Below, in pieces: positions 1 to 64,000 of a stretch of 64,000 nt of DNA. Within the stretch, counting starts at the first letter, position 1. Every line of letters begins with the position of its first letter. The DNA comes from Elusimicrobiota bacterium (lineage in GTDB: Bacteria > Elusimicrobiota > Elusimicrobia > F11): assembly GCA_044221725.1 (NCBI GenBank), contig JBGAON010000002.1, positions 481,455 through 545,454 on the forward strand, in the 5' to 3' direction. The position numbers were made by a program, and so were the translations under genes. Below the pieces are notes generated by a model that saw nothing but the letters and a program-made list of their open reading frames with translations, had not been told where the DNA came from and did not search any database.

Positions 1-2672
1 CAGGCGCTATTTCGCGGGTTTCTGAAAGCTCTTCGCATTTGGCCGGAGAGGGCAAAGATCTTAATTTGCAATCGGTGTTTCATTTGCTGGATTGGCCCGC
101 TAAGTGGGAAGGGGAGAGCAATGCAACATTTCGCGTGTCGGGCCCTTCGAACAATCTGGTTTATGGCATCGCGTTCGATGGCCATCATGATGGGTTTGGT
201 CCATTTCCGTTGGGCGGTTCGCTGAAAGGCCAAATCACCGGCAGAGGCGGACAATGGGATTTGGCGGGCATCCGGGCAGAAAGCGGTGACGGCTACCTCG
301 CCTTGCTGCCAGGAAGCAAAATTTATTTAGAGAGAAACGGTGCGGGTACCATGCAAATCATCGCGGACTCACGAAACCTTCGCGCCGGCTTGCTGTCTTT
401 TTTTGGGGGAGCGGAGGTAACCGGAAGTTGGAAGTCAAATTCCGAAAATCCGGCGGAGCCGCATTCTCCCATCGAACTGGACATCTTTGCTCGGTCTCTT
501 TGGGTCAATCAATACACGCTGGACGGAAATGTTACGCATCTCACTTTGAAGCCGGGCAAAGTCGAGTTTTCACCAATCGTGGGAAGTGGCCAACAACTTT
601 CCGGAGTGATGGTGTACGCCGATTACCCAACTCTTGAGATGAACGATTTTAAGCTGACCGACAACGGCACAGAGAAGTGTTTTCTCAATGGTTTTATTGG
701 CCCTGATAAATGGGATTACAATTTGCGGCTGCATCATTTCGATGCGGGGATTATGCGAAGCCTTTTTGATACGACGATGCCGATTTCCGGTTTCATGGAT
801 GCGGAACTCAAAGGTTCGGGAAATTTAAAAAATCCCGTACTCGCCGGAGATGTCTCATTAGCGGACGGGCGGTTTGATGCGCTTCCGATTGATAGTGCTC
901 AGGCCAAGCTCAATTACAAAAACGATATCCTGGAAATTAAGGATCTTAAAGCCACTCGGAAAAAGGGGTACGTGTTGTCCGGAAGATTTCGTATCGGTTT
1001 GCATTCGGATGAGAAAAAGGCAATTCCACCGGAAATGGATTTGGTCGTAGAAAAAGGCGATTTGGCCATGTTGCAAGACATGTGGCCGGACATCACCAAG
1101 GCACGAGGTTCCTTCACCGCACGATTTCAGATGGGAACACGGTCGTGGGGACGTTCGGTGTCCGGATACTTAATAGCCGAAAAGGTTCTTATTCAATCCG
1201 CGTACACGCCGAGTTTGTCAAAGGGCGAATTGAAAATTCGTCTCGATAAGAACCGTTTGCACGTGGAGCAGGCACACGCGAAACTGGGGGATGGAAATCT
1301 CGCGTTAACGGGTTACGTGGACTTCACAGAGGGTATGCCGGATTTCTACAACCTCTCGCTGCGTTCCGAAGGGGAAAACGGAATCTCTATTCGTGTGCCG
1401 CAACTCTCGATCTCTCCGGGCCCGTTTCTAGGTCAATTCGGTATTCTGAAACGTCGTTTGGCGGGGAGTTCGCGGGGCGAGCCGCTTGTTAATCTGTTGC
1501 TCAAGGGGCCCGCGTCGGCACCGCTGCTTGCCGGGACAATCGAATTAGAAAACACATTTTTCACCTATCCGCCCACGGCATCTCTCGGATACGAGAAGAA
1601 AAATACGGCTTTCCGCCGTTGGTTCAAAGACTTTCAAGAGAAATTGAGATGGGACGTCTCGCTCGTCGCCGGTTCGCGCACGTGGTATCAGAACGAGCTG
1701 GTGGACGCAAACGTGACCGGCAATATTCATTTTGTCGGAAACACGAACGATATGGACGTGAGCGGTCGAATCAATACGCAACAGGGCAGCATTGTTTATT
1801 CCGGGAATGAATTCCGTATTAAAGAGGCGACGCTCGAACTCGAAACAAAAAGTCCTGCCATCGAAGATACCAGCTCGAAACACGTTTATGTTTATTTGAA
1901 AGCGACCGCCGAGAAAGATGTCTATTACACCGATGGTCTCTCGAATAACAATCAAGACACGATTGTAATGGTGGTGGATCGATCGCTGATGGGAGAAATC
2001 CAGCCCCGGTTTTACTCCCGTTACAATCCGAACCTGTCGTCTCAGCGCGCGCTGCAGTTGGCATTGGGGTTGCCGCTCAGTGAGTCGGTCGACACCAATA
2101 GCTTGTTACCCGATCAGCGCGCCACGCACCAAAACGAAAAGGAAGACAACGACAAGTTGCTGCGGTTGGGTCTCGTTCAATTATTGGATTCGAGTCTCGC
2201 CTCGCCATTGGCGCGCGCGCTCGCACGAAACACGGGTCTCGTGGACGTCATCCGTATCAGCTATCAAGGCGATGATCCAAACATCGCCAACGAAGTGCCG
2301 GTGGGAGATCAAGCATCGTCCAACAACATTACGCAGAACCAGTTTCTCAAATACGCGAAAGGCACGAAGGTCAAGTTTGGCCGAGGACTATCAAGTCGTT
2401 TGTTCGCCGACTATAGTGTTCGGGTTGATGAGTATCAAAACCAAGTCGATCTGCGGCATGAAGTGGAGCTTTCGTATCAATTGAAAAGAAATCTGTACCT
2501 GCGTGGGATTTCCGAACTCGACAACGAACACCAACTGGGTCGCGCGCCGGACCGTCGTGCAATATTGGAAAACCAATGGCGCTTTGGCTTGCCAAAGAAC
2601 AAAAAGCCGAAGACGCCGAGAGATACAAAGGGATCCTTGGTCCCCGCGAAATCCGCCACAAAACCCACCTAA
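1..2672 (+). CDS. tamB: TamB-like translocation and assembly module protein, C-terminal part (5' end outside window)
   Basis: The frame is open from base 3 with no upstream stop, so the listed TTG at 39 is internal. The 877 aa are beta-rich with a DUF490-like C-terminus. It sits directly upstream of bamA, as in many phyla. Confidence 0.7.
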   Translation, partial: GAISRVSESSSHLAGEGKDLNLQSVFHLLDWPAKWEGESNATFRVSGPSNNLVYGIAFDGHHDGFGPFPLGGSLKGQITGRGGQWDLAGIRAESGDGYLALLPGSKIYLERNGAGTMQIIADSRNLRAGLLSFFGGAEVTGSWKSNSENPAEPHSPIELDIFARSLWVNQYTLDGNVTHLTLKPGKVEFSPIVGSGQQLSGVMVYADYPTLEMNDFKLTDNGTEKCFLNGFIGPDKWDYNLRLHHFDAGIMRSLFDTTMPISGFMDAELKGSGNLKNPVLAGDVSLADGRFDALPIDSAQAKLNYKNDILEIKDLKATRKKGYVLSGRFRIGLHSDEKKAIPPEMDLVVEKGDLAMLQDMWPDITKARGSFTARFQMGTRSWGRSVSGYLIAEKVLIQSAYTPSLSKGELKIRLDKNRLHVEQAHAKLGDGNLALTGYVDFTEGMPDFYNLSLRSEGENGISIRVPQLSISPGPFLGQFGILKRRLAGSSRGEPLVNLLLKGPASAPLLAGTIELENTFFTYPPTASLGYEKKNTAFRRWFKDFQEKLRWDVSLVAGSRTWYQNELVDANVTGNIHFVGNTNDMDVSGRINTQQGSIVYSGNEFRIKEATLELETKSPAIEDTSSKHVYVYLKATAEKDVYYTDGLSNNNQDTIVMVVDRSLMGEIQPRFYSRYNPNLSSQRALQLALGLPLSESVDTNSLLPDQRATHQNEKEDNDKLLRLGLVQLLDSSLASPLARALARNTGLVDVIRISYQGDDPNIANEVPVGDQASSNNITQNQFLKYAKGTKVKFGRGLSSRLFADYSVRVDEYQNQVDLRHEVELSYQLKRNLYLRGISELDNEHQLGRAPDRRAILENQWRFGLPKNKKPKTPRDTKGSLVPAKSATKPT

Positions 2673-2716
2673 AAACTGCCCTTTTGTTATAATCCAGCCT
2701 TCTTGCTTCTCGATAC

Positions 2717-5179
2717 ATGAAAGTAATTCAAAATCAATATAAATCAACGATCTTTTGGGTCGTCTGTTTCGTGCTTTTCTTTGGTCCGTGTTTCTCCATT
2801 GCCGCTGAAGATTCGACAGATGTTAATTTGTCGTCTCCTACCGCAAAAACCGATGACTTACCATCATTGCCACAAGCAATTTCCGAGATCACGTTCGAAG
2901 GGAACAGCATTAACAAATCGAGCACGTTGGCTCGAAAAATCAAGTCGCGGAAAAATCAGCTTGTCGACAAAAAGAAACTTCAGGCGGACATCAAAATTCT
3001 TTATGAAACCGGGGATTTCGAAGATGTTTCCGTTGATATTACGCCGCTATCAAAAAAGGATTCCAAAGGACGCTACTTAAGTCGCGTTACGTTCCGGGTC
3101 GTCGAGCGCGCCATCATCAAGCGAATCGATTACAAAGGAAACCGCAAAATAAAAACGTCGTCCTTTGAAGAAAAAGTTCAGTCAAAAGAGGGCGAACCGT
3201 TTGATCGTTATAAAGCCTCGCTCGATGAGCGCTCCATCCTTGAACATTACCGTGACGAGGGTTACGCAAAAGCGCAGGTGGAGCACTACACGACGCTGGA
3301 TTCCAAGAAAAAGCAGATTTTGCTCACGTTCTTCATTGTCGAAGGTGAGCGCGTGATGGTGAAATCTCTGTCTGTGAAAGGAACGACGGTCTTTAGCGAG
3401 AAGAAAATTCTCAAGCAGATGGAAACACGACGCAAGAAGGTTTTTAAAGAGGAGCTTCTCCGCGAAGACCGAAACAGAATACTCGCGTTTTACCGGAATC
3501 ACGGCCATTTGGACGTTGCTGTTTCAAGCCCCGTGATTCACATTGACGAAGACAAGAACGAGGCGAACATTGAATTGAGCGTCGATGAAGGTCCCAAATA
3601 CAAATTTGGGGCGATCACGTTCACGGGTTCCACAATTTTTAAGGACAAAGAACTGCGCAAAGCGCTTGTTGTAAAGCCCGGTAAGGAATACCAGCAGAAC
3701 AAATTTGATGAATCTATTTCCAATGTAAACTCGCTTTACGCCGACAAAGGTTACCTGCGCACCGAAGTTAATGCTGAGCCAAAACGCAACAAGGATTCGG
3801 GCACCGTCGATTTCGATGTAACGATCCGCGAGAGCTCCATTGTGTACGTGGATGGCGTGTACGTTGACGGAAATACCTACACAAAAGATTATGTGATCAA
3901 GCGCGAAGTTCTGCTTAAGCCGGGCGATGTGTTTTCAGCGAGCCGGATGCGACGTTCCGTCGAACGAATTTACAATTTGGGTTTTCTCGAAGACGTTAAC
4001 GTTGATGTGCAGCAGCCGCGCGATCCGAATTTGGCGGATCTCATATTTTCCGTAAAAGAAGGAAAACCGGGCGTGTTGTCCGCCGGGGCCGGTTTTTCAA
4101 GTGTGGACCGATTTGTCGGTACCCTGCAGGTTCAACACTCAAACCTTTTTGGTCGCGCGCAACGGCTGGATCTCACATACGAATTTGGTGCGCGTCGACA
4201 GAACTTCAGTATCGGTTGGACCGATCCGTGGTTTTTGGGTTACAACATGTCGGGCGGCGTGGATTTGTTCAATACGATTCGCGTTCGAGACTATCCGGGC
4301 TTTCGCAGTTCGTTCCGCGAAAAAAGACGCGGTGCCGGCTTCCGCCTTGGCCCTCGGATCACCGACGACACTTCGCTTTTATTTTCTTACACTCTGCAGA
4401 CAACGGAAATATTCGACGTTGATGCTTCCATTAAACAGGATCTGTTCCCAACGTTTGGTATCCCCAAGGACCAAGCGCTTCAAACGGATTCCATTTCGCA
4501 GCTTAAGTCCAGTTTGATTTCGGAAGTCGCAACCGATACGCGGGACAACAAATTTGATGCATCCCGTGGTTCGCGCAACACCGCATCGGTAGAAACAGCC
4601 GGCGGACCATTTGGTGGCGAAATTAATTATTACAAGCCTCAAGTAACGTCATCGTGGTATTTTCCAACGTTTTGGAAATTTGTTTTTTCGCTTAGCGGGC
4701 GTGTTGCGTGGGTGAATTCGTTTTCTCCGTCGAACGATGTGCCGTCCTCAGAACGATTTTTCTTAGGAGGACCTGATACGATTCGCGGTTACAACAATAA
4801 TTCGATCACGCCGCGGGTTACGGAGCGGAACGATTTTGGCATTGAGGAAACCAGTCAGATTCCCGGCCGCATTCTCACGCTGTTCAACGCCGAATACAAA
4901 TTTCCAATTGTGCAGGAGCACAACAAAACAATTTTCCAAGGCGCATTTTTCTTGGACGTCGGCGGAACCTGGCTGCGCACCGGCGACATTGATTTTACGA
5001 CGGGCAAACTGGATAACCGAATGAAAGCTGGCGTCGGATTTGGTTTCCGTTTCAAAACACCAGTTTTCCCGATTCGTTTGGACTTTGGTATCCCGCTGAA
5101 TCCGCGCAACACCGATAACACGCGGCAAGGCGATTCCCATGGTATTCAGCCGTACTTCACGATTGGAAATATTTTCTAA
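2717..5179 (+). CDS. bamA: Outer membrane protein assembly factor BamA (Omp85)
   Basis: 820 aa with an N-terminal signal peptide (MKVIQ...FSIAA), POTRA-repeat region and a C-terminal beta-barrel ending in aromatic GNIF. Followed by skp and lpxD, the canonical neighbourhood. Confidence 0.92.
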   Translation: MKVIQNQYKSTIFWVVCFVLFFGPCFSIAAEDSTDVNLSSPTAKTDDLPSLPQAISEITFEGNSINKSSTLARKIKSRKNQLVDKKKLQADIKILYETGDFEDVSVDITPLSKKDSKGRYLSRVTFRVVERAIIKRIDYKGNRKIKTSSFEEKVQSKEGEPFDRYKASLDERSILEHYRDEGYAKAQVEHYTTLDSKKKQILLTFFIVEGERVMVKSLSVKGTTVFSEKKILKQMETRRKKVFKEELLREDRNRILAFYRNHGHLDVAVSSPVIHIDEDKNEANIELSVDEGPKYKFGAITFTGSTIFKDKELRKALVVKPGKEYQQNKFDESISNVNSLYADKGYLRTEVNAEPKRNKDSGTVDFDVTIRESSIVYVDGVYVDGNTYTKDYVIKREVLLKPGDVFSASRMRRSVERIYNLGFLEDVNVDVQQPRDPNLADLIFSVKEGKPGVLSAGAGFSSVDRFVGTLQVQHSNLFGRAQRLDLTYEFGARRQNFSIGWTDPWFLGYNMSGGVDLFNTIRVRDYPGFRSSFREKRRGAGFRLGPRITDDTSLLFSYTLQTTEIFDVDASIKQDLFPTFGIPKDQALQTDSISQLKSSLISEVATDTRDNKFDASRGSRNTASVETAGGPFGGEINYYKPQVTSSWYFPTFWKFVFSLSGRVAWVNSFSPSNDVPSSERFFLGGPDTIRGYNNNSITPRVTERNDFGIEETSQIPGRILTLFNAEYKFPIVQEHNKTIFQGAFFLDVGGTWLRTGDIDFTTGKLDNRMKAGVGFGFRFKTPVFPIRLDFGIPLNPRNTDNTRQGDSHGIQPYFTIGNIF

Positions 5180-5193
5180 AAAGGGAGAAAGAC

Positions 5194-5823
5194 ATGATGC
5201 GACGAACGAAATGGCTCACGTTAGTAAGCGCTCATTTAATCGCGTTGGTAACGTGTGCAAACGCGCTTGATATTCCTTTGACCGGTGGCTCAGACACGGG
5301 CACTTCCATAAAGATTGGCTTTGTTGATATGGACAAAATATTCCAAGTCTATCCGCAGACGCAGTCCGCTAAAGAAGATTATGCGAAGCAGCTTAAAAAG
5401 AAACGTGAACAGCTTGCCGCGAAAGAAAGCGAATTGAAGGAAATAGAAGGAAAAATTTCCGTTTTGGAATCAACAATGAAACAGGGCGCTTCAGCACCCC
5501 CGCCGCCAACGGATTCGGCCGATCCGAACACAAAGGCGAACGGCGACTCCTTAACGAATGTTTCGCAATCGGTTGACAATATGAAAAGGGATCTTGATAC
5601 GCGCAAACAGGAGCTCGAAGATCTCCGCAAGCAGGCAAAGGCCGACCTTGCCACGTTTGAAAGCCAACAGAGCCAATTGATTCTCGGGAAAATTTATCAG
5701 GCGTTGCGGGACGTGGCCGTCGAAGAGCAAGTCACGGTCGTTGTCGACAAAGCCAGCATTCTCTACGGTGATGCATCCATTGATCTTACCGACAAGCTTC
5801 AGCAACGTGTGCGAGGTTATTGA
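5194..5823 (+). CDS. skp: OmpH/Skp periplasmic chaperone
   Basis: 209 aa with a signal peptide and a coiled-coil-rich OmpH-type sequence. Conserved position between bamA and lpxD. Confidence 0.85.
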   Translation: MMRRTKWLTLVSAHLIALVTCANALDIPLTGGSDTGTSIKIGFVDMDKIFQVYPQTQSAKEDYAKQLKKKREQLAAKESELKEIEGKISVLESTMKQGASAPPPPTDSADPNTKANGDSLTNVSQSVDNMKRDLDTRKQELEDLRKQAKADLATFESQQSQLILGKIYQALRDVAVEEQVTVVVDKASILYGDASIDLTDKLQQRVRGY

Positions 5824-6855
5824 GTGAAATTAACCAGCAAGCAATTGGCCACGCTCGTTAATGGAAAAATTAGTGGCGATGAAACCATCGTCATTGAGGG
5901 CGCGGCCGGACTCAGCGAAGCCAAACCTTCGGACGCGAGCTTTGTTCGCGACGCAAAGAACGCCGCTGCTCTTAAGGCGCTCAAAAATTCTGCGGCCGGT
6001 GTCGTGATTGTCCCCGAAGGTTTTACCGCCAATGGCAAAACGATCATCGAAGTAAAAAACCCAATTGGAGCGTTCGCCGTTCTGCTTGAACAAATTTCCT
6101 GCGAAAAAAGTGAAAAACACACGCGCGGCGTCCACGCGACAGCCGTCGTGGATGCAACAGCCAAAATTGGAAAAAATGTTTTGATCGGACCCCATTGCGT
6201 GGTGTCGGCCGGCGCCACCATCGGAGAAAACACAACCTTGATGGCGCAAGTTTATGTCGGAACCCGTTCCAGTATTGGAGCCGACACGTTGGTTTATCCG
6301 CAAACCGTGATACGAGAAGATGTGTCTATTGGAAATCGCTGCATTATCCATGCGGGAGCTGTGATTGGCTCAGACGGATTCGGTTTCTATTTTGCGAACG
6401 GGAAGCACAACAAAATTCCACAGATCGGGAAAGTCATTATCGAAGATGAAGTGGAGATCGGATCGTGCACAACCATCGATCGTGCCACGACGGGCAAAAC
6501 ATGGATTCGGACCGGATCCAAGATCGACAATCTCGTTCAGATTGCTCACAACGTCGAAGTGGGGCCGCTCGCATTGCTTGTTGCTCAAGTTGGAATTGCG
6601 GGTTCAAGCAGAATTGGACAGGGAGCGGTGCTGGCCGGACAGGTTGGCGTGGCCGATCATATTACGATTGGGGCCGGCGCGCAGGTGGGCGCGCAATCCG
6701 GTCTACGAGAAGATGTGCCGGCCGGCGCTGTTATGTTCGGAACACCAGCGCAACCGATTCAGGATACGCTTCGCCAAACTCTTTTAATTCGGAAGCTGCC
6801 CGATTTGTTTAAAGACATAAAGACTCTCAAGGAGAACCAAGCAAAAAATGACTGA
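5824..6855 (+). CDS. lpxD: UDP-3-O-acylglucosamine N-acyltransferase
   Basis: GTG start immediately after the skp stop. N-terminal LpxD domain followed by long left-handed beta-helix hexapeptide repeats. Confidence 0.92.
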
Positions 6856-7702
6856 CGCTGCTTTTCAGAAGACAATTCAAAAACCAATCACGATCAAGGG
6901 CGTTGGTTTGCACACGGGGCGAAAATGCAAAGCCACCTTCCTTCCAGCGGAACCAAACACCGGCGTCAAATTTGTCCGCACGGATATTTCCGGGAACCCG
7001 ACATTCGACGTGAAAGTTGAAAATGTCGTGGACGTTGTTCGGGGCACAACGCTCGGGATTGGTGAAGCTCGCGTTTATACGATCGAACATATTTTATCAG
7101 CGATGAACGGACTTGGCGTCGACAACCTAGTTATCGAGATGGATGACAACGAACCCCCGGTTCTGGATGGCAGCGCAAAAGGATTTGTCGACGCGCTTAA
7201 GCAGGCTGGAATCGTGGAACAGGGCGTCGCGAGGAACTTCTTCTCCGTATCGGCACCGATTGAATACAAAGCAAACCAAACCGTGATTCGGATAGAGCCG
7301 AGCGATCATTTCGAAATTGAATGCACCGTGGATTACAATCATCCCATGATTCGTGATCAACGTTTCACCTACAAAGCGGGCGACAATTACGAGAGGGAAA
7401 TCGCGCCGGCACGCACGTTTTGCTTTGACTACGAGATTGAGGCGCTCCGGAAAAACGGCTTGGCAAAGGGAGGATCGTTGGATAACGCCATCGTTGTCGG
7501 TCCCGATGGAATTTATAACGCGGATACGGCGTTGCGTTTCCCAAACGAATTCGTTCGCCACAAAGTGCTCGATCTTATGGGAGACCTCATGTTGCTCGGA
7601 GCTCCCATCCGCGCAAGAATTGTTGCGGAAAAATGTGGTCATGGCCACAACATAAAGTTTTTGAGGCAGTTGATTAAAGAAGCACAACCGCTTCGCGCTT
7701 AA
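6848..7702 (+). CDS. lpxC: UDP-3-O-acyl-N-acetylglucosamine deacetylase
   Basis: 284 aa. Start ATG overlaps the lpxD stop (ATGACTGA). Typical LpxC N-terminus ([17 protein letters not shown]) and HKxLD motif (HKVLDLMGD). Confidence 0.93.
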
Positions 7703-7722
7703 ATAAATTCAAAGGAGATTTT

Positions 7723-8193
7723 ATGGAAACATCAGGAGCCAAACCAACGGTTATTCGATCGCTTGACGTGTTGAAGATTATGGAAGCCATTCCACATCGA
7801 TTTCCCTTTTTGCTTGTGGACCGGGTCGATGTAATTGAAGAAAACAAGATAGCAATCGGCCGCAAGTGTGTCACGATGAACGAACATTTCTTTCAAGGGC
7901 ATTTTCCAGGCCATCCGATTATGCCGGGCGTCCTTATTGTTGAAGCGCTCGCTCAAACAGCGTGCGCACTGATGTTTTCGCAGCCGGAATTCAAAAATAA
8001 GCTGGCGTTTTTTATGGGACTTGAGGAAGTAAAATTCCGTCGTCCCGTCGTTCCGGGGGACGTGCTCGAACTTCACATCGAAATGCTGCGCGCGGGTTCG
8101 CGTGCGGGAAAAGCGAAAGGCACCGGAAAAGTTAACGGCGAAGTGACCACCGAAGCCACTTTTTCCTTTGCGATCGCGGACCGAGCCCACTAG
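7723..8193 (+). CDS. fabZ: 3-hydroxyacyl-ACP dehydratase FabZ
   Basis: 156 aa hot-dog fold with motifs [11 protein letters not shown] and [19 protein letters not shown]. Confidence 0.95.
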
Positions 8194-8199
8194 TTCTTC

Positions 8200-9018
8200 A
8201 TGTCCATCCACGCGTCTGCCATTATCGACTCCAAAGCAAAAATCGGAAAAGATGTTTCGATTGGAGCATTTGCTGTCATTGGACCCGATGTGGAAATTGG
8301 CGATGGGTGCCGCATTTGGTCGCACACGACGTTGGAGCATGTGACGCTTGGACAGAAGTGCGAAGTTTATCCGCAAGTATCGCTCGGCTTGGCGCCGCAA
8401 CATTTGAAGTACGCCGGCGAACCAACGCGTCTTGTTGTTGGGGATCGGACCGTTTTCCGCGAAGGCGTCACTGCGCATCGCGGAACCGCGCTGGACAAAA
8501 GTCTCACGAAAATCGGGAGCGATTGTTATTTCATGGCGCTCTCGCACATCGCGCACGATTGCGTGATCGGCAACAACGTTATCATGGCAAACGCGGCACA
8601 ATTGGCGGGCCACGTGACGGTCGGCGATAATGTTTTTATTAGCACGATGGTTGGCGTGCATCAGTTTGTGCGCATCGGTAGAGGAGCGATGATTTCGGGC
8701 GGAGCCATGGTTCCAATGGACGTGGCGCCTCATTGTGTCGCACAAGGTGACCGCGCAACGGTTAAGGGTTTGAATATTGTTGGAATGCGCCGAATGAAAA
8801 TGTCGCGAGACGACATACGACAGGTGAAAAACGCGTACCGCGCGATGTTCTTCGATAATCTTTTGTTGGACGAAGCCGTTCGGACACCGGAATTGAATGT
8901 GCCGAACGCGCACGTGAAAGCGTTTCGCGAATTTTTTATGGAACCAAAACGCGGCTTTTTGCGACCCGCGAAAAGCGGCTCGGAATCCGAATCGGAAACG
9001 GAGGAAGCGCTTTCGTGA
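8200..9018 (+). CDS. lpxA: UDP-N-acetylglucosamine O-acyltransferase
   Basis: 272 aa hexapeptide-repeat acyltransferase with an LpxA-type C-terminal helical domain. Position after fabZ. Confidence 0.93.
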   Translation: MSIHASAIIDSKAKIGKDVSIGAFAVIGPDVEIGDGCRIWSHTTLEHVTLGQKCEVYPQVSLGLAPQHLKYAGEPTRLVVGDRTVFREGVTAHRGTALDKSLTKIGSDCYFMALSHIAHDCVIGNNVIMANAAQLAGHVTVGDNVFISTMVGVHQFVRIGRGAMISGGAMVPMDVAPHCVAQGDRATVKGLNIVGMRRMKMSRDDIRQVKNAYRAMFFDNLLLDEAVRTPELNVPNAHVKAFREFFMEPKRGFLRPAKSGSESESETEEALS

Positions 9019-9830
9019 AGCCGCTTGGACTTTTGGCAGGCAACGGCCGTTTTCCGTTTCTTGTTGCGCAAGAGGCCCGCAAGCATGGTCGCCGCGTGGT
9101 GGCCGTGGCGTTCAATGGCGAAGCCGACCCGGCGCTTGAACAGGTGGTCGACAAAATTTATTGGATGTTCGTTGGACAGTTGAACAAATGGGTTGAGACC
9201 TTTAAAAAGGAAGACGTTACCGAGGTTGTTATGGCGGGCCTGGTTCGTCACAGCAATATGTACGCCGACTTAAAAAAATTTCATCCGGATATGCGTGCAC
9301 TAAAATTGTTCTGGAAATTGCGCGACCGGAAAGCCGATACCATCCTCGGCGGACTTGCTGAAGAATTGGCGAAATCGGGCCTGACACTGATGCCGTCAGT
9401 CGCGCATTTGTCTCACCATTTAGCGACCAAAGGAGCCATGACCAAGCGAAAGCCAACATCCGATGAGCAAGCCGATATCGAATTTGGGTTTCGTCTCGCG
9501 AAGTCAATCGCCGGATTGGATGTTGGTCAGACGGTCTGCGTCAAAAATAAGGCAGTGATTGCGGTGGAAGCGATGGAGGGAACCGATCGTTGCATTCGGC
9601 GCGCTGGAGAGATTGCGCAAGGGAATTTTGTGGTCGTGAAGGTTTCAAAACCGAAACAAGACTTGAGGTTCGACGTGCCGGTGATCGGACTCAATACCGT
9701 TGAGAATTTTCAAGAAGCGGGCGGAGGAATTCTTGCGATTGAAGCAGGCAAAACGCTGGTGCTCGACCGAGAAAAACTGATCGATTGGGCCAACAGCGAA
9801 AAGATTTGCATCGTGGGGGTGGAATCATGA
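9015..9830 (+). CDS. lpxI: UDP-2,3-diacylglucosamine hydrolase LpxI (DUF1009 family)
   Basis: 271 aa. GTG start overlaps the lpxA stop (GTGA). DUF1009-like sequence located between lpxA and lpxB as in LpxI-containing lineages. No LpxH in the window. Confidence 0.8.
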   Translation: MKPLGLLAGNGRFPFLVAQEARKHGRRVVAVAFNGEADPALEQVVDKIYWMFVGQLNKWVETFKKEDVTEVVMAGLVRHSNMYADLKKFHPDMRALKLFWKLRDRKADTILGGLAEELAKSGLTLMPSVAHLSHHLATKGAMTKRKPTSDEQADIEFGFRLAKSIAGLDVGQTVCVKNKAVIAVEAMEGTDRCIRRAGEIAQGNFVVVKVSKPKQDLRFDVPVIGLNTVENFQEAGGGILAIEAGKTLVLDREKLIDWANSEKICIVGVES

Positions 9831-10813
9831 CGAAGATTGGTGTCGTCGGCGTTGGTCACCTCGGTCAACATCATGTGAAGCATTTGGCGAATATTCCCGA
9901 ATGCCAGCTCATGGGAATTTTCGATATGAACATGGATCACGCGAGCGACGTTGCCGAGAGGAATCGCACGCGCGTGTATCACTCAATTAACGAAATGGCG
10001 AACGAGTGCGAGGCGGTCACGATTGCCGTTCCAACGCCGGCGCATTTCGAAGTGGCGAGATTTTTCTTATCCAAGGGCATCCATGCGCTCGTTGAGAAAC
10101 CATTGACGGCCACCGTGAAAGAAGCCGAGCAGCTGATCGATATTTCTCGGAAGAACGGTTTGGTTCTGCAAGTTGGTCACATTGAACGATTCAATCCCGC
10201 GGTGCGGGAAATGGCGAAATACATCAACAAACCAGCGTTTATTGAAGTGAATCGGCTTGGTCCTTACGATCCCCGAGTATCCCATGTGGGCGTTGTGCTC
10301 GATCTGATGATTCACGATCTCGACATTGTGCTATCCCTTATTAATGAGCCGGTTGTCCGCCTCGATGCGATCGGTGGAAAAGTAATTAGTGATCACGAAG
10401 ACATCGTGAAGGCAACGCTCTATTTTCAAGGTGGTTGCCGCGTTGATTTGTCAGCGAGCCGAGTGACGCTTAAAAAATATCGAAAGATTCGCGTGTTTCA
10501 ACCGGATTCCTACATCTCGTTGGATTATTCGGAACGATCGCTGAAGATTTACAAGAAACGCGGGCCTGTTTTGAAATCATTGCTCGACATCGATGTTATT
10601 CGCCCGCGTCTTAAAAAGGAAGATCCGCTCGAGCAAGAGCTCCGTCATTTCATTTATTGCGTGAAAACCGGAAAGCGACCGCTCGTTAGCGGCGAGCACG
10701 GCCGGGATGCGTTGGAGCTGGCATTCGATATTCTTGAAAACATGGCGACACACGATGCTCCGCACATGGCCGCCGTCCATCTGCCGCCAAAGAAGGAAGA
10801 AGTTTCCAAATGA
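9827..10813 (+). CDS. Gfo/Idh/MocA-family NAD(P)-dependent oxidoreductase (GnnA-like candidate UDP-GlcNAc 3-dehydrogenase)
   Basis: N-terminal Rossmann motif (MTKIGVVGVGHLGQHH) and a Gfo/Idh/MocA C-terminal domain. The likely start is ATG at 9827, overlapping the lpxI stop (ATGA); the ORF track lists 9785. Its stop overlaps the lpxB start. Confidence 0.75.
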   Translation: MTKIGVVGVGHLGQHHVKHLANIPECQLMGIFDMNMDHASDVAERNRTRVYHSINEMANECEAVTIAVPTPAHFEVARFFLSKGIHALVEKPLTATVKEAEQLIDISRKNGLVLQVGHIERFNPAVREMAKYINKPAFIEVNRLGPYDPRVSHVGVVLDLMIHDLDIVLSLINEPVVRLDAIGGKVISDHEDIVKATLYFQGGCRVDLSASRVTLKKYRKIRVFQPDSYISLDYSERSLKIYKKRGPVLKSLLDIDVIRPRLKKEDPLEQELRHFIYCVKTGKRPLVSGEHGRDALELAFDILENMATHDAPHMAAVHLPPKKEEVSK

Positions 10814-11931
10814 AACGGGTTCTTATCGTAGCCGGAGATCCTTCGGGGGATTTGGTTGCGTCGCAATTGGTGACGTCTTTAAAAGAACTCCAGCCCGATT
10901 TGTTCGTGGTGGGTGTCGGAGGCTCGCGCCTTGAGAAAGTGAGCGACCGGTTCCTCGAGAACATCGTCAGGAAACACGCGCTCGGTTTCGCTATCTCGCC
11001 GAAAACCATTCTTTATTTTCGCCACGTGCTGAACGAGGTGATCGTTCCCGAAATTGAACAGAACTCTCCGGATGTGGTCATCCCAGTCGACTTTTACGGA
11101 TTTAATTCACGCGTTGCCAAAGCGGCGAAGAACCTCGGCACAAAAGTTTTTTACTACGCGAGCCCGCAATTTTGGGCCAGCCGCTCTTATCGCGCGAATC
11201 AACTTCGCCCATTTGTGGATTTGTTTCTGTGTCTATTCCCGTTTGAGCTTGAGTTCTATAAGAAGAGAAACATTCCGGCGCAATTCGTGGGCCATCCAAT
11301 TCTGGATGTCCTGCCGCAAATGGATGCCAACCAACCGTTGCGTGTCGAGTCGGTGATCGGGCTGTTGCCCGGAAGTCGGCCGGGCGAAATAAAGCGCCAT
11401 CTGCCCGTCATGGTGGATGCGTGCGACAAAATTGCTTCGGCATGCCCGGGCACCCGGTTTGTGTTGTTCACCGTTCCGAATGTTTCGAGGGAACTGTATC
11501 ACGATATTCTTGGTGTCGCGAAACCCAGCCGCTGTCTCATCGAATTGATTCAAGATGAAAACTACAACTGGCGTAGCCAGTTGGATTTGGCGATCACTGC
11601 GTCCGGAATGGAAACGCTCGAAAATGCTTTGCTCGGAATTCCGATGGTCGTGATGTACAAAACCAATTGGGTGACCTATTGCATCGCTCGAGCGATTATT
11701 CAAATTCCGTACCTTGCGATGCCCAACTTGCTCGCGGGTCGAAGGATTGTGCCCGAATTCATTCAGTGGGATGCGACTGGCGACAACATCGCATTGCCGA
11801 TCCTTGAGTGGATGAAAGATCCGAAAGCACGACTGGCACTTCGTCGTGAGTTGCTGAGCTTACGTGAAAAATTTGGTGGAAACGGTGCCAGCGATCGTGC
11901 GGCTCGCGCCATTCTCGAAAAGGTGGCTTAA
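10810..11931 (+). CDS. lpxB: Lipid-A-disaccharide synthase
   Basis: 373 aa GT19 with N-terminus MKRVLIVAGDPSGD characteristic of LpxB. Confidence 0.93.
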   Translation: MKRVLIVAGDPSGDLVASQLVTSLKELQPDLFVVGVGGSRLEKVSDRFLENIVRKHALGFAISPKTILYFRHVLNEVIVPEIEQNSPDVVIPVDFYGFNSRVAKAAKNLGTKVFYYASPQFWASRSYRANQLRPFVDLFLCLFPFELEFYKKRNIPAQFVGHPILDVLPQMDANQPLRVESVIGLLPGSRPGEIKRHLPVMVDACDKIASACPGTRFVLFTVPNVSRELYHDILGVAKPSRCLIELIQDENYNWRSQLDLAITASGMETLENALLGIPMVVMYKTNWVTYCIARAIIQIPYLAMPNLLAGRRIVPEFIQWDATGDNIALPILEWMKDPKARLALRRELLSLREKFGGNGASDRAARAILEKVA

Positions 11932-13646
11932 TGCTTAAACGACTTTTTCCTTATTTAAAGCCGATGTGGTTCCGTTTTTCGGTGGCGCTTGTTTGCATGT
12001 CGGGTGTCGCTGGTTTGTCGACGGGTTTCATGTGGCTTGTGAAATATCTTAACGACCACGCCCTCGTCGAACATGACATGGCCGCCCTGCAAACAGGAGT
12101 GATTTTGGTTTTGACCGGAATCGGGCTCAAGTCTATCTTCTGGTACACGCACACGTACTTGACCTCGTACGTCAGTCAATCGGCCGCCCGTCAAATTCGA
12201 GACGATGTCTATAAGCATTTGTATTCGTTGTCGATGGGATTTTTCAATGAAAAGGAATCGGGGGGAATCCTCGCGCGATTAACGAACGATATTACAATCC
12301 TCCAGATTGCGCTTGTCACTGCCCCGACGGTTATTTTGCGCGATGGACTAACCATTGTGGGTCTTATCGGTTTCTTGTTTTACACAAATCTAAAGTTTTC
12401 TCTGATGTGTTTTTCGATCCTGCCGGTAACGGGTTGGTTCCTTACGAGCCTTGGTAAGAAAAGTCGGCGCGGTGGTCGCGAAGGACAGGCGCGTATGGCC
12501 GATATGTACAACATTATCCACGAGGCGTTGGCCGCTATGCCTATTGTGAAAGTTTTTCAAAACGAAAAGCATGAAATTGAAGAATTTCAGAAAGAGAACC
12601 GAAGTTATTTCAACACGATGATGAAGCTCGTGCGCGTGGACGCCCGCTCGAGCCCGATCATGGAGTTTCTCGGTGCAATCGTGTTGGCGATCATGCTCTG
12701 GATGGGGGGGCGCGACGTGATCCGCGGCGTCTGGTCCGTCGGTTCGTTTATGGCGTTCGTCGGTGCCGCGATGTATCTCTACAACCCGATTAAGAAATTC
12801 GCCAGCGTAAACGTGCAGTTGCAACAGGGCTTGGCAGCGGCTGAGCGCGTGTTCGAACTTCTCGACCAGAAAGGGACCGTGGTTGATGCGCCGAACCCAA
12901 TTGAAATTCCTTCAATTGAAAAAGCGATCACATTCAAAAATGTGTCGTTCTCTTATCAAGCGCCGAACGTGGTGCTGAACTCGGTTAATCTTGAAGTAAA
13001 GAAAGGGGAGATCATCGCACTTGTCGGGCACTCTGGATCTGGAAAAACAACGATGGCGCAATTGCTGCTCCGCTTTTACGATCCAACAAGCGGAGCTATT
13101 CTCATCGACGGAATTGACCTGCGCAAAGCGTCGTTGCACAGTCTGCGAAAACAAATGGCTGTCGTCACCCAGGAGACCCATTTGTTTAATGATACGGTGC
13201 TCGCGAATATAGCGTATGGTCGGCCGGATGCTCCCATCGCCGATATTGAAGCGGCCGCCAAGGCGGCGTTCGCGCATGACTTTATCATGGCGCTTCCGAA
13301 CGGATACAACACGATCATCGGTGAACGGGGGGCTCGCATCTCCGGAGGAGAAAAGCAGCGAATTTCAATTGCGCGCTCGTTGTTGAAAAACCCGGCCATT
13401 TTAATTTTGGACGAAGCCACCAGCGCACTCGATACCGCATCCGAGCAAGCGGTTCAGAAGGCGCTCGATCGGTTGCTGGTGGGCCGCACGGTGTTCATGA
13501 TCGCGCACCGCCTGTCGACGGTGAGAAAGGCGGATCGTATAATTGTTCTTGAAAGAGGACACGTCAAAGAAATTGGCAATCACGAGGAACTTATTCGTCA
13601 GAAGGGCGCGTACCATCAACTTTACGCTTTGCAGGCGATTGTTTAA
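11931..13646 (+). CDS. msbA: Lipid A export ABC transporter (permease plus ATPase) MsbA-like
   Basis: 571 aa with six N-terminal TM helices, then an ABC ATPase with Walker A GHSGSGKTT, signature LSGGEKQR and Walker B ILILDEATSALD. The start shares one nucleotide with the lpxB stop (TAATG). Confidence 0.88.
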   Translation: MLKRLFPYLKPMWFRFSVALVCMSGVAGLSTGFMWLVKYLNDHALVEHDMAALQTGVILVLTGIGLKSIFWYTHTYLTSYVSQSAARQIRDDVYKHLYSLSMGFFNEKESGGILARLTNDITILQIALVTAPTVILRDGLTIVGLIGFLFYTNLKFSLMCFSILPVTGWFLTSLGKKSRRGGREGQARMADMYNIIHEALAAMPIVKVFQNEKHEIEEFQKENRSYFNTMMKLVRVDARSSPIMEFLGAIVLAIMLWMGGRDVIRGVWSVGSFMAFVGAAMYLYNPIKKFASVNVQLQQGLAAAERVFELLDQKGTVVDAPNPIEIPSIEKAITFKNVSFSYQAPNVVLNSVNLEVKKGEIIALVGHSGSGKTTMAQLLLRFYDPTSGAILIDGIDLRKASLHSLRKQMAVVTQETHLFNDTVLANIAYGRPDAPIADIEAAAKAAFAHDFIMALPNGYNTIIGERGARISGGEKQRISIARSLLKNPAILILDEATSALDTASEQAVQKALDRLLVGRTVFMIAHRLSTVRKADRIIVLERGHVKEIGNHEELIRQKGAYHQLYALQAIV

Positions 13647-13651
13647 CACCG

Positions 13652-13858
13652 ATGAATATTTCGATTCAATTGAACGGGAAACACGAATCTGTCCCGTATG
13701 GGATTTCGGTGAAGCATTTGCTTGAGCAGCGCGGAGTGAATCCAAACGTGGTGGCCTGCGAACTGAATCTCAAAATTTTAAAACGCGCGACATTGGATAA
13801 TGTGACGTTAAATGAAGGCGACGCTCTGGAAGTTATCCAAATGATCGGCGGAGGATAA
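13652..13858 (+). CDS. thiS: Sulfur carrier protein ThiS
   Basis: 68 aa ubiquitin-like protein ending in GG. Directly upstream of thiG. Confidence 0.85.
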
Positions 13859-13862
13859 GAAC

Positions 13863-14666
13863 ATGACAACGGAAACGATGACGGAAAAAGACGTATTAAA
13901 ATTTGGTCGCTACGAACTCTCGTCGCGACTCATTGTAGGGACCGGCAAATACAAAAGCCTGGACTTGATGAAAAGTTGTCTCGAAGCATCGGGTGCGAGC
14001 ATGGTCACCGTCGCTGTGCGACGTGTTAATCTCCAGGATCATTCGGAAACGTCGTTCTGGACGTACCTTCCAAAACACATGACGATCCTTCCCAACACCG
14101 CTGGTTGCTACAATTTGCAAGACACGTTGCGAACCGCGCGATTGGCTCGGGAATTGTTAAACACCGATTTGATCAAGCTCGAGGTTCTTGGCGATCCACA
14201 AACCCTTTTGCCGGACACCGAAGTTTTGCTGCAGGCCACGAAGACATTGGTTCAAGAAGGCTTTACGGTGCTGCCGTATACGAATGATGATCCCATCGTC
14301 GCGCGAAAACTCGTTGATGCGGGGGCCGCCGCCGTGATGCCGCTCGGTGCACCGATTGGTTCGGGTCAAGGTATTCTTAATCCGTTAAATATTCAGTTCA
14401 TTCGAGAAATCGTTAAATCGGTCCCTGTCATCGTCGACGCCGGGGTCGGCACGGCGTCGGACGCTGCGCTGGCCATGGAGCTTGGCGTGGACGGAATTCT
14501 CATGAACACAGCGATTGCCGAAGCGCAGGATCCGCTAAAGATGGCGGCAGCTATGAAGCTCGCGACGGATGCCGGACGAATGGCTTATCTCGCGGGCCGC
14601 ATGCCGAAACGCGGGCACGCACAGGCGTCGAGTCCGGTGCAGGGAACCATTGGATCCCCGAAATAG
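13863..14666 (+). CDS. thiG: Thiazole synthase ThiG
   Basis: 267 aa TIM-barrel ThiG. It has the conserved sequence [16 protein letters not shown] and a typical C-terminus (AGRMPKR...ASSP). Confidence 0.92.
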
Positions 14667-14667
14667 A

Positions 14668-15714
14668 ATGCGCGGTCGCGTGGCCTCACGCTGGATCACG
14701 GCTTCGACAACTTTCCTCCTATTCGTTACATCCCTTCAAGCTAAAGAAAAAACTCCAATATCCGATACGGCGCTTGATGGCGGTGTTTTAAGTGCCGAAA
14801 CGCTCGGTCGCGGTAACACGATTGCGTCCAATCGTGCGACGCCAGCATCGGGTTCTGAGAATCCGGCAGCGCTCGCGGATTCTCCCGTAAATGCCGTCTA
14901 CACCTCGGTGCTTGTGGATACCCGCAGCAAGTTAACGCCGAAACAAGAACAGGCAAACGATCCGTTGCAAGGGCGCGTGTTGCAATATCTTTCTATTCAA
15001 GGCGAAAAAGGCGTGATTTATTACGAGCCTTTGTCGCGCCAGAACACGACCGAGGTTACGAATGAAGCGTCGCCAACAACGGATTTCCGTGACGTTGAAT
15101 ATTCGGCGGATGCGATCGGATTCGCTGGAGCGGAACGTTTTGGCGCTGGAAGTATTGGACTTTCTATCGCTTATCTTCATTCCAGCATTGGGGTTGAAGA
15201 GCATCGGTCGGGTGCACCGGACAAATTTACGTCGGATACCGCGGATGGATTTCGGTTTAATCTTGGCGTCCGTTATCCAACGGGACCTGCGATGTGGGGA
15301 ATTCTCGTGCAAAACGCGCCGGCGTTTTTATGGGGGAAGGATTACAGTCGCGAGCTGTTGCCAGTCCGCGTTCGGTTCGGTAACACGGTTCGTCTAGCGC
15401 CCGGCTTTTTATTGTCCGCCGATTGGGAACGCCGTTATTATCACGAAGGGTCCAACAAAGACGACTATTTTTATTTGGGCGATGAGACGGCCATTGGGAA
15501 ATACGCGGTGTTTCGAATTGGGATGTACGGCACAAATCTCAGCAATCCTCGCGAACGTCATACGACCGGTGGACTTTCGTTTATCGCTCGGAGCGGTGCG
15601 CAACTTACGTATGGCCTCGATATTTCGAAAGAGTATGATGAAGACGTAAAGAAATCGTATCTCTCGTTTCAATTTCCTTTTGAATCGGTCGACGATAGCT
15701 CGTCGTCGCGATGA
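14668..15714 (+). CDS. Hypothetical secreted outer-membrane beta-barrel-like protein
   Basis: The likely start is ATG at 14668 (MRGRVASRWITASTTFLLFVTSLQA is a signal peptide). The ORF-track start at 14569 would overlap thiG. It has alternating hydrophobic beta-strand patterning and a C-terminal aromatic (SFQFPF). No recognisable family by eye. Confidence 0.5.
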   Translation: MRGRVASRWITASTTFLLFVTSLQAKEKTPISDTALDGGVLSAETLGRGNTIASNRATPASGSENPAALADSPVNAVYTSVLVDTRSKLTPKQEQANDPLQGRVLQYLSIQGEKGVIYYEPLSRQNTTEVTNEASPTTDFRDVEYSADAIGFAGAERFGAGSIGLSIAYLHSSIGVEEHRSGAPDKFTSDTADGFRFNLGVRYPTGPAMWGILVQNAPAFLWGKDYSRELLPVRVRFGNTVRLAPGFLLSADWERRYYHEGSNKDDYFYLGDETAIGKYAVFRIGMYGTNLSNPRERHTTGGLSFIARSGAQLTYGLDISKEYDEDVKKSYLSFQFPFESVDDSSSSR

Positions 15715-17849
15715 ACACGCTAACCCAGCCCGCACAAACAAACCTTTCACCAAAATTGGATTTGTCGACGCCTGTCCAATTCATTAAAGGCGTCGGTCCC
15801 GCGAAGGCACAGATTCTTCACAAGCTTGGTATTGCAACACTCGAGGATCTGCTGTTTTATTTCCCGCGTGATCATCAGGACCGCCGTGTCGTTTCCATCA
15901 AAGAAGCGGTTGTCGGAAAGAAATGCGCGATCGTGGCAAGCGTCGATGATATGCAGTTTCAACGAGTAGGAAAAATGCTGGGGCAGGCGCGCGCGCGTGT
16001 TCAGGATAGCTCGGGTTCCCTGGAGGCCGTATGGTTCAAACGCCTGTCGTTCAAATACGACGTGTTCGGCGCCGTAAAGCGAGATGTTTCACCCGGGAGT
16101 CGCGTTTTCCTCTACGGCGCGGTTGAGGTGAACAATGGCGCGGTCGAAATGCGCGTTGAAGATTATGCCGTTGCGAACGCGGATCTCGAAACAGGACGCA
16201 TTACACCCATTTACCGATTAACAGAGGGATTGAATGATCGCTGGCTGCGCTTGCTGATGGAACGCATTATCCCGGCGAACGCTAACAATGTTAATGACAC
16301 GCTCCCATCATCATTAAAAGCGCAGCACAAGCTACTCGATTTCGCTGTTGCGTTGGAACGTTTCCATTTTCCAAAGAGTTGGGCGGACCGCGATGAAGCG
16401 CGCACGCGCCTCGCGTTCGACGAATTCTTTTTTCTCGAACTTGCTTTGGCCATCAACCGAAATGAGCGAGGACAACGATCCAAAAATTTCTCTTACGAGA
16501 TTCAAAAGACGTTACTGACGCCATTTCGCCAGCAAATGGGATTTGATTTCACGAAAGCACAGACGCGCGTGATCAACGAAATCTTCCGTGATATGCAGCG
16601 CCCGCAACCGATGAACCGCCTTTTGCAAGGCGATGTCGGCTCCGGAAAAACGATTGTGGCCCTGTCGTCCGCGCTATTGGCAATAGAAAACGGCCTTCAG
16701 GTGGCGTTGCTTGCACCCACGGAAATTTTGGCCACCCAGCACGCATTATCCATCGGTCGCCTGTTCAAACATCTCCCTGTTTCGGTTGCGTTGTTGACCG
16801 GTTCGACCCCGCCTGCCAATCGAAAAAAAATTCTGTCGGACGTTAAAGCAGGGAGGATTCAATTGCTTATCGGTACCCACGCGATTCTCAACGCGGATGT
16901 GGTGTTTTCGAAATTGGGCCTCGTCGTGATCGACGAACAGCACCGCTTTGGCGTGCAACAACGCGCACATTTGTCGCTCAAAGAAAATCCCGTCGATGTT
17001 CTGATCATGACGGCGACCCCCATTCCTCGCACCTTGGCGCTCACCATCTACGGCGATCTTGACGTGTCGATCATTGACGAAGTGCCCGCTGGTCGGAAAC
17101 CAATAAAAACGTTTTGCGCCTCGGAAATAACGGCCATGGAACACATTGAGCGCGAACTGGCCACCGGGCAGCAGGCGTACTTGGTATTTCCGCTGGTGGA
17201 CGAATCCGAGTTGCTGCAGAAACGCGCAGGCAAAGCGGTGCTCGCTGTTAAAAAAGAGTTGGGGCGCATAAAAGCGCGTTTTTCGAAATACACGGTCGAT
17301 CTTTTGCACGGCCAGATGACGTCCGAAGAAAAGCGTGGTGTGATGGACAAGTTTCGCGCAGGAAAAACACAGCTCTTGCTTGCGACGCCCGTCATTGAGG
17401 TAGGTATTGATGTGCCCAACGCAACGGTTATCGCGATTCAAAATCCGGAACGTTTCGGGCTCGCGCAACTTCATCAGTTGAGGGGACGCGTCGGGCGTGG
17501 ATCGCTTGCATCGAAATGCGTGTTGATCACCGAAACAGCGGACTCCGGTGATGAACTCGTAAGCAACCGATTGTTGTCGTTCTGTTCCATCGAAAACGGT
17601 TTCCGTCTAGCAGAAGAAGACTTAAAATTGCGCGGCCCCGGAGAATTTCTCGGTGAAGCTCAGCATGGCACACCGTTTTTCCAAGTGGGAGATCTCGTTA
17701 TGGACGGGTTGCTCATCGCGCAAACACGCGAAGCTGCACGAAGTCTTGTCGAAGGCGAAATTGCCCTTACGCTCAAAGAATTTGCACTTTTGAATCGTGT
17801 TCTGCAAAAACGCTTTGGAACGAAACTGCAACTGTCGCGAGTCGGCTAA
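15711..17849 (+). CDS. recG: ATP-dependent DNA helicase RecG
   Basis: 712 aa with wedge and OB N-terminal domain. Helicase motifs GDVGSGKT and VIDEQHRFGV, then a C-terminal helicase domain. The start overlaps the upstream ORF stop (ATGA). Confidence 0.93.
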   Translation: MNTLTQPAQTNLSPKLDLSTPVQFIKGVGPAKAQILHKLGIATLEDLLFYFPRDHQDRRVVSIKEAVVGKKCAIVASVDDMQFQRVGKMLGQARARVQDSSGSLEAVWFKRLSFKYDVFGAVKRDVSPGSRVFLYGAVEVNNGAVEMRVEDYAVANADLETGRITPIYRLTEGLNDRWLRLLMERIIPANANNVNDTLPSSLKAQHKLLDFAVALERFHFPKSWADRDEARTRLAFDEFFFLELALAINRNERGQRSKNFSYEIQKTLLTPFRQQMGFDFTKAQTRVINEIFRDMQRPQPMNRLLQGDVGSGKTIVALSSALLAIENGLQVALLAPTEILATQHALSIGRLFKHLPVSVALLTGSTPPANRKKILSDVKAGRIQLLIGTHAILNADVVFSKLGLVVIDEQHRFGVQQRAHLSLKENPVDVLIMTATPIPRTLALTIYGDLDVSIIDEVPAGRKPIKTFCASEITAMEHIERELATGQQAYLVFPLVDESELLQKRAGKAVLAVKKELGRIKARFSKYTVDLLHGQMTSEEKRGVMDKFRAGKTQLLLATPVIEVGIDVPNATVIAIQNPERFGLAQLHQLRGRVGRGSLASKCVLITETADSGDELVSNRLLSFCSIENGFRLAEEDLKLRGPGEFLGEAQHGTPFFQVGDLVMDGLLIAQTREAARSLVEGEIALTLKEFALLNRVLQKRFGTKLQLSRVG

Positions 17850-17859
17850 CAGGAGACGT

Positions 17860-18357
17860 GTGAAAAAAAACAAACATATAGCGATTTATCCGGGAACATT
17901 CGATCCCATAACGTTTGGGCACCTCGATATTCTGGAACGTGCCACGCACATTTTTGATGAGGTGATTGTCGCCATTTCACGACAAAATTCAAAAACCACA
18001 CTTTTTTCGATGGATGAGCGGGTGGAACTCGTGGGTCGTGTTATTTCTCAAAAGAAATTTCAATGTCCGGTTCGCGTCGAGGTTTTTTCAGGATTGTTGG
18101 TACGGTTCGCGAAGAAATGCGGCGTTTCGACTTTGGTTCGTGGGTTGCGCGCTATTTCGGATTTTGAATACGAATTTCAAATGGCTCTCATGAACCGGCA
18201 CCAAGCGTCTGACATCGAAACCGTGTTTTTAATGCCCGATGAGCGATTTGTGTATCTGTCATCGTCTATGGTGCGAACCATCGCGCGGTTGGATGGGAAC
18301 CTGCAAGCGTTTCTTCCGAAACCGGTGCTCGCCGCATTAAAAAAGAAGTTTAAATAG
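17860..18357 (+). CDS. coaD: Phosphopantetheine adenylyltransferase
   Basis: GTG start at 17860, preceded by AGGAG at 17851-17855. N-terminal sequence KHIAIYPGTFDPITFGHLDI carries the HxGH-type nucleotidyltransferase motif. About 166 aa. Confidence 0.9.
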   Translation: MKKNKHIAIYPGTFDPITFGHLDILERATHIFDEVIVAISRQNSKTTLFSMDERVELVGRVISQKKFQCPVRVEVFSGLLVRFAKKCGVSTLVRGLRAISDFEYEFQMALMNRHQASDIETVFLMPDERFVYLSSSMVRTIARLDGNLQAFLPKPVLAALKKKFK

Positions 18358-18369
18358 CAACCGGATCTA

Positions 18370-18398
18370 TTGACACGCCGGATGAAGCCGGCTAGATT
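18370..18398 (+). promoter_or_regulatory. Putative sigma70-type promoter for pta-pilB (TTGACA, 17 nt spacer, TAGATT)
   Basis: A consensus -35 TTGACA lies at 18370-18375, then a 17-nt spacer, then a -10-like TAGATT at 18393-18398. The -10 ends only 6 nt before the GTG start at 18405, implying a leaderless or very short-leader mRNA. Confidence 0.4.
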
Positions 18399-18404
18399 TC
18401 TTAG

Positions 18405-19349
18405 GTGTTTTCTTATAGTGATTTCTGGTCAAAACTTGCCTCGCTCCCGACAAAACCTGTTCGCATCGCGTTCACCGACCCCTCCGATCCTCGCGTACGA
18501 GACGCTTGCCAGACGGTGTCCGATAAGGCCCTTATCGAACCGGTGTTGGTGAAGGATTTCTCCGAAATTTCCGAAGGTCGACTGCGCGAAATTCTCTCCA
18601 CTTCGCAAAAGAAACAAAACCCAGATCCCAAAATAATCGACGCGCAGCTTCGTGACCCGCTTTACCACGGGATCGGCCTTTTGCTCGAGGGTAAAGTTTT
18701 GGGGCTTGTCGGCGGAAGCACGAGGCCAACCTCCGATATTGTTCGAGCGGCACTGCAATGTGTGGGACCGCGGCCCGGTGCAAAACTCGTTTCGGGACAA
18801 TTCTTTATCGAGACGGAGAAACGCATGAGCGCGGACCAAACACCGTTTTTGTTTGCTGATTGCGCAGTCATGCCGGAACCTTCGCCTCGCGCGCTTGCGA
18901 TTGTCGCAACAAGTGCGGCCGAATCTTTTCGGTTCTTCACAGGCAAAACACCGCGTGTCGCATTTCTCTCGTTTTCCACAAGAGACAGCGCCCAAAGCCC
19001 GCTGGTGGACAGAATTAAAGAAGCCCTGGAAATTACCCGTAAACTTGATGCAAATTTGATTGTGGATGGGGAACTACAAGTCGACGCAGCATTGGATGCC
19101 GATGTGGCATTGATAAAAAACGCAGCCGATTCACCTGTTGCTGGTAAAGCGAACGTTTTCGTCTTTCCAACCTTGGAGGCGGGAAACATTGGATATAAAT
19201 TGGTCCAACGCTTTTCGAATGCGCGCATTGCAGGCCCTCTGTTGTGGGGACTGAACAAACCTGTCAGCGACTTGTCGCGTGGTTGCACCGTTCAGGAAAT
19301 AATCGATTCGGCGCTGTGCGTCGCCATGATGGCCAAGCGAGCGATCTGA
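18405..19349 (+). CDS. pta: Phosphate acetyltransferase (short-form Pta, PTA_PTB family)
   Basis: 314 aa aligning over its full length to class I Pta. Matches include VRIAFTDPSDPRV, GGSTRPTSDIVRAALQ, DGELQVDAAL, PVAGKANVFVFPTLEAGNIGYK and NKPVSDLSRGC. No ackA in the window. Confidence 0.85.
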   Translation: MFSYSDFWSKLASLPTKPVRIAFTDPSDPRVRDACQTVSDKALIEPVLVKDFSEISEGRLREILSTSQKKQNPDPKIIDAQLRDPLYHGIGLLLEGKVLGLVGGSTRPTSDIVRAALQCVGPRPGAKLVSGQFFIETEKRMSADQTPFLFADCAVMPEPSPRALAIVATSAAESFRFFTGKTPRVAFLSFSTRDSAQSPLVDRIKEALEITRKLDANLIVDGELQVDAALDADVALIKNAADSPVAGKANVFVFPTLEAGNIGYKLVQRFSNARIAGPLLWGLNKPVSDLSRGCTVQEIIDSALCVAMMAKRAI

Positions 19350-19350
19350 G

Positions 19351-21108
19351 ATGGGTGTTCGGTATCTCAACTCAGCTCGCAAACGACTCGGTGATTATCT
19401 CGTTGAACTGGGATTTATAACGGAGGAACAACTCGAGGTCGCTCTTCGCGAACAAAAAGACAAAGGCGGAAAACTTGGATCCATCCTGATTCAGCTCGGA
19501 ATTCTGTCGGAGGACATTTTACTGGCGATTCTTGGCAAGCAATCGGGCGTCTCCTACGTGTCACTGGAAGAGTACGGAGAGATTCCTGATGAAGCGATTC
19601 AAACCGTTCCAGAAACAATCGCGCGTAACCAGATGCTTGTTCCGATTAAGAAAGAGGGGAATCTGTTAACGATCGCCATTGCGGATCCACTGAACGTTTT
19701 TGCAACAGACGATCTCAAACTTTTAACCGGATGTGACATTCGCATGGTGGTCGCATCCGATAACGAGATCAAAGCTGCGCTTGAGAAGTACTATCAGAAA
19801 AGAAGGCCCAAAAAATCGGAAATGCCGATGCACGAGGAAGCCGCGGAAATGAATCTCGCGGAAGCATCGGGGGCCGCCGATATTGAGATTGTTCGCGAGT
19901 CGTTTGATGTTGAGGGGGATGGCGAGGGCGCGCCCGCCGTGAAAGTCGCGAATTTTATTTTGGCGGATTCCGTCCGGAAAGGGGCCAGCGATATCCACAT
20001 CGAACCGCTCGAAACGAAAATTGTGGTTCGATTCCGAATTGACGGCGTTCTGCAAGTTCAACCGTCACCACCGAAGAAAGTTCAGAGTTCACTTATCTCC
20101 CGTATAAAAATTATGGGCGACATGGATATTTCGGAGCGCCGCGTGCCCCAGGACGGCCGCACGAAGATTCAAGTTGAAGGTCGCATGCTTGATATCCGTA
20201 TTTCGACCATTCCCACCGTTTACGGCGAAAAAATCGTGATGCGATTACTCGATCCCCAAGGCTTGCAACTCGACCTGAGCCAGCTGGGATTTGATCAACG
20301 CGAGCTAACGGTTTTTAAAAGAAATATTCATGCGGCGAACGGAATGATTCTCGTAACGGGCCCAACCGGTTCTGGTAAAACCACGACGCTGTATTCGGCA
20401 TTGTCGATATTGAACGAACCCGACACAAACATCATCACGATTGAAGATCCAGTCGAATATATCTTGCCAGGAATTAATCAGGTACAAGCAAAGCCCGACA
20501 TTGGTCTCACGTTTGCGACCGGGCTGCGTGCTTTTTTGCGCCAAGATCCCGACGTCATCATGGTCGGTGAAATCCGTGACAAAGAAACCGGCGAAATTGC
20601 TGGCAATGCCGCTTTAACCGGCCACCTCGTGTTGGCCACGTTGCACACAAACGATGCCCCGAGCACGGTGGTACGCCTTTTGAACATGGGGGTCGAACCC
20701 GTTCTCATTTCAGCAACGTTGAGAATGGTCATTGCTCAGCGCTTGCTGCGACGTATTTGCAGCGGTTGCAAGGTCCCATACAAGATGAGCGGCGGGGAAT
20801 TGGCAGCACTTGGTGTACAGGTTTCCGTTGAAACGACAGCCGAAGTGACCGTTTATAAAGGGACCGGCTGCGACGTCTGTCACAAATCGGGTTACAAAGG
20901 ACGCGTCGGTGTTTATGAAGTGATGGAATTGAGCGATGAGATGAAGCAATTAATCGTTAGGAAAGCGTCGCCCTCTGAAATTCGTATGGCCGCGTCACGA
21001 ACGGGAGTTGAAACGCTTCGGGAAGTGGCCGTTAAAAAAATGTTGGCTGGACTTACGACCTTGGACGAAGTCGTTCGCGTGACGGTAGCGGACAATAACG
21101 CGGAGTGA
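19351..21108 (+). CDS. pilB: Type IV pilus assembly ATPase PilB (GspE family with N-terminal MshEN domain)
   Basis: 585 aa. The N-terminus carries two 24-residue MshEN motifs: RLGDYLVELGFITEEQLEVALREQ and KLGSILIQLGILSEDILLAILGKQ. Then GspE N2 and ATPase domains with Walker A GPTGSGKTT and a tetracysteine Zn motif (CSGC...CDVC). Confidence 0.93.
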   Translation: MGVRYLNSARKRLGDYLVELGFITEEQLEVALREQKDKGGKLGSILIQLGILSEDILLAILGKQSGVSYVSLEEYGEIPDEAIQTVPETIARNQMLVPIKKEGNLLTIAIADPLNVFATDDLKLLTGCDIRMVVASDNEIKAALEKYYQKRRPKKSEMPMHEEAAEMNLAEASGAADIEIVRESFDVEGDGEGAPAVKVANFILADSVRKGASDIHIEPLETKIVVRFRIDGVLQVQPSPPKKVQSSLISRIKIMGDMDISERRVPQDGRTKIQVEGRMLDIRISTIPTVYGEKIVMRLLDPQGLQLDLSQLGFDQRELTVFKRNIHAANGMILVTGPTGSGKTTTLYSALSILNEPDTNIITIEDPVEYILPGINQVQAKPDIGLTFATGLRAFLRQDPDVIMVGEIRDKETGEIAGNAALTGHLVLATLHTNDAPSTVVRLLNMGVEPVLISATLRMVIAQRLLRRICSGCKVPYKMSGGELAALGVQVSVETTAEVTVYKGTGCDVCHKSGYKGRVGVYEVMELSDEMKQLIVRKASPSEIRMAASRTGVETLREVAVKKMLAGLTTLDEVVRVTVADNNAE

Positions 21109-21111
21109 TCA

Positions 21112-22197
21112 ATGATTAATATGAGCGATCTTCTATTAATGATGGTGCAGAAACGCGCATCGGATCTTCACCTCACCTCGGGCACCTCACCAATGCTGCG
21201 CATCGATGGACAAGTGACGGCAACGCCGTTCGAAAAATTAACGCCGGATATTTGTCAGCGTTTAATTTACTCGTTGCTTACCGATCAACAACGGCAAGTT
21301 TTCGAAGCAAAAAGCGAACTTGATCTTTCCTTCGGCATCAAGGGCGTGGGGCGCGTAAGAATGAATGTATTTCGCCAACGTGGCAGCGTCGGGGCTGCGT
21401 TGCGGTCGATCCCATCGACGTTTATGACGTTTGAAGAACTCGGAATGTCGGATATTGTTTATGAAGTGGTCGGACGTCCCCGCGGGCTTGTGCTTGTGAC
21501 AGGGCCCACCGGATCGGGAAAATCGACCACGCTTGCTTCAATGATTGATTACCTTAATGAAAACCGATCAGGACACATAATCACAATAGAAGACCCGATC
21601 GAATATATTCACCATCATAAAAAGTGCATCATCAACCAACGCGAAATCGGACAAGACACAACAAGTTTTCCTTCGGCTTTAAAATACGTGCTTCGCCAAG
21701 ATCCCGACATCATCCTTATCGGCGAAATGCGAGACCTCGAAACGATTCAAGCAGCGATCACAATTGCGGAAACGGGTCACTTGGTGTTCGCCACGCTGCA
21801 CACAAACGATGCAAAGTCGACCATCAACCGCATCATTGATGTTTTTCCAGCACATCAGCAAAATCAGGTCCGTAACCAACTATCACTGGTTCTTAAGGCT
21901 GTATTCACACAGTCGCTTATTCCTCACGCGAATGGGACCGGGCGCGTTCTCTGCTGCGAGATTTTGATCGTTACTTCCGCCATCGAAAATCTTATCCGCG
22001 AAGGGAAAGTTGAACAGATTCCGATGCTCATGCAAACCGGTGGAAAATTTGGCATGCAAACCTTCAATCAAGCACTTGCCGATCTCGTCGCGAAACGAAA
22101 GATTTCTCAAAAACAAGCCGTGGAACACTCGTCGGACCCGGAAGAACTGATCAAATTGATTAACCAACGCACCGGCGCAGGTGCGACGAGAAGTTAG
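21112..22197 (+). CDS. pilT: Twitching motility retraction ATPase PilT
   Basis: 361 aa PilT/PilU-type hexameric ATPase with Walker A GPTGSGKST and the motif AHLVFATLHTNDA. Confidence 0.92.
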   Translation: MINMSDLLLMMVQKRASDLHLTSGTSPMLRIDGQVTATPFEKLTPDICQRLIYSLLTDQQRQVFEAKSELDLSFGIKGVGRVRMNVFRQRGSVGAALRSIPSTFMTFEELGMSDIVYEVVGRPRGLVLVTGPTGSGKSTTLASMIDYLNENRSGHIITIEDPIEYIHHHKKCIINQREIGQDTTSFPSALKYVLRQDPDIILIGEMRDLETIQAAITIAETGHLVFATLHTNDAKSTINRIIDVFPAHQQNQVRNQLSLVLKAVFTQSLIPHANGTGRVLCCEILIVTSAIENLIREGKVEQIPMLMQTGGKFGMQTFNQALADLVAKRKISQKQAVEHSSDPEELIKLINQRTGAGATRS

Positions 22198-22205
22198 GAG
22201 GATCT

Positions 22206-23429
22206 ATGCCAGCTTTTGCATACAAAGCGAAGATGCTTACGGGGGGAATGACCGAAGGGCTCATTGAAGCGTCCGACCAAAAAGCTGCGGTCGATCAACT
22301 TCGTGCACAAAAGCTCGTACCACTCGAAATCAACGAATCCGCGCCACCATTGTTTGAAAAAATCATGGCGTTTTTGCCGTTCAAGCCGACCGTTAAAGCA
22401 AAAGAACTTGTGCTTTTTTCTCGTCAACTTTCCACATTGGTGTCGGCCGGTGTCCCGCTCGTGCAGGGTCTCTCCATTCTTGAAGAACAAGTTGAAAGCA
22501 AGCTTTTCAAAAGCATCGTTCACCAAATAAAGGATGACATTGAAGCCGGGCAGTCCATTACGGACGCGCTTCGTAAACACCCCAACGCTTTTGAAGAACT
22601 TTATGTTTCAATGATCAAGGCCGGCGAAGTCGGCGGTATTCTCGATATTATTCTCGAACGTCTCTCGGCTTACTTGGAAGCAGCTGAAAATTTGAAAGGG
22701 AAAGTCAAAGGCGCGATGATGTATCCCTTGGTTGTCAGTATCATTGCAACGGCCGTCACGCTCTTCTTGTTGATGGGCGTAATCCCAACATTTTCATCCA
22801 TCTTCGCGGGATTTGGCGCGGAGCTGCCGTGGATCACTCAGCTCCTTATTAATGTGTCGTTTGGTTTGCGGCGCTTTTGGTTCTTGGTATTGGGCGCGCC
22901 CGTTATCGGGTTTGTTGTTTTGAAACAATACGCAAAGACGGAAATCGGACGTCGCAATCTCGACTCGGTTATGTTGAAACTCCCCATTTTCGGTGTACTG
23001 CTAAAGAAAGTTGCTGTTGCAAAATTTACACGCACGCTGGGCACCTTAATTAAATCTGGTGTTCCCATTCTGTCCGCTCTGGAAACGGTTGCAAAGACGT
23101 CCGGCAATCGTGTGATTGAAATCGCTATCATGACCGCTCGCGAATCCGTCAAGGAGGGCGAACGCATCGCCATCCAATTAAAAAAGGCCAATATTTTTCC
23201 GCCCATGGTTATCCAGATGGTCGCGATTGGAGAAGAAACTGGTAATCTCGATACCATGCTTGCCAAAATTGCCGACTTCTACGACCAAGAAGTTGACACC
23301 GCCGTTAAAGCCCTCACTTCCATGATTGAACCGATCATCATCGTGGTTATGGGCGTCGTGATTGGATTCATTGTTATCGCGATGTTCTTGCCAATGTTCG
23401 AACTCGGAAGTTTGGCGGGCCGCGGCTAA
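22206..23429 (+). CDS. pilC: Type IV pilus platform protein PilC (GspF family)
   Basis: 407 aa with duplicated GspF domains and three or four TM helices. Confidence 0.92.
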   Translation: MPAFAYKAKMLTGGMTEGLIEASDQKAAVDQLRAQKLVPLEINESAPPLFEKIMAFLPFKPTVKAKELVLFSRQLSTLVSAGVPLVQGLSILEEQVESKLFKSIVHQIKDDIEAGQSITDALRKHPNAFEELYVSMIKAGEVGGILDIILERLSAYLEAAENLKGKVKGAMMYPLVVSIIATAVTLFLLMGVIPTFSSIFAGFGAELPWITQLLINVSFGLRRFWFLVLGAPVIGFVVLKQYAKTEIGRRNLDSVMLKLPIFGVLLKKVAVAKFTRTLGTLIKSGVPILSALETVAKTSGNRVIEIAIMTARESVKEGERIAIQLKKANIFPPMVIQMVAIGEETGNLDTMLAKIADFYDQEVDTAVKALTSMIEPIIIVVMGVVIGFIVIAMFLPMFELGSLAGRG

Positions 23430-23453
23430 CAGCGCTTCATTCGTTTAAACCGA

Positions 23454-25454
23454 ATGCGGCCCGCTCCTTCGTCTCTGCTGTTAGCGCTGTATGCTGCCGT
23501 ATTGACGACAATTATTCCTAGTTATTTTCTTGCCTATCCAATTCCGGATTTCCTAGCAAAAATCTCGTCGCTTCTTGGCGGAGTGCTCATATTTGTGCAA
23601 GCGCTTTGCTTGGGTCGCTTAATCCTGACGCGATTTGTGCCAGCGTCCCAACTTCAAGACAAAAGTAATGCGTTTCGATTGGTCTGTTCGGTATGGCTTG
23701 GAGTAGGCACAATGGGATTCGCCATTCTCATTCTCGGGTGGGCTATTCCGGGCGTGCTCACACCGAAGCTACTGCTCTTTAATATTGTCCTCACAATTCT
23801 AGTTTTGGTCCAAGCAAAGTCATTGCTAACCGGTTCATGCCGCCTGTTGCCAATGGAAATCGGTCTCGCATGGAAAGAAATTGTCATCTGCGGAATCATC
23901 GGTTGTGGATTGCTCGTCACGTTTGTTACGTGTTTCTCTCCGGTTACCTATTACGATTCCCTCGTGTACCATCTTGCCCTGCCGGGACTGTACGATCGGA
24001 TGGGAAGGGTCCAAATGATTCCGTCAAATCTTTATTCTTTTTTCCCGGCGTCCATTGAAATGATTTTCTTGTATGGCATAAATCAATTCCCAAATCCGGA
24101 GTACGTTATCAATGTATGGCAATGGCTCGTCACAGGCGCCTTAAGTATCGCGGTCGCCGAATGGACCTTTGAGCTTTGCGGAAAGAGGGCAGCGATAATT
24201 TCACTCGTTCTCTGGTGGACAATGCCCGCCGTGCTTTTGCTTACCACCGGAGCGTACGTCGATCTGCCGCTCGGCGGGTTCGTTTTCCTTAGCATGCGGT
24301 GTTTTCAATTTGGTCGCAATGAAAGCAACGCCAAATGGCTTGTTTTAAGTGGGCTCTTTTCCGGATTCGCAATGGCAACCAAATACACCGGCGCTGTTTG
24401 TCCAATTATTCTTACGTCCGTTTTGCTTTTCGATTTCGTTCGGTTCAAGAGAATTTCGATGCGCTTGGTGTGTTTGTTTGTCTTTTCAGCCGCTGTTCCT
24501 ATTGTGCCGTGGCTTGTCAAAAATTGGATGGCGATTGGAAACCCGGTTTTTCCTTTTCTTTACAAATGGCTCGGAGGCGCCGACGGTTGGACGGCCGAAA
24601 ACGCTGCAGGATATTTTCGGCAACTGACGGACTACGAAATGAAAAGCAGACTTTTTTTTGAATTGGCGCGTGCCCCTTGGAGTCTTGCCACGTCCGCAAC
24701 ACGGTTCGGCGGCGGATTTGACGTGCTCGGAGATTTCGGTTGGCCCTTGATCCTATTTTCCGCGCCGCTCGCCATTTTCTTATCTTATCGAACCGCGTCA
24801 GTGCGGTTTTTGACTCTGTTCAGTTTGATTCAATTTTTCATTTGGTTCTGCACCAAGCCGGTGTTCCGATTTCTTGTTCCATCTCTGCCCGTGGCGATTT
24901 TGTTAAGTGCAATTGCGATTAATCGGTTGACGAGCGACCCGCGCGCGCCCGTTCGCATTATCAGCTATTCATTGATCGCTCCGTGGTTAATTTCAAACTT
25001 TTTCCTGTACTGGTTTATTGTCCAAGGACTTCAACCCTTCTCGGTTTCGCTTGGCTACGAAACTCGAAACGAATATCTTTCTCGGCGTTTAAATTTTTAT
25101 CCCGTATTTGAACGCCTAAATTTAATGGATTCCCAAGAGAAGGTGTTTGTATTGGGGGAACAAAGAACCTTCCATTTATCGGTGCCGTTTGTTGCATCGA
25201 ATCTGTTTTCCGTTTCTCCTCTATCGTCGGTCAGCAACCGGGCACGGACCGATGAAGAAATCCTTAAATTTCTCGATTTGAACAAGATCTCATTCCTTCT
25301 TATTAATGAAGGGGAAATCGAGCGACTCGGAGGATACCGCAAATTTGGCTTTACAAATGAGGGCGAGCGCGCGCTGCGAGGGTTCGTTTCGCGTCACACC
25401 TCGCTAACTTTCGAGAATCGACGCGTTAATTTGTATCGAATCAACAACTATTGA
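23454..25454 (+). CDS. Large polytopic membrane protein, candidate GT-C-fold glycosyltransferase (ArnT/PMT-like) or O-oligosaccharyltransferase
   Basis: 666 aa with at least 12 predicted TM helices over about 500 aa, then a roughly 150-aa soluble C-terminal domain. There is an acidic loop motif after a TM helix ([12 protein letters not shown]), reminiscent of the DE/DD loop-1 motif of GT-C enzymes. It sits between pilC and pilA. The family assignment was made by eye only. Confidence 0.4.
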
Positions 25455-25479
25455 CAGCAAATTTTCCAGACGTTATACT
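25451..25479 (+). promoter_or_regulatory. Near-consensus sigma70 promoter of the pilin gene (TTGACA, 17 nt spacer, TATACT)
   Basis: -35 TTGACA at 25451-25456, a 17-nt spacer, then -10 TATACT at 25474-25479. This lies about 60 nt upstream of the pilA ATG, which is preceded by an AAGGAGG Shine-Dalgarno at 25524-25530. Confidence 0.6.
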
Positions 25480-25540
25480 GAAGCCATTGCAAGTAAAGCG
25501 CTTTAACACGCGATTACTTACAAAAGGAGGTCGACGTAAA

Positions 25541-26008
25541 ATGAGGAAAATGCTTAAAACAAAAGGGTTCACGCTCATCGAACTTATGATCGTTGTCGCT
25601 ATCATAGGTATTCTGGCCGCTGTGGCCATTCCTAAGTTCGCTGATCTCGTGACCAAATCCAAAGAAGCGTCCGTAAAGGGAAACCTAGGGTCTGTACGTA
25701 GTGCCGTTAGCATCTACTACGGCGACCTTGAAGGTCAATATCCGGCGAATCTTGCCGACGGCCTTGGAACGGGTGGCCGATATATGCCGCTTGTGAACGG
25801 TGTCGCCAGTCTTGGGACGATGGAAATTCCAAAAACGAGCGTGGGGGCCCCGGGCCATCCTTGGGGGAACGTTATTAACACCGAGGTCAGAGCAGCCGGA
25901 GCAGGTTCAATTGACACATCTGCGTTTCTATACAACTCGAATGATGGTAACGTTATGGTTGACTGTAGTCATCTCGATACCCGCAGCAGTCCTTGGTCCT
26001 CGTATTAA
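25541..26008 (+). CDS. pilA: Type IVa major pilin (PilA-like)
   Basis: The ATG at 25541 follows an AAGGAGG RBS. The class III leader is MRKMLKTKG, cleaved before [22 protein letters not shown], giving Phe+1 and Glu+5. The mature protein is about 146 aa with a single Cys and a Ser-rich C-terminal tail (TRSSPWSSY). Confidence 0.9.
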
Positions 26009-26036
26009 GGTTACAAGCTATTAAGAATCAAAATGA

Positions 26037-26072
26037 GAGGCACCCTTCAGAAGAAGGGTGCCTCTTTTTTTT
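26037..26072 (+). terminator. Rho-independent terminator after pilA
   Basis: A perfect 12-bp stem (GAGGCACCCTTC / GAAGGGTGCCTC) with a 4-nt loop is followed by a T9 run, directly after the pilA stop. Confidence 0.85.
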
Positions 26073-26888
26073 ACATTGATTTATTTCATTCTGTTTCTGT
26101 TCGGGCTGGAGTTCGGCAGCTTCGCGAACGTTTGTATTTATCGCTGGCCTTTAAACATGTCGATTGCTTATCCCATTCGTTCCTATTGTCCTTGGTGCAC
26201 AAGCCAAATTTCCTGGTACCACAACATTCCTGTTGTTAGCTATATTTTTCTTAAAGGTCATTGCGCAAAATGCGGGTCCACAATCGCGATGCGGTATCCA
26301 ATCATCGAACTGTTAACGAGCGCGTTATGGACGGCGTTTGGATTTGTTGTCGTGAAATCTGGCCAGACCTTTCCGATTCCCTTTTTAGCCTCTCTACTCG
26401 CAACCCTATTCATTATTGTTGTAACGACGGCCACAGATATTGACTGGAAAATAATTCCCAACGAAGCAACGTTTTTTCTTTTGGTAATCGGAATCTTGTT
26501 TGCTCCATGGAATACGTTTCTTGGTGGAGACGCAATTTTTACGCGGATCATTCACGCCGTGGCGGGCGCGGCGGCCGCGTCAATTCCTATGTGGGGAGTT
26601 TCCATCATCGGAAAAAAAATTCTTGGTCGGGATGCGTTTGGTGGCGGTGACATCAAGTTGCTTGCGTCGTTTGGAAGCATTCTCGGTTGGCAAAGTGTTC
26701 TCGGTGTCTTGTTATTCGCTGCCATCCTCGGTGGCCTTATCGCGATCATCGGATTGCTCTCGCATCTTTTAAAGCGCAGAGAGTATATTCCGTTTGGCCC
26801 GTTTCTAAACATTGCGTGCACCGCCGAAATATTTTTTCGCTGTTCCGGGCATTCCCTCGTCGATATTGGAAGAGTTTTTTTCTTATGA
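26058..26888 (+). CDS. pilD: Prepilin peptidase PilD (A24 family)
   Basis: N-terminal TM helix, a CxxC...CxxC zinc motif (CPWC...CAKC) and a multi-TM A24 peptidase body. The start is GTG at 26058 inside the terminator stem, or alternatively TTG at 26076. Confidence 0.88.
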   Translation: MPLFFTLIYFILFLFGLEFGSFANVCIYRWPLNMSIAYPIRSYCPWCTSQISWYHNIPVVSYIFLKGHCAKCGSTIAMRYPIIELLTSALWTAFGFVVVKSGQTFPIPFLASLLATLFIIVVTTATDIDWKIIPNEATFFLLVIGILFAPWNTFLGGDAIFTRIIHAVAGAAAASIPMWGVSIIGKKILGRDAFGGGDIKLLASFGSILGWQSVLGVLLFAAILGGLIAIIGLLSHLLKRREYIPFGPFLNIACTAEIFFRCSGHSLVDIGRVFFL

Positions 26889-26911
26889 AAAGACAAAAAA
26901 AAGAAAATCCC

Positions 26912-26940
26912 TTGACATTAAATGGGTGTGAAAATAGACT
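26912..26940 (+). promoter_or_regulatory. Putative sigma70 promoter for pilMNOPQ (TTGACA, 17 nt spacer, TAGACT)
   Basis: -35 TTGACA at 26912-26917, a 17-nt spacer, then -10 TAGACT at 26935-26940, in the 94-nt pilD-pilM gap. Confidence 0.45.
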
Positions 26941-26982
26941 TCCTAGTGAAATAACGCATCGATTTCTTGCAGAAAAAAACGA

Positions 26983-28101
26983 ATGAAACTCGATATCAAG
27001 AACCTAAAATTGCCATCGCTTTCTTTCTTGCGTTCGAAAGATACGCTCGGAATCGATTTGGGTTCCACCTCGCTAAAGATCGTTCAGATATCCGACCGCC
27101 GACTTGTTCGCTGGGCTTACAAAGAGTTGGATTTAAAAGATGCGGGCCCCGATACACAAGCCGCCGACCGAATGGCCACGCTAACACAAATGCTGCAAAC
27201 GTTTTTTTCTGAAGAACGAAAAGCGCCGAAGGTCGGCGCCATCTCCGTCAGTGGCAATTCTGTTATCGTTAGATACGTGAAACTTCCGAAGCTCACCCGA
27301 GCCGAACTCGAAAAAACAATTCAGTTTGAAGCAGAGCCCTATATCCCATTTGCAATTCCAGAGGTAAACATGGGTTTTCACATTCTTGGCGATGTCGTCG
27401 AAGATGGCCAACCCAAAATGGAAACGGTTCTCGTGGCCGCGAAAAAGGAACTTATCGACCAGCGTTTAAACGTTTTAACTTCTGTCGGAGTGCGCCCGGT
27501 CATCGTGGATGTGGATGCGTTCGCCATGGAAAGCGCTTACGCCCTGAGTCAGGGAGGAATGCAATCCCAGGAAACAGCGTTGTTAATCAACATTGGCGCG
27601 AACGTGACCACCATGATTATCATGGAAAATGGGCTTTCGCGGGTTGTTCGAGACGTCTTCATCGCGGGCAATACGATAAACAAATCATTACAAAGAATTT
27701 TTGATTGTTCCTTCGAAGAAGCTGAGAAACTAAAACGCAAAGGACAAATTCTCGTCACGCCAGATGAAAAAGAAGCCACCTTGGCCCAAGATGACCAGGA
27801 TTCGCTGCAAATCTCAAACACGATCGTCACGGTGATGAAGGATCTCGTCTCGGAGATTCAGCGATCCCTCGATTTTTTCTTGTCCCAAAATCCTGATCGC
27901 CAAGTGAACCGTATCATGCTCTGCGGCGGCTCCTGTGCGATCAATGGCCTGGACCGGTATTTTTCCCAGGAATTGCGATTAAATGTCGAGCTTTTTGATC
28001 CGTTCGCGAGTCTCGTTGGATCGAACCTTCCGGATCCCAGTCTCAGGCCGGCATTTGCGATCGCGGTTGGACTCGCTTCACGAACAGAGGGTGACATTTG
28101 A
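26983..28101 (+). CDS. pilM: Type IV pilus assembly protein PilM (actin-like ATPase fold)
   Basis: 372 aa with PilM-type N-terminus LGIDLGSTSLKIVQI. Followed by pilN-pilO-pilP-pilQ. Confidence 0.9.
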   Translation: MKLDIKNLKLPSLSFLRSKDTLGIDLGSTSLKIVQISDRRLVRWAYKELDLKDAGPDTQAADRMATLTQMLQTFFSEERKAPKVGAISVSGNSVIVRYVKLPKLTRAELEKTIQFEAEPYIPFAIPEVNMGFHILGDVVEDGQPKMETVLVAAKKELIDQRLNVLTSVGVRPVIVDVDAFAMESAYALSQGGMQSQETALLINIGANVTTMIIMENGLSRVVRDVFIAGNTINKSLQRIFDCSFEEAEKLKRKGQILVTPDEKEATLAQDDQDSLQISNTIVTVMKDLVSEIQRSLDFFLSQNPDRQVNRIMLCGGSCAINGLDRYFSQELRLNVELFDPFASLVGSNLPDPSLRPAFAIAVGLASRTEGDI

Positions 28102-28682
28102 TCCTTATTAATTTATTACCACCGGAGTACGCGGCTGCCCAACAAAAAAAGGAACAACAGGTGGTTTTGGGATCGGTTTGCGGACTCGTTGTTTGCTTTT
28201 TACTTTTATTCTGGTTTGTAGAAGCGCGGAAAGCGGCAAGACTTGAGACCCAGATCACCGAGGCAGAAGCGGAACTCCGGAAGTACCAAGCGATTATTTC
28301 ACAGATCGAGTCGATTGAAACCAACAAAAAACAGCTGACAGCCAAACGCGATGTGATCCGAAATCTTAACCGCAGTCGTTTAATCTATCCGGTATTTTTT
28401 GAAGATCTGCTTCCGATTATTCCCTCTGACGTCTGGGTCACAAACGTTCAAATAAACGACCAGTCCGGTTCCATGAGGGTCTCGATGAATTCAAATGCGT
28501 TGTCCAACTTTGCGTTGGCGACGTGGCTCACCAATCTTCAACAGTCGACACACTTCAAGGACGTTGAATTGACCTCACCAATCTCCTATACGACTGCCGA
28601 CAATGGCAGCCAGACATTGAGTTTTTCAATCTCCTGCGCGTACCAACACCAGGGGCCCTTCCCGCTTCAGGAGTTCAACTAA
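28098..28682 (+). CDS. pilN: Type IV pilus assembly protein PilN
   Basis: 194 aa with the N-terminal motif INLLPPE, a single TM helix and a coiled coil. The start overlaps the pilM stop. Confidence 0.85.
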   Translation: MILINLLPPEYAAAQQKKEQQVVLGSVCGLVVCFLLLFWFVEARKAARLETQITEAEAELRKYQAIISQIESIETNKKQLTAKRDVIRNLNRSRLIYPVFFEDLLPIIPSDVWVTNVQINDQSGSMRVSMNSNALSNFALATWLTNLQQSTHFKDVELTSPISYTTADNGSQTLSFSISCAYQHQGPFPLQEFN

Positions 28683-29245
28683 TGGGAAAGCTTTCTAAAC
28701 AACAGCAACAAATGATCGTGGCCGGTCTTTTGTTTCTCGTGGGTGGCGGATACATTTATTGGAATTACATGCTGAAACCCACTCTTGAAAATATTCGGAC
28801 TCGCGAAGCAAAATATCAGGACTTGCTTGCAAAAATAGATTCGGCCGAGCGACAGGCGCGACGGTTGCCAGCGCTTCAAAATGAATTGGCCAGCCTCCAA
28901 TTGGAATTGGCTTCGCTCGAGAAACAGCTCCCGAAGGACAAAGATCTTCCAAATATCATCCGTACGCTTACCCGAGAAGCCATTCAAGAGAATTTGCAAT
29001 TCGTTCAACTCGATCCTCAAAAGCCATCCAAGCAGCAATATTTTGAGATTCTTCCGTTCAACGTTAAATTTTCGGGTACGCTTCACGCGCTCGCGAGGTT
29101 TTTGGCTTCTCTCGGGCAGCAAGACCGAATTTTCCAAGCTCAAAATGTAATGCTGGTTCCGGGGGGGAACCAATCGGACTCTTCTCAAGGAATCGTTTCT
29201 TTGAGTATCTCATTAACCATTCAAACGTATGCGTATGCTGGATAA
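28682..29245 (+). CDS. pilO: Type IV pilus assembly protein PilO
   Basis: 187 aa with an N-terminal TM helix, a coiled coil and a PilO-like periplasmic domain. Conserved operon position. Confidence 0.8.
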   Translation: MGKLSKQQQQMIVAGLLFLVGGGYIYWNYMLKPTLENIRTREAKYQDLLAKIDSAERQARRLPALQNELASLQLELASLEKQLPKDKDLPNIIRTLTREAIQENLQFVQLDPQKPSKQQYFEILPFNVKFSGTLHALARFLASLGQQDRIFQAQNVMLVPGGNQSDSSQGIVSLSISLTIQTYAYAG

Positions 29246-29714
29246 AAAACGAACCGTTCTGCTCTTATTAATCGCGACGAGCATCATCGGCTGCGGCAAG
29301 AAAGCAAAGGTTGCTCAGGCACCGACTCCCGCGTCAACGCCCATTCCGACGCCCACTCCTGTATCTCAAGAATTGAAAGAGAAGCCCGTGTACGTTTATT
29401 CTGGAGACCGGTTCAGAGATCCGTTTATGCCGGCGGGGCAATCCGCGAACTACCAGCCAGATGCTGTTTTCGATCCGCAACGCGCTTCTGTCAAAGGAAT
29501 TATTTTTGGAACCGACTATAAATCGGCGGTTCTTATGGTTGGAGGCACCGGAAGCTACTTTGTGAAATCCGGAAAGATTTTCGACATCATGGGAAAAACA
29601 GTGGAAGGATATTCGGCGAAAATTTTCGTTGATAAAGTTGTTTTGCTCGGCGAAGCCGACAACGTGTTTGAACTGAAAATAAAGAACACCGATGAGGAGG
29701 CAAAAGCATTATGA
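29229..29714 (+). CDS. pilP: Type IV pilus assembly lipoprotein PilP
   Basis: 161 aa with a lipobox (LLIATSIIGC), a Pro/Thr-rich linker and a C-terminal beta domain. Overlaps pilO by 17 nt. Confidence 0.8.
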   Translation: MRMLDKKRTVLLLLIATSIIGCGKKAKVAQAPTPASTPIPTPTPVSQELKEKPVYVYSGDRFRDPFMPAGQSANYQPDAVFDPQRASVKGIIFGTDYKSAVLMVGGTGSYFVKSGKIFDIMGKTVEGYSAKIFVDKVVLLGEADNVFELKIKNTDEEAKAL

Positions 29715-31450
29715 AGATTTATCAAAAACCTTTCCTCGCGATATTTTTGATATCGCAAATCGTCCTTGCAAATTTGCAAGGCGATCCGTCCTCCGGAGTT
29801 CCCGCGCTCACGAGCCTAAAGGCCGAGGGCGACAAGGTCACGATTAGCTTGAGTCAACTGATGCCCTATGACGTGTTCACGCTTACGTCTCCGCAACGTC
29901 TCGTGGTGGAAATCCCTGGAGTCCTTTACAAGGCAGGCATTAGCAAGAAGAACGTGGAAGGGGGGCTGGTGCGTCGCATCCGAGGCTATCAATTTAAGGA
30001 AAATCCTCTTATTTCGCGCGTCGTGATCGATCTCTCCTATCCCGTCGACTACAAAACCACCGCGGAAAACAACGAGATCGTTCTCTCGATGACGAAAAAT
30101 GCGAACGCGGTTAACGACGATTCGGAGAAGAAACCCCTCTCTGCCAAAGGCGAACGCACGCGCAAGCAGCGCGATCTGTTGGCCAGCCTTCCCAAAGAAG
30201 AAGTGACACTCGATTTTGAAGGGGCCGATATTCGCGACGTGATTCGTCTGATGGCGGAAACAAGCAACATTAATATTATTTTCGGTTCCGAAGTCGCCGG
30301 AACAATCGCGGTTCACCTGAAGAAGGTTCCGTTTGATGAAGCGTTTAGTACGATCATGAATCTTAAAGGACTGGTTCCGACTCAGCTCGGAGCAAATATT
30401 TTGCGCGTGACGACGCCGGATATCCTTCAGAAGGAACGTCAGAAAGCCGTCATGTTTACGAAAACCATTCCAATCAATTATTTAAAAGCAGATGACATGA
30501 TGAAGCACATCCAAGCCGTCATGACATCAGCGGGTCGAAAAGGAACGTTGACGGTAGCATCCGAAAACAACAGTCTCGTTATTACGGATTCGGAGGAAGG
30601 CATTCAGCAAGCCGAACGATTAATCGCGCAGCTCGATAGAAAGCCAAAACAGGTGATGATTGAAGCGCGTATTGTCGAGATTAACTTGAACAATGGTTTT
30701 GACATGGGCGTTCAGTGGGAATATGCAAATCAGTCCATTGATACCAACGCAGCAGGAACCGTGATCAATGGAGTTAAAGAAATCGGCGGAATTACAGACG
30801 ACGATGCTCTTTCGCGAATTCAACATTCGTTTGACGGAGGCACCACAAAATTTGGAGCGTTTACACCGCCGAACGGTACCGGCGTTGCGTTGCCTGGTCC
30901 TACCAGTGCCGCGATAACGTTTGGAATCGTAAAAGCGAACCGGATTCTCGACGTCAGCTTGCAGGCCTTGGTAACACAAAGCAAAGCGAAAATTTTGTCC
31001 GCACCAAAAGTCGTAACGATCAATGGAGAGTCCGCCAAAATTCAGGCGGTTCAAGATATTCGATTCAAGACATCGACGGTTTCGAACGGCGTTGTTTCCA
31101 GCGATTTTAAAACGGTGAGCGCCGGTATCATTCTTACGGTCACTCCCACGATAAATGCCGAAGATCGCATTACTTTGAAAATTAACCCGGAATCAAGCTT
31201 CCCGACCCAAGAGAGCACGGATGCGGGTCCTATCATTCGTACGCGCACAGCCCAAACAACGGTTGTGATCCGCGATGGCGACACGCTGGTCATCGGCGGC
31301 CTCATCGACGATCAAGACACGAAAGGGGTGAACAAAGTTCCGTTGCTCGGAGACATCCCAATTCTTGGCGCGTTCTTCCGCTCAACCACCACGAAAAAGA
31401 TACGTAACGAGCTTCTCGTGTTCGTCACACCGCGAATCGTTCGAGAATAA
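29711..31450 (+). CDS. pilQ: Type IV pilus secretin PilQ
   Basis: 579 aa with a signal peptide, an AMIN-like N-terminal domain, N0/N1 domains and a C-terminal secretin domain with the motif VPLLGDIPILGAFFR. Confidence 0.92.
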   Translation: MKIYQKPFLAIFLISQIVLANLQGDPSSGVPALTSLKAEGDKVTISLSQLMPYDVFTLTSPQRLVVEIPGVLYKAGISKKNVEGGLVRRIRGYQFKENPLISRVVIDLSYPVDYKTTAENNEIVLSMTKNANAVNDDSEKKPLSAKGERTRKQRDLLASLPKEEVTLDFEGADIRDVIRLMAETSNINIIFGSEVAGTIAVHLKKVPFDEAFSTIMNLKGLVPTQLGANILRVTTPDILQKERQKAVMFTKTIPINYLKADDMMKHIQAVMTSAGRKGTLTVASENNSLVITDSEEGIQQAERLIAQLDRKPKQVMIEARIVEINLNNGFDMGVQWEYANQSIDTNAAGTVINGVKEIGGITDDDALSRIQHSFDGGTTKFGAFTPPNGTGVALPGPTSAAITFGIVKANRILDVSLQALVTQSKAKILSAPKVVTINGESAKIQAVQDIRFKTSTVSNGVVSSDFKTVSAGIILTVTPTINAEDRITLKINPESSFPTQESTDAGPIIRTRTAQTTVVIRDGDTLVIGGLIDDQDTKGVNKVPLLGDIPILGAFFRSTTTKKIRNELLVFVTPRIVRE

Positions 31451-31506
31451 ATTCTCTTTCGTTGCTCTTCAATTCGGACGAATTTCTCAGCGGAAAACGA
31501 CTGCTG

Positions 31507-31515
31507 TGTTATAAT
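31507..31515 (+). promoter_or_regulatory. Possible extended -10 promoter element (TGtTATAAT) upstream of the GT2 gene
   Basis: TGT followed by TATAAT at 31507-31515. The -35 is weak. It ends 11 nt before the ATG, implying a very short leader. Confidence 0.3.
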
Positions 31516-31526
31516 CGCCCGCCTGC

Positions 31527-32462
31527 ATGAACCCACTAATATCCATTATTATTCCGGTCTTTAACGAGCAAGGAAATATTGTTCCGCTGTTTCAATCGAT
31601 CACAAAAGCGTGCTCGGCTATAAATTATGAGATTGTCGCCGTTGATGATGGATCGAGCGACGATTCGGCGAACGAATTGCTCGCGATGGCGTCACAAAAC
31701 TCCAAGATTAAGGTGGTTCGTTTGAAGCGAAATTTTGGACAAACGGCCGCATTGGCGGCCGGCATCGACCATTCGAAAGGAGATGTCATTGTTCCGTTGG
31801 ACGCCGATGGCCAAAACGATCCCAAAGACATTCCGGCGTTAATCGAGAAACTGAACGACGGATTTGATGTCGTGTCCGGTTGGCGAAAAGATCGCAAAGA
31901 CACTTTTCTCTCGCGGCGACTTCCGTCAATGATCGCAAATAAAATAATTTCGTCAGTGACCGGTGTGCGTTTGCACGATTACGGTTGCTCATTGAAAGCG
32001 TACCGTCGCTCGAATATCGCAGGCATCCAATTGTACGGAGAAATGCATCGATTCCTTCCAGCATGGTGTGTTTGGCAGGGGGGAAAGGTGGCAGAGATTC
32101 CGGTGGATCACCACCCGCGAACCGTGGGAAAATCAAAGTATGGAATCATGCGAACGTTTAAGGTGCTCATTGATTTAATAACGTTGAAATTTTTTAGCGG
32201 CTACTTATCCAAGCCCAGCCATCTGTTTTCCGGAACCGGTCTTGTTTTTTCGTTTTTCAGCATTGGAAGTGCTGCGTTTGCGGTGATCGACAAGATTGGT
32301 CCCGACCGATTTCCCAAGTTTCGCATTCCGCTGTTGTTGCTGGCCGTGTTCTTCGGACTTGGTTCGATTTTTTTGGTGCTCATGGGGTTGCTGGCGGAAC
32401 TGCTTGTTCGTCTCTATTTCCAAGTTCGCGATCAAAAGCCTTATCGCCTCGTGAATGAGTAA
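31527..32462 (+). CDS. Polyprenyl-phosphate glycosyltransferase (GT2; ArnC/GtrB/DPM1-like)
   Basis: 311 aa GT-A domain with IIIPVFNE, DDGSSD and a DxD-like PLDADGQND motif. Two C-terminal TM helices, the hallmark of Und-P-sugar synthases. Confidence 0.85.
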   Translation: MNPLISIIIPVFNEQGNIVPLFQSITKACSAINYEIVAVDDGSSDDSANELLAMASQNSKIKVVRLKRNFGQTAALAAGIDHSKGDVIVPLDADGQNDPKDIPALIEKLNDGFDVVSGWRKDRKDTFLSRRLPSMIANKIISSVTGVRLHDYGCSLKAYRRSNIAGIQLYGEMHRFLPAWCVWQGGKVAEIPVDHHPRTVGKSKYGIMRTFKVLIDLITLKFFSGYLSKPSHLFSGTGLVFSFFSIGSAAFAVIDKIGPDRFPKFRIPLLLLAVFFGLGSIFLVLMGLLAELLVRLYFQVRDQKPYRLVNE

Positions 32463-33420
32463 AATTTTCCGCATTTCCATCGGTCTTGTTATTAGTTTTG
32501 TTTTCCTCGCAATGGCCGCCCGCGGTTTTGATTTTGGCGTGCTCGTCACCGAATTGAGAAACGCCTCTTATATTTGGTTCCTTCCGGCCATCGCGATCTA
32601 CGTTCTAAACATGACGCTCCGTTCGCTTCGTTGGCGCACGCTGCTTTCTCCTCAGAAACAGATCCCAATGAAAACCGTTATTCCTACCTTGATTGTTGGG
32701 TTCTTCATGAACGCAATTCTGCCGGCAAGGGCGGGGGAGTTTATTCGTGCGTTTTCGATGGCTCGGAAGACAAATTTGCCGTCCGGCTCGGTGTTGGGGT
32801 CGGTCGTGCTCGAACGGTTGACCGATTTTTGCGGACTTGCGTTAGTAATCGCCATCGCGTCCCGCCTGTTGCCGTGGGACAAGTTGCCGATCGTTCCCAT
32901 TGTTTCGATTGTGGTTGCCGGTGTTATCGCTTGTTCCACAATGTTTTTTGTTCAGCGACGGCTAAAAAACAGAGCCTTATCCTCATCGTCCATACTCAAC
33001 AAAATCCAAACTTTGTTTTTGCAAGTAACGTCCGGTTTCTCGGCACTCCGATCCTTTTCGAAAGTGAGCCTGGTTATGCTTTTGTCATGGACCGTCTGGA
33101 TAAATGAACTATTGATGCCCTTTTTTATTTCACGAGCCATGCATCTTAATTTAACCTTCTTTGAATCCGGCGGACTGCTGACCGGGCTTAGTTTCGGCGT
33201 TATGATACCGGCGGCGCCCGGATTTATCGGAACGTACGAGTTCTTCGGAAAGACCGTTCTCGAAATGCTGGGGAAACCCGGTTCCCAAGCGCTTGGCTAT
33301 GTCGTGGTTTTGCATTTTTTCCACCTCTCCATGGTGACTTTGTTGGCGCTTTTTTGTTTCCTTTACGAATCCTCGTTTAGAAGTGAATCTGTTCCAAAGG
33401 GGGAACCGCAAACAACATGA
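32455..33420 (+). CDS. Flippase-like domain membrane protein (MprF-type LPG_synthase_TM / UPF0104)
   Basis: 321 aa with about 8 TM helices and family motifs LRSLRWRTLL and GFFMNAILPARAGEFIRA. Overlaps the GT2 stop, suggesting translational coupling. Confidence 0.75.
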   Translation: MSKIFRISIGLVISFVFLAMAARGFDFGVLVTELRNASYIWFLPAIAIYVLNMTLRSLRWRTLLSPQKQIPMKTVIPTLIVGFFMNAILPARAGEFIRAFSMARKTNLPSGSVLGSVVLERLTDFCGLALVIAIASRLLPWDKLPIVPIVSIVVAGVIACSTMFFVQRRLKNRALSSSSILNKIQTLFLQVTSGFSALRSFSKVSLVMLLSWTVWINELLMPFFISRAMHLNLTFFESGGLLTGLSFGVMIPAAPGFIGTYEFFGKTVLEMLGKPGSQALGYVVVLHFFHLSMVTLLALFCFLYESSFRSESVPKGEPQTT

Positions 33421-34451
33421 AACTGGACAACTCGGTTGTCGCAGCTCTCGCCTTTCTTTCAGCTCTTGATGTTGCTTTGTTGGTCACACCTCTCGCTCGC
33501 TTCCTTGCGAAACGATTTAATATTTACGACGTTCCCCGCACAGCGGTAAAAACGCACAAAGAACCGGTTCCTTACCTTGGCGGGACTGCAATTTTCGTTG
33601 GATTTGCGTTATCGCTCGTGCTGATTCGCTTTCTCACGTCCTTTCCAACAGGAACATTGCGGTCGTTACGCGGAATTATGGCCGGTGGTACGATCGTGTT
33701 CGCTCTCGGAATATTCGATGACTTAAAAACCGATGGCCTTCATTACCGCACAAAATTTTTCTTTCAGATCATTGCCGCGTGCATGGTGGCGCATTTTGGC
33801 GTGCGAATAAAATTCATCAATCCGCCTTGGTTCGCCTATGTGGTCACCATTGTTTGGATTGTGGGCATCACGAACGCGTTTAATCTCATCGATATTATGG
33901 ATGGGTTGGCGTCGGGTGTGGCGTTTATCGCAACGATGGCCTTTGTGTTCATTGCATTACCGACGGAAGAACTCTACGTAAACTTGGGGGCCGCCGCGCT
34001 CGGCGGCGCGGCGCTGGGTTTTATGCCTTACAATCTTTCGAAGCGGCTGCGAATATTTATGGGGGATGGTGGCAGTCTTTTCCTTGGTTTTGTGTGCAGC
34101 GCGCTCGCGCTGGGCACCTCATACGGACATCAGAACGAATGGGGAATTTTGGCGCCGCTCATGATTTTGTGTCCCGCCATATACGACACCTTGCTCGTGT
34201 TTATCGCCCGAATTCGTCGAGGGGTTTCTCCGTTTATTGGATCCAAAGACCATTTCGCGCTTCGACTTGAAATTCTTGGCTGGAAACGTCCGAAAATTTT
34301 GGTTTATACCCTTGGAATGTCCGCATTCTTGAGTCTGGGCGCTTACGCCGTAACGCGAGTCCCGTCCGGATTTGAGTTGGTCGTTTATTTTTTCACGATA
34401 CTTCTGTTGTTGGCTCTCAGCGCCTATCTGTCCAAAGCCAAAGTTCAATGA
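33417..34451 (+). CDS. Undecaprenyl-phosphate sugar-1-phosphate transferase (GT4 family, MraY/WecA-like)
   Basis: 344 aa polytopic membrane protein with WecA/MraY family motifs (NAFNLIDIMDGLA, GDGGSLFLGF). Confidence 0.8.
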   Translation: MKLDNSVVAALAFLSALDVALLVTPLARFLAKRFNIYDVPRTAVKTHKEPVPYLGGTAIFVGFALSLVLIRFLTSFPTGTLRSLRGIMAGGTIVFALGIFDDLKTDGLHYRTKFFFQIIAACMVAHFGVRIKFINPPWFAYVVTIVWIVGITNAFNLIDIMDGLASGVAFIATMAFVFIALPTEELYVNLGAAALGGAALGFMPYNLSKRLRIFMGDGGSLFLGFVCSALALGTSYGHQNEWGILAPLMILCPAIYDTLLVFIARIRRGVSPFIGSKDHFALRLEILGWKRPKILVYTLGMSAFLSLGAYAVTRVPSGFELVVYFFTILLLLALSAYLSKAKVQ

Positions 34452-35746
34452 AACCGGTTCTCATCGTTGGCGGAGGCCTGGCCGGAGTCTCAACGGCCTA
34501 TCATTTAAAGAACCGACCGATCGTTTTGGCCGAAAAGGAAAATGAAGTGGGTGGCACCGCCCGCTCTTACCATGTTGGGAAATTCACGTTTGACATCACG
34601 GGCCATTTGCTTCATCTGCACTCAGACTACACGAAGAAATTAATTCCAAAACTTCTTGCCAACAATTTTTTCACGTGTCAACGAAACGCGAAAGTATTCT
34701 CGAACGGCCGTGTGACAAAATTTCCATTTCAGGCCTACACAAACGGACTGCCTTCTTCCGTTGTTGATGAATGCGTACTCGGTTTTTTTGACGCTTTTCT
34801 AACGAGCGCGCACAAAAAACCTTCCTCGGATCCCGATTTCCGCACGTGGTGCTTTGAAACATTTGGCAGCGGAATAGCCAAACATTTCATGATTCCTTAC
34901 AACGAAAAGCTCTACCAAGTTCGTGCAACTGCTATGACCACCGATTGGTGCGGCCCGTTTGTTCCGATGCCGAAACTGAAGGACGTGGTTCGAGGGGCAC
35001 TGGAGAACGAAGGAGACAATTTCGGTTACAACACCTCGTTCATTTACCCAAAAAACGGCGGTATTCAAGTGTTGGCGCAGGCGCTGGCAAAACGGGTCGA
35101 GGGAATTCAGCTAAACACAACGGTCGATCGGATCAATCTGCGCGAGCGAACCGCAACTTTATCGAACGGTAAAACCGTTTCTTATTCGTCGCTGGTCAAT
35201 ACGATCCCCCTACCGGAATTGCTGAAAAAGATTTCGCCGCTACCACGGTCAATTAAACAAGCGTCAAATCAGCTGCGATTCAGTTCCATCTGGTGCGTGA
35301 ACATTGGCGTTCGACGCCCGCGTATTTCGGATGCTTCGTGGATTTATTTCGCCGAAAAACACTTTCCTTTTTACCGGGTTGGATTTCCTATGAATTTTAC
35401 GCCGCACGTGGTTCCCAAGGGATGCAGCTCCATGTACGTGGAAGTTCCGATGCGATCAAATCGCAACAAATCCAAACCCGAACTTCTCGCAGATATCCGG
35501 AAAGGACTTGTGCGCGCTGGAATTCTTAAGCCCTCCGACAAATTCGTGATTGTACAATTCATACCTGTGAAATACGCCTATGTGATCTACAATCGCGACC
35601 GCCGCGCTGCTCTCAAAAAAATATTTTCTTTCCTCAATAGAAATAGCATCCAAACAATTGGTCGTTATGGTGCTTGGAAATATTCGTTCATGGAAGAAGC
35701 GATACTTGATGGCAAGAAAGCTGCCGAAAAAATCTTAAATGGCTGA
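34448..35746 (+). CDS. FAD-dependent oxidoreductase (amine-oxidase / UDP-galactopyranose-mutase-like fold)
   Basis: 432 aa with an N-terminal dinucleotide-binding motif (VLIVGGGLAGVSTAY...EKENEVGG) and a C-terminal GR..xWKY closing motif. Embedded among glycosyltransferases. Confidence 0.6.
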   Translation: MKPVLIVGGGLAGVSTAYHLKNRPIVLAEKENEVGGTARSYHVGKFTFDITGHLLHLHSDYTKKLIPKLLANNFFTCQRNAKVFSNGRVTKFPFQAYTNGLPSSVVDECVLGFFDAFLTSAHKKPSSDPDFRTWCFETFGSGIAKHFMIPYNEKLYQVRATAMTTDWCGPFVPMPKLKDVVRGALENEGDNFGYNTSFIYPKNGGIQVLAQALAKRVEGIQLNTTVDRINLRERTATLSNGKTVSYSSLVNTIPLPELLKKISPLPRSIKQASNQLRFSSIWCVNIGVRRPRISDASWIYFAEKHFPFYRVGFPMNFTPHVVPKGCSSMYVEVPMRSNRNKSKPELLADIRKGLVRAGILKPSDKFVIVQFIPVKYAYVIYNRDRRAALKKIFSFLNRNSIQTIGRYGAWKYSFMEEAILDGKKAAEKILNG

Positions 35747-36884
35747 CGGCCGAACAACCGTTGTTCATCTAATTACGCTGCTCGAGTTCGGCGGTGCCCA
35801 GGGCAACACGATCTATACCGTTGAACATCTGAATCCGAAAAAGTTCGATGTTTATCTCTGGAGCGGTCGCGGGGCGTACTGGGACAGATATGTTGAGCAA
35901 AATCCGGAACTAAAAAAGCGAACGAGATATTTCAAGAGTCTCGTCCGTCCAGTGAATCCCCTATGGGATTTCATCGCCGTTTTTTCGTTGTGGCGCGCGC
36001 TCGAGAAATTGAAACCCGCCATTCTTCACACGCATTCTTCCAAAGCCGGAATTGTCGGGCGAATAGCGGGTTGGCTCGCCGGCGTTCCCGTCATCATCCA
36101 CACGTTTCACGGATTTGGGTTTAATGATGAGCAACGGGCCCTCACGCGTTGGTTTTTCGTTTGGCTCGAGAAAGCAATGGCGCCGCTCGCAACAAAATTA
36201 ATTTTCGTTTCCGAAGCGAATCGCCGAACGGCGCAAGAGCTGAAAATCGGCCGAGACGGCCAATACGAATTAATTCGAAGCGGCGTTCCGTTGACGGAAA
36301 TTCGCCGGCACTCGAAAACAAAAAAATCTGATTATCGCGACCTTGGTCCGGAACAATCGCCTTGGATCGTAACGATAGGCGCGTTCAAACCACAAAAGAA
36401 TTTGTCCGATTTTCTGATCGCGGCTAAAAAGATCCGCGAAAGCTTTCCGACGGCATTTTTTATCATGTTGGGCGACGGCGAACTTCGTTCGCAACTGGAA
36501 AGCGAAGTCGACAGCCTTGGCTTGAGCGGGCATATTGTCATGCCGGGTTGGCGGCAAGATGCCACGCGAATACTCGCGGCCTCCGATGTATTCGTGATGA
36601 CATCGTTGTGGGAAGGACTTCCGCGAGCGTTGGTGGAAGCACTTGCCTTGGAGAAACCATCGGTTTGTTACGACACGGATGGTGTCCGGGATATTCTCGG
36701 CGCCGAAGATGGGAGCCTCGTTTCCCGACACGATACTTCTCGGCTCGCCGAAAAGGTGGTGTCACTTCTATCGAATAACGCGCTGTACGCAAAAGTTGCA
36801 TCCCAAAGCGCGCAACGGATTGGTCGCGATTTCGATATCGACGAGATGGTTATTCAACAGGAACGGCTCTATAATTCCCTTTAA
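35739..36884 (+). CDS. Glycosyltransferase, GT-B fold (Glycos_transf_1 / CAZy GT4)
   Basis: 381 aa with a C-terminal GT1 domain and an E-x7-E-like region (LWEGLPRALVEALA). Confidence 0.8.
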   Translation: MADGRTTVVHLITLLEFGGAQGNTIYTVEHLNPKKFDVYLWSGRGAYWDRYVEQNPELKKRTRYFKSLVRPVNPLWDFIAVFSLWRALEKLKPAILHTHSSKAGIVGRIAGWLAGVPVIIHTFHGFGFNDEQRALTRWFFVWLEKAMAPLATKLIFVSEANRRTAQELKIGRDGQYELIRSGVPLTEIRRHSKTKKSDYRDLGPEQSPWIVTIGAFKPQKNLSDFLIAAKKIRESFPTAFFIMLGDGELRSQLESEVDSLGLSGHIVMPGWRQDATRILAASDVFVMTSLWEGLPRALVEALALEKPSVCYDTDGVRDILGAEDGSLVSRHDTSRLAEKVVSLLSNNALYAKVASQSAQRIGRDFDIDEMVIQQERLYNSL

Positions 36885-36949
36885 TACCTCCCCGCTGTTG
36901 CAAAGATCCTTTTTTGTAGAATTAATTCGCGACCGGATGGAACTAAGAA

Positions 36950-39205
36950 ATGCGAAAAAAACTACTCCTAACCTTCCTCCCACTTGCCCTTATTCCATTA
37001 ATAGGAGCAGGACTCCTCTCGTTTAGCCTCGCAAAAAAAGCTCTTACCCAAAAAGCGTTTAATCATCTCGAATCGATTTCGTCTTTGCAGCAAAGCCGCA
37101 TCGAAAGTTTTCATGATCGAAATCTTGAACGATTCGGTCTGTTGGTCGACCGTATTCTGCTGCGCGTTATTGTCGACCATTATTTACCATTCCCAACACA
37201 AACCGACCATCAACGCCTCAATGAACTTCTCAATCGAACGAAACAATCGGCGCCAGACTTTAAGTCGATTTCTATTTTATCAGCCAGCGGCAAAGTTATT
37301 TCTTCGACGGATCCACGTCGAATAAATCGCGACTATTCATCGAATCCTTTCTTTCTCCGCGGCAGAAAGTCCAATGATTTTGATGCGATCGATTTGGATC
37401 AAAATGGGGAGTTTAATACGTACTTCATTGGGCCTTTGATTCAGGATGGAACGCTCATCGGCGTGTTGCTCATCGAAGAAAATATGGATCAATTGTATCC
37501 GTGGATAAAAGATTTCTCCGGTCTCGGCCAGACCGGCGAGTCTTATATCGTTAAACCGTTGCCCCGCGGTGGAATTGTATATTTAACATCCTTGCGGTTT
37601 GATTCCTCGGCTGTAATGAAAACGAACGTCCGCCGCGAAGAGATATCACCACTTTCCAATCCAGCCGACGCTTCATTCGATCACCCGACCTTTGGAATCG
37701 ACTATCGCTCACAGCCCGTTATTTCACTGGCGCGTTTTCTGCACCGACTAAATTGGGTTCTCGTTGTAAAAATCGATCAGCGCGAAGCGTTCCAGTCCGT
37801 CATGGAACTTCGAAATTGGTTTTTGTTGTTCTTTTTGTTCTCGGCAATTTCAGTGACGGTGCTGGCGCATTTTCTTGCAAAATCGATTGTCGAACCGATG
37901 CGTCAGTTGACACGTATGGCAGAGGAGGTCCAAAGCGGTAAGCCCCCGATCACGGCTCCAATTTATTATCAGAAAAACGAATTGGGAGTGCTCGCAAAAG
38001 CTTTCATTAATTCGGCCGCAAATCTGTTGAGAATTAAAGAGGAACTGGAGTTGAAGGTGAGCGAGCGCATGGTCGAACTCAAACAATCGCGCTCGTTCCT
38101 GAATTCTGTCATTGAGAACATACCCAACATGATATTTGTGAAGGACGCGGAGGATTTGCGCTTCGTGACGTTTAACAAAGCCGGCGAGGAATTGTTGGGA
38201 CTCGAACGATCCTCGTTGATTGGAAAAAATGATTTTGATTTCTTCCCGAAGGAGGAGGCTGCATTTTTCGTAAAAAAAGATCGCGAAGTTCTCAACAACC
38301 GCCGCCTGGTGGACATTTCCGAGGAACCTATTCACACGAAAAAAGGCATTCGAATTCTTCACACAAAGAAAATCCCAATCATGGATGAAAACAATAGCCC
38401 AAAATATCTTTTGGGCATTTCCGAAGACATCACGGAACGAAAAAAAACGGAAGAAACGTTGATTCAGAAACAGGCCGAACTGGCCCGTTCAAACGCGGAA
38501 AGAGAACAATTGGAACTATTTGCATCCGTGGCCGCCCACGATCTGCAGGAACCGTTGAAGAAAATCGTGGCTTTCGGCGACTTGCTTCGCATGGAGGCCG
38601 CCCAGTCACTGAGCAGCGAAGCCGCGGACTATCTCGAACGTATGAGGAGCGCGGCCCGACGTATGAGCGAGCTTATTTCGGACCTTTTAAAGTTTTCGCG
38701 CATGACGACACATCAGGATGTCTACGAGATCGTGAATGTCGAACACCTTCTCACGGAACTGCTATCGGACCTTGAAATTCAGATCGCGGAGTCGCGGGCC
38801 GAGATCGAAATCGGTCAAATGCCCATTCTCAAAGTAAACCGTGTGCAGTTTCGAGAGGTTTTTCAGAATTTGATTAGCAACGCCATAAAGTTTCGACAAA
38901 AAACGCGGTCGCCCCAGATTCGTATCGCGAGCAAAATGGAAACCGACGGCATTAATATTTTAGTTTCAGATAACGGAATTGGATTCGATGAAAAATTCTC
39001 AGAAAGAATCTTTCGGCCATTCGAACGCCTGCACAGACGAAGCGAATACAAAGGGAGCGGCGTGGGATTGGCAATTTGTCAACGAATCATTGCCAATTAT
39101 GGTGGGAGAATTTCCGTGAAGAGCATCATCGGCGACGGAACGACGTTTACGATTCATCTGCCCGGTGCTCTTTTGGCGAAAGAAAACGTGGTTGCTGCGA
39201 ACTGA
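36950..39205 (+). CDS. Sensor histidine kinase (periplasmic Cache-like sensor, HAMP, PAS, HisKA, HATPase)
   Basis: 751 aa. TM1, a roughly 260-aa periplasmic domain, TM2, a HAMP-like linker and a PAS domain. The H-box is FASVAAHDLQEPL. The C-terminal ATPase has N, G1 and G2 boxes (DNGIGF, GSGVGLA). Confidence 0.88.
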   Translation: MRKKLLLTFLPLALIPLIGAGLLSFSLAKKALTQKAFNHLESISSLQQSRIESFHDRNLERFGLLVDRILLRVIVDHYLPFPTQTDHQRLNELLNRTKQSAPDFKSISILSASGKVISSTDPRRINRDYSSNPFFLRGRKSNDFDAIDLDQNGEFNTYFIGPLIQDGTLIGVLLIEENMDQLYPWIKDFSGLGQTGESYIVKPLPRGGIVYLTSLRFDSSAVMKTNVRREEISPLSNPADASFDHPTFGIDYRSQPVISLARFLHRLNWVLVVKIDQREAFQSVMELRNWFLLFFLFSAISVTVLAHFLAKSIVEPMRQLTRMAEEVQSGKPPITAPIYYQKNELGVLAKAFINSAANLLRIKEELELKVSERMVELKQSRSFLNSVIENIPNMIFVKDAEDLRFVTFNKAGEELLGLERSSLIGKNDFDFFPKEEAAFFVKKDREVLNNRRLVDISEEPIHTKKGIRILHTKKIPIMDENNSPKYLLGISEDITERKKTEETLIQKQAELARSNAEREQLELFASVAAHDLQEPLKKIVAFGDLLRMEAAQSLSSEAADYLERMRSAARRMSELISDLLKFSRMTTHQDVYEIVNVEHLLTELLSDLEIQIAESRAEIEIGQMPILKVNRVQFREVFQNLISNAIKFRQKTRSPQIRIASKMETDGINILVSDNGIGFDEKFSERIFRPFERLHRRSEYKGSGVGLAICQRIIANYGGRISVKSIIGDGTTFTIHLPGALLAKENVVAAN

Positions 39206-39206
39206 A

Positions 39207-40901
39207 ATGACACACGAACGTTTGCGAATTTTGTTGGTCGAGGACGACGAAGAAGACGCGTTGCTGATCCGGAAGATGCTCGAGACAGCGGCGAACGGCT
39301 CGGTCGCACTCGAATGCATGACGGACATGCGCCAAGCAATTGAAAGACTACCGCGCGGCGACATCGATCTTGTGCTACTCGATCTGTTTTTACCCGACAG
39401 CGATGGACTCCATACACTCCAAGATTTGCAGGCGAAAGCCCCGGATGTTCCGATCATTGTAATCACCAATCTTGATGATCAATCGGCTGCCCTCGAAGCG
39501 GTTAATCATGGCGCGCAAGATTATCTCGTTAAAGGCGAGCTGAACGGTTCTTTCTTTCTTCGTACAATCCGGCATGCCATTGAACGGCAGCGTATTCGCA
39601 TTCAGCTTAACGAAACGAACGCTCGTCTTGAACAGTTGGCTCTAATTGATCCGCTTACAAACCTACTTAACCGGCGCGGCCTTCAACAGATTCTTTCGGG
39701 TCACTTTCAAAGATCGCGTATGGGCTCTGACACGCTCGCTTTGCTCGTCGATTTGGACGACTTCAAGCTCATAAACGACACGCTTGGCCACGCTGTTGGC
39801 GATGTCGTTCTGAAAGAGATCGCACAAAGAGTGAAATCCTCGCTGCGCGCAACCGATCACGCCGCGCGAATCGGGGGGGACGAGTTCCTCCTATTATTAC
39901 CGGAGACGCGCATGGCGGAGGGAATCCGAGTCGCAGAAAAGGTGCGTTTGGCGATCGCTGGAAGCCCGATCGTGTTGTCGACAACGGCCAGTCCCGCGAA
40001 GGTGACCGCAAGCCTGGGACTCGTGGTTGTTAACCCTTCGATTTCATCTATCGATGAGCTGTTGGTCGCCACGCACGCTGCCCTCGCGAAGAGCAAGCGC
40101 GCCGGTAAAAATCAGGTTTCGTATGAGATGAGAGAAACACGCGGTTTTGCACAACCCAATCTGCGCCTCATTCAAAGCCAGTTGTTGGAGACACCGTTTC
40201 GAACGTTGCAGCATTCGATTTACAACCTTTATGATGGAACTGTTGTGGGGTGTGAATTCCTAAGTCGCTCACTCGTTCATCACTTTGAGCAACCCGACGA
40301 TTTTTTCCGCGTGAGTCTTGAAAACAACATTTTGACCTCCGTCGATCACGAATGTTTCAAAACGTGCCTGAACGCATCGCAATCCATACCGGGGCATGTA
40401 CGGCGCCATTTCAATTTATTTCCTTCGACGTTACTCGACATTCCGACCGAACATTTGATTCAAGAAATAAAAGCGGTACAAAAAAACGCTACCCCGTGTT
40501 GCATCGAAATCAGCGAACAACAGATTATTGGGGACCCGTCTTATCTCGTTGGACCGGTCGAAGCGCTCAAAGAAGCCGGGATTTTGATTGCCGTGGATGA
40601 TGTGGGGTTCGGTCGAAGTTGTTTCGAAAGCCTCATCCTACTCGAACCGAATATCATCAAGATCGATAAAGGTTGCGTCACCAATGTCGCCAAAGACAAA
40701 GCGCGTGCCCGGTCGCTCAGCCGGATCCTTAACGTGGCCAAGGTTTTGGAAACAGAAGTTATCGCCGAAGGGATTGAATCCGAAGAGGATTTGAATGTGC
40801 TCAAGCAACTCGGCGTCACTTTTGGACAGGGTTTTTTCTTGGACAAGCCCTCGGTTCTGCCCGAACCGACTTCATCCCGCCGCCTACGGGTCATCCGTTA
40901 G
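39207..40901 (+). CDS. Response regulator with REC, GGDEF and EAL domains (c-di-GMP turnover)
   Basis: The ATG at 39207 lies 1 nt after the kinase stop; the ORF-track start at 39165 is upstream within the kinase. REC domain (LLVEDDEEDA...DLVLLDLFLPDSDG), a GGDEF domain with an intact RIGGDEF motif, and an EAL domain with an EFL variant plus DDVGFG, EGIE and QGFF motifs. Confidence 0.9.
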   Translation: MTHERLRILLVEDDEEDALLIRKMLETAANGSVALECMTDMRQAIERLPRGDIDLVLLDLFLPDSDGLHTLQDLQAKAPDVPIIVITNLDDQSAALEAVNHGAQDYLVKGELNGSFFLRTIRHAIERQRIRIQLNETNARLEQLALIDPLTNLLNRRGLQQILSGHFQRSRMGSDTLALLVDLDDFKLINDTLGHAVGDVVLKEIAQRVKSSLRATDHAARIGGDEFLLLLPETRMAEGIRVAEKVRLAIAGSPIVLSTTASPAKVTASLGLVVVNPSISSIDELLVATHAALAKSKRAGKNQVSYEMRETRGFAQPNLRLIQSQLLETPFRTLQHSIYNLYDGTVVGCEFLSRSLVHHFEQPDDFFRVSLENNILTSVDHECFKTCLNASQSIPGHVRRHFNLFPSTLLDIPTEHLIQEIKAVQKNATPCCIEISEQQIIGDPSYLVGPVEALKEAGILIAVDDVGFGRSCFESLILLEPNIIKIDKGCVTNVAKDKARARSLSRILNVAKVLETEVIAEGIESEEDLNVLKQLGVTFGQGFFLDKPSVLPEPTSSRRLRVIR

Positions 40902-41033
40902 GCCAAAGTAGACAATCGGCATCGAATACATTAAGATCGGCGCCGCCGCAGTTCCTTCAAGACTCTCGAATATGGGGTCATACCTTGAGTATCTCGCTCA
41001 ACATCAAATCGGAAGGGCTTTAAAGGAGGTCGC

Positions 41034-41495
41034 GTGCGCTTTTTGGTTTCGGAAGTACGAACAGCAGGCCGCCTTGAACGAAAGGTATCAGTAGAACCGT
41101 CTACAGTGTTGGGTGTGGCGCCGGAGTTCGTTCAGTACAGGCATGCACTGAACGTTTATGCCGAAGCGGTTTTGACAGGGACGGATATTGTCGTAACGGG
41201 CGAGATTTCGACCACATTTGGTTTTACGTGCGGTCGGTGCCTTGAAAACTACGAGCGTCCGTTTCGGGGAAAACTGCAACAGATTTATAGTTTGGATCAG
41301 AAGGAAATAGACATTTCGCCTGAAGTAAAGGAAGCGGTGTTACTCGAAATGCCGATTACACCGGTGTGTCACGAAGGTTGCAAAGGGCTTTGTGCGACGT
41401 GTGGCAAGAATAGAAATATCGCACCGTGCACATGCAAAGCCGTGGCAGAAAATCCAAAATGGTCCGCATTAAAAGATTTTCGATTTAAAAAATAG
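41034..41495 (+). CDS. yceD: YceD/DUF177 family protein (23S rRNA accumulation protein)
   Basis: 153 aa with C-terminal CxxC...CxxC pairs. GTG start after AGGAGG. Conserved position directly upstream of rpmF-plsX. Confidence 0.8.
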   Translation: MRFLVSEVRTAGRLERKVSVEPSTVLGVAPEFVQYRHALNVYAEAVLTGTDIVVTGEISTTFGFTCGRCLENYERPFRGKLQQIYSLDQKEIDISPEVKEAVLLEMPITPVCHEGCKGLCATCGKNRNIAPCTCKAVAENPKWSALKDFRFKK

Positions 41496-41507
41496 CAGGG
41501 AGACATC

Positions 41508-41714
41508 ATGGCCAATCCGAAGAAAAAACATACACCAATGCGACGAGACATGCGGCGCTCAGCGAATTTCAAACTCACTGCCGCAAGCCTCTCGACCTGC
41601 CCACAATGCGGCAAAGGAATCTTGCCCCACCGTGTGTGCCAGTATTGCGGCTTCTACCGCGGAGAATTGGTTCTCGCACCGAAACAGGCGAAGAAGAAGC
41701 AAGAGGGCAACTAA
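41508..41714 (+). CDS. rpmF: 50S ribosomal protein L32
   Basis: 68 aa beginning MANPKKKHT, with a CxxC...CxxC zinc ribbon. Confidence 0.93.
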   Translation: MANPKKKHTPMRRDMRRSANFKLTAASLSTCPQCGKGILPHRVCQYCGFYRGELVLAPKQAKKKQEGN

Positions 41715-41717
41715 TTA

Positions 41718-42734
41718 ATGAAGATTGCACTGGACGCGATGGGAGGGGACTTGGGTTCCTCCGTGAACGTCCGTGGCGCTATCGAAGCTTGTCGTGAATG
41801 GCCGAATCTCGAGGTCGTTCTGGTCGGCAATCGTCAAGTCCTGACGAACGAAATTAAGTCCCACCACCTTTCGGCAAAAACAAAAATCGAAATCCACCAT
41901 GCCGACGACATCGTCGGCATGCATGAGTCTCCGGTCGAAGCTTGCCGGACCAAACCGGATTCCAGCATTATGGTTTGCGCGAAACTGGTTGCGGAGGGGA
42001 AAGTCGACGGATTGGTTTCCGCCGGAAATTCTGGTGCGACCATGACCGCTTCGTTGCTCCATCTGCGACGGCTCGAAGGAATCTCACGGCCAGCCATCGC
42101 GACCATCATGCCAACGCTGGACGGCCACTGTGTCGTGCTCGATATGGGCGCAAACATGGATTGCAAACCAAAACACCTTCTGCAGTTTGCGGTCATGGGA
42201 TCCGTTTATTACCAAGCAATGTTCAAGAAACATAAACCGACGGTGGGTTTGCTATCGATCGGCGAAGAGGAAGGGAAAGGCAACGAACTCACACTTGAAA
42301 CCCATTCACTCTTAAAAAACAGCGGACTAAATTACATCGGCAACGTGGAAGGCCGCGACATTCCCATGGGAAAAGCAGATGTGGTTGTTTGCGACGGGTT
42401 TGTTGGGAACGTGGTACTAAAGTTCGGCGAGGGTTTGGCTGAGGCGATTATTAAACTCATGAAACGCGAACTGCAAGGTCATCCGCTGGCTCTTCTGGGT
42501 GGACTCATGGTAAAAGGCGTGCTCAGAAAAATCAAAAAGAAAGTGGATCCGGCCGAATACGGCGGAGCCCCGCTTCTTGGTATCCAGGGAATTTCGATTG
42601 TTAGCCACGGAGGATCAAACGATTTTGCAATTAAGAACGCCCTGCGCGTCGCCGCGGAACTGATTGAAGATAACATCAACATGCATATCGCTTCACAACT
42701 GAAGAACACATCACAGAGTATTGTGCTCGCATAA
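41718..42734 (+). CDS. plsX: Phosphate acyltransferase PlsX
   Basis: 338 aa starting MKIALDAMGGD. Conserved rpmF-plsX-fabH order. Confidence 0.93.
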   Translation: MKIALDAMGGDLGSSVNVRGAIEACREWPNLEVVLVGNRQVLTNEIKSHHLSAKTKIEIHHADDIVGMHESPVEACRTKPDSSIMVCAKLVAEGKVDGLVSAGNSGATMTASLLHLRRLEGISRPAIATIMPTLDGHCVVLDMGANMDCKPKHLLQFAVMGSVYYQAMFKKHKPTVGLLSIGEEEGKGNELTLETHSLLKNSGLNYIGNVEGRDIPMGKADVVVCDGFVGNVVLKFGEGLAEAIIKLMKRELQGHPLALLGGLMVKGVLRKIKKKVDPAEYGGAPLLGIQGISIVSHGGSNDFAIKNALRVAAELIEDNINMHIASQLKNTSQSIVLA

Positions 42735-43736
42735 ATGACCACTCGGAAAGTTCGCATCACGGGCACCGGCTCCGCGCTTCCTGAAAAAATCGTCACAAAC
42801 GCCGATCTCTCGAAAATCGTTGAAACAACCGACGAATGGATTACAACTCGCACAGGCATCAAAGAACGTCGCCTCGCGAGCGAGACAACAGCCACCTCCG
42901 ATTTATCGATTCAAGCGGCGAAGCAGGCCTTAGCAGCGGCCGAACTTCCGGCGTCTGAACTGGATGTGATTATTGTTGCAACCTGTACGCCGGACCATTT
43001 TTTTCCATCGGTTGCCTGTTTGGTCCAGAAAGCGTTGGGGGCAAAGAAAGCTGCCGCGTTTGATGTCTCCGCTGCCTGTTCCGGGTTTCTTTATGCTCTC
43101 TCGGTTGGAAAAAGTTTGATCGAGTCAGGGGCGCACAAGAAGACTCTAATTATAGGAGCTGACTTGCTCAGCAAGTTCACGGACTGGAAAGACCGCTCCA
43201 CGTGCGTGCTTTTTGGGGATGGCGCCGGCGCTATGGTTCTCGAATCCGACGAAACGAACGGTCCCTCCACTTCTCCAACAATTTTGGCTGTCGATCTCGG
43301 TGCCGATGGTTCCGAAACAGATATTTTGAAAATTCCTGGCGGCGGCTCGCGTCATCCGATGTCGGAAGAAAGCTTTAAAGAATTTCCTCCTTATATTCAT
43401 ATGGACGGGAAAGAAGTCTATAAGCACGCGGTGACCCGCATGATCGAAACAGCGGGCAAGGCGCTCGCCAAATGCGGCAAAAAACCGGAAGACTTGAGCC
43501 TTTTGATTCCGCACCAAGCAAACTTGCGCATCATCGAGTCCATCGCGAAACGCATGCAATTGCCGATGGAAAAAGTTTTCTTGAATATTCACAAATACGG
43601 GAACATGTCGGCTGCGACCACGATTGTCGCTTTGGACGAAGCGCGCCGCCGTGGCCAACTGAAAGCTGGCGACGTCGTTGAACTCATTGCGTTCGGTGCG
43701 GGCCTCACATGGGGAGCGGCGGTGATCCAATGGTAG
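42735..43736 (+). CDS. fabH: 3-oxoacyl-ACP synthase III
   Basis: 333 aa with the catalytic Cys motif AACSGFLYAL and a C-terminal HQAN...GAG region. Confidence 0.93.
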   Translation: MTTRKVRITGTGSALPEKIVTNADLSKIVETTDEWITTRTGIKERRLASETTATSDLSIQAAKQALAAAELPASELDVIIVATCTPDHFFPSVACLVQKALGAKKAAAFDVSAACSGFLYALSVGKSLIESGAHKKTLIIGADLLSKFTDWKDRSTCVLFGDGAGAMVLESDETNGPSTSPTILAVDLGADGSETDILKIPGGGSRHPMSEESFKEFPPYIHMDGKEVYKHAVTRMIETAGKALAKCGKKPEDLSLLIPHQANLRIIESIAKRMQLPMEKVFLNIHKYGNMSAATTIVALDEARRRGQLKAGDVVELIAFGAGLTWGAAVIQW

Positions 43737-44716
43737 GAAAGATCGCATTCTTATTTCCGGGACAGGGCTCACAAGCCATTGGAATGGGCAAGAGCGCATT
43801 CGAACGGTCCCAAAACGTGAAAAACCTTTTTGAAAAGGCAAACGAACAGCTTGGGTTCTCGCTTTCGGCTTTGATGTTCGAAGGCCCCGAAGACAAACTG
43901 AAAGATACCTCCATCACACAACCAGCCCTTTTTACCGCCAGCGCAGCAGCGCTCGAATTACTGAAAGAAAAACACGTTCACCCATCGTTTGCGGCGGGCC
44001 ATTCGCTCGGGGAATATTCCGCGCTGTATGCGGCCGGTGTTTTTTCGTTTGAGGAAGGACTTTTTCTCGTACGCGAGCGCGGAAAGCTGATGAACGAAGC
44101 CGGCGCAGCGAAACCCGGCACAATGGCCGCCATCATTGGATTGGACGCAGCAAAAGTCGAAGAAGCGTGTACGAACGCTTCGACCGCCGAAGCCGCCTGT
44201 TCACCCGCCAATTTTAATTCGGAATCGCAGATCGTCATTTCGGGATCGACACCCGCGGTTCTTAAAGCAATGGAGCTTGCACAAGCAGCCGGAGCCGCCA
44301 AGGTGATTCAGCTAAACGTGAGCGGCGCCTTCCATTCTTCGTTGATGAGCGACGCCGCTTTAAAGATGAAGGCGATTCTTGAGAAAGTAAATTTCAGAGA
44401 TGCATCGTTCCCGGTCGTCACAAACGTGGACGCGGCTCCAACCCAAAAGGCGAACGAGTTCAAAGAAAAACTATTTCAACAGATCGACCACTCGGTCCGT
44501 TGGCACGAATCCATGAAAAAGATTGTCGAGTTGGGCACGGAGACGTTTGTGGAAGTTGGGTCCGGAAAAGTTTTGGGAACGATGGCGAAAAAGCTCGACC
44601 GAAAGAAAACCGTTTTGTTTACCGATGAATTGAATGATTCGTCATCCTGGAATGTCTTAATCCAGGATCCAATTGAAATGGACCCTGGATTAAAGATTTC
44701 CAGGGTGACACATTAA
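43730..44716 (+). CDS. fabD: Malonyl-CoA:ACP transacylase
   Basis: The ATG at 43730 overlaps the fabH stop (ATGGTAG); the ORF-track start at 43709 is upstream. Motifs FLFPGQGSQ and the active-site GHSLGEYSA. Confidence 0.92.
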   Translation: MVGKIAFLFPGQGSQAIGMGKSAFERSQNVKNLFEKANEQLGFSLSALMFEGPEDKLKDTSITQPALFTASAAALELLKEKHVHPSFAAGHSLGEYSALYAAGVFSFEEGLFLVRERGKLMNEAGAAKPGTMAAIIGLDAAKVEEACTNASTAEAACSPANFNSESQIVISGSTPAVLKAMELAQAAGAAKVIQLNVSGAFHSSLMSDAALKMKAILEKVNFRDASFPVVTNVDAAPTQKANEFKEKLFQQIDHSVRWHESMKKIVELGTETFVEVGSGKVLGTMAKKLDRKKTVLFTDELNDSSSWNVLIQDPIEMDPGLKISRVTH

Positions 44717-44726
44717 GGAGCTTCGA

Positions 44727-45470
44727 ATGCGTTTAAAGGATAAAGTTGCTGTTATTACCGGTGGTGGCCAGGGCATTGGCCGCACGATTGCCGAAACCTA
44801 TGCTCGCGAGGGCGCAAAACTGGCTTTGTTTGACGTTGTTGAAGATACCGTAAAGAAAACCGCCGACGAAATTAAAGCTCATTACAACGTCGACACGTTC
44901 GCTGCGAAGGTGGACGTCACAAAATTCGACGATGTGGAAGCAGGAATGAAGCGTGTTGTTGACACATTTGGGAAAATTGATGTATTAGTCAACAACGCTG
45001 GCATCACAAAAGATAATTTGGTTTTGCGGATGTCGGACATGGAATGGGATGCAGTTCTTGCTGTAAATCTCAAAGGTCCTTTCAATTGCACCAAAGCGGT
45101 GTTTTCACCCATGAGAAAAGCGGGCGGGGGGCGAATCATCAACATCAGCTCCATCGTGGGACTTATGGGAAATGCAGGTCAGGCCAACTATTCGGCTTCG
45201 AAAGGCGGATTGGTGGCAATGACCAAAACCTGTGCCCGCGAATTTTCAAAGAAAAATATTTTGGTCAATGCGATCGCGCCGGGTTTCATTCGCACAGCGA
45301 TGACCGATAAATTGTCGGACGAAGTGAAGAGAGCGTTAGCGGCGCAAATTCCGCTGGAACGGCTCGGAGAAGCACAAGACGTCGCAAACGCCGCACTGTT
45401 TTTAGCTTCAGATGAATCTTCCTATATCACGGGACATGTGATCTCAGTGAATGGGGGAATGTACATGTAG
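44727..45470 (+). CDS. fabG: 3-oxoacyl-ACP reductase
   Basis: 247 aa short-chain dehydrogenase with TGGGQGIGR, NNAG and S...YxxxK (YSASK). Confidence 0.92.
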   Translation: MRLKDKVAVITGGGQGIGRTIAETYAREGAKLALFDVVEDTVKKTADEIKAHYNVDTFAAKVDVTKFDDVEAGMKRVVDTFGKIDVLVNNAGITKDNLVLRMSDMEWDAVLAVNLKGPFNCTKAVFSPMRKAGGGRIINISSIVGLMGNAGQANYSASKGGLVAMTKTCAREFSKKNILVNAIAPGFIRTAMTDKLSDEVKRALAAQIPLERLGEAQDVANAALFLASDESSYITGHVISVNGGMYM

Positions 45471-45558
45471 GAACCAGGATTTGGGAGTTCGGATAAAAAC
45501 GGATCCTAAATCCCAAGCCCTGGGAAAAAAATTCAGTCTAAGTTTAGGGAGGACGTAA

Positions 45559-45798
45559 ATGTCTGCAGAAATCGAACAAAAAGTGAAAGATATTATTGTT
45601 GAACAACTCGGTGTGGATGCCGCCGAAGTGAAGCCAGAAGCGTCGTTCGTAAACGATTTGGGTGCCGACTCATTGGACACCGTTGAACTCGTTATGGCGC
45701 TCGAAGAGTCGTTTGATATGGAAATTCCTGACGAAGAAGCGGAAAAGATTCAAACCGTTGGTCAGGCGATCGACTACATCAAAAACCACAAGAAATAA
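45559..45798 (+). CDS. acpP: Acyl carrier protein
   Basis: 79 aa with the phosphopantetheine attachment motif [17 protein letters not shown]. Confidence 0.95.
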
Positions 45799-45862
45799 GC
45801 CCCCAATTCAACCTCAGTAAATCTCGACGGACTTCCACTCAGGTGGAAGCTGGCCATTATTT

Positions 45863-47110
45863 ATGAAAAAAGTAGTCATCACAGGCGTTGGCGTGGTGAG
45901 CCCGATTGGTATTGGGAAAGAAGCCTATTGGTCTTCTCTTTCCAGAGGCCAGCATGGGTTTAGCCGCATAACGCGATTCGACGTTTCAAAATACCCCTGC
46001 CAAATTCATGCGGACGTAAAGAACTTTGACGTCACGCAGTACGGTGTCGACAAAAAAGGGGCGCGCCGCATGGACCTGTTCACGCAGTTTGCAATGGCCG
46101 CTGCCAAAATGGCCGTGCAAGACGCGGGACTCGATCCAACGAAAGTTGATCCGGAACGCGCTGGCGTCATCGTCGGTTCCGGAATCGGCGGATTGCCAAC
46201 CATTGAAGCGCAACATTCGGTACTGCTCGAGAAAGGCGTCAATCGCGTTACACCGTTCTTGATTCCGATGTTGATCACGAACATCGCTCCCGGCGAGATC
46301 GCGATTGATCTGGGGTTTGTTGGTCCGAATTACTCGTGCTCATCGGCGTGCGCAACGGCAAACCAATCAATTGGTGCCGCCTTGAGGCATTTGCGATACG
46401 GCGATGCGGACGTGATGATTGCCGGAGGAACCGAAGGCGCGATCACACCGCTGGGTGTCGCGGGTTTCTGCCAAGCGCAGGCGTTAACATTCGATTTCAA
46501 CGAGAATCCCGCTGCCGCAAGCCGCCCATTCGACAAAAACCGTTCGGGGTTTGTCATGGGAGAAGGTGCCGGAATCGTTGTGTTGGAAACCGAAGAGCAC
46601 GCGAAGAAACGCGGTGCCCGCATTTACGCGGAACTTGCGGGCTACGGCGCGACGGACGATGCGTACCACATCACGGCGCCCAGCCCCGAGGGAAAGGCTG
46701 CTGTGAAAGCACTGAAGCTGGCGCTCGAAGACGGTGGCATTAACGCTGATGAGATTGACTACATTAACGCGCATGGAACATCGACACCGTTAAACGATAA
46801 AACCGAAACCAAAGTCATCAAAATGGTTTTTGGTGAACGCGCGAAGAAGATTCCGATTTCATCAACAAAATCGATGACGGGACATTTGTTAGGCGCCGCG
46901 GGCGGAGTGGAACTTATTGCGACGTTGTTGAGCATGGAACACAACCTTATTCACCCGACGATCAATTACGAAACGCCCGATCCGGAATGCGATTTGGATT
47001 ACGTACCGAACGTCGCACGGCCGGGGAAAATTACGTGCGCATTGTCGAACTCTTTGGGATTTGGCGGACACAACGCGGTTTTGGTCGTCAAGAAGTATGG
47101 CCACGCCTGA
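45863..47110 (+). CDS. fabF: 3-oxoacyl-ACP synthase II
   Basis: 415 aa KAS II with catalytic Cys (SCSSACAT) and His-His regions (AHGTSTP, GHLLGAAG). Confidence 0.93.
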   Translation: MKKVVITGVGVVSPIGIGKEAYWSSLSRGQHGFSRITRFDVSKYPCQIHADVKNFDVTQYGVDKKGARRMDLFTQFAMAAAKMAVQDAGLDPTKVDPERAGVIVGSGIGGLPTIEAQHSVLLEKGVNRVTPFLIPMLITNIAPGEIAIDLGFVGPNYSCSSACATANQSIGAALRHLRYGDADVMIAGGTEGAITPLGVAGFCQAQALTFDFNENPAAASRPFDKNRSGFVMGEGAGIVVLETEEHAKKRGARIYAELAGYGATDDAYHITAPSPEGKAAVKALKLALEDGGINADEIDYINAHGTSTPLNDKTETKVIKMVFGERAKKIPISSTKSMTGHLLGAAGGVELIATLLSMEHNLIHPTINYETPDPECDLDYVPNVARPGKITCALSNSLGFGGHNAVLVVKKYGHA

Positions 47111-47774
47111 TCTGGGCGTAATTGAAAAGAAAATACGCGTTAAATTCCAGGACCGGAAGTTACTGGAAGAAGCTTTCACACACAAGTCGTATTCGATCGA
47201 GCACAACGTCCCGTCCAACAACGAGCGACTCGAGTTTCTTGGCGATAGCATCATCGCCGCGGTCGTAGCGCACTGGTTGTTTAAGAAATTCCCGAACGTC
47301 GACGAAGGTCGGCTTTCGAAGATGAAATCCCAAATTGTTTCGCGCAACAATTTGAGTTTGTGGGCCGATGACTTGGACCTGGGCACGTACCTTTTCTTAA
47401 GTCAAGGTGAAGAAGCCACCGGTGGCCGAAAAAGGGAAAGTCTTCTCGGTAACGTTTATGAAGCACTGGTGGGGGCGATCTTTTTGGATCAAGGTTTTCC
47501 GCCGGCACAAAAATTTATTCTGCGGCATTTAGCGAAGAAAAAACGGATCGTCGAGAACGATTTCAAGAGCAAACTGCAAGAGATCGTGCAGAAGAAATAC
47601 AAAGCACCACCGGTCTACACAGTGATCGCCGAAACGGGGCCCGATCACGAAAAGAAATTTACACTCGAAGTTTGCATCAAACAACGTGTGCTGGGAAGCG
47701 GCGAGGGCCGCTCGAAAAAAGAAGCGGAGCAGATGGCCGCGAAAGAAGCTTTAAAAGTGTTACGAAGTGCTTAG
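47097..47774 (+). CDS. rnc: Ribonuclease III
   Basis: The ATG at 47097 overlaps the fabF 3' end by 14 nt. RNase III signature ERLEFLGDS and a C-terminal dsRBD. About 225 aa. Confidence 0.9.
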   Translation: MATPDLGVIEKKIRVKFQDRKLLEEAFTHKSYSIEHNVPSNNERLEFLGDSIIAAVVAHWLFKKFPNVDEGRLSKMKSQIVSRNNLSLWADDLDLGTYLFLSQGEEATGGRKRESLLGNVYEALVGAIFLDQGFPPAQKFILRHLAKKKRIVENDFKSKLQEIVQKKYKAPPVYTVIAETGPDHEKKFTLEVCIKQRVLGSGEGRSKKEAEQMAAKEALKVLRSA

Positions 47775-47783
47775 GAGGCATTT

Positions 47784-49013
47784 GTGGACTACGGTTTAAC
47801 AGAAGAACAACGAGCAATCATCGAAATCGCCAAAGAAATCGGCGAAAAGAAAATAAAGCCGATTCGCATGGAGTGCGACGAACACGAAAAATTTCCGTGG
47901 TCCGTGGTTGAAGAAATGAGAAAAGCCGATTTGTTCGGTGTCTACATTCATCCGAATTACGGTGGACTTGGTGGCGGCGGATTCGAACTCGTGTTGGCGG
48001 TGGAAGAACTTTCCCGCGCGTGCGGTGGTATTGCTCTTGCTCTGGCGGCTTCGGCCCTCGGAGCGTTTCCAATCATCCTTTACGGAACGCCGGAACAAAA
48101 GAAAAAATATCTTCCGGACATTGCCTCCGGTAAAAAATTGGCCGCGTTCTGTATCACAGAACCGGAAGCTGGATCCGATGCAACCGCCACCCGCGCTACG
48201 GCTCGCAAAGAAGGCGACTATTATATTTTGAACGGTCTCAAAAACTTCTGCTCGAATGGCGAAGCCGCAGAAACCTATACAACGTTCTTGTCGACAAACT
48301 TGTCGCGCGGCGCGCGTGGTATCACGTGTTTTGTGATCGAAAAAGGAACTCCCGGTTTCGGATTCGGAAAGAAAGAACAGAAAATGGGAATTCGCGCTAG
48401 CAACACGTACGAACTCACGTTCGACAATTGCAAAGTCCACAAAGACCAAGTGATCGGTGGCGAGGGGAAAGGATTGTTTGTCGCTCAAGCAACGTTCGAC
48501 ATTTCGCGTCCCGGCGTGGCGAGCCAAGCGCTGGGCATCGCGCAAGGCGCGTTCGACGAAGTTTTGCAATACGGTCGCATGCGCAAGCAATTCGGCCAGA
48601 ATATTCTGTCGTTCCAATCGAGCCAACACATGATTGCGGACATGGCCACTTCCATCGAAGCGGGTCGGGCTCTTTTGTACAGCGTGACCAGGGGAATGGA
48701 CAAAACTTTTGTCCAAGCGATCGACAACGCCGAAAAGTCTGGCGGATTTGTGGCCGACGAAATGAAAAAACTTTCGCGCCGTCGTTGGACGAAGGAGTCC
48801 GGCATGGTGAAATTGTATTGCTCGGACATGGCGATGAAGGTTTCAACGGACGCGGTGCAACTCGCGGGCGGTATTGGCTACATGCGCGACTTCCCAATCG
48901 AGAAATACATGCGCGACGCAAAAATTACGCAGATTTACGAAGGCACAAACCAAATTCAACGCAACGAAATTGGCATGACCATCACCAAAGAGTTGGCGGG
49001 CGCAAAAGAATAA
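47784..49013 (+). CDS. Acyl-CoA dehydrogenase (short/medium-chain, butyryl-CoA dehydrogenase-like)
   Basis: 409 aa ACAD with N-terminal alpha, middle beta and C-terminal alpha domains, and the motif YEGTNQIQR near the C-terminus. AGGAGG RBS. Confidence 0.85.
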   Translation: MDYGLTEEQRAIIEIAKEIGEKKIKPIRMECDEHEKFPWSVVEEMRKADLFGVYIHPNYGGLGGGGFELVLAVEELSRACGGIALALAASALGAFPIILYGTPEQKKKYLPDIASGKKLAAFCITEPEAGSDATATRATARKEGDYYILNGLKNFCSNGEAAETYTTFLSTNLSRGARGITCFVIEKGTPGFGFGKKEQKMGIRASNTYELTFDNCKVHKDQVIGGEGKGLFVAQATFDISRPGVASQALGIAQGAFDEVLQYGRMRKQFGQNILSFQSSQHMIADMATSIEAGRALLYSVTRGMDKTFVQAIDNAEKSGGFVADEMKKLSRRRWTKESGMVKLYCSDMAMKVSTDAVQLAGGIGYMRDFPIEKYMRDAKITQIYEGTNQIQRNEIGMTITKELAGAKE

Positions 49014-49067
49014 AGTAGATTCGAAATCTCCCAACCAACCAAATTACCGAAGGAAAACTATTCTTCC

Positions 49068-49892
49068 ATGCATATTGTTACTTGTATCAAGCAAACACCG
49101 GCAACGGACAATGTACAGATTGATCCGGAAACGGGAACCTTAAAACGCGAGGGAATGGCAGCGGCCATTAACCCATTCGATGAATACGGAATTGAAGAAG
49201 CGGTTCGATTGAAGGAACGCGTCGGAGGCGATTCGACGGTTTCGTGTCTCACCATGGGCCCACCCCAAGCCGAACAAGCGTTGCGCGATGCGATTAGCCG
49301 AGGAGCCGATCAAGGCTTCCATGTGTGCGGACGGGAATTTGCCGGAGCTGATACGTGGGCAACGTCCTACACTCTGTTCAAAGCTCTCCAAAAAATTCAC
49401 AAAGAATTCAAACCGATCGATCTCATCATTTGCGGCAAACAAACCAACGACGGTGACACGGGCCACATCGGTCCGGGATTGGCCGCGTGGTTGGATTATC
49501 CGAATGTCGCCTACGTGCGCAAAGTGGAAGACATTAAATCCAACGGCATTGGGAAGGGCGGAACTATTACCGTTCACCGCATGATGGAAGACGGAACCGA
49601 TGTTCTTGAAATGGATTTGCCGGCCGTGATTGCAGTCGTTAAAGAAATCAACGAGCCGCGCGTTCCCTCTCTGAAAGGCAAAATGAACGCGAAAAAAGCG
49701 GAAATTCCGAAATGGGATGCCGCCGCGATCGGTGCAAACATGGCGTGCGTCGGGCTTAAAGGTTCTCCGACCATCGTTGCAAAAAGTTTTCGCCCACCAA
49801 TGAAAACCGGAGGCGTCGCGATTGAAGGTGCGAGCGCCGAGGAGAAAGCCAAAAATTTGGTCAGCAAACTCAAAGAGCTACATTTAATTTAA
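49068..49892 (+). CDS. etfB: Electron transfer flavoprotein beta subunit
   Basis: 274 aa EtfB with the N-terminus HIVTCIKQTPATDNV. Confidence 0.88.
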   Translation: MHIVTCIKQTPATDNVQIDPETGTLKREGMAAAINPFDEYGIEEAVRLKERVGGDSTVSCLTMGPPQAEQALRDAISRGADQGFHVCGREFAGADTWATSYTLFKALQKIHKEFKPIDLIICGKQTNDGDTGHIGPGLAAWLDYPNVAYVRKVEDIKSNGIGKGGTITVHRMMEDGTDVLEMDLPAVIAVVKEINEPRVPSLKGKMNAKKAEIPKWDAAAIGANMACVGLKGSPTIVAKSFRPPMKTGGVAIEGASAEEKAKNLVSKLKELHLI

Positions 49893-49911
49893 GGAAACCA
49901 GGACAAAAGAA

Positions 49912-50943
49912 ATGTCAGAAGAATCAATTCTCGCCATACCAATCGAACCACAAAATCACAAAGATGTTTGGATTTTTGCCGAGGTCCGGCACGGAAAGCT
50001 TATGCCGACCGCGTCCGAACTTCTCAATATCGGAAAAACTCTTGCCAAAGATTTGAACGAAAAACTTTGCGCGGTGATTATCGGTAAAAATGTTTCGCAA
50101 CACGCCACCGCGCTGACGGAACTCGGTGCGGACAAAGTGTATGTAATCGAACACGACAGTCTCGAACAGTTCGTCGATGAGACGTACGCGAATTTGCTTG
50201 TCGATCTGATGATCAAAGAAAAGCCGAACAAACTTTTAATGCCAGCCTCCATCACAGGCCGTTCGTTCGGAAGCCGCGTGGCCGTGCAAGCGAATACCGG
50301 CATTACAGCCGACGCGACCGAGCTAAATATCAATAAAGAAAAAGGCGGCGTGCTGAACGCAATTCGACCGTCCTTCGGTGGCACACTGATGGCAACGATT
50401 CTTTGTATTCGCGGGCATCGTCCGGAAATGGTGACAGTTCGCCCAATGGCTTTTCCTGCGGGTACGCCAGAAAAAGGACGCACCGGTGAAATGGTCAAAG
50501 TGCCGGTCGATCTTTCAAAATTTAAGTCACGCGAACGTCACGTAAAGTTTATTCCCGAGGCGTCGCAGGAAGTGGACATTTCGGGAGCCAATACGATTGT
50601 TGCAGGCGGGTACGGAATTGGAAGCGCTGAAGGTTTCAAGCCGCTCGTCGAGCTTGCGAAAACGATGGGCGCCGCCGTTGGAGCTAGCCGTCGCGCCGTT
50701 GATGCAGGTTGGATTCCCTATCGGCATCAAGTTGGTCTGACGGGCCGCGTGGTTCGTCCGAAACTTTATATTGCGGTAGGAATTTCGGGACAGATTCAAC
50801 ATCTGGCGGGAATGAATTCTTCCGACACGATTGTCGCGATCAACACGGATCCCGAAGCACCGCTCATGAAGCTGGCAACGTTTTCTGTGCAGGGCGATTT
50901 CAAAGAAATCTTGCCTGCAATTCAAAAAGAACTCGCACGCTAA
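49912..50943 (+). CDS. etfA: Electron transfer flavoprotein alpha subunit
   Basis: 343 aa EtfA with FAD-binding C-terminal domain motifs (VAVGISGQIQHLAG). Confidence 0.88.
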   Translation: MSEESILAIPIEPQNHKDVWIFAEVRHGKLMPTASELLNIGKTLAKDLNEKLCAVIIGKNVSQHATALTELGADKVYVIEHDSLEQFVDETYANLLVDLMIKEKPNKLLMPASITGRSFGSRVAVQANTGITADATELNINKEKGGVLNAIRPSFGGTLMATILCIRGHRPEMVTVRPMAFPAGTPEKGRTGEMVKVPVDLSKFKSRERHVKFIPEASQEVDISGANTIVAGGYGIGSAEGFKPLVELAKTMGAAVGASRRAVDAGWIPYRHQVGLTGRVVRPKLYIAVGISGQIQHLAGMNSSDTIVAINTDPEAPLMKLATFSVQGDFKEILPAIQKELAR

Positions 50944-50964
50944 AATAATTTGTTATTGTTTTAA

Positions 50965-51315
<351 letters not shown>

Positions 51316-51349
51316 GTCTTCAAGCATCGATCGCCGCAAGGCGAACAGG

Positions 51350-51387
51350 AAAACCCTCTCTTCCGAACAGGTAGAGAGGGTTTTTTC
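51350..51387 (+). terminator. Rho-independent terminator after the ferredoxin gene
   Basis: A 12-bp stem (AAAACCCTCTCT / AGAGAGGGTTTT) with an 11-nt loop is followed by a T-run. The A-run on the 5' side could make it bidirectional. Confidence 0.8.
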
Positions 51388-51416
51388 TTGCAATTCTCAG
51401 ATGATCCCGTTACAAT
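51388..51416 (+). promoter_or_regulatory. Putative sigma70 promoter for smc (TTGCAA, 17 nt spacer, TACAAT)
   Basis: -35 TTGCAA at 51388-51393, a 17-nt spacer, then -10 TACAAT at 51411-51416, about 75 nt upstream of the smc ATG. Confidence 0.5.
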
Positions 51417-51491
51417 GCCTCGCAGTTTTTCGCTACAGGTGGTGTTTCCGATAACGATTCACCACAAAATATAGCCAGGGGGCCCTCCGGC

Positions 51492-54400
51492 ATGCACTTA
51501 AAGCGCCTAGACATTGTTGGTTTCAAATCCTTTGCCGATAACATCCGACTCGACCTTGAACCCGGTATTACTGCGATAGTAGGACCAAATGGCTGCGGCA
51601 AATCCAATATCATCGATGCGGTTCGCTGGTGCCTCGGCGAAATGTCCGCAAAGTCTCTCCGATCCAATCTTATGCTCGACGTGGTATTCAATGGATCCGG
51701 TGCGCGGCCGCCACAAAACATGGCCGAAGTGACACTCACGTTTGATAACACCGACAAGAGACTACCGATTGATTTCAGCGAAGTTTCGATTTCACGTCGC
51801 TTGTTCCGCTCCGGCGAATCGGAATATTTCATCAACAAAACGCAGTGCCGATTGCGCGACATCAAAGAACTTTTCTTGGATACCGGAATGGGAGAAGACG
51901 GATATTCGTCTCTCGAGCAGGGGAAAGTTGAGTGGATTCTGCAAGCGAAGCCAGAAGAACGCCGCGAATTGTTCGAAGAAGCTGCCGGTGTTTCGAAATA
52001 CCGTGCGCGGCGCGAAGAAGCGCTACGAAAACTGGAACGTGTCGAAATCGATCTGTCTCGCCTCGCCGATATTATCTCCGTTACTTCCGACCAAATTCGC
52101 AAACTCGAAAACGCCGTTAATAAAGCAAAAACCTATCAGCGGATCCGCGAAGAACTAAAGACGATGGAAGTAAACGATTGGTTGCATCAGCTTTCCACCT
52201 CCGATACCGAGCTCATCGATGTGCGAGAGAAACTCGATAGCGCCCAGAAAAGCGCCGAGGAGTTGAATACGCAGTCTCATCAATTGGCCACCGAAGTGTC
52301 CGAACATCGCTTGATGCTGACGCAACTTGAAGAGGAGCTGCTGAGCGCCAACACAATCCTCAACACCATCGAATCGAATATCAAGATTGGCGAAGAACGC
52401 TTAAACAACGCGCGTCGACGCGACTCAGAAATTGAATCAACCCGGCAACATACCGAAGAAAATCTCGCGCGCGAGGAAGCTCGGTTGCGCGAGTTGAACG
52501 AACAGAAAAATGTGCTGGCGAAGACACTCGAGGAAATTGAACAAACGGGTGCGCAAATTGAATCCGAATTCGCGCAATCGCAACAAATTTTTGAGCACAG
52601 CAAAGAACAATTGACCGTAAAAAGCCAAGAATCAAAAGAAATCCGCGATCGAATTTTATCGGGTGCCCAGAGACGGTCCCACTTGCAGGCGCAAATGAGC
52701 GCTCTCACGTCGGACGTGGCGCGGCTGTCATCGCAACTCGAAAACATTGCTCGCGAAAAAGAAAAGGCGGCGCAACAACTGGCCGAGATCGAGCAAAAGC
52801 GTGCGATCGGCGAAACCCAGTCCAACGAACTCAAATCCTTGTTCGCACAAAAATCGACGGAACTTGAAGAAATGACCACGGCGATTCGGACAATGGAAGA
52901 ACAGGAATCGGCGTTGCGCTCACAGATTTTGACTCAAACCGAGGAAATCGCGAAGATCAAAGGCCAAATCCATTCCATTCAGGATCAACAAACATCCGAT
53001 CCCTACTTGGCAGGCGCCCAAGCGGTGCTTTCAGCAAATCTCGAAGGGATTTATGGCCCCATCGGCCGACTCATTCAAACCGAAGACGCGAACCGCGACA
53101 TTGTGGCCGCCACGATTGGCGAACACTTGGGAGATCTCGTCGCCGACACAATGGACGCGGCTCAACACGCGATCGATTTCCTGCACAACGAACGGAAGGG
53201 GCGGGTGCGCATTTGGATTCTTGAGAAGCTCGCCGCCGCAAACACCGGCAACCTCGGCACGCTCCCAACGGGACAAACGCTCTTAAGCTGCATCAAAACC
53301 GATTCGAAGTTTGAACCGCTGTTGCAACACCTGTACGCCTCTCTCTGGATCCAGGGCACCGCCGTTTACGGCCACGCCCTTGTGAACGGCGGCGTCGACC
53401 CATCCAAATGGAAAAGTCACATTTCGCATCGCATGCCAGAGCTCGAAAAAGCATTGGCGACGCACGAGAAATGGAAAGTGGAACTGGAAGAAAAATTGGT
53501 CGCGCTCGATCAACAAATGATTGAGACCGCCGCGAGAAAAGAAAGCGGCGTCAAAGAATTGGAAGAGTCTCGAATTCGATTGGAACTTGCGCTCGAGGAA
53601 TTGTCGCGTGTCGCTTCCCAGAAGGCGTCGATTGAGCGTGAGCAATCCGCCATTCTTTTGAACGAAGAGCGGATTATCAAAGATAAAGACCACGCGTCCC
53701 TTAAGCACGACGAATGCCTCGCGCAATTTAACGGTATTCAGAACGAAGAAAAAGACAATCACGATCGGTTGGAGCAACTGCAGCACGAACTGGCGGAAAC
53801 GCAACAGGCGCACGCCACGGCGTCCGCGGACCTCGCGGCGCAACAGGGGAAACTAAAATCGCATCAGGAAAAAGTGAACTGGCAGCGTTCGATTGTGGAT
53901 CACAACGATCGTGAGATTTCAAATATCGGTCAAACAGTCGAAAGACACCGCTTTTCTCTCGGCGAAATGGATTCGCAGCGCGAAGAAGCAAAGCTCGCGC
54001 AAACAGAAGCGACCGAACTCATCAATTCATCGCTCGCAAAACGGCAAGAAGCAGCCGATGCGTGCACGAACATTCAAACGAAGCGCGCCGAACTCACCGA
54101 GCAGGTGCAATCGAAAGAACAGGATCTTTCAAAGGTCCGCAGCGAACTAAACGCGCTGCACGAATTGATTCAGAGTGAAATGCTGCGCGAAGCCAATATT
54201 AAAAATCGCGTGGAGACATTTACACAGAAGCTTCAGGACCAATACGAAATGACGTTGGACGCGGCCAAAGCACAGTTTGTGACCCCGGTCGCTGCCGATG
54301 TCGAGACACTCGAAAAGTTAAAGAAGCGCGTCGCTAACATGGGCCCCATCAATCTTGAAGCACCACAGGAGCACGCGGAATTGTCGGAGAAGAACACGTT

Positions 54401-54977
54401 CTTGACCACGCAGCAAGCGGATTTGCTGAAAGCGCGCGAAGACCTGAAACAAGTGATCGCAAAAATCAATTCCACAACGCGCGAACATTTCCGCGAGACA
54501 TTCGACAAGGTCCGCGAGAACTTTCGCAATCTTTATGGAAAATTGTTCCAGGGCGGAGAAGCCGATCTCCGTTTCACCGACGAGAACGATATTCTCAACA
54601 CCGGCGTCGATATTTTCTGTCAACCTCCAGGCAAAAAATTGCTGCACATTTCTCTGCTCTCGGGCGGAGAAAAGGCGCTTACGGCGATCGCTCTTCTGTT
54701 TGCGTTCTTCCAAGTGCGCCCGTCACCGGTTGCGCTCTTGGACGAAGTCGACGCGCCCCTCGATGAAGCAAACGTTTTGCGCTACGTCGACATGATCAAG
54801 GTTTTTAGCGAAAAGAGTCAGTTCATGTTGATCAGTCACAACAAGCGCACAATGGAAGCGGCCAACACGCTGTACGGTGTGACGATGGAAGAGTTGGGCG
54901 TGTCCAAAGTGCTGTCGGCGCGCCTCGCAAAGAAACAAGTTGCAGAAGCGACCGCAACCGCTCCCGCGACCGCGTAA
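51492..54977 (+). CDS. smc: Chromosome partition protein SMC
   Basis: 1161 aa. N-terminal Walker A (GPNGCGKSN), long coiled coils with a central hinge, and a C-terminal signature (LSGGEKALTA) plus Walker B (LLDEVDAPLD). Confidence 0.93.
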   Translation: MHLKRLDIVGFKSFADNIRLDLEPGITAIVGPNGCGKSNIIDAVRWCLGEMSAKSLRSNLMLDVVFNGSGARPPQNMAEVTLTFDNTDKRLPIDFSEVSISRRLFRSGESEYFINKTQCRLRDIKELFLDTGMGEDGYSSLEQGKVEWILQAKPEERRELFEEAAGVSKYRARREEALRKLERVEIDLSRLADIISVTSDQIRKLENAVNKAKTYQRIREELKTMEVNDWLHQLSTSDTELIDVREKLDSAQKSAEELNTQSHQLATEVSEHRLMLTQLEEELLSANTILNTIESNIKIGEERLNNARRRDSEIESTRQHTEENLAREEARLRELNEQKNVLAKTLEEIEQTGAQIESEFAQSQQIFEHSKEQLTVKSQESKEIRDRILSGAQRRSHLQAQMSALTSDVARLSSQLENIAREKEKAAQQLAEIEQKRAIGETQSNELKSLFAQKSTELEEMTTAIRTMEEQESALRSQILTQTEEIAKIKGQIHSIQDQQTSDPYLAGAQAVLSANLEGIYGPIGRLIQTEDANRDIVAATIGEHLGDLVADTMDAAQHAIDFLHNERKGRVRIWILEKLAAANTGNLGTLPTGQTLLSCIKTDSKFEPLLQHLYASLWIQGTAVYGHALVNGGVDPSKWKSHISHRMPELEKALATHEKWKVELEEKLVALDQQMIETAARKESGVKELEESRIRLELALEELSRVASQKASIEREQSAILLNEERIIKDKDHASLKHDECLAQFNGIQNEEKDNHDRLEQLQHELAETQQAHATASADLAAQQGKLKSHQEKVNWQRSIVDHNDREISNIGQTVERHRFSLGEMDSQREEAKLAQTEATELINSSLAKRQEAADACTNIQTKRAELTEQVQSKEQDLSKVRSELNALHELIQSEMLREANIKNRVETFTQKLQDQYEMTLDAAKAQFVTPVAADVETLEKLKKRVANMGPINLEAPQEHAELSEKNTFLTTQQADLLKAREDLKQVIAKINSTTREHFRETFDKVRENFRNLYGKLFQGGEADLRFTDENDILNTGVDIFCQPPGKKLLHISLLSGGEKALTAIALLFAFFQVRPSPVALLDEVDAPLDEANVLRYVDMIKVFSEKSQFMLISHNKRTMEAANTLYGVTMEELGVSKVLSARLAKKQVAEATATAPATA

Positions 54978-55737
54978 CCGCCTGCAACGCCAAACCATAT
55001 CTTCAATTAACATTCTCGGCACCCACGTGCATAAAGTGGGGGAGACTGAGTTGTTCGCCCTGTTGGAAACTTGGCTTCGTTCGGATTCCGTACACCAAGT
55101 TGTTACGGCCAACGCGTTATTGGTGGTCGAAGCGCAAACAGATTCAACACTCAAAGATGTTTGTTCGTCGGCGTCGATTGTTGTTCCGGAATCCGCCGGC
55201 ATCGACTGGGCCGCGAACAGACTGGGTGACGCGTTTCCGTTCGCCATCGCCGGAATCGATCTGGCTTATACGCTTTGTCAGAAAGCTTCCAATTTATCGG
55301 TTCCGATCTATCTGTTTGGCGGCGGACCCGGTGTTGCCGATGCCGCGGCACAAAAACTTTCCACGGAAATTCCTGGGCTCACCATCGGAGGAACTTCATC
55401 CGGTTTCCTAGATCAGCATCAAGAAGAACTGATAATCAATGAAATAAAAAAATCTGGCGCGCGTCTTGTTCTTGTGGCGCTGGGAATGCCGCGGCAAGAT
55501 AATTGGATACATGAGAACCGTTACCGGCTGCCGCCGGCTGTTTATATTGGGGTGGGAGGAACCTTCGATGTTTGGGCCGGACGCGTGAAACGCGCTCCAA
55601 AATGGATGCGAAATCGCCGCCTGGAATGGCTTTACCGGTTGCTGCAGGAACCTTCCCGTTGGCGGCGCATGGCACGCTTGCCGGGCTTTGCGCTCGCTGT
55701 TTTCCGACAAAAATTTGATACCATTTCGCGACGCTAA
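54940..55737 (+). CDS. WecG/TagA/CpsF-family glycosyltransferase (GT26; UDP-ManNAc(A) transferase-like)
   Basis: About 265 aa whose core aligns with E. coli WecG (conserved C-terminal VGGTFDVWAGRVKRAP...LEWLYRL). The exact start is uncertain. Using the ATG at 54940 overlaps smc by 38 nt. Confidence 0.75.
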   Translation: MQKRPQPLPRPRNRLQRQTISSINILGTHVHKVGETELFALLETWLRSDSVHQVVTANALLVVEAQTDSTLKDVCSSASIVVPESAGIDWAANRLGDAFPFAIAGIDLAYTLCQKASNLSVPIYLFGGGPGVADAAAQKLSTEIPGLTIGGTSSGFLDQHQEELIINEIKKSGARLVLVALGMPRQDNWIHENRYRLPPAVYIGVGGTFDVWAGRVKRAPKWMRNRRLEWLYRLLQEPSRWRRMARLPGFALAVFRQKFDTISRR

Positions 55738-55755
55738 GGCTTGAACAAGCCAAAC

Positions 55756-55792
55756 GGGCGATCCCCCACGCGGGTGATTGCCCTATTTTTTT
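55756..55792 (+). terminator. Putative rho-independent terminator upstream of rpmB
   Basis: A GC-rich imperfect hairpin (GGGCGATCCCCCACGCGGGTGATTGCCC) is followed by TATTTTTTT. Confidence 0.6.
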
Positions 55793-55808
55793 CTAAGGGG
55801 ATTTTTAT

Positions 55809-56063
55809 ATGTCCAAACGATGTGATTTGACCGGCGTTGGCCCAATGTCCGGTATGAACGTTTCGCACTCCAACCGCCACACGAAACGGCGTTGGGAACC
55901 GAATTTGAAAAAGAAACGAATTTTCGTTGCTGAAGAAAATCGCTGGATCACTGTGAAACTCACAACCGGCGCACTGAAGACGCTTACGAAGAAAGGCCTC
56001 AAGTCTGTCGAAAAAATGAAGGCCCGCGTCATCCGCCAGAATCCCAGCCTGAAACACGTTTAA
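55809..56063 (+). CDS. rpmB: 50S ribosomal protein L28
   Basis: 84 aa beginning MSKRCDLTG and containing NVSHSNRHTKRRWEPNL, typical of L28. Confidence 0.9.
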   Translation: MSKRCDLTGVGPMSGMNVSHSNRHTKRRWEPNLKKKRIFVAEENRWITVKLTTGALKTLTKKGLKSVEKMKARVIRQNPSLKHV

Positions 56064-56104
56064 CAGTTTCATTTCTCGTCACGCCCTCGCGCTTTTTGCC
56101 CGTT

Positions 56105-57052
56105 ATGAAAAAGTCCGATGCTTTCTATATGCAACGCGCATTGGACCTTGCAGCAAAAGGCAAGCTGCGCGCCCACCCCAACCCTTGTGTTGGTTGCGTG
56201 ATTGTTAAAAACGGAAAAGTTCTAGCCGAAGGCTACCACGAATATTATGGCGGCCCGCACGCCGAAGTTGTCGCGCTCGAGAGCGTTGGAACGCGTGCTC
56301 GCGGCGCAACAATGTACGTAACCTTGGAACCCTGCACGCATTGGGGAAAAACGCCGCCATGCGCACCGCTCGTGGCGCGCTCCGGCGTGAAGCGGGTCGT
56401 GGTGGCAATGAAAGATCCGAATGAAATCGTTGCTGGACGTGGAATTGCCTATTTGAAGAAAGCCCGCATCCGCGTTCAGGTTGGCGTTAAAGAAGCCGCC
56501 GCGCGCGATTTAAATCGCAGCTTCGTGACGTGGATGACAAAGAAACGCCCCTACGTGATTCTCAAGATGGCCACAACACTGGACGGAAAAATCGCCACGC
56601 GTTCCGGTGAATCCAAATGGATTTCAAGCGAAATGTCTCGCAAACTCGTTCACCGATTGCGCGCCGAATCGGAAGCTGTTCTCGTCGGTGCGCGGACGGC
56701 CCGTCTCGACAAACCGGCTCTTACCAGCCACGGCCAGGGACGCGACCCTCACCGCATTGTTTGGAATGGAAAAGGTTCTGTTAAAAAACTGCTTCGGCGG
56801 CTCGCAACAAATTCGGTTTCGCAACTGCTGGTGGAAGGCGGCGGGGAAACCGCGTGGCGCTTTCTAAAAGAAAAATGCGTGGACGAGATTTATTTTTTTA
56901 TAGCGCCGAAAATCATTGGCGGTCGAACCGCTAAAACGGCGGTCGAAGGAGAAGGGTTTCGACACATGAACGAAGCGTTGCCGATTTTGAACCTTTCCGT
57001 CTCGCGCATCAGCAATGACTTGTTGCTGCACGGTACCATGAAGGCGGCCTAA
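56105..57052 (+). CDS. ribD: Bifunctional riboflavin biosynthesis deaminase/reductase RibD
   Basis: The ATG at 56105 gives a typical N-terminus (MKKSDAFYMQRALDLA); the ORF-track start at 56096 is upstream. CMP/dCMP deaminase zinc motifs HAEVVAL and PCTHWGKTPPC, then a C-terminal reductase domain. Confidence 0.9.
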   Translation: MKKSDAFYMQRALDLAAKGKLRAHPNPCVGCVIVKNGKVLAEGYHEYYGGPHAEVVALESVGTRARGATMYVTLEPCTHWGKTPPCAPLVARSGVKRVVVAMKDPNEIVAGRGIAYLKKARIRVQVGVKEAAARDLNRSFVTWMTKKRPYVILKMATTLDGKIATRSGESKWISSEMSRKLVHRLRAESEAVLVGARTARLDKPALTSHGQGRDPHRIVWNGKGSVKKLLRRLATNSVSQLLVEGGGETAWRFLKEKCVDEIYFFIAPKIIGGRTAKTAVEGEGFRHMNEALPILNLSVSRISNDLLLHGTMKAA

Positions 57053-57636
57053 TGTTCTCCGGACTCGTTCAACATATTGGCACGATCGTTTCAAACCATC
57101 GGAACCGGATTTCGGTTCGCGTTGTTCTACCGAAAACAAAACTCGGCGACAGCGTGGCATTGAACGGTATTTGTTTAACCGTGACGCGCCTCGCACGCTC
57201 CGGAAAAGAAAACGAACTTGCGTTTGATGTTTCAAAAGAGACGCAACGCAAAACAACCATCGACAATTGGAAGCCGGGACTGCATGTGAATGTCGAGCGG
57301 GCGTTGCGCGCAACCGACGCGCTCGGAGGCCACATTGTGCAGGGCCACGTGGACGGCGTTGGGCGTCTTGCGAAGATTGTGGACGTATCGGGCTCGAAGG
57401 AATATTGGTTCCAGTGTCCGAGAGCGATTTCTCGTTACATTGTTCCGAAAGGTTCGGTGACCGTGGATGGCGTGAGCTTGACGGCCGTGAAGGTATCAAA
57501 CAAAGCCTTTTCGGTGGCCCTGATTCCTTACACGCTGACGCACACGAATCTTGGAAAACTAAAGAAGGGAGACAGCGTCAATTTGGAAGCCGACATTATG
57601 GGAAAATACGTCTCTAAATATTTGCGACAAAAATGA
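57052..57636 (+). CDS. ribE: Riboflavin synthase (alpha subunit)
   Basis: 194 aa with N-terminal MFSGLVQHIG and duplicated lumazine-binding repeats. Confidence 0.9.
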   Translation: MFSGLVQHIGTIVSNHRNRISVRVVLPKTKLGDSVALNGICLTVTRLARSGKENELAFDVSKETQRKTTIDNWKPGLHVNVERALRATDALGGHIVQGHVDGVGRLAKIVDVSGSKEYWFQCPRAISRYIVPKGSVTVDGVSLTAVKVSNKAFSVALIPYTLTHTNLGKLKKGDSVNLEADIMGKYVSKYLRQK

Positions 57637-58838
57637 AACCGACCTTTTCATCCATACCAGAAGCCATCAAACATATTCGACAGGGGAAAATGATCATCGT
57701 CGTCGATGATCCCGACCGTGAAAACGAAGGGGATTTGATCATTGCGGCCGAAAAGGCGACACCCACCGCGATTAACTTTATGGCGCGCCACGGACGTGGC
57801 CTAATTTGCGTGCCAATGATGGGAGATCGTCTCGATAAACTTGGGCTTACCCCCATGGTAAATGTGAACACGGAACTTCGGGAAGCGGCGTTCACCGTGA
57901 GTGTTGATGTTAAAAAAGGAACCTCCACAGGAATCTCCGCCGCCGATCGTGCGAAAACGATCCTTGCGTTGATTGATAACAAAACAAAAGCGGACGATCT
58001 CGCGAAACCGGGACATGTGTTTCCGCTGCGCGCCCGAGCCGGGGGCGTGCTTGTTCGCACCGGACATACCGAAGCCGGCGTCGATTTGGCGCGGCTCGCC
58101 GGTCTCGCGCCCGCCGCTGTGATTTGCGAGATTATGAGCCCCAACGGTTCGATGGCCCGCTTGCCCGCTCTTCTTAAGATGGCCAAGCGTCACAAATTGC
58201 CGATCATCACAATCCGCGATCTCATTTCGTACCGTCGCCATCATGAAAAGCTCGTGAAAAGGTTGGTTACAGCGCGGCTGCCCACGCAAGCCGGCGAATT
58301 CGATTTGCATCTCTACGAAGACGAAGTTCTTGGGGAACATCACGTGGCGCTTGTAAAAGGAAGCGTGGATGGCGAGAAGGACGTGCTTGTCCGTGTGCAT
58401 TCCTCATGCTTCACGGGCGACGTGTTGCATTCCTTGCGCTGCGACTGCGGCGATCAGCTGCGAACGGCACTTGACATGATTCAGCACGAGAAGCGCGGTG
58501 TGGTTCTTTACATGCATCAAGAAGGACGGGGTATTGGCCTTATGAACAAACTGCACGCCTACGTGCTGCAAGACAAAGGACTCGACACCGTTCAAGCAAA
58601 TTTGAAATTGGGTTTTCCGGCGGATCTGCGCGATTACGGTATCGGTGCACAAATCTTGAGTGACCTTGGCCTTTCGACGATTCATTTGATAACAAACAAT
58701 CCGCGGAAGATTGTGGGGCTGGATGGTTACGGTTTGCGCGTAACGAAGCGGGTATCTCTCGTGATTCCGCCGAACAAATTGAACGCTCGGTATTTGGCCA
58801 CAAAGAAAAAGAAACTGGGACATCTGCTACCAAAATGA
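57633..58838 (+). CDS. ribBA: Bifunctional 3,4-dihydroxy-2-butanone-4-phosphate synthase / GTP cyclohydrolase II
   Basis: 401 aa. N-terminal DHBP synthase with the motif ENEGDLI. C-terminal GTP cyclohydrolase II with a CxxC...C zinc motif (CFTGDVLHSLRCDCG). Confidence 0.92.
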   Translation: MKPTFSSIPEAIKHIRQGKMIIVVDDPDRENEGDLIIAAEKATPTAINFMARHGRGLICVPMMGDRLDKLGLTPMVNVNTELREAAFTVSVDVKKGTSTGISAADRAKTILALIDNKTKADDLAKPGHVFPLRARAGGVLVRTGHTEAGVDLARLAGLAPAAVICEIMSPNGSMARLPALLKMAKRHKLPIITIRDLISYRRHHEKLVKRLVTARLPTQAGEFDLHLYEDEVLGEHHVALVKGSVDGEKDVLVRVHSSCFTGDVLHSLRCDCGDQLRTALDMIQHEKRGVVLYMHQEGRGIGLMNKLHAYVLQDKGLDTVQANLKLGFPADLRDYGIGAQILSDLGLSTIHLITNNPRKIVGLDGYGLRVTKRVSLVIPPNKLNARYLATKKKKLGHLLPK

Positions 58839-59278
58839 AAAAAGCCATTCGTGTTGCGATCACTGTTTCCAAATTTAATTCGGAGATCACAAACAATCTT
58901 CTCGATTGTTGCGTGAGCGAGCTTGCGCACTCGGGTGTAAAGCGATCCGATATTAATATTGTGTGGGTTCCGGGCGCGTACGAATTGCCGTTTGCGGCGG
59001 ACCAACTGGCAAGTTCTAAAAAATTTGACGCTGTTATTTGCCTCGGCTGTGTCATCAAAGGGGAAACATCGCACGATTTGCACGTGGCTTCCTGGGCGGC
59101 GAACGGAATCGGACAGGTCGGTCTCAAAACGGGTGTTCCGACGTTGTTCGGCGTGCTCACACCAAATTCTCAGGAACAAGCGATCGAACGTTCAAAACCC
59201 GGTGAGCTCAATCGCGGCAAAGAAGTGGCCGAAGCAGCAATAGAAATGATCCGGCTGAACCGCGCGGGATTTCGTTAA
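58835..59278 (+). CDS. ribH: 6,7-dimethyl-8-ribityllumazine synthase
   Basis: 147 aa. Lumazine synthase fold (VAITVSKFNSEIT...VWVPGAYELP). Confidence 0.92.
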   Translation: MKKAIRVAITVSKFNSEITNNLLDCCVSELAHSGVKRSDINIVWVPGAYELPFAADQLASSKKFDAVICLGCVIKGETSHDLHVASWAANGIGQVGLKTGVPTLFGVLTPNSQEQAIERSKPGELNRGKEVAEAAIEMIRLNRAGFR

Positions 59279-59280
59279 TT

Positions 59281-61717
<2,437 letters not shown>

Positions 61718-61730
61718 GGAGGTTTTTTCC

Positions 61731-63284
61731 ATGGCCGTCATTCGTCGCGCGTTGCTTTCTGTTACCGATAAAAATGGTGTCGTTGATTTGGCGCACCGGT
61801 TGTCGGATCTTGGGGCTGAAATTGTTTCGACCGGAGGAACAGCCAGCATATTGCGGCAAGCCGAAATTGGAGTTACCGAAGTTTCCGCGCTCACCGGTTT
61901 TCCAGAAATTCTTGATGGTCGCGTAAAAACCCTCCATCCAAAAGTTTTCGGCGGTCTTTTGGGACTGCCCGACAAACCCGAACATGCCAACGCAATGGAA
62001 ACACACGGTATCGCACCGTTCGACTTGATCGCGGTGAACCTTTACCCGTTCGAGAAGGTCATCCAAGGAAAATCGATGGAAGATGACGAACTTGTGGAGT
62101 TTATCGACATCGGCGGTGTGGCGCTCCTGCGCGCGGCCGCGAAAAACTACAAGCACGTGCTCGTGCTGTGCGATCCGAACGATTACGGTTTGGTGCTCCA
62201 AGAAATCCAAAATCCGCTCGGCATCACCGAAAAACTGCGCCAAAAACTCGCTGTTAAGGCCTTCGCCCACACCGCGCATTACGATGCCGTGATTTCGTCG
62301 CACATGAAGGCACGCTGGGAAATCAAAGAGAAGTTCGCTGATGAAATGACAGTTGGTCTGCGCAAATTAAAAACGCTGCGCTACGGGGAAAATCCGCACC
62401 AGGAAGCGGCCGTGTATCGCGAATCCGGGACGCCGGCGTGGGGCGTGGTTTCGGCGAACGTCCTTCAAGGGAAAGAGATTTCGTTTAACAATTATTTGGA
62501 TTGCGAAGCAGCTTGGCAGGTGGCGCTCAGCTTTACGGAGCCTGTGTGCGTGATCATCAAGCACAACAATCCGTGCGGCGTTGCGACCGCTCTCACACCG
62601 GCCGAAGCGTACCGCTGGGCGCTCATGTGCGACCCGGTGAGCGCGTTTGGCGGCATCATTGGTTTTAATCGCGCGGTGGATCGCGAAACGGCCGAAGAGG
62701 TGAGCAAGCTTTTCGTTGAGTGCGTGATTGCCCCCAGTTATCACCCCGAAGCGCTGGAAATTTTTAAAGCGAAGAAAAATGTTCGCCTGCTGGAGCAACC
62801 GACACTTTTATCAGCGCCGTATCAATCGGACGTTCGTCGTATCTCGGGCGGTTATCTCGTGCAAGATATGGATGTTCTATCCGGTGCCGAATTTAGAGTT
62901 GTCACCAAACGTCAACCAACAGAAACCGAACGCGCATCGCTTGATTTTTCGTGGCGCATTGCGAAACATGTGAAGTCGAACGCGATCGTGCTTGCACGCG
63001 GTCGGCAAACGGTTGGCATTGGCGCAGGTCAAATGTCGCGCATCGACAGCATCAAGATTGCGTCGATCAAAATGAAACAAGCGAAGTTGGACGTGGGAGA
63101 ATCGCTCGTGATGGCATCCGATGCGTTCTTCCCGTTTCGAGATGTCGTTGATGAAGCAGCGAAAATCGGCGTGACCGCCATCATTCAACCGGGCGGCTCG
63201 ATTCGCGACAACGAATCCATTCAAGCGGCGGACGAACACGGAATAGCCATGGTGTTCACCGGCACGCGCCACTTTAAACATTAA
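61731..63284 (+). CDS. purH: Bifunctional AICAR transformylase / IMP cyclohydrolase PurH
   Basis: 517 aa with an MGS-like N-terminal domain (RALLSVTDKNGVVDLA) and an AICARFT C-terminal domain. Confidence 0.93.
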   Translation: MAVIRRALLSVTDKNGVVDLAHRLSDLGAEIVSTGGTASILRQAEIGVTEVSALTGFPEILDGRVKTLHPKVFGGLLGLPDKPEHANAMETHGIAPFDLIAVNLYPFEKVIQGKSMEDDELVEFIDIGGVALLRAAAKNYKHVLVLCDPNDYGLVLQEIQNPLGITEKLRQKLAVKAFAHTAHYDAVISSHMKARWEIKEKFADEMTVGLRKLKTLRYGENPHQEAAVYRESGTPAWGVVSANVLQGKEISFNNYLDCEAAWQVALSFTEPVCVIIKHNNPCGVATALTPAEAYRWALMCDPVSAFGGIIGFNRAVDRETAEEVSKLFVECVIAPSYHPEALEIFKAKKNVRLLEQPTLLSAPYQSDVRRISGGYLVQDMDVLSGAEFRVVTKRQPTETERASLDFSWRIAKHVKSNAIVLARGRQTVGIGAGQMSRIDSIKIASIKMKQAKLDVGESLVMASDAFFPFRDVVDEAAKIGVTAIIQPGGSIRDNESIQAADEHGIAMVFTGTRHFKH

Positions 63285-63312
63285 TGAAGGAAGCCGTCGC
63301 CGTGAACGCGTC

Positions 63313-63348
63313 ATCCTGGCAGGTCTTAAGCCAGGATCCATTTTAGCC
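63313..63348 (+). terminator. Weak candidate terminator after purH
   Basis: An 8-bp stem (ATCCTGGC / GCCAGGAT) with a 9-nt loop is followed by CCATTTTA. The T-run is short. Confidence 0.35.
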
Positions 63349-63391
63349 CTGGATTGAGCCATTCCAGGCGACGATTCACTAACGAATTAAT

Positions 63392-64000
63392 ATGAATATC
63401 CGTCAATCTTTTCTTGATTTCTTCAAAAGCAAGGGTCACACCGTTGTACCGTCCGATTCGCTCGTGCCGTCGAGCGACCCGACTCTTCTGTTTACCTCCG
63501 CCGGCATGGTGCAATTCAAAGCGCACTTCCTGCAGCAGATTCCGCTGACGTTCACGCGCGCGGCGTCGAGCCAACGGTGCCTGCGCACAACCGATATTGA
63601 ATCGGTGGGCCTCACGGCGCGGCATCTGACGTTTTTCGAAATGCTCGGCAACTTTTCGTTCGGAGACTATTTCAAACAAGATGCGATCGCCTGGGGTTGG
63701 GAATTTCTCACAAAAGAGTTGGCGCTCGAGAAAGACCGTCTGTGGATTTCGGTTTATAAAGATGACACGGAAGCCGAAAACATATGGAAAAAACTTGTTC
63801 CGGCCAATCGCATCAAACGCATGGGCGAAGAATCGAATTTCTGGACCATGGGACCAACCGGCCCCTGCGGACCGTGCTCGGAAATTTATTGGGACAAAGA
63901 AGGAAAGAAAGATGGCCGGGAGCTGGATGAGTCCGACCGTTTTATGGAAGTGTGGAACCTTGTGTTCACACAATTCGATCGGCAGGCCGATGGAAAGCTG
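63392..64000 (+). CDS. alaS: Alanine--tRNA ligase, N-terminal part (3' end outside window)
   Basis: Class II aaRS motif [10 protein letters not shown], plus the conserved segments [15 protein letters not shown] and WNLVFTQF. The ORF runs off the window end. Confidence 0.9.

What the first reader, a model, noticed from the sequence alone, without database searches (positions are those of the whole stretch)
19384..19542. PilB carries two intact MshEN-type c-di-GMP-binding motifs
Residues 12-35 (RLGDYLVELGFITEEQLEVALREQ) and 41-64 (KLGSILIQLGILSEDILLAILGKQ) match the 24-residue tandem consensus RLGxx(L/V/I)(L/V/I)xxG(F/I/L)(L/V/I)xxxxLxxALxxQ. That consensus defines the high-affinity c-di-GMP receptor domain of MshE/PilB-type ATPases. 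It predicts c-di-GMP-gated pilus extension. A REC-GGDEF-EAL regulator and its Cache/PAS kinase sit about 16 kb downstream, next to the glycan genes, and are a plausible input.
Basis: partly seen in the sequence, partly recalled or inferred. Interest (0 to 1): 0.55.

Follow-up and report, generated by a model that had tools for sequence, protein, structure and literature searches.

The report
PilB pilus ATPase with c-di-GMP sensor

Summary
Window 19384-19542 encodes residues 12-64 of a 585-aa PilB (19351-21108, +). These form two 24-residue motifs joined by a 5-residue spacer, the 53-residue MshEN_N architecture.

- Motif I fits the strict published consensus. Motif II starts with Lys, not Arg, and fits only the extended (R/K/L) consensus.
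- The segment aligns without gaps to V. cholerae MshE. Every ligand-contacting residue is kept except R38, which is K41 here.
- NCBIfam's curated 53-position c-di-GMP motif model matches residues 12-64 end to end (67 bits, cut-off 38).
- An AlphaFold model of residues 1-150 has c-di-GMP-bound MshE (5HTL) as its best PDB match (TM 0.76/0.82).
- In the 29 closest full-length homologues this segment is the most conserved part of the protein.
- The gene heads a complete type IVa pilus cluster.

PilB is therefore very probably a c-di-GMP receptor. That binding gates pilus extension is inferred by analogy, and outcomes differ among studied species.

The Cache/PAS kinase and REC-GGDEF-EAL regulator downstream exist and look catalytically intact. 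Their closeness to the pilus genes is not seen at their nearest homologue, so a dedicated link is unsupported.

Verdict: new member of a known kind, low interest.

The parts
19351..21108 (+). pilB, type IVa pilus assembly (extension) ATPase, 585 aa
   Evidence: ORF. Pfam T2SSE matches residues 194-576 (E 1e-135) and PF05157 matches residues 66-152. The best NCBIfam hit is TIGR02538 type_IV_pilB at 660 bits, just under the equivalog cut-off of 675.65. Walker A (GPTGSGKT), Walker B (DPDVIMVGEIRD), the His box (GHLVLATLHTND) and the CxxC...CxxC tetracysteine are readable in the translation.
19384..19455 (+). MshEN motif I (residues 12-35, RLGDYLVELGFITEEQLEVALREQ)
   Evidence: Matches the strict published consensus. 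Aligns to MshE R9-Q32 without gaps.
19456..19470 (+). 5-residue spacer (KDKGG)
   Evidence: Same length as in MshE. All 63 homologues in which the relaxed tandem pattern was found have a 5-residue spacer.
19471..19542 (+). MshEN motif II (residues 41-64, KLGSILIQLGILSEDILLAILGKQ)
   Evidence: Has K in place of R at position 1 and otherwise fits the consensus. Fits the extended (R/K/L) consensus. Aligns to MshE R38-Q61. K41 is invariant in the 29 closest homologues.
19546..19806 (+). MshEN C-terminal subdomain (GSPII / T2SSE_N fold, residues 66-152)
   Evidence: Pfam PF05157 matches residues 66-152, E 2e-19. The model shows an alpha/beta subdomain.
19930..21078 (+). N2 and C-terminal ATPase domains (T2SSE, residues 194-576)
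   Evidence: Pfam PF00437, 452 bits.
21112..22197 (+). pilT, retraction ATPase
   Evidence: TIGR01420 pilT_fam, 497 bits against a cut-off of 319.
22206..23429 (+). pilC, platform protein
   Evidence: Pfam T2SSF matched twice. NCBIfam PilC models are the best hits.
23454..25454 (+). GT-C/PMT_2-like membrane protein inside the pilus cluster
   Evidence: Pfam PMT_2, E 1.7e-9. The same position is occupied in the relative L045.
25451..26008 (+). pilin with prepilin N-methylation motif
   Evidence: Pfam N_methyl and TIGR02532.
26058..26888 (+). pilD, prepilin peptidase
   Evidence: Pfam A24_N_bact and Peptidase_A24.
26983..29245 (+). pilM, pilN, pilO
   Evidence: Pfam PilM_2, PilN and PilO.
29229..29714 (+). 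PilP-like protein, assigned by position and a signal-like hydrophobic N-terminus with Cys only
   Evidence: ORF. No Pfam hit.
29711..31450 (+). pilQ, secretin with AMIN domain
   Evidence: Pfam Secretin, Secretin_N and AMIN.
36950..39205 (+). Sensor histidine kinase (dCache-HAMP-PAS-HisKA-HATPase)
   Evidence: The dCache hit (44.2 bits) is just under its cut-off of 45.
39207..40901 (+). REC-GGDEF-EAL response regulator, a possible but unproven source or sink of c-di-GMP
   Evidence: Pfam domains. GGDEF, the RxxD I-site and the N/D guanine-binding residues align to PleD. EFLSR, DDVGFG, KIDK and EGIE are read from the sequence. The ATG lies 1 nt after the kinase stop codon.

Best explanation
Residues 12-64 of PilB form the N-terminal four-helix subdomain of an MshEN (GSPII) domain. 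This subdomain binds one molecule of c-di-GMP.

**Predicted binding mode, by homology to MshE and PilF GSPII-B**
- Each 24-residue helix-turn-helix motif holds one guanine.
- Two triangular leucine clusters cover the two guanine bases: L13, L57 and L61 form one, and L42, L28 and L32 the other.
- The first residue of each motif (R12, K41) stacks on the other face of its base.
- G14 and G43 allow close approach of the ligand.
- Q35 and Q64 hydrogen-bond the ribose-phosphate backbone.

**Predicted role**
PilB is the extension ATPase of a complete type IVa pilus machine. Ligand occupancy of its N-terminal domain is expected to couple the cell's c-di-GMP level to pilus assembly and pilus-dependent behaviour (adhesion, twitching). 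The most likely direction is promotion of extension at high c-di-GMP, as in V. cholerae MshE.

**Shown versus inferred**
- Shown here: the motif, its register, its conservation, the predicted fold and the pilus context.
- Inferred: binding itself, its affinity and the direction of the effect.
- The c-di-GMP pool may come from any cyclase in the genome. The REC-GGDEF-EAL regulator in the window is one candidate among possibly several.
For: - The sequence and coordinates are exact.
- Residues 6-66 align without gaps to MshE (5HTL) residues 3-63. The correspondences are R12=R9, L13=L10, G14=G11, D15=D12, G21=G18, L28=L25, Q35=Q32, K41=R38, G43=G40, G50=G47, L57=L54, L61=L58 and Q64=Q61. The roles of these residues are taken from PMC5013675.
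- NCBIfam NF053729 'cyclic di-GMP-binding domain, MshE-related' matches residues 12-64 over profile positions 1-53 of 53, at 67.1 bits against a cut-off of 38.
- The AF2 model of residues 1-150 (pLDDT 74.5) has four helices at residues 13-19, 25-38, 42-48 and 54-64.
- The best PDB matches of the model are 5HTL 'MshE with cdg' (TM 0.76/0.82, rmsd 2.7 over 140 columns). The c-di-GMP-bound PilF GSPII-B structures also score TM about 0.75/0.80.
- Lys at motif position 1 is tolerated. In PilF GSPII-B, wild-type K167 gives KD 6 nM and K167R gives 150 nM.
- In the 29 closest homologues (67-100% identity), 21 of the 22 key positions carry allowed residues in every sequence that has a residue there. 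The exceptions are position 51, which also takes Y or H, and one N-terminally truncated sequence. The 53-residue segment is the most conserved region, at 89% mean identity against 76% for the ATPase and 35% for the linker.
- The motif occurs nowhere else in the window and is not expected by chance.
- The gene heads a complete pilus cluster, pilB-pilT-pilC-...-pilQ. The cluster is syntenic in a relative with 80% identical PilB.
- A GGDEF enzyme with canonical active-site residues is encoded in the window, so c-di-GMP turnover is plausible in this organism.
Against: - There are no biochemical data for this protein or for any Elusimicrobiota PilB. Literature searches found none.
- Motif II has K41 instead of Arg. 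Lys has been tested only at motif I of PilF, not at motif II.
- Model confidence is moderate (no residue reaches pLDDT 90), and the model contains no ligand.
- The Pfam 'MshEN' model covers only residues 66-152 and says nothing about the ligand site.
- The functional consequence differs among studied systems. There was no effect on the ATPase rate in C. perfringens PilB2, and the phenotypes in M. xanthus are complex.
- In Thermus PilF, loss of binding reduced twitching and adhesion by only about 40% and left transformation unchanged.
Confidence: 0.8

Rival explanations
1. PilB binds c-di-GMP, but the signal does not gate extension. Instead it controls PilB stability, or a second output such as surface glycan or exopolysaccharide production, with PilB acting as a signalling protein as proposed for Myxococcus xanthus.
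For: - M. xanthus PilB regulates exopolysaccharide and binds c-di-GMP through MshEN. Motif mutants change PilB levels (titles of PMC5544727 and PMC6957770).
- Glycosyltransferase genes lie directly downstream of pilQ, and a GT-C-like gene lies inside the pilus cluster.
Against: - No homologue of the M. xanthus EPS pathway was identified here.
- Adjacency of glycan genes alone is weak evidence.
- V. cholerae MshE and Thermus PilF show effects on pilus-dependent phenotypes.
Confidence: 0.12
2. The motifs are kept for structural or partner-binding reasons (the four-helix bundle of the N1 domain contacting PilM or PilC), and the domain does not bind c-di-GMP, or binds it only weakly.
For: - Related domains with similar folds do not bind. 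XpsE and PilF GSPII-A are examples, and GSPII-A has a nearly perfect motif I.
- K41 departs from the original consensus.
Against: - The known non-binders carry several substitutions at key positions. XpsE has G11V, R38G, G40L, L54H, L58C and Q61V, and GSPII-A motif II is only 45% identical at key positions.
- This protein has none of these changes.
- The Gln and Gly residues, which act in ligand contact rather than core packing, are invariant in the clade.
Confidence: 0.05
3. The physiological ligand is another cyclic dinucleotide, such as 3'3'-cGAMP, rather than c-di-GMP.
For: The section 9 heading of PMC5013675 states that MshEN can also bind cGAMP.
Against: - The only cyclase in the window keeps PleD's guanine-binding residues N335 and D344, seen as NDTLGHAVGD aligned to NDTFGHDIGD. 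From background knowledge (Hallberg et al. 2016), cGAMP-making Hypr GGDEF enzymes replace that Asp with Ser or Thr.
Confidence: 0.03

Closest known systems
Vibrio cholerae MshE N-terminal domain (MshEN, PDB 5HTL; Wang et al. 2016, PMC5013675)
   Same: - Two 24-residue motifs with a 5-residue spacer, forming the 53-residue domain.
- A gap-free alignment over 61 residues.
- All ligand-contacting Leu, Gly and Gln residues are identical.
- It is the best structural match (TM 0.76/0.82).
- The domain is fused to a type IV pilus extension ATPase.
   Different: - Motif II starts with Lys (K41) where MshE has R38.
- The host system is a canonical type IVa pilus cluster with pilT and pilMNOPQ, not the MSHA pilus.
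- Identity over the domain is about 38%.
Thermus thermophilus PilF GSPII-B domain (PDB 8PDK and others; PMC11731258)
   Same: - An MshEN-like domain on a PilB-family ATPase.
- Lys at the first position of a motif.
- c-di-GMP-bound structures match the model at TM about 0.75/0.80.
   Different: - PilF has three tandem GSPII domains; this PilB has one.
- In PilF the Lys is in motif I and motif II starts with Leu. Here Arg is in motif I and Lys in motif II.
- PilF motif II is one residue shorter.
PilB of Myxococcus xanthus, Chloracidobacterium thermophilum and Geobacter (PDB 3JC8, 5TSG, 5ZFR)
   Same: - The same one-MshEN-plus-ATPase architecture.
- The closest full-length solved relatives over residues 1-150 (E 1e-26 to 1e-31).
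- PilB of M. xanthus and C. thermophilum binds c-di-GMP.
   Different: - Geobacter PilB has a 7-residue spacer.
- M. xanthus motif I has N in place of the turn Gly, and its motif II begins RIG.
- This protein is closer to the textbook consensus than either.
Xanthomonas/Pseudomonas PilB with the FimX-PilZ adaptor, and XpsE/GspE
   Same: A homologous N-terminal GSPII fold (7LKM TM 0.69; 2D28 TM 0.62).
   Different: Those N-domains have degenerate motifs and do not bind c-di-GMP themselves, relying on adaptors (PMC8389850 title). Here the motifs are intact, and none of the ORFs scanned against Pfam in this window showed a PilZ domain.

Membership tests
MshEN c-di-GMP-binding domain (Wang et al. 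2016) | Two copies of the 24-residue motif RLGxx(L/V/I)(L/V/I)xxG(L/V/I)(L/V/I)xxxxLxxxLxxQ | tested here: met
   Motif I meets the strict pattern used in the scan, which allows F at position 11 as in the bracketed version of the motif in the paper's text. Motif II meets the extended (R/K/L) and relaxed [RKPN] versions, with K at position 1.
MshEN c-di-GMP-binding domain (Wang et al. 2016) | Motifs joined by a 5-residue spacer into a 53-residue unit, in register with MshE residues 9-61 | tested here: met
   The spacer is KDKGG. Query residues 6-66 align without gaps to MshE residues 3-63.
MshEN c-di-GMP-binding domain (Wang et al. 2016) | Score above the curated cut-off of the NCBIfam domain model NF053729 (c-di-GMP_motif) | tested here: met
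   67.1 bits against a cut-off of 38. Residues 12-64 match profile positions 1-53 of 53.
MshEN c-di-GMP-binding domain (Wang et al. 2016) | Four-helix N-subdomain plus alpha/beta C-subdomain fold as in 5HTL | tested here: met
   The AF2 model has pLDDT 74.5. The top Foldseek hit is 5HTL at TM 0.76/0.82. Model confidence is moderate.
MshEN c-di-GMP-binding domain (Wang et al. 2016) | Measured high-affinity binding of c-di-GMP | not testable with these tools
   Requires ITC, DRaCALA or DSF on purified protein.
Type IVa pilus assembly ATPase PilB | T2SSE ATPase core with Walker A, Walker B, His box and tetracysteine motif | tested here: met
   Pfam PF00437, 452 bits. The motifs are read directly in the translation.
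Type IVa pilus assembly ATPase PilB | Score above the TIGR02538 equivalog cut-off | tested here: inconclusive
   660.2 bits against a cut-off of 675.65. It is the best-scoring family, ahead of GspE at 590 bits.
Type IVa pilus assembly ATPase PilB | Genomic context with pilT, pilC, pilin, prepilin peptidase, pilMNOP and the secretin pilQ | tested here: met
   The order is conserved in L045.
Active diguanylate cyclase / phosphodiesterase (the REC-GGDEF-EAL regulator proposed as input) | GG(D/E)EF active site, guanine-binding N/D residues, RxxD I-site and REC phospho-acceptor Asp | tested here: met
   Alignment to PleD (1W25): RATDHAARIGGDEF against RAIDLPCRYGGEEF, NDTLGHAVGD against NDTFGHDIGD, and LLDLFLPDSDG against LLDVMMPGMDG.
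Active diguanylate cyclase / phosphodiesterase (the REC-GGDEF-EAL regulator proposed as input) | EAL catalytic residues (ExLxR, N, ExxE, DD, KxD, E, Q) | tested here: inconclusive
   EFLSR, FNLF, EISE, DDVGFG, KIDK, EGIE and GQG were read by eye in the translation. Pfam EAL scores 117 bits. No residue-level alignment to a characterised EAL enzyme was inspected.
   The nearest regulator homologue (P0128, 68%) keeps the kinase but lies by pst, ppk and CYTH genes, with no pilus genes in the 10 kb upstream. Loci of homologues in other phyla carry no pilus genes. No regulator homologue has a longest-contig length equal to that of the long contigs carrying close PilB relatives.

The most novel reading that the evidence does not exclude
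The Lys at position 1 of motif II is invariant in this Elusimicrobiota clade and present in 51 of the 63 homologues in which the tandem pattern was found. It could tune the domain to low-nanomolar c-di-GMP affinity, as Lys in place of Arg does at motif I of Thermus PilF. PilB would then be saturated at very low messenger levels. Alternatively, the adjacent kinase/REC-GGDEF-EAL pair could supply a private c-di-GMP pool that coordinates pili with the neighbouring glycan genes. Neither reading is excluded, and neither has positive support beyond the residue identity and gene proximity.
Probability: 0.1. Interest if true: 0.3.

Novelty: new member of a known kind. Interest (0 to 1): 0.14.

Why it matters
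It gives a sound functional annotation: this organism's type IV pilus motor is very probably wired directly to c-di-GMP. It also supplies a c-di-GMP receptor for a poorly studied, mostly uncultured lineage; relatives are labelled Elusimicrobia or Elusimicrobiota. It does not change what is known about MshEN domains, PilB or c-di-GMP signalling. Wang et al. (2016) already reported more than 10,000 such proteins across bacterial lineages, and NCBI has a curated model that recognises this exact 53-residue unit.

Tried and rejected
1. **Chance or mis-framed motif: rejected.** The motif lies in the long pilB frame, is unique in the six-frame translation, and never appears in the shuffles for the strict and extended patterns.
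2. **Pfam as a test of the ligand site: not informative.** The PF05157 'MshEN' model covers only residues 66-152. The NCBIfam motif model was used instead.
3. **Conserved linkage of the REC-GGDEF-EAL regulator with pilus genes: none found.**
   - Scans of genome contigs and metagenome contigs returned only homologues of 56% identity or less over the full length, or fragments.
   - tblastn with all proteins of the window's pilus and glycan clusters found no pilus genes at the four loci examined, L001, L002, L003 and L007.
   - The protein-database search gave a 68% homologue in a different neighbourhood.
4. **Naming the source organism: not possible.** The exact look-up showed the proteins come from a 673,615-bp NCBI contig, but no name or accession was returned. 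The lineage is inferred from the names of homologues.
5. **c-di-GMP riboswitches or other RNAs: none.** No Rfam match reached the gathering threshold anywhere in the window.
6. **Other c-di-GMP components in the window (PilZ, HD-GYP, further GGDEF or EAL): none.** This holds for the ORFs scanned against Pfam. ORFs under about 150 aa were not scanned exhaustively.
7. **Literature linking Elusimicrobia to pilus or c-di-GMP regulation: none found**.
Full report
**1. The observation**

The region lies in a 585-aa ORF at 19351..21108 on the + strand. Translating from the ATG gives three parts:
- residues 12-35, RLGDYLVELGFITEEQLEVALREQ (nt 19384-19455);
- residues 36-40, KDKGG (nt 19456-19470);
- residues 41-64, KLGSILIQLGILSEDILLAILGKQ (nt 19471-19542).

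The consensus defined by Wang et al. 2016 is RLGxx(L/V/I)(L/V/I)xxG(L/V/I)(L/V/I)xxxxLxxxLxxQ. Two copies are joined by five non-conserved residues into a 53-residue domain (PMC5013675).

Motif I matches the strict pattern. Motif II departs at one position, Lys41 where the consensus has Arg. It still fits the relaxed search pattern [RKPN]hGxxhhxx[GAS]hhxxxxhxxxhxx[QNKRYWST] of the same paper. It also fits the extended consensus (R/K/L)LG... proposed from the Thermus PilF GSPII-B structures (PMC11731258).

In a six-frame translation of all 64 kb, these are the only two matches to the strict, extended or relaxed patterns. Residue-shuffled translations gave 0 matches per shuffle for the strict and extended patterns and 0.085 for the relaxed one. 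The tandem has an analytic per-position probability of about 1e-19.

**2. What the protein is**

- Pfam finds the T2SSE ATPase core at residues 194-576 (452 bits). It also finds PF05157 at residues 66-152.
- PF05157 is now named 'MshEN' but covers only the C-terminal subdomain. It does not cover the ligand-binding helices, so a Pfam hit alone says nothing about c-di-GMP binding.
- The best NCBIfam family is TIGR02538, type IV-A pilus assembly ATPase PilB, at 660 bits. This is just under the equivalog cut-off of 675.65 and ahead of GspE at 590 bits.
- Walker A, Walker B, the His box and the CxxC...CxxC zinc motif are all readable in the translation.

The gene heads a complete type IVa pilus cluster, all on the + strand:
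- pilB, pilT (21112-22197) and pilC (22206-23429);
- a GT-C/PMT_2-like membrane protein (23454-25454);
- a pilin (25451-26008) and the prepilin peptidase (26058-26888);
- pilM, pilN and pilO (26983-29245);
- a PilP-like protein, assigned by position only (29229-29714);
- the secretin pilQ with an AMIN domain (29711-31450).

The same order, including the upstream lpxI-...-recG-coaD-pta genes, is found around a PilB with 80% identity on a 267-kb contig (L045).

Named homologues are labelled Elusimicrobia or Elusimicrobiota. The exact protein is on a 673,615-bp NCBI contig for which no name was returned.

**3. Is the N-terminus a true MshEN ligand site?**

Four independent tests agree.

*(a) Alignment to the prototype.* Residues 6-66 align without a gap to V. 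cholerae MshE (PDB 5HTL) residues 3-63. Position by position the correspondences are R12=R9, L13=L10, G14=G11, D15=D12, G21=G18, L28=L25, Q35=Q32, K41=R38, G43=G40, G50=G47, L57=L54, L61=L58 and Q64=Q61.

In the MshE structure these residues have defined roles:
- the leucines form the two triangular clusters that cover the guanines;
- the Gly of 'RLG' cannot be enlarged, since G11L and G40I show little or no binding;
- the turn glycines separate the helices;
- the two Gln residues hydrogen-bond the ribose-phosphate.

The substitutions that disable XpsE are G11V, I19R, L29R, R38G, G40L, L54H, L58C and Q61V. None is present here.

*(b) Curated motif model.* NCBIfam NF053729 is 'cyclic di-GMP-binding domain-containing protein, MshE-related', a 53-position model. 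It matches residues 12-64 over positions 1-53 at 67.1 bits against a cut-off of 38.

*(c) Predicted structure.* An AlphaFold2 model of residues 1-150 was built on 23 homologues. It has mean pLDDT 74.5 and helices at 13-19, 25-38, 42-48 and 54-64, followed by an alpha/beta subdomain. Its best PDB match is 5HTL, 'MshE with cdg' (E 2e-11, TM 0.76/0.82, rmsd 2.7 Å over 140 columns, 38% identity). The c-di-GMP-bound PilF GSPII-B structures also match at TM about 0.75/0.80. The non-binding Xanthomonas PilB N-domain and XpsE score lower, at TM 0.57-0.69.

*(d) Conservation.* The 29 closest full-length homologues are 67-100% identical.
- In them, 21 of the 22 key positions carry allowed residues in every sequence that has a residue there. 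The exceptions are position 51, which also takes Y or H, and one N-terminally truncated sequence.
- K41 is invariant.
- The 53-residue segment is the most conserved part of the protein: 89% mean identity, against 85% for the C-subdomain, 76% for the ATPase and 35% for the linker.
- By contrast, a more distant subclade (about 52% identity, 24 of 77 sequences) has G43E. The same distant set also shows L57I/M and L61V in similar numbers. This is the pattern expected where binding has been lost. The motif is therefore not an automatic by-product of the fold.

**4. The Lys at motif II**

Lys at the first motif position has been examined directly in Thermus PilF GSPII-B. K167 (motif I) stacks its methylene chain on the guanine. 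The wild type binds with KD 6 nM, K167R weakens this to 150 nM, and K167L gives 2 nM. The authors extend the consensus to (R/K/L).

Lys has not been tested at motif II. PilF carries Leu there, and L196R weakens binding four-fold. K41 is thus compatible with binding and may even raise affinity, but that is extrapolation.

**5. Mechanism**

*Shown here:* a canonical 53-residue MshEN_N unit, in register and under purifying selection, sits on the extension ATPase of a complete type IVa pilus machine.

*Inferred:* it binds one c-di-GMP and couples messenger level to pilus-dependent behaviour. The direction is by analogy only:
- In V. cholerae, binding to MshE is needed for MSHA pilus function, and extension is favoured at high c-di-GMP.
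- In C. perfringens PilB2, binding does not change the ATPase rate.
- In M. xanthus, motif mutants alter motility, piliation, biofilm and PilB level in complex ways (review PMC11656802).
- In T. thermophilus, loss of binding reduces twitching and adhesion by about 40% but not DNA uptake.

I put about 0.8 on 'binds c-di-GMP and modulates pilus function'. I put roughly 0.5-0.6 on the narrower 'high c-di-GMP promotes extension'.

**6. The proposed input**

The sensor kinase (36950-39205) has dCache, HAMP, PAS, HisKA and HATPase_c domains. The dCache hit is just under its cut-off. The REC-GGDEF-EAL regulator follows it. The ORF listing starts it at a GTG at 39165, but the likely start is the ATG at 39207, one base after the kinase stop codon.

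Aligned to PleD, the regulator keeps four features:
- the phospho-acceptor Asp;
- the guanine-binding N and D residues (NDTLGHAVGD);
- the RxxD inhibitory site (RATD);
- GGDEF itself.

The EAL half reads EFLSR, EISE, DDVGFG, KIDK and EGIE by eye. Both activities are therefore plausible and the net output is unknown.

The regulator starts 18.1 kb after the pilB stop.

Specific coupling to PilB is not supported:
- The pair lies between a glycosyltransferase cluster (31.5-36.9 kb) and yceD-rpmF-plsX-fabHDG-fabF, outside the pilus operon.
- The closest regulator homologue (68% identity) keeps the kinase plus an extra stand-alone REC. It sits beside pst, ppk and CYTH genes, with no pilus genes in the 10 kb upstream.
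- Homologues in other phyla have no pilus genes nearby.
- None of the 120 best homologues has a longest-contig length equal to that of the long contigs carrying close PilB relatives. This is an indirect test.
- In V. cholerae the evidence favours global rather than private c-di-GMP pools for MshE.

The regulator is a legitimate candidate source or sink and nothing more.

**7. Comparison and novelty**

This protein works like MshE, PilB of M. xanthus and C. thermophilum, and PilF GSPII-B, and it is a member of that family. It passes every sequence and structure test I could run. Binding itself is the only untested defining feature.

Wang et al. already reported more than 10,000 MshEN proteins across bacterial lineages, many in pil and gsp operons. 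A curated NCBI model recognises this exact unit. I found no paper on c-di-GMP control of pili in Elusimicrobia, so the lineage is new, but the biology is not.

Verdict: new member of a known kind, interest about 0.14.

The most novel reading not excluded has two forms. The clade-invariant K41 could give unusually high affinity, or the neighbouring two-component cyclase could form a private circuit with PilB and the glycan genes. Its probability is about 0.1, and its interest would be modest even if true.

Noticed in passing
window 23454-25454 (+): A 666-aa GT-C/PMT_2-like membrane protein sits between pilC and the pilin gene. It has a weak match to the NCBIfam LIC_10190 family. The same position is occupied in a relative with 80% identical PilB (L045 14386-16077). 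It may be a pilin glycosyltransferase.
   Followed up: partly
window 18405-19349 (+): A phosphate acetyl/butyryl-transferase (PTA_PTB) gene ends one nucleotide before the pilB start codon. The coaD-pta-pilB order is conserved in L045. A metabolic gene translationally abutting the pilus motor gene is unexplained.
   Followed up: partly
homologues P0085-P0120, aligned: A subclade of PilB homologues (about 52% identity, 24 of 77 distant sequences) has Gly to Glu at position 3 of motif II (RLE...). The same distant set also shows L57I/M and L61V in similar numbers. This predicts loss of c-di-GMP binding in that lineage while the rest of the domain is kept.
   Followed up: partly
window 19546-19806 versus 19384-19542: Pfam PF05157, now named 'MshEN', matches only residues 66-152 (the C-subdomain) and not the 53-residue ligand motif. 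A Pfam 'MshEN' annotation therefore does not report on c-di-GMP binding. NCBIfam NF053729 does.
   Followed up: yes
L044 7317-11674: The nearest homologue of the REC-GGDEF-EAL regulator (68%) has an extra stand-alone REC gene between kinase and regulator. It lies next to pst transporter, polyphosphate kinase and CYTH genes, and a RES-Xre toxin-antitoxin pair follows it.
   Followed up: no
window 14569-15714 (+): A 381-aa ORF between thiG and recG has no Pfam or NCBIfam match. Its listed start overlaps the end of thiG, so the real start is probably later. An unannotated 270-aa gene occupies the same place in L045.
   Followed up: no
window 25451-26008 (+): The prepilin N-methylation motif lies at residues 35-60 of the listed pilin ORF. 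The TTG start is therefore probably too far upstream. The relative's pilin is 159 aa.
   Followed up: no
window 1-64000: Nearly all credible genes are on the + strand: tamB-bamA-skp-lpxD-lpxC-lpxA-lpxI-lpxB-msbA, the pilus cluster, glycan genes, fatty-acid synthesis, rnc, etfBA, smc, riboflavin genes, ligA and purH. No Rfam family reaches its gathering threshold anywhere in the 64 kb.
   Followed up: partly
window 31527-36884 (+): A glycan cluster lies directly after pilQ: a GT2, an LPG_synthase_TM-like membrane protein, a WecA/MraY-type GT4, a flavin amine oxidase-like protein and a GT1. Its product, and any relation to the pili or the adjacent kinase, are unknown.
   Followed up: no

Follow-up and report, generated by a model that had tools for sequence, protein, structure and literature searches.

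It is well established that glycans can be glycosylated in the periplasm by three-component systems, such as the pentofuranose PPPRS/MATE/GT136 system (PMC11127046). The GtrA/GtrB/Gtr O-antigen glucosylation, ArnC/ArnEF/ArnT and CsbB/GtcA/YfhO systems share its logic, in which undecaprenyl phosphate (Und-P) is loaded with a sugar, flipped by a small membrane protein and used outside the cytoplasm by a GT-C transferase with an acidic first periplasmic loop. Lipid-linked furanose chemistry on the external side of the membrane is also found in the mycobacterial arabinogalactan locus (aftB–ubiA–phosphatase–glfT2–glf), where the gene for a UDP-galactopyranose mutase (UGM) lies side by side with those for a GT-C, a GT2 and a polyprenyl-phosphate sugar-phosphate transferase. 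The same donor logic, in which a GtrB/PgfS-like GT2 makes the Und-P-sugar, operates in actinobacterial Ppm1/Pmt and in streptococcal GtrB/PgtC2 and PgfS/PgfM1 (PMC12041528); such bacterial O-glycosylation acts on Ser/Thr-rich disordered regions. Among pilins, the D-arabinofuranosyltransferase TfpW of Pseudomonas aeruginosa group IV (bioRxiv 10.1101/2020.04.19.049825) is encoded downstream of pilA, combines a loop-1 DDx motif with a C-terminal TPR domain, and needs PPPRS, DprE1 and DprE2 genes for its lipid-linked furanose donor pathway, which is sometimes clustered with pilA.

The window analysed here, a 64,000-nucleotide stretch of Elusimicrobiota DNA, contains a type IV pilus locus (all features on the forward strand) for which a sequence-only reading had proposed pilin glycosylation; every gene it described is present where it was placed. 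The 666-aa open reading frame between pilC and pilA (23454–25454; DUF8201/PMT_2 family) matches Pfam PMT_2 at 38.5 bits (cut-off 26.1), a family named for protein O-mannosyltransferases and thus a likeness to bacterial GT2 plus GT-C O-glycosylation. A high-confidence AF2 model (pLDDT 91, pTM 0.92) has ArnT, ALG12 and STT3 as its nearest structures and adopts a GT-C_A fold that is equally near to the oligosaccharyltransferases (STT3, AglB) and to ArnT. By family and modelled fold, the protein is a GT-C-fold glycosyltransferase, as had been supposed, with a lipid-linked sugar as its predicted donor; the PMT_2 match and the model rule out a transporter or a polymerase. The model, hydropathy and the positive-inside rule agree on about 15 transmembrane (TM) helices with the N-terminus inside, in line with the earlier count of at least 12, and the soluble C-terminal domain, put then at roughly 150 residues, is an alpha/beta domain of about 140 (residues 527–666). 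The same three lines of evidence place the YDS loop (160–214), a second large loop (362–427) and the C-terminal domain in the periplasm. The acidic motif noted earlier is a YDS...H motif (residues 162–173) in the first canonical periplasmic loop, with P163, Y167, D168, S169, L170, Y172 and H173 invariant in 40 GT-C homologs.

The window enzyme shares its fold and loop with the transferases of three-component systems, but belongs to the DUF8201 family and bears an N-terminal extension of four TM helices ahead of canonical TM1. Like TfpW, it is encoded beside the major pilin gene. Compared by described features, however, it lies upstream of pilA, has a YDS motif and an alpha/beta C-terminal domain, and, in place of D-Araf genes, is partnered by GT2, WecA-like and UGM genes; it is also not of the Wzy_C type of TfpO/PglL, so the likeness to tfpW/tfpO drawn earlier is not supported. 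Distant relatives of the enzyme do bear TPR domains, and one of these adjoins lpxB–msbA.

The five genes that follow pilQ overlap one another by 4–8 nt, so the translational coupling proposed for the first two is real. A perfect extended −10 element, TGTTATAAT (31507–31515), ends 12 nt before the start codon of the first gene, where a Shine-Dalgarno sequence is absent; the block may have in it an almost leaderless promoter of its own. The first product (31527–32462; Pfam Glycos_transf_2, E 5e-34) is a GtrB/ArnC-type GT2 and a predicted Und-P-sugar synthase. It aligns with positions 8–306 of 316 of the NCBIfam ArnC model (E 1.7e-58, albeit at 198 bits, far under the cut-off of 529), matches the PgfS model of the Pgf systems (E 1.8e-38) and ends in two TM helices (236–257 and 264–300). 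Overlapping it by 8 nt is the gene for an LPG_synthase_TM membrane protein resembling the MprF flippase domain (32455–33420; Pfam E 8e-49; TIGR00374), a candidate flippase for the lipid-linked sugar that differs from the GtrA/SMR or MATE proteins of the described systems; the family recurs beside a GT2 in locus L011 and directly upstream of a related PMT_2 plus TPR GT-C in L083. The idea that GT2, flippase-like protein and GT-C form a three-component periplasmic set is plausible from these families.

The third gene encodes a WecA/MraY-superfamily polyprenyl-phosphate HexNAc-1-phosphate transferase (33417–34451; Pfam Glycos_transf_4, E 4e-30; TIGR02380, E 4e-27, with 95 bits far under the cut-off of 326), predicted to initiate an Und-PP-linked glycan. 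The fourth product, described before only as an FAD oxidoreductase, is indeed an Amino_oxidase-type flavoprotein, yet its specific identity had been missed: it is a homolog of eukaryote-type UGM (34448–35746), with phmmer matches in the PDB to the enzymes of Aspergillus fumigatus (3uka, E 1e-48) and T. cruzi (4dsg, E 5e-42, residues 4–429). What we take to be the equivalents of the His-loop GH, R327, Y419, R447 and Y453 of UGM align in it; the position that we take to be flap Arg182 does not. This homolog would supply UDP-galactofuranose and make the pathway galactofuranose-linked. The block closes with a GT4-family Leloir glycosyltransferase ('GT1', Pfam Glycos_transf_1; 35739–36884), which also occurs 3′ of UGM in many relatives at 41–50% identity. 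Relative to the mycobacterial locus, the sugar-phosphate transferase is of MraY/WecA rather than UbiA type and the UGM of eukaryote rather than bacterial type; the host, which has lipid A genes, is a diderm, and there is no sign of galactan or arabinan. Since a full lipid A cluster that includes MsbA occupies positions 39–13646 of the window, the organism has LPS.

The GT-C gene itself sits among pilus genes. It follows pilB (19351–21108) and pilT (21112–22197), the type IVa pilus ATPases (Pfam T2SSE, E 1e-135 and 5e-49), and pilC, the platform protein (22206–23429; T2SSF, E 5e-67), and because only 24 nt separate it from pilC, the four genes probably share one transcription unit. The major type IVa pilin gene pilA (25541–26008) is identified by Pfam N_methyl, by N-terminal matches to NCBIfam PilA_Myxo and GspG and by a motif scan in which it is the sole pilin-like ORF of the window; its actual start is the ATG at 25541, preceded by AAGGAGG. 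A near-consensus sigma-70-type promoter-like site (TTGACA-17-TATACT, 11/12; 25451–25479), which shares bases of its −35 hexamer with the GT-C stop codon, probably drives pilA independently, although such sites are pattern matches only and are no more numerous in the region than chance would give. With this site and a strong intrinsic-terminator-like hairpin directly 3′ of the gene (14 pairs and a T-run; 26035–26066), pilA appears to be a separate unit. There follow the prepilin peptidase gene pilD (26058–26888, true start probably later), a further promoter-like site (26912–26940), pilM (26983–28101), pilN (28098–28682), pilO (28682–29245), a pilP-like lipoprotein gene lacking a Pfam match (29229–29714) and the secretin gene pilQ (29711–31450).

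The comparison across Elusimicrobia covers 71 GT-C loci outside the window's own clade (clade A). In the informative ones, a WecA-like gene lies directly next to the GT-C gene, within 500 nt downstream, in 64 of 65; a UGM gene follows the WecA-like gene in 57 of 58; and a short DPM1/PpgS-like GT2 gene immediately precedes the GT-C gene in 54 of 59. The module genes overlap in L081 and L082. The best matches of the short GT2 are Dol-P or polyprenyl-P hexose synthases (PpgS, AglJ and haloarchaeal DPhHxTase), though weak ones (48–62 bits against cut-offs of 325–375). The proposed tie between the GT-C and the genes after pilQ is therefore strongly supported, and the permanent linkage to a WecA-like enzyme and UGM sets the module apart from the described three-component systems. 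By comparison, any pil gene occurs within 10 kb of the GT-C in only 3 of the 71 loci, and none has a pilin-like ORF within 5 kb. Adjacency of the GT-C gene to pilA is thus limited to clade A, where 7 of 8 informative loci keep the two as neighbours although the GT-C has diverged to 36–50% identity; in the exception, L003, pilD directly follows the GT-C gene and no pilA is present there. The pil-embedded position is confined to this one clade, whose monophyly (from a neighbour-joining tree without support values) fits a single relocation of the GT-C gene.

We lean, with a confidence just above even, towards a three-component periplasmic glycosylation module for a galactofuranose-linked envelope glycan, which clade A wrapped around its pilus operon. 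The synteny is observed; the roles that follow are assigned from family membership. In most relatives the core is a tight operon that runs short GT2, GT-C, WecA-like gene, UGM. In clade A, the GT-C gene would have relocated once to the pilC–pilA junction, and a GtrB/ArnC-type GT2 with an LPG_synthase_TM protein would have replaced the short GT2 ahead of WecA–UGM–GT1, so that the module now brackets pilA–pilD–pilMNOPQ and the GT-C lies 6 kb of pilus genes away from its partners. UGM would make UDP-galactofuranose, and the GT2 would charge Und-P with a sugar, plausibly galactofuranose, since it is the only Leloir-type transferase of the four-gene core able to use a UDP-sugar. The LPG_synthase_TM protein would then flip the lipid-linked sugar, and the GT-C would transfer it in the periplasm through the loop of invariant Asp168. 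We know of no precedent for a polyprenyl-phosphate-galactofuranose donor, and a targeted full-text literature search found none. The acceptor would most probably be a WecA-primed, GT4-extended Und-PP-linked glycan, O-antigen-like or general, or an envelope glycoconjugate derived from it, and probably not pilin specifically. Several observations count against this reading: the GT-C gene is kept beside pilA in clade A, its apparent co-transcription with pilBTC fits a pilus-related role, several relatives carry a Wzy_C plus TPR gene directly after pilQ, so that the neighbourhood of pil and glycan genes may not be accidental, the fold is as near to STT3/AglB as to ArnT, and the window shows no O-antigen Wzx, Wzy, WaaL or ABC exporter.

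O-glycosylation of pilin, in which the clade-A GT-C would have been recruited to transfer Und-P-sugar from the post-pilQ GT2 and flippase to Ser/Thr of PilA, by analogy with TfpW or with streptococcal GtrB/PgtC2 and Pgf systems, appears unlikely, although some GT-C enzymes are known to O-glycosylate pilins or other proteins (bioRxiv 10.1101/2020.04.19.049825; PMC12041528). The conserved pilC–GT-C–pilA order, the 24-nt spacing and the TPR domains of distant relatives speak for it, as do pil operons adjoining the glycan cluster in L011, L036 and L065 and the Wzy_C plus TPR genes after pilQ in L003, L006 and L008. Against it, 68 of the 71 loci outside clade A carry this GT-C but no pil gene within 10 kb, their enzymes keep the same invariant residues, those of the C-terminal domain included, the gene holds its position without pilA in L003, pilA is a separate unit, and the hallmarks of TfpW are missing. 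The pilin itself (prepilin 155 aa, mature 146 aa, one Cys) is not unusually rich in Ser+Thr (15.8%) and has no Ser/Thr-rich disordered region. Its tail does end TRSSPWSSY as reported, yet this is a motif conserved in six related pilins, C[ST]H.DT[KR][GS][ST].W[ST].[YFN], rather than a generic Ser-rich tail; the hydroxyl residues conserved in DT[KR][GS][ST].W[ST] would suit glycosylation, but the final residue is Tyr, which breaks the analogy with the Ser at the C-terminus of P. aeruginosa 1244 pilin.

There is a slim chance that the GT-C acts like an oligosaccharyltransferase or ligase, moving en bloc to protein or lipid A-core a short Und-PP-linked glycan built by the WecA-like enzyme, GT2 or GT4 and UDP-galactofuranose, with GT2–GT-C–WecA–UGM as a complete minimal pathway. 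The constancy of the Und-PP-forming WecA-like neighbour fits this, as does the lack of a Wzy_C/WaaL-type gene in the window. However, the GT-C has no WWDxG-type motif and matches in Pfam only PMT_2 and PMT, families in which the characterised enzymes take polyprenyl-monophosphate sugars as donors; the short GT2 is similar to polyprenyl-P-sugar synthases, the window's GtrB/ArnC-type GT2 with a flippase-like protein is the signature of Und-P-monosaccharide systems, and the GT-C is retained in relatives that carry a Wzy_C ligase-type gene. Least probable is an ArnT-like addition of sugar from the ArnC-like GT2 to lipid A phosphates or core sugars: ArnC is the best NCBIfam match of the GT2, a complete lipid A cluster is found 10 kb upstream and a distant relative neighbours lpxB–msbA, but the window has no Ara4N genes (ArnA/B/D), the GT-C has no NCBIfam ArnT match and only 13–14% identity to ArnT, and the WecA-like and UGM partners take no part in the known ways of decorating lipid A.

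An Ignavibacteria-labelled MAG (L014) has the GT-C module plus one additional gene, which suggests that the module moves as a unit. Pilin, put forward as the specific target, is left as a minority candidate acceptor, and the sequence-only reading's own caveat, that LPS or another surface molecule could equally be the target, has become the better-supported view. The constant partners of the GT-C throughout the phylum are sugar genes, here those after pilQ, and not pilin, which argues for a general envelope-glycan pathway.

The genes considered here form one co-directional array in which recG, coaD and pta are followed by type IV pilus genes and then by a block of glycan genes. The pilus genes run from pilB (19351–21108), pilT (21112–22197) and pilC (22206–23429) through the gene for a 666-aa membrane protein (23454–25454) to pilA (25541–26008), pilD (26058–26888) and pilM/N/O/P/Q (26983–31450). 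Behind pilQ lie five genes with mutual overlaps of 4–8 nt: a GT2 glycosyltransferase (31527–32462), an LPG_synthase_TM protein (32455–33420), a Glycos_transf_4 transferase of the WecA/MraY type (33417–34451), an amine-oxidase-type flavoprotein (34448–35746) and a GT4-family glycosyltransferase (35739–36884). Every element listed by the sequence-only reading of this DNA is present in the window. By pattern matching alone, the region's best sigma-70-like site, TTGACA-17-TATACT, overlaps the stop codon of the membrane protein gene 55 nt upstream of pilA (no sigma-54 promoter was seen there by eye, the best candidate being sigma-70-like), a 14-bp hairpin with a T-run lies downstream of pilA, and a promoter-like site also stands upstream of pilM; from these signals, pilA looks like a separate unit and the membrane protein gene like the end of the pilBTC unit. 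A perfect extended -10 (TGTTATAAT, 31507–31515) is found 12 nt ahead of the GT2 start codon, and no Shine–Dalgarno sequence accompanies that codon. This suggests that the transcript of the five-gene block is nearly leaderless, and the block may have transcription of its own, independent of pilMNOPQ.

Several other genes surround this array. Outer-membrane and lipid A genes form a complete cluster (39–13646; TamB, BamA, Skp, LpxD, LpxC, FabZ, LpxA, LpxI, an oxidoreductase of the GFO/IDH/MocA type, LpxB and an MsbA-like ABC exporter), which identifies the organism as a diderm with LPS; the oxidoreductase gene sits between lpxI and lpxB, a position reminiscent of GnnA-type enzymes in GlcN3N-lipid A pathways. 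Between thiG and recG, a 381-aa ORF (14569–15714) lacks Pfam matches at E ≤ 1e-5 and, as listed, shares about 100 nt with the thiG ORF. Immediately after the glycan block, the gene for a dCache-HAMP-PAS histidine kinase (36950–39205) is overlapped by that for a response-regulator-GGDEF-EAL protein (39165–40901); the two constitute a c-di-GMP signalling pair adjoining the pilus and glycan genes, not a PilS/PilR sigma-54 pair. A WecG/TagA/CpsF-family glycosyltransferase gene (54940–55737, E 5e-60) overlaps the end of smc, and since enzymes of this family act on GlcNAc linked to undecaprenyl diphosphate (Und-PP), the window encodes, 18 kb away from the WecA-like gene, a further step that depends on WecA.

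The 666-aa protein had been proposed to be a GT-C-fold transferase, and this call was correct. It is a polytopic membrane protein with the GT-C_A fold, a class with 7–13 or more transmembrane helices, and scores 38.5 bits against Pfam PMT_2 (cut-off 26.1); its homologs all come from Elusimicrobia MAGs, which assigns the window to this phylum. PF26626 (DUF8201) is a precomputed match in most of these relatives, the record of the window protein listing PF13231 only, and the DUF8201 family profile matches 8,367 50%-identity clusters at E ≤ 1e-30. Because PDB sequence searches with a single sequence or a 40-sequence profile returned no match, a fold comparison was needed. An AlphaFold2 model built from 40 homologs (pLDDT 91, pTM 0.92) has Foldseek neighbours that are exclusively GT-C enzymes, with ArnT first (E 8e-8) and STT3, AglB, PglB, ALG9/12, DPY19, Pmt4, AftA, AftD and Emb among the others. 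The first extracytoplasmic loop after the canonical TM1 carries an acidic residue, D168 of a YDS motif, and positive-inside analysis places this loop in the periplasm. D168, H173 and E202 are invariant in 40 homologs, and the 12-residue stretch singled out earlier as an acidic first-loop motif (residues 162–173) holds the invariant P163, Y167, D168, S169, L170, Y172 and H173. The publicly annotated version of the gene (P0001, 580 aa) begins 86 codons downstream of the true start (region 23454–23711); the N-terminal transmembrane helices that it omits are conserved among homologs, with G54 and G83 invariant.

The block behind pilQ is tied to galactofuranose (Galf) supply by its fourth gene. Its product, previously called an FAD oxidoreductase, is indeed a flavoprotein, and specifically a homolog of UDP-galactopyranose mutase (UGM): phmmer against the PDB matched it to UGM from Aspergillus fumigatus at E 1e-48 and from Trypanosoma cruzi at E 5e-42 (residues 4–429). 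The alignment retains the GH His-loop and equivalents of R327, Y419, R447 and Y453, and leaves the flap Arg182 (R182) unaligned, all in what we take to be AfUGM numbering. Full-length homology, the His-loop and the UDP-Gal-binding Arg/Tyr residues make this a eukaryote-type UGM; the match to the bacterial-type Glf model TIGR00031 is only marginal. The GT2 has a GtrB/ArnC-type architecture with two C-terminal transmembrane helices, no sequence in the PDB matches the WecA-like protein at E ≤ 0.01, and the flippase candidate is the LPG_synthase_TM protein, whose family differs from known three-component flippases.

Comparison across the phylum linked the GT-C to these glycan genes more strongly than the sequence-only reading could know. 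A scan with one genome per species gave 231 GT-C relatives, of which 80 loci with flanks of up to 10 kb on each side were kept; window proteins were placed on them by tblastn, and 71 of the loci lie outside the window's own clade. Among the latter, the WecA-like gene is found within 500 nt downstream of the GT-C gene in 64 of the 65 loci with enough sequence, the UGM gene comes next after it (57/58), and a gene for a 250-aa, DPM1/PpgS-like GT2 (hereafter the short GT2) stands immediately upstream of the GT-C gene (54/59); the genes overlap in L081 and L082. The short GT2 is far more conserved across the phylum than the GT-C (58–80% versus about 30% identity), and its best matches, which are weak, are to synthases that load hexose onto polyprenyl or dolichyl phosphate (PpgS, AglJ and haloarchaeal DPhHxTase). 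As a reading of this protein, a galactofuranosyltransferase of the GlfT type with Und-PP-HexNAc as its acceptor was ranked below a polyprenyl-phosphate-sugar synthase, given those matches and the fact that a GtrB/ArnC-type GT2 substitutes for it in the window's clade. Pil genes occur in the flanks of only three of the 71 loci (L011, L036 and L065), and none of the 71 has a pilin-like ORF closer than 5 kb to the GT-C gene. The linkage of short GT2, GT-C, WecA-like enzyme and UGM is thus phylum-wide, and the pil-embedded arrangement is restricted to one clade.

Many of these clusters are preceded by additional GT-C genes and by genes for heptose or other nucleotide sugars. In many Elusimicrobia, as at L081 (2722–9239) and in one JGI locus, the DNA upstream of the short-GT2/GT-C operon holds GDP-heptose-type genes (SIS isomerase, GHMP kinase, HAD phosphatase and nucleotidyltransferase), another PMT_2 GT-C gene and a gene for an LA_3751/3752-like membrane protein, so that the cluster belongs to a larger locus for glycan synthesis that encodes several transferases acting in the periplasm. 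In L036, a gene between pilQ and the short-GT2/GT-C operon (6915–9152) encodes a 745-aa protein in which a GT2 domain at the N-terminus is fused to a PMT_2 GT-C domain, joining both enzyme classes.

Within the window's clade (loci L001–L009), the GT-C gene (36–50% protein identity) always follows pilC, and a pilin gene comes after it in 7 of the 8 informative loci; in L003, pilD directly follows. The short GT2 is absent, and behind pilQ a GtrB/ArnC-type GT2, usually with an LPG_synthase_TM protein, precedes the WecA–UGM pair. The GT-Cs of the clade are monophyletic in a neighbour-joining tree without support values, a pattern that fits a putative relocation to the pil operon in one event; in a WecA+UGM tree, the window falls near the few lineages with a pil operon upstream of an intact cluster. 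The faster divergence of the GT-C (42–50% versus 73–94% identity for PilB/T/C) was considered as a signal and found uninformative, as divergence is just as rapid in PilD and the flippase-like protein. Right behind pilQ and ahead of GT2–WecA–UGM, a protein of the Wzy_C (O-antigen-ligase/PglL) family, mostly with C-terminal TPR repeats, is encoded in L003 (13247–15073), L006 (11601–13205) and L008 (18265–20175) of this clade and in L011 (1980–3836); a Wzy_C protein is also encoded between the UGM and GT4 genes in L016, L025, L028, L036, L037, L053 and L065. When five Elusimicrobia Wzy_C proteins were searched by tblastn against the 64-kb window, none had a homolog there, and the post-pilQ gene is absent from L002 as well. 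A priori, the post-pilQ Wzy_C protein of the relatives is a better candidate than the GT-C for a pilin or general O-oligosaccharyltransferase.

A GT-C from an uncharacterised family thus belongs to a Galf-linked, three-component-like module whose genes are interleaved with a type IV pilus operon in one Elusimicrobia clade. We envision that the GT2 would make an undecaprenyl-phosphate (Und-P)-linked sugar, that the LPG_synthase_TM protein would flip it and that the GT-C would transfer it in the periplasm, and that an Und-PP-linked glycan, the product of the WecA-like and GT4 enzymes, would serve as the acceptor or its precursor. A polyprenyl-phosphate-linked donor is predicted, with indirect support from the adjacent GT2 genes, which resemble polyprenyl-phosphate-sugar synthases; GT2 and GT-C are split by the pil genes in the window, and a GT2 adjoins the GT-C in 54 of 59 relatives outside the clade. 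In L083, an LPG_synthase_TM gene, with radical-SAM and methyltransferase genes also preceding, lies directly upstream of the gene for a distant GT-C relative of 835 aa with PMT_2 and C-terminal TPR domains (4962–8489), and this independent recurrence supports the family as a partner of such GT-Cs. Und-P-Galf is a reasonable guess for the donor, since the short GT2 is the sole Leloir-type transferase in the four-gene core able to use a UDP-sugar such as UDP-Galf; to our knowledge, such a donor is unprecedented. The mycobacterial aftB-ubiA-glfT2-glf neighbourhood, which is similar in gene content, counts among the nearest functional counterparts of the module. The proposed scheme matches the logic of three-component systems (PMC11127046); equally near in function are the Gtr, Arn and GT136 systems and the Gram-positive GT2 + GT-C protein O-glycosylation systems (PMC12041528). 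Literature searches found no publication on the DUF8201 family or on the GT-C/pilus arrangement, and nothing relevant on GT-C combined with galactofuranose and undecaprenyl phosphate or on pilus or pilin glycosylation in Elusimicrobia.

As to the acceptor, the invariant residues of the GT-C, including those of its periplasmic C-domain, are identical with or without pil genes nearby, so that a general envelope glycan or glycoconjugate is judged likelier than pilin and is, on balance, the probable target. The sequence-only reading had labelled the locus a candidate pilin glycosylation system comparable to tfpW/tfpO next to pilA in Pseudomonas, a label left unsupported by the confinement of the pil-embedded GT-C to one clade. 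TfpW is encoded directly downstream of pilA, has a DDx motif in periplasmic loop 1 and a C-terminal TPR domain, and requires the D-Araf genes PPPRS and DprE1/E2 (bioRxiv 10.1101/2020.04.19.049825), whereas the GT-C gene lies upstream of pilA and its product has a YDS motif and an alpha/beta C-domain in the model, with no Pfam TPR match; no DprE1/2 or UbiA-type genes occur among the Pfam-annotated window genes. Sharing none of these traits, the GT-C is not of the TfpW type, nor is it a Wzy_C-type TfpO/PglL, as Wzy_C (PF04932), the hallmark of TfpO/PilO/PglL/WaaL, has no match in it. The suggested analogy with the C-terminal Ser of P. aeruginosa 1244 pilin also fails, because the conserved tail motif ends in Y, F or N in 7/7 pilins; for this reason, and with no Wzy_C gene present, a TfpO-type C-terminal Ser site was rejected. 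Despite the recurrent position of the GT-C gene ahead of a pilin gene, we thus regard pilin as an unlikely acceptor, and we consider improbable the fuller proposal that DUF8201 GT-Cs are the first transferases to use a polyprenyl-phosphate-linked hexofuranose (Und-P-Galf) and that in this clade the enzyme was recruited into the pilus operon, where it would decorate the major type IV pilin. En bloc glycan transfer in the manner of an oligosaccharyltransferase, to which the structural similarity to STT3, AglB and PglB might point, is improbable, the WWDxG motif of these N-oligosaccharyltransferases being absent from the C-terminal domain. ArnT-like modification of lipid A is less probable still: ArnT is the first structural neighbour at a structural identity of 13–14%, no NCBIfam ArnT model matches (only LIC_10190_fam, weakly, with 46 bits where the cut-off is 100), and the window holds no arnA/B/D-type genes of the Ara4N pathway.

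For pilus biology, the result is cautionary, in that a GT-C gene adjoining pilA does not in itself count as evidence for pilin glycosylation; the recurring neighbourhood of pil genes, GT-C and Wzy_C+TPR protein in this clade still merits direct testing. We know of almost no experimental glycobiology in Elusimicrobia, and the phylum has a conserved set in which a polyprenyl-phosphate-sugar-synthase-like GT2 and a GT-C are joined by a WecA-like enzyme and a UGM of the eukaryote type. Mammals lack Galf, which is why its pathways attract attention. If the donor is Und-P-Galf, the module would parallel, for a hexose, the three-component systems recently described for pentofuranoses, and periplasmic three-component glycosylation would reach from pentofuranoses to a hexofuranose. 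For DUF8201, a large and wholly uncharacterised GT-C family, the comparative data supply a defined, testable gene set.
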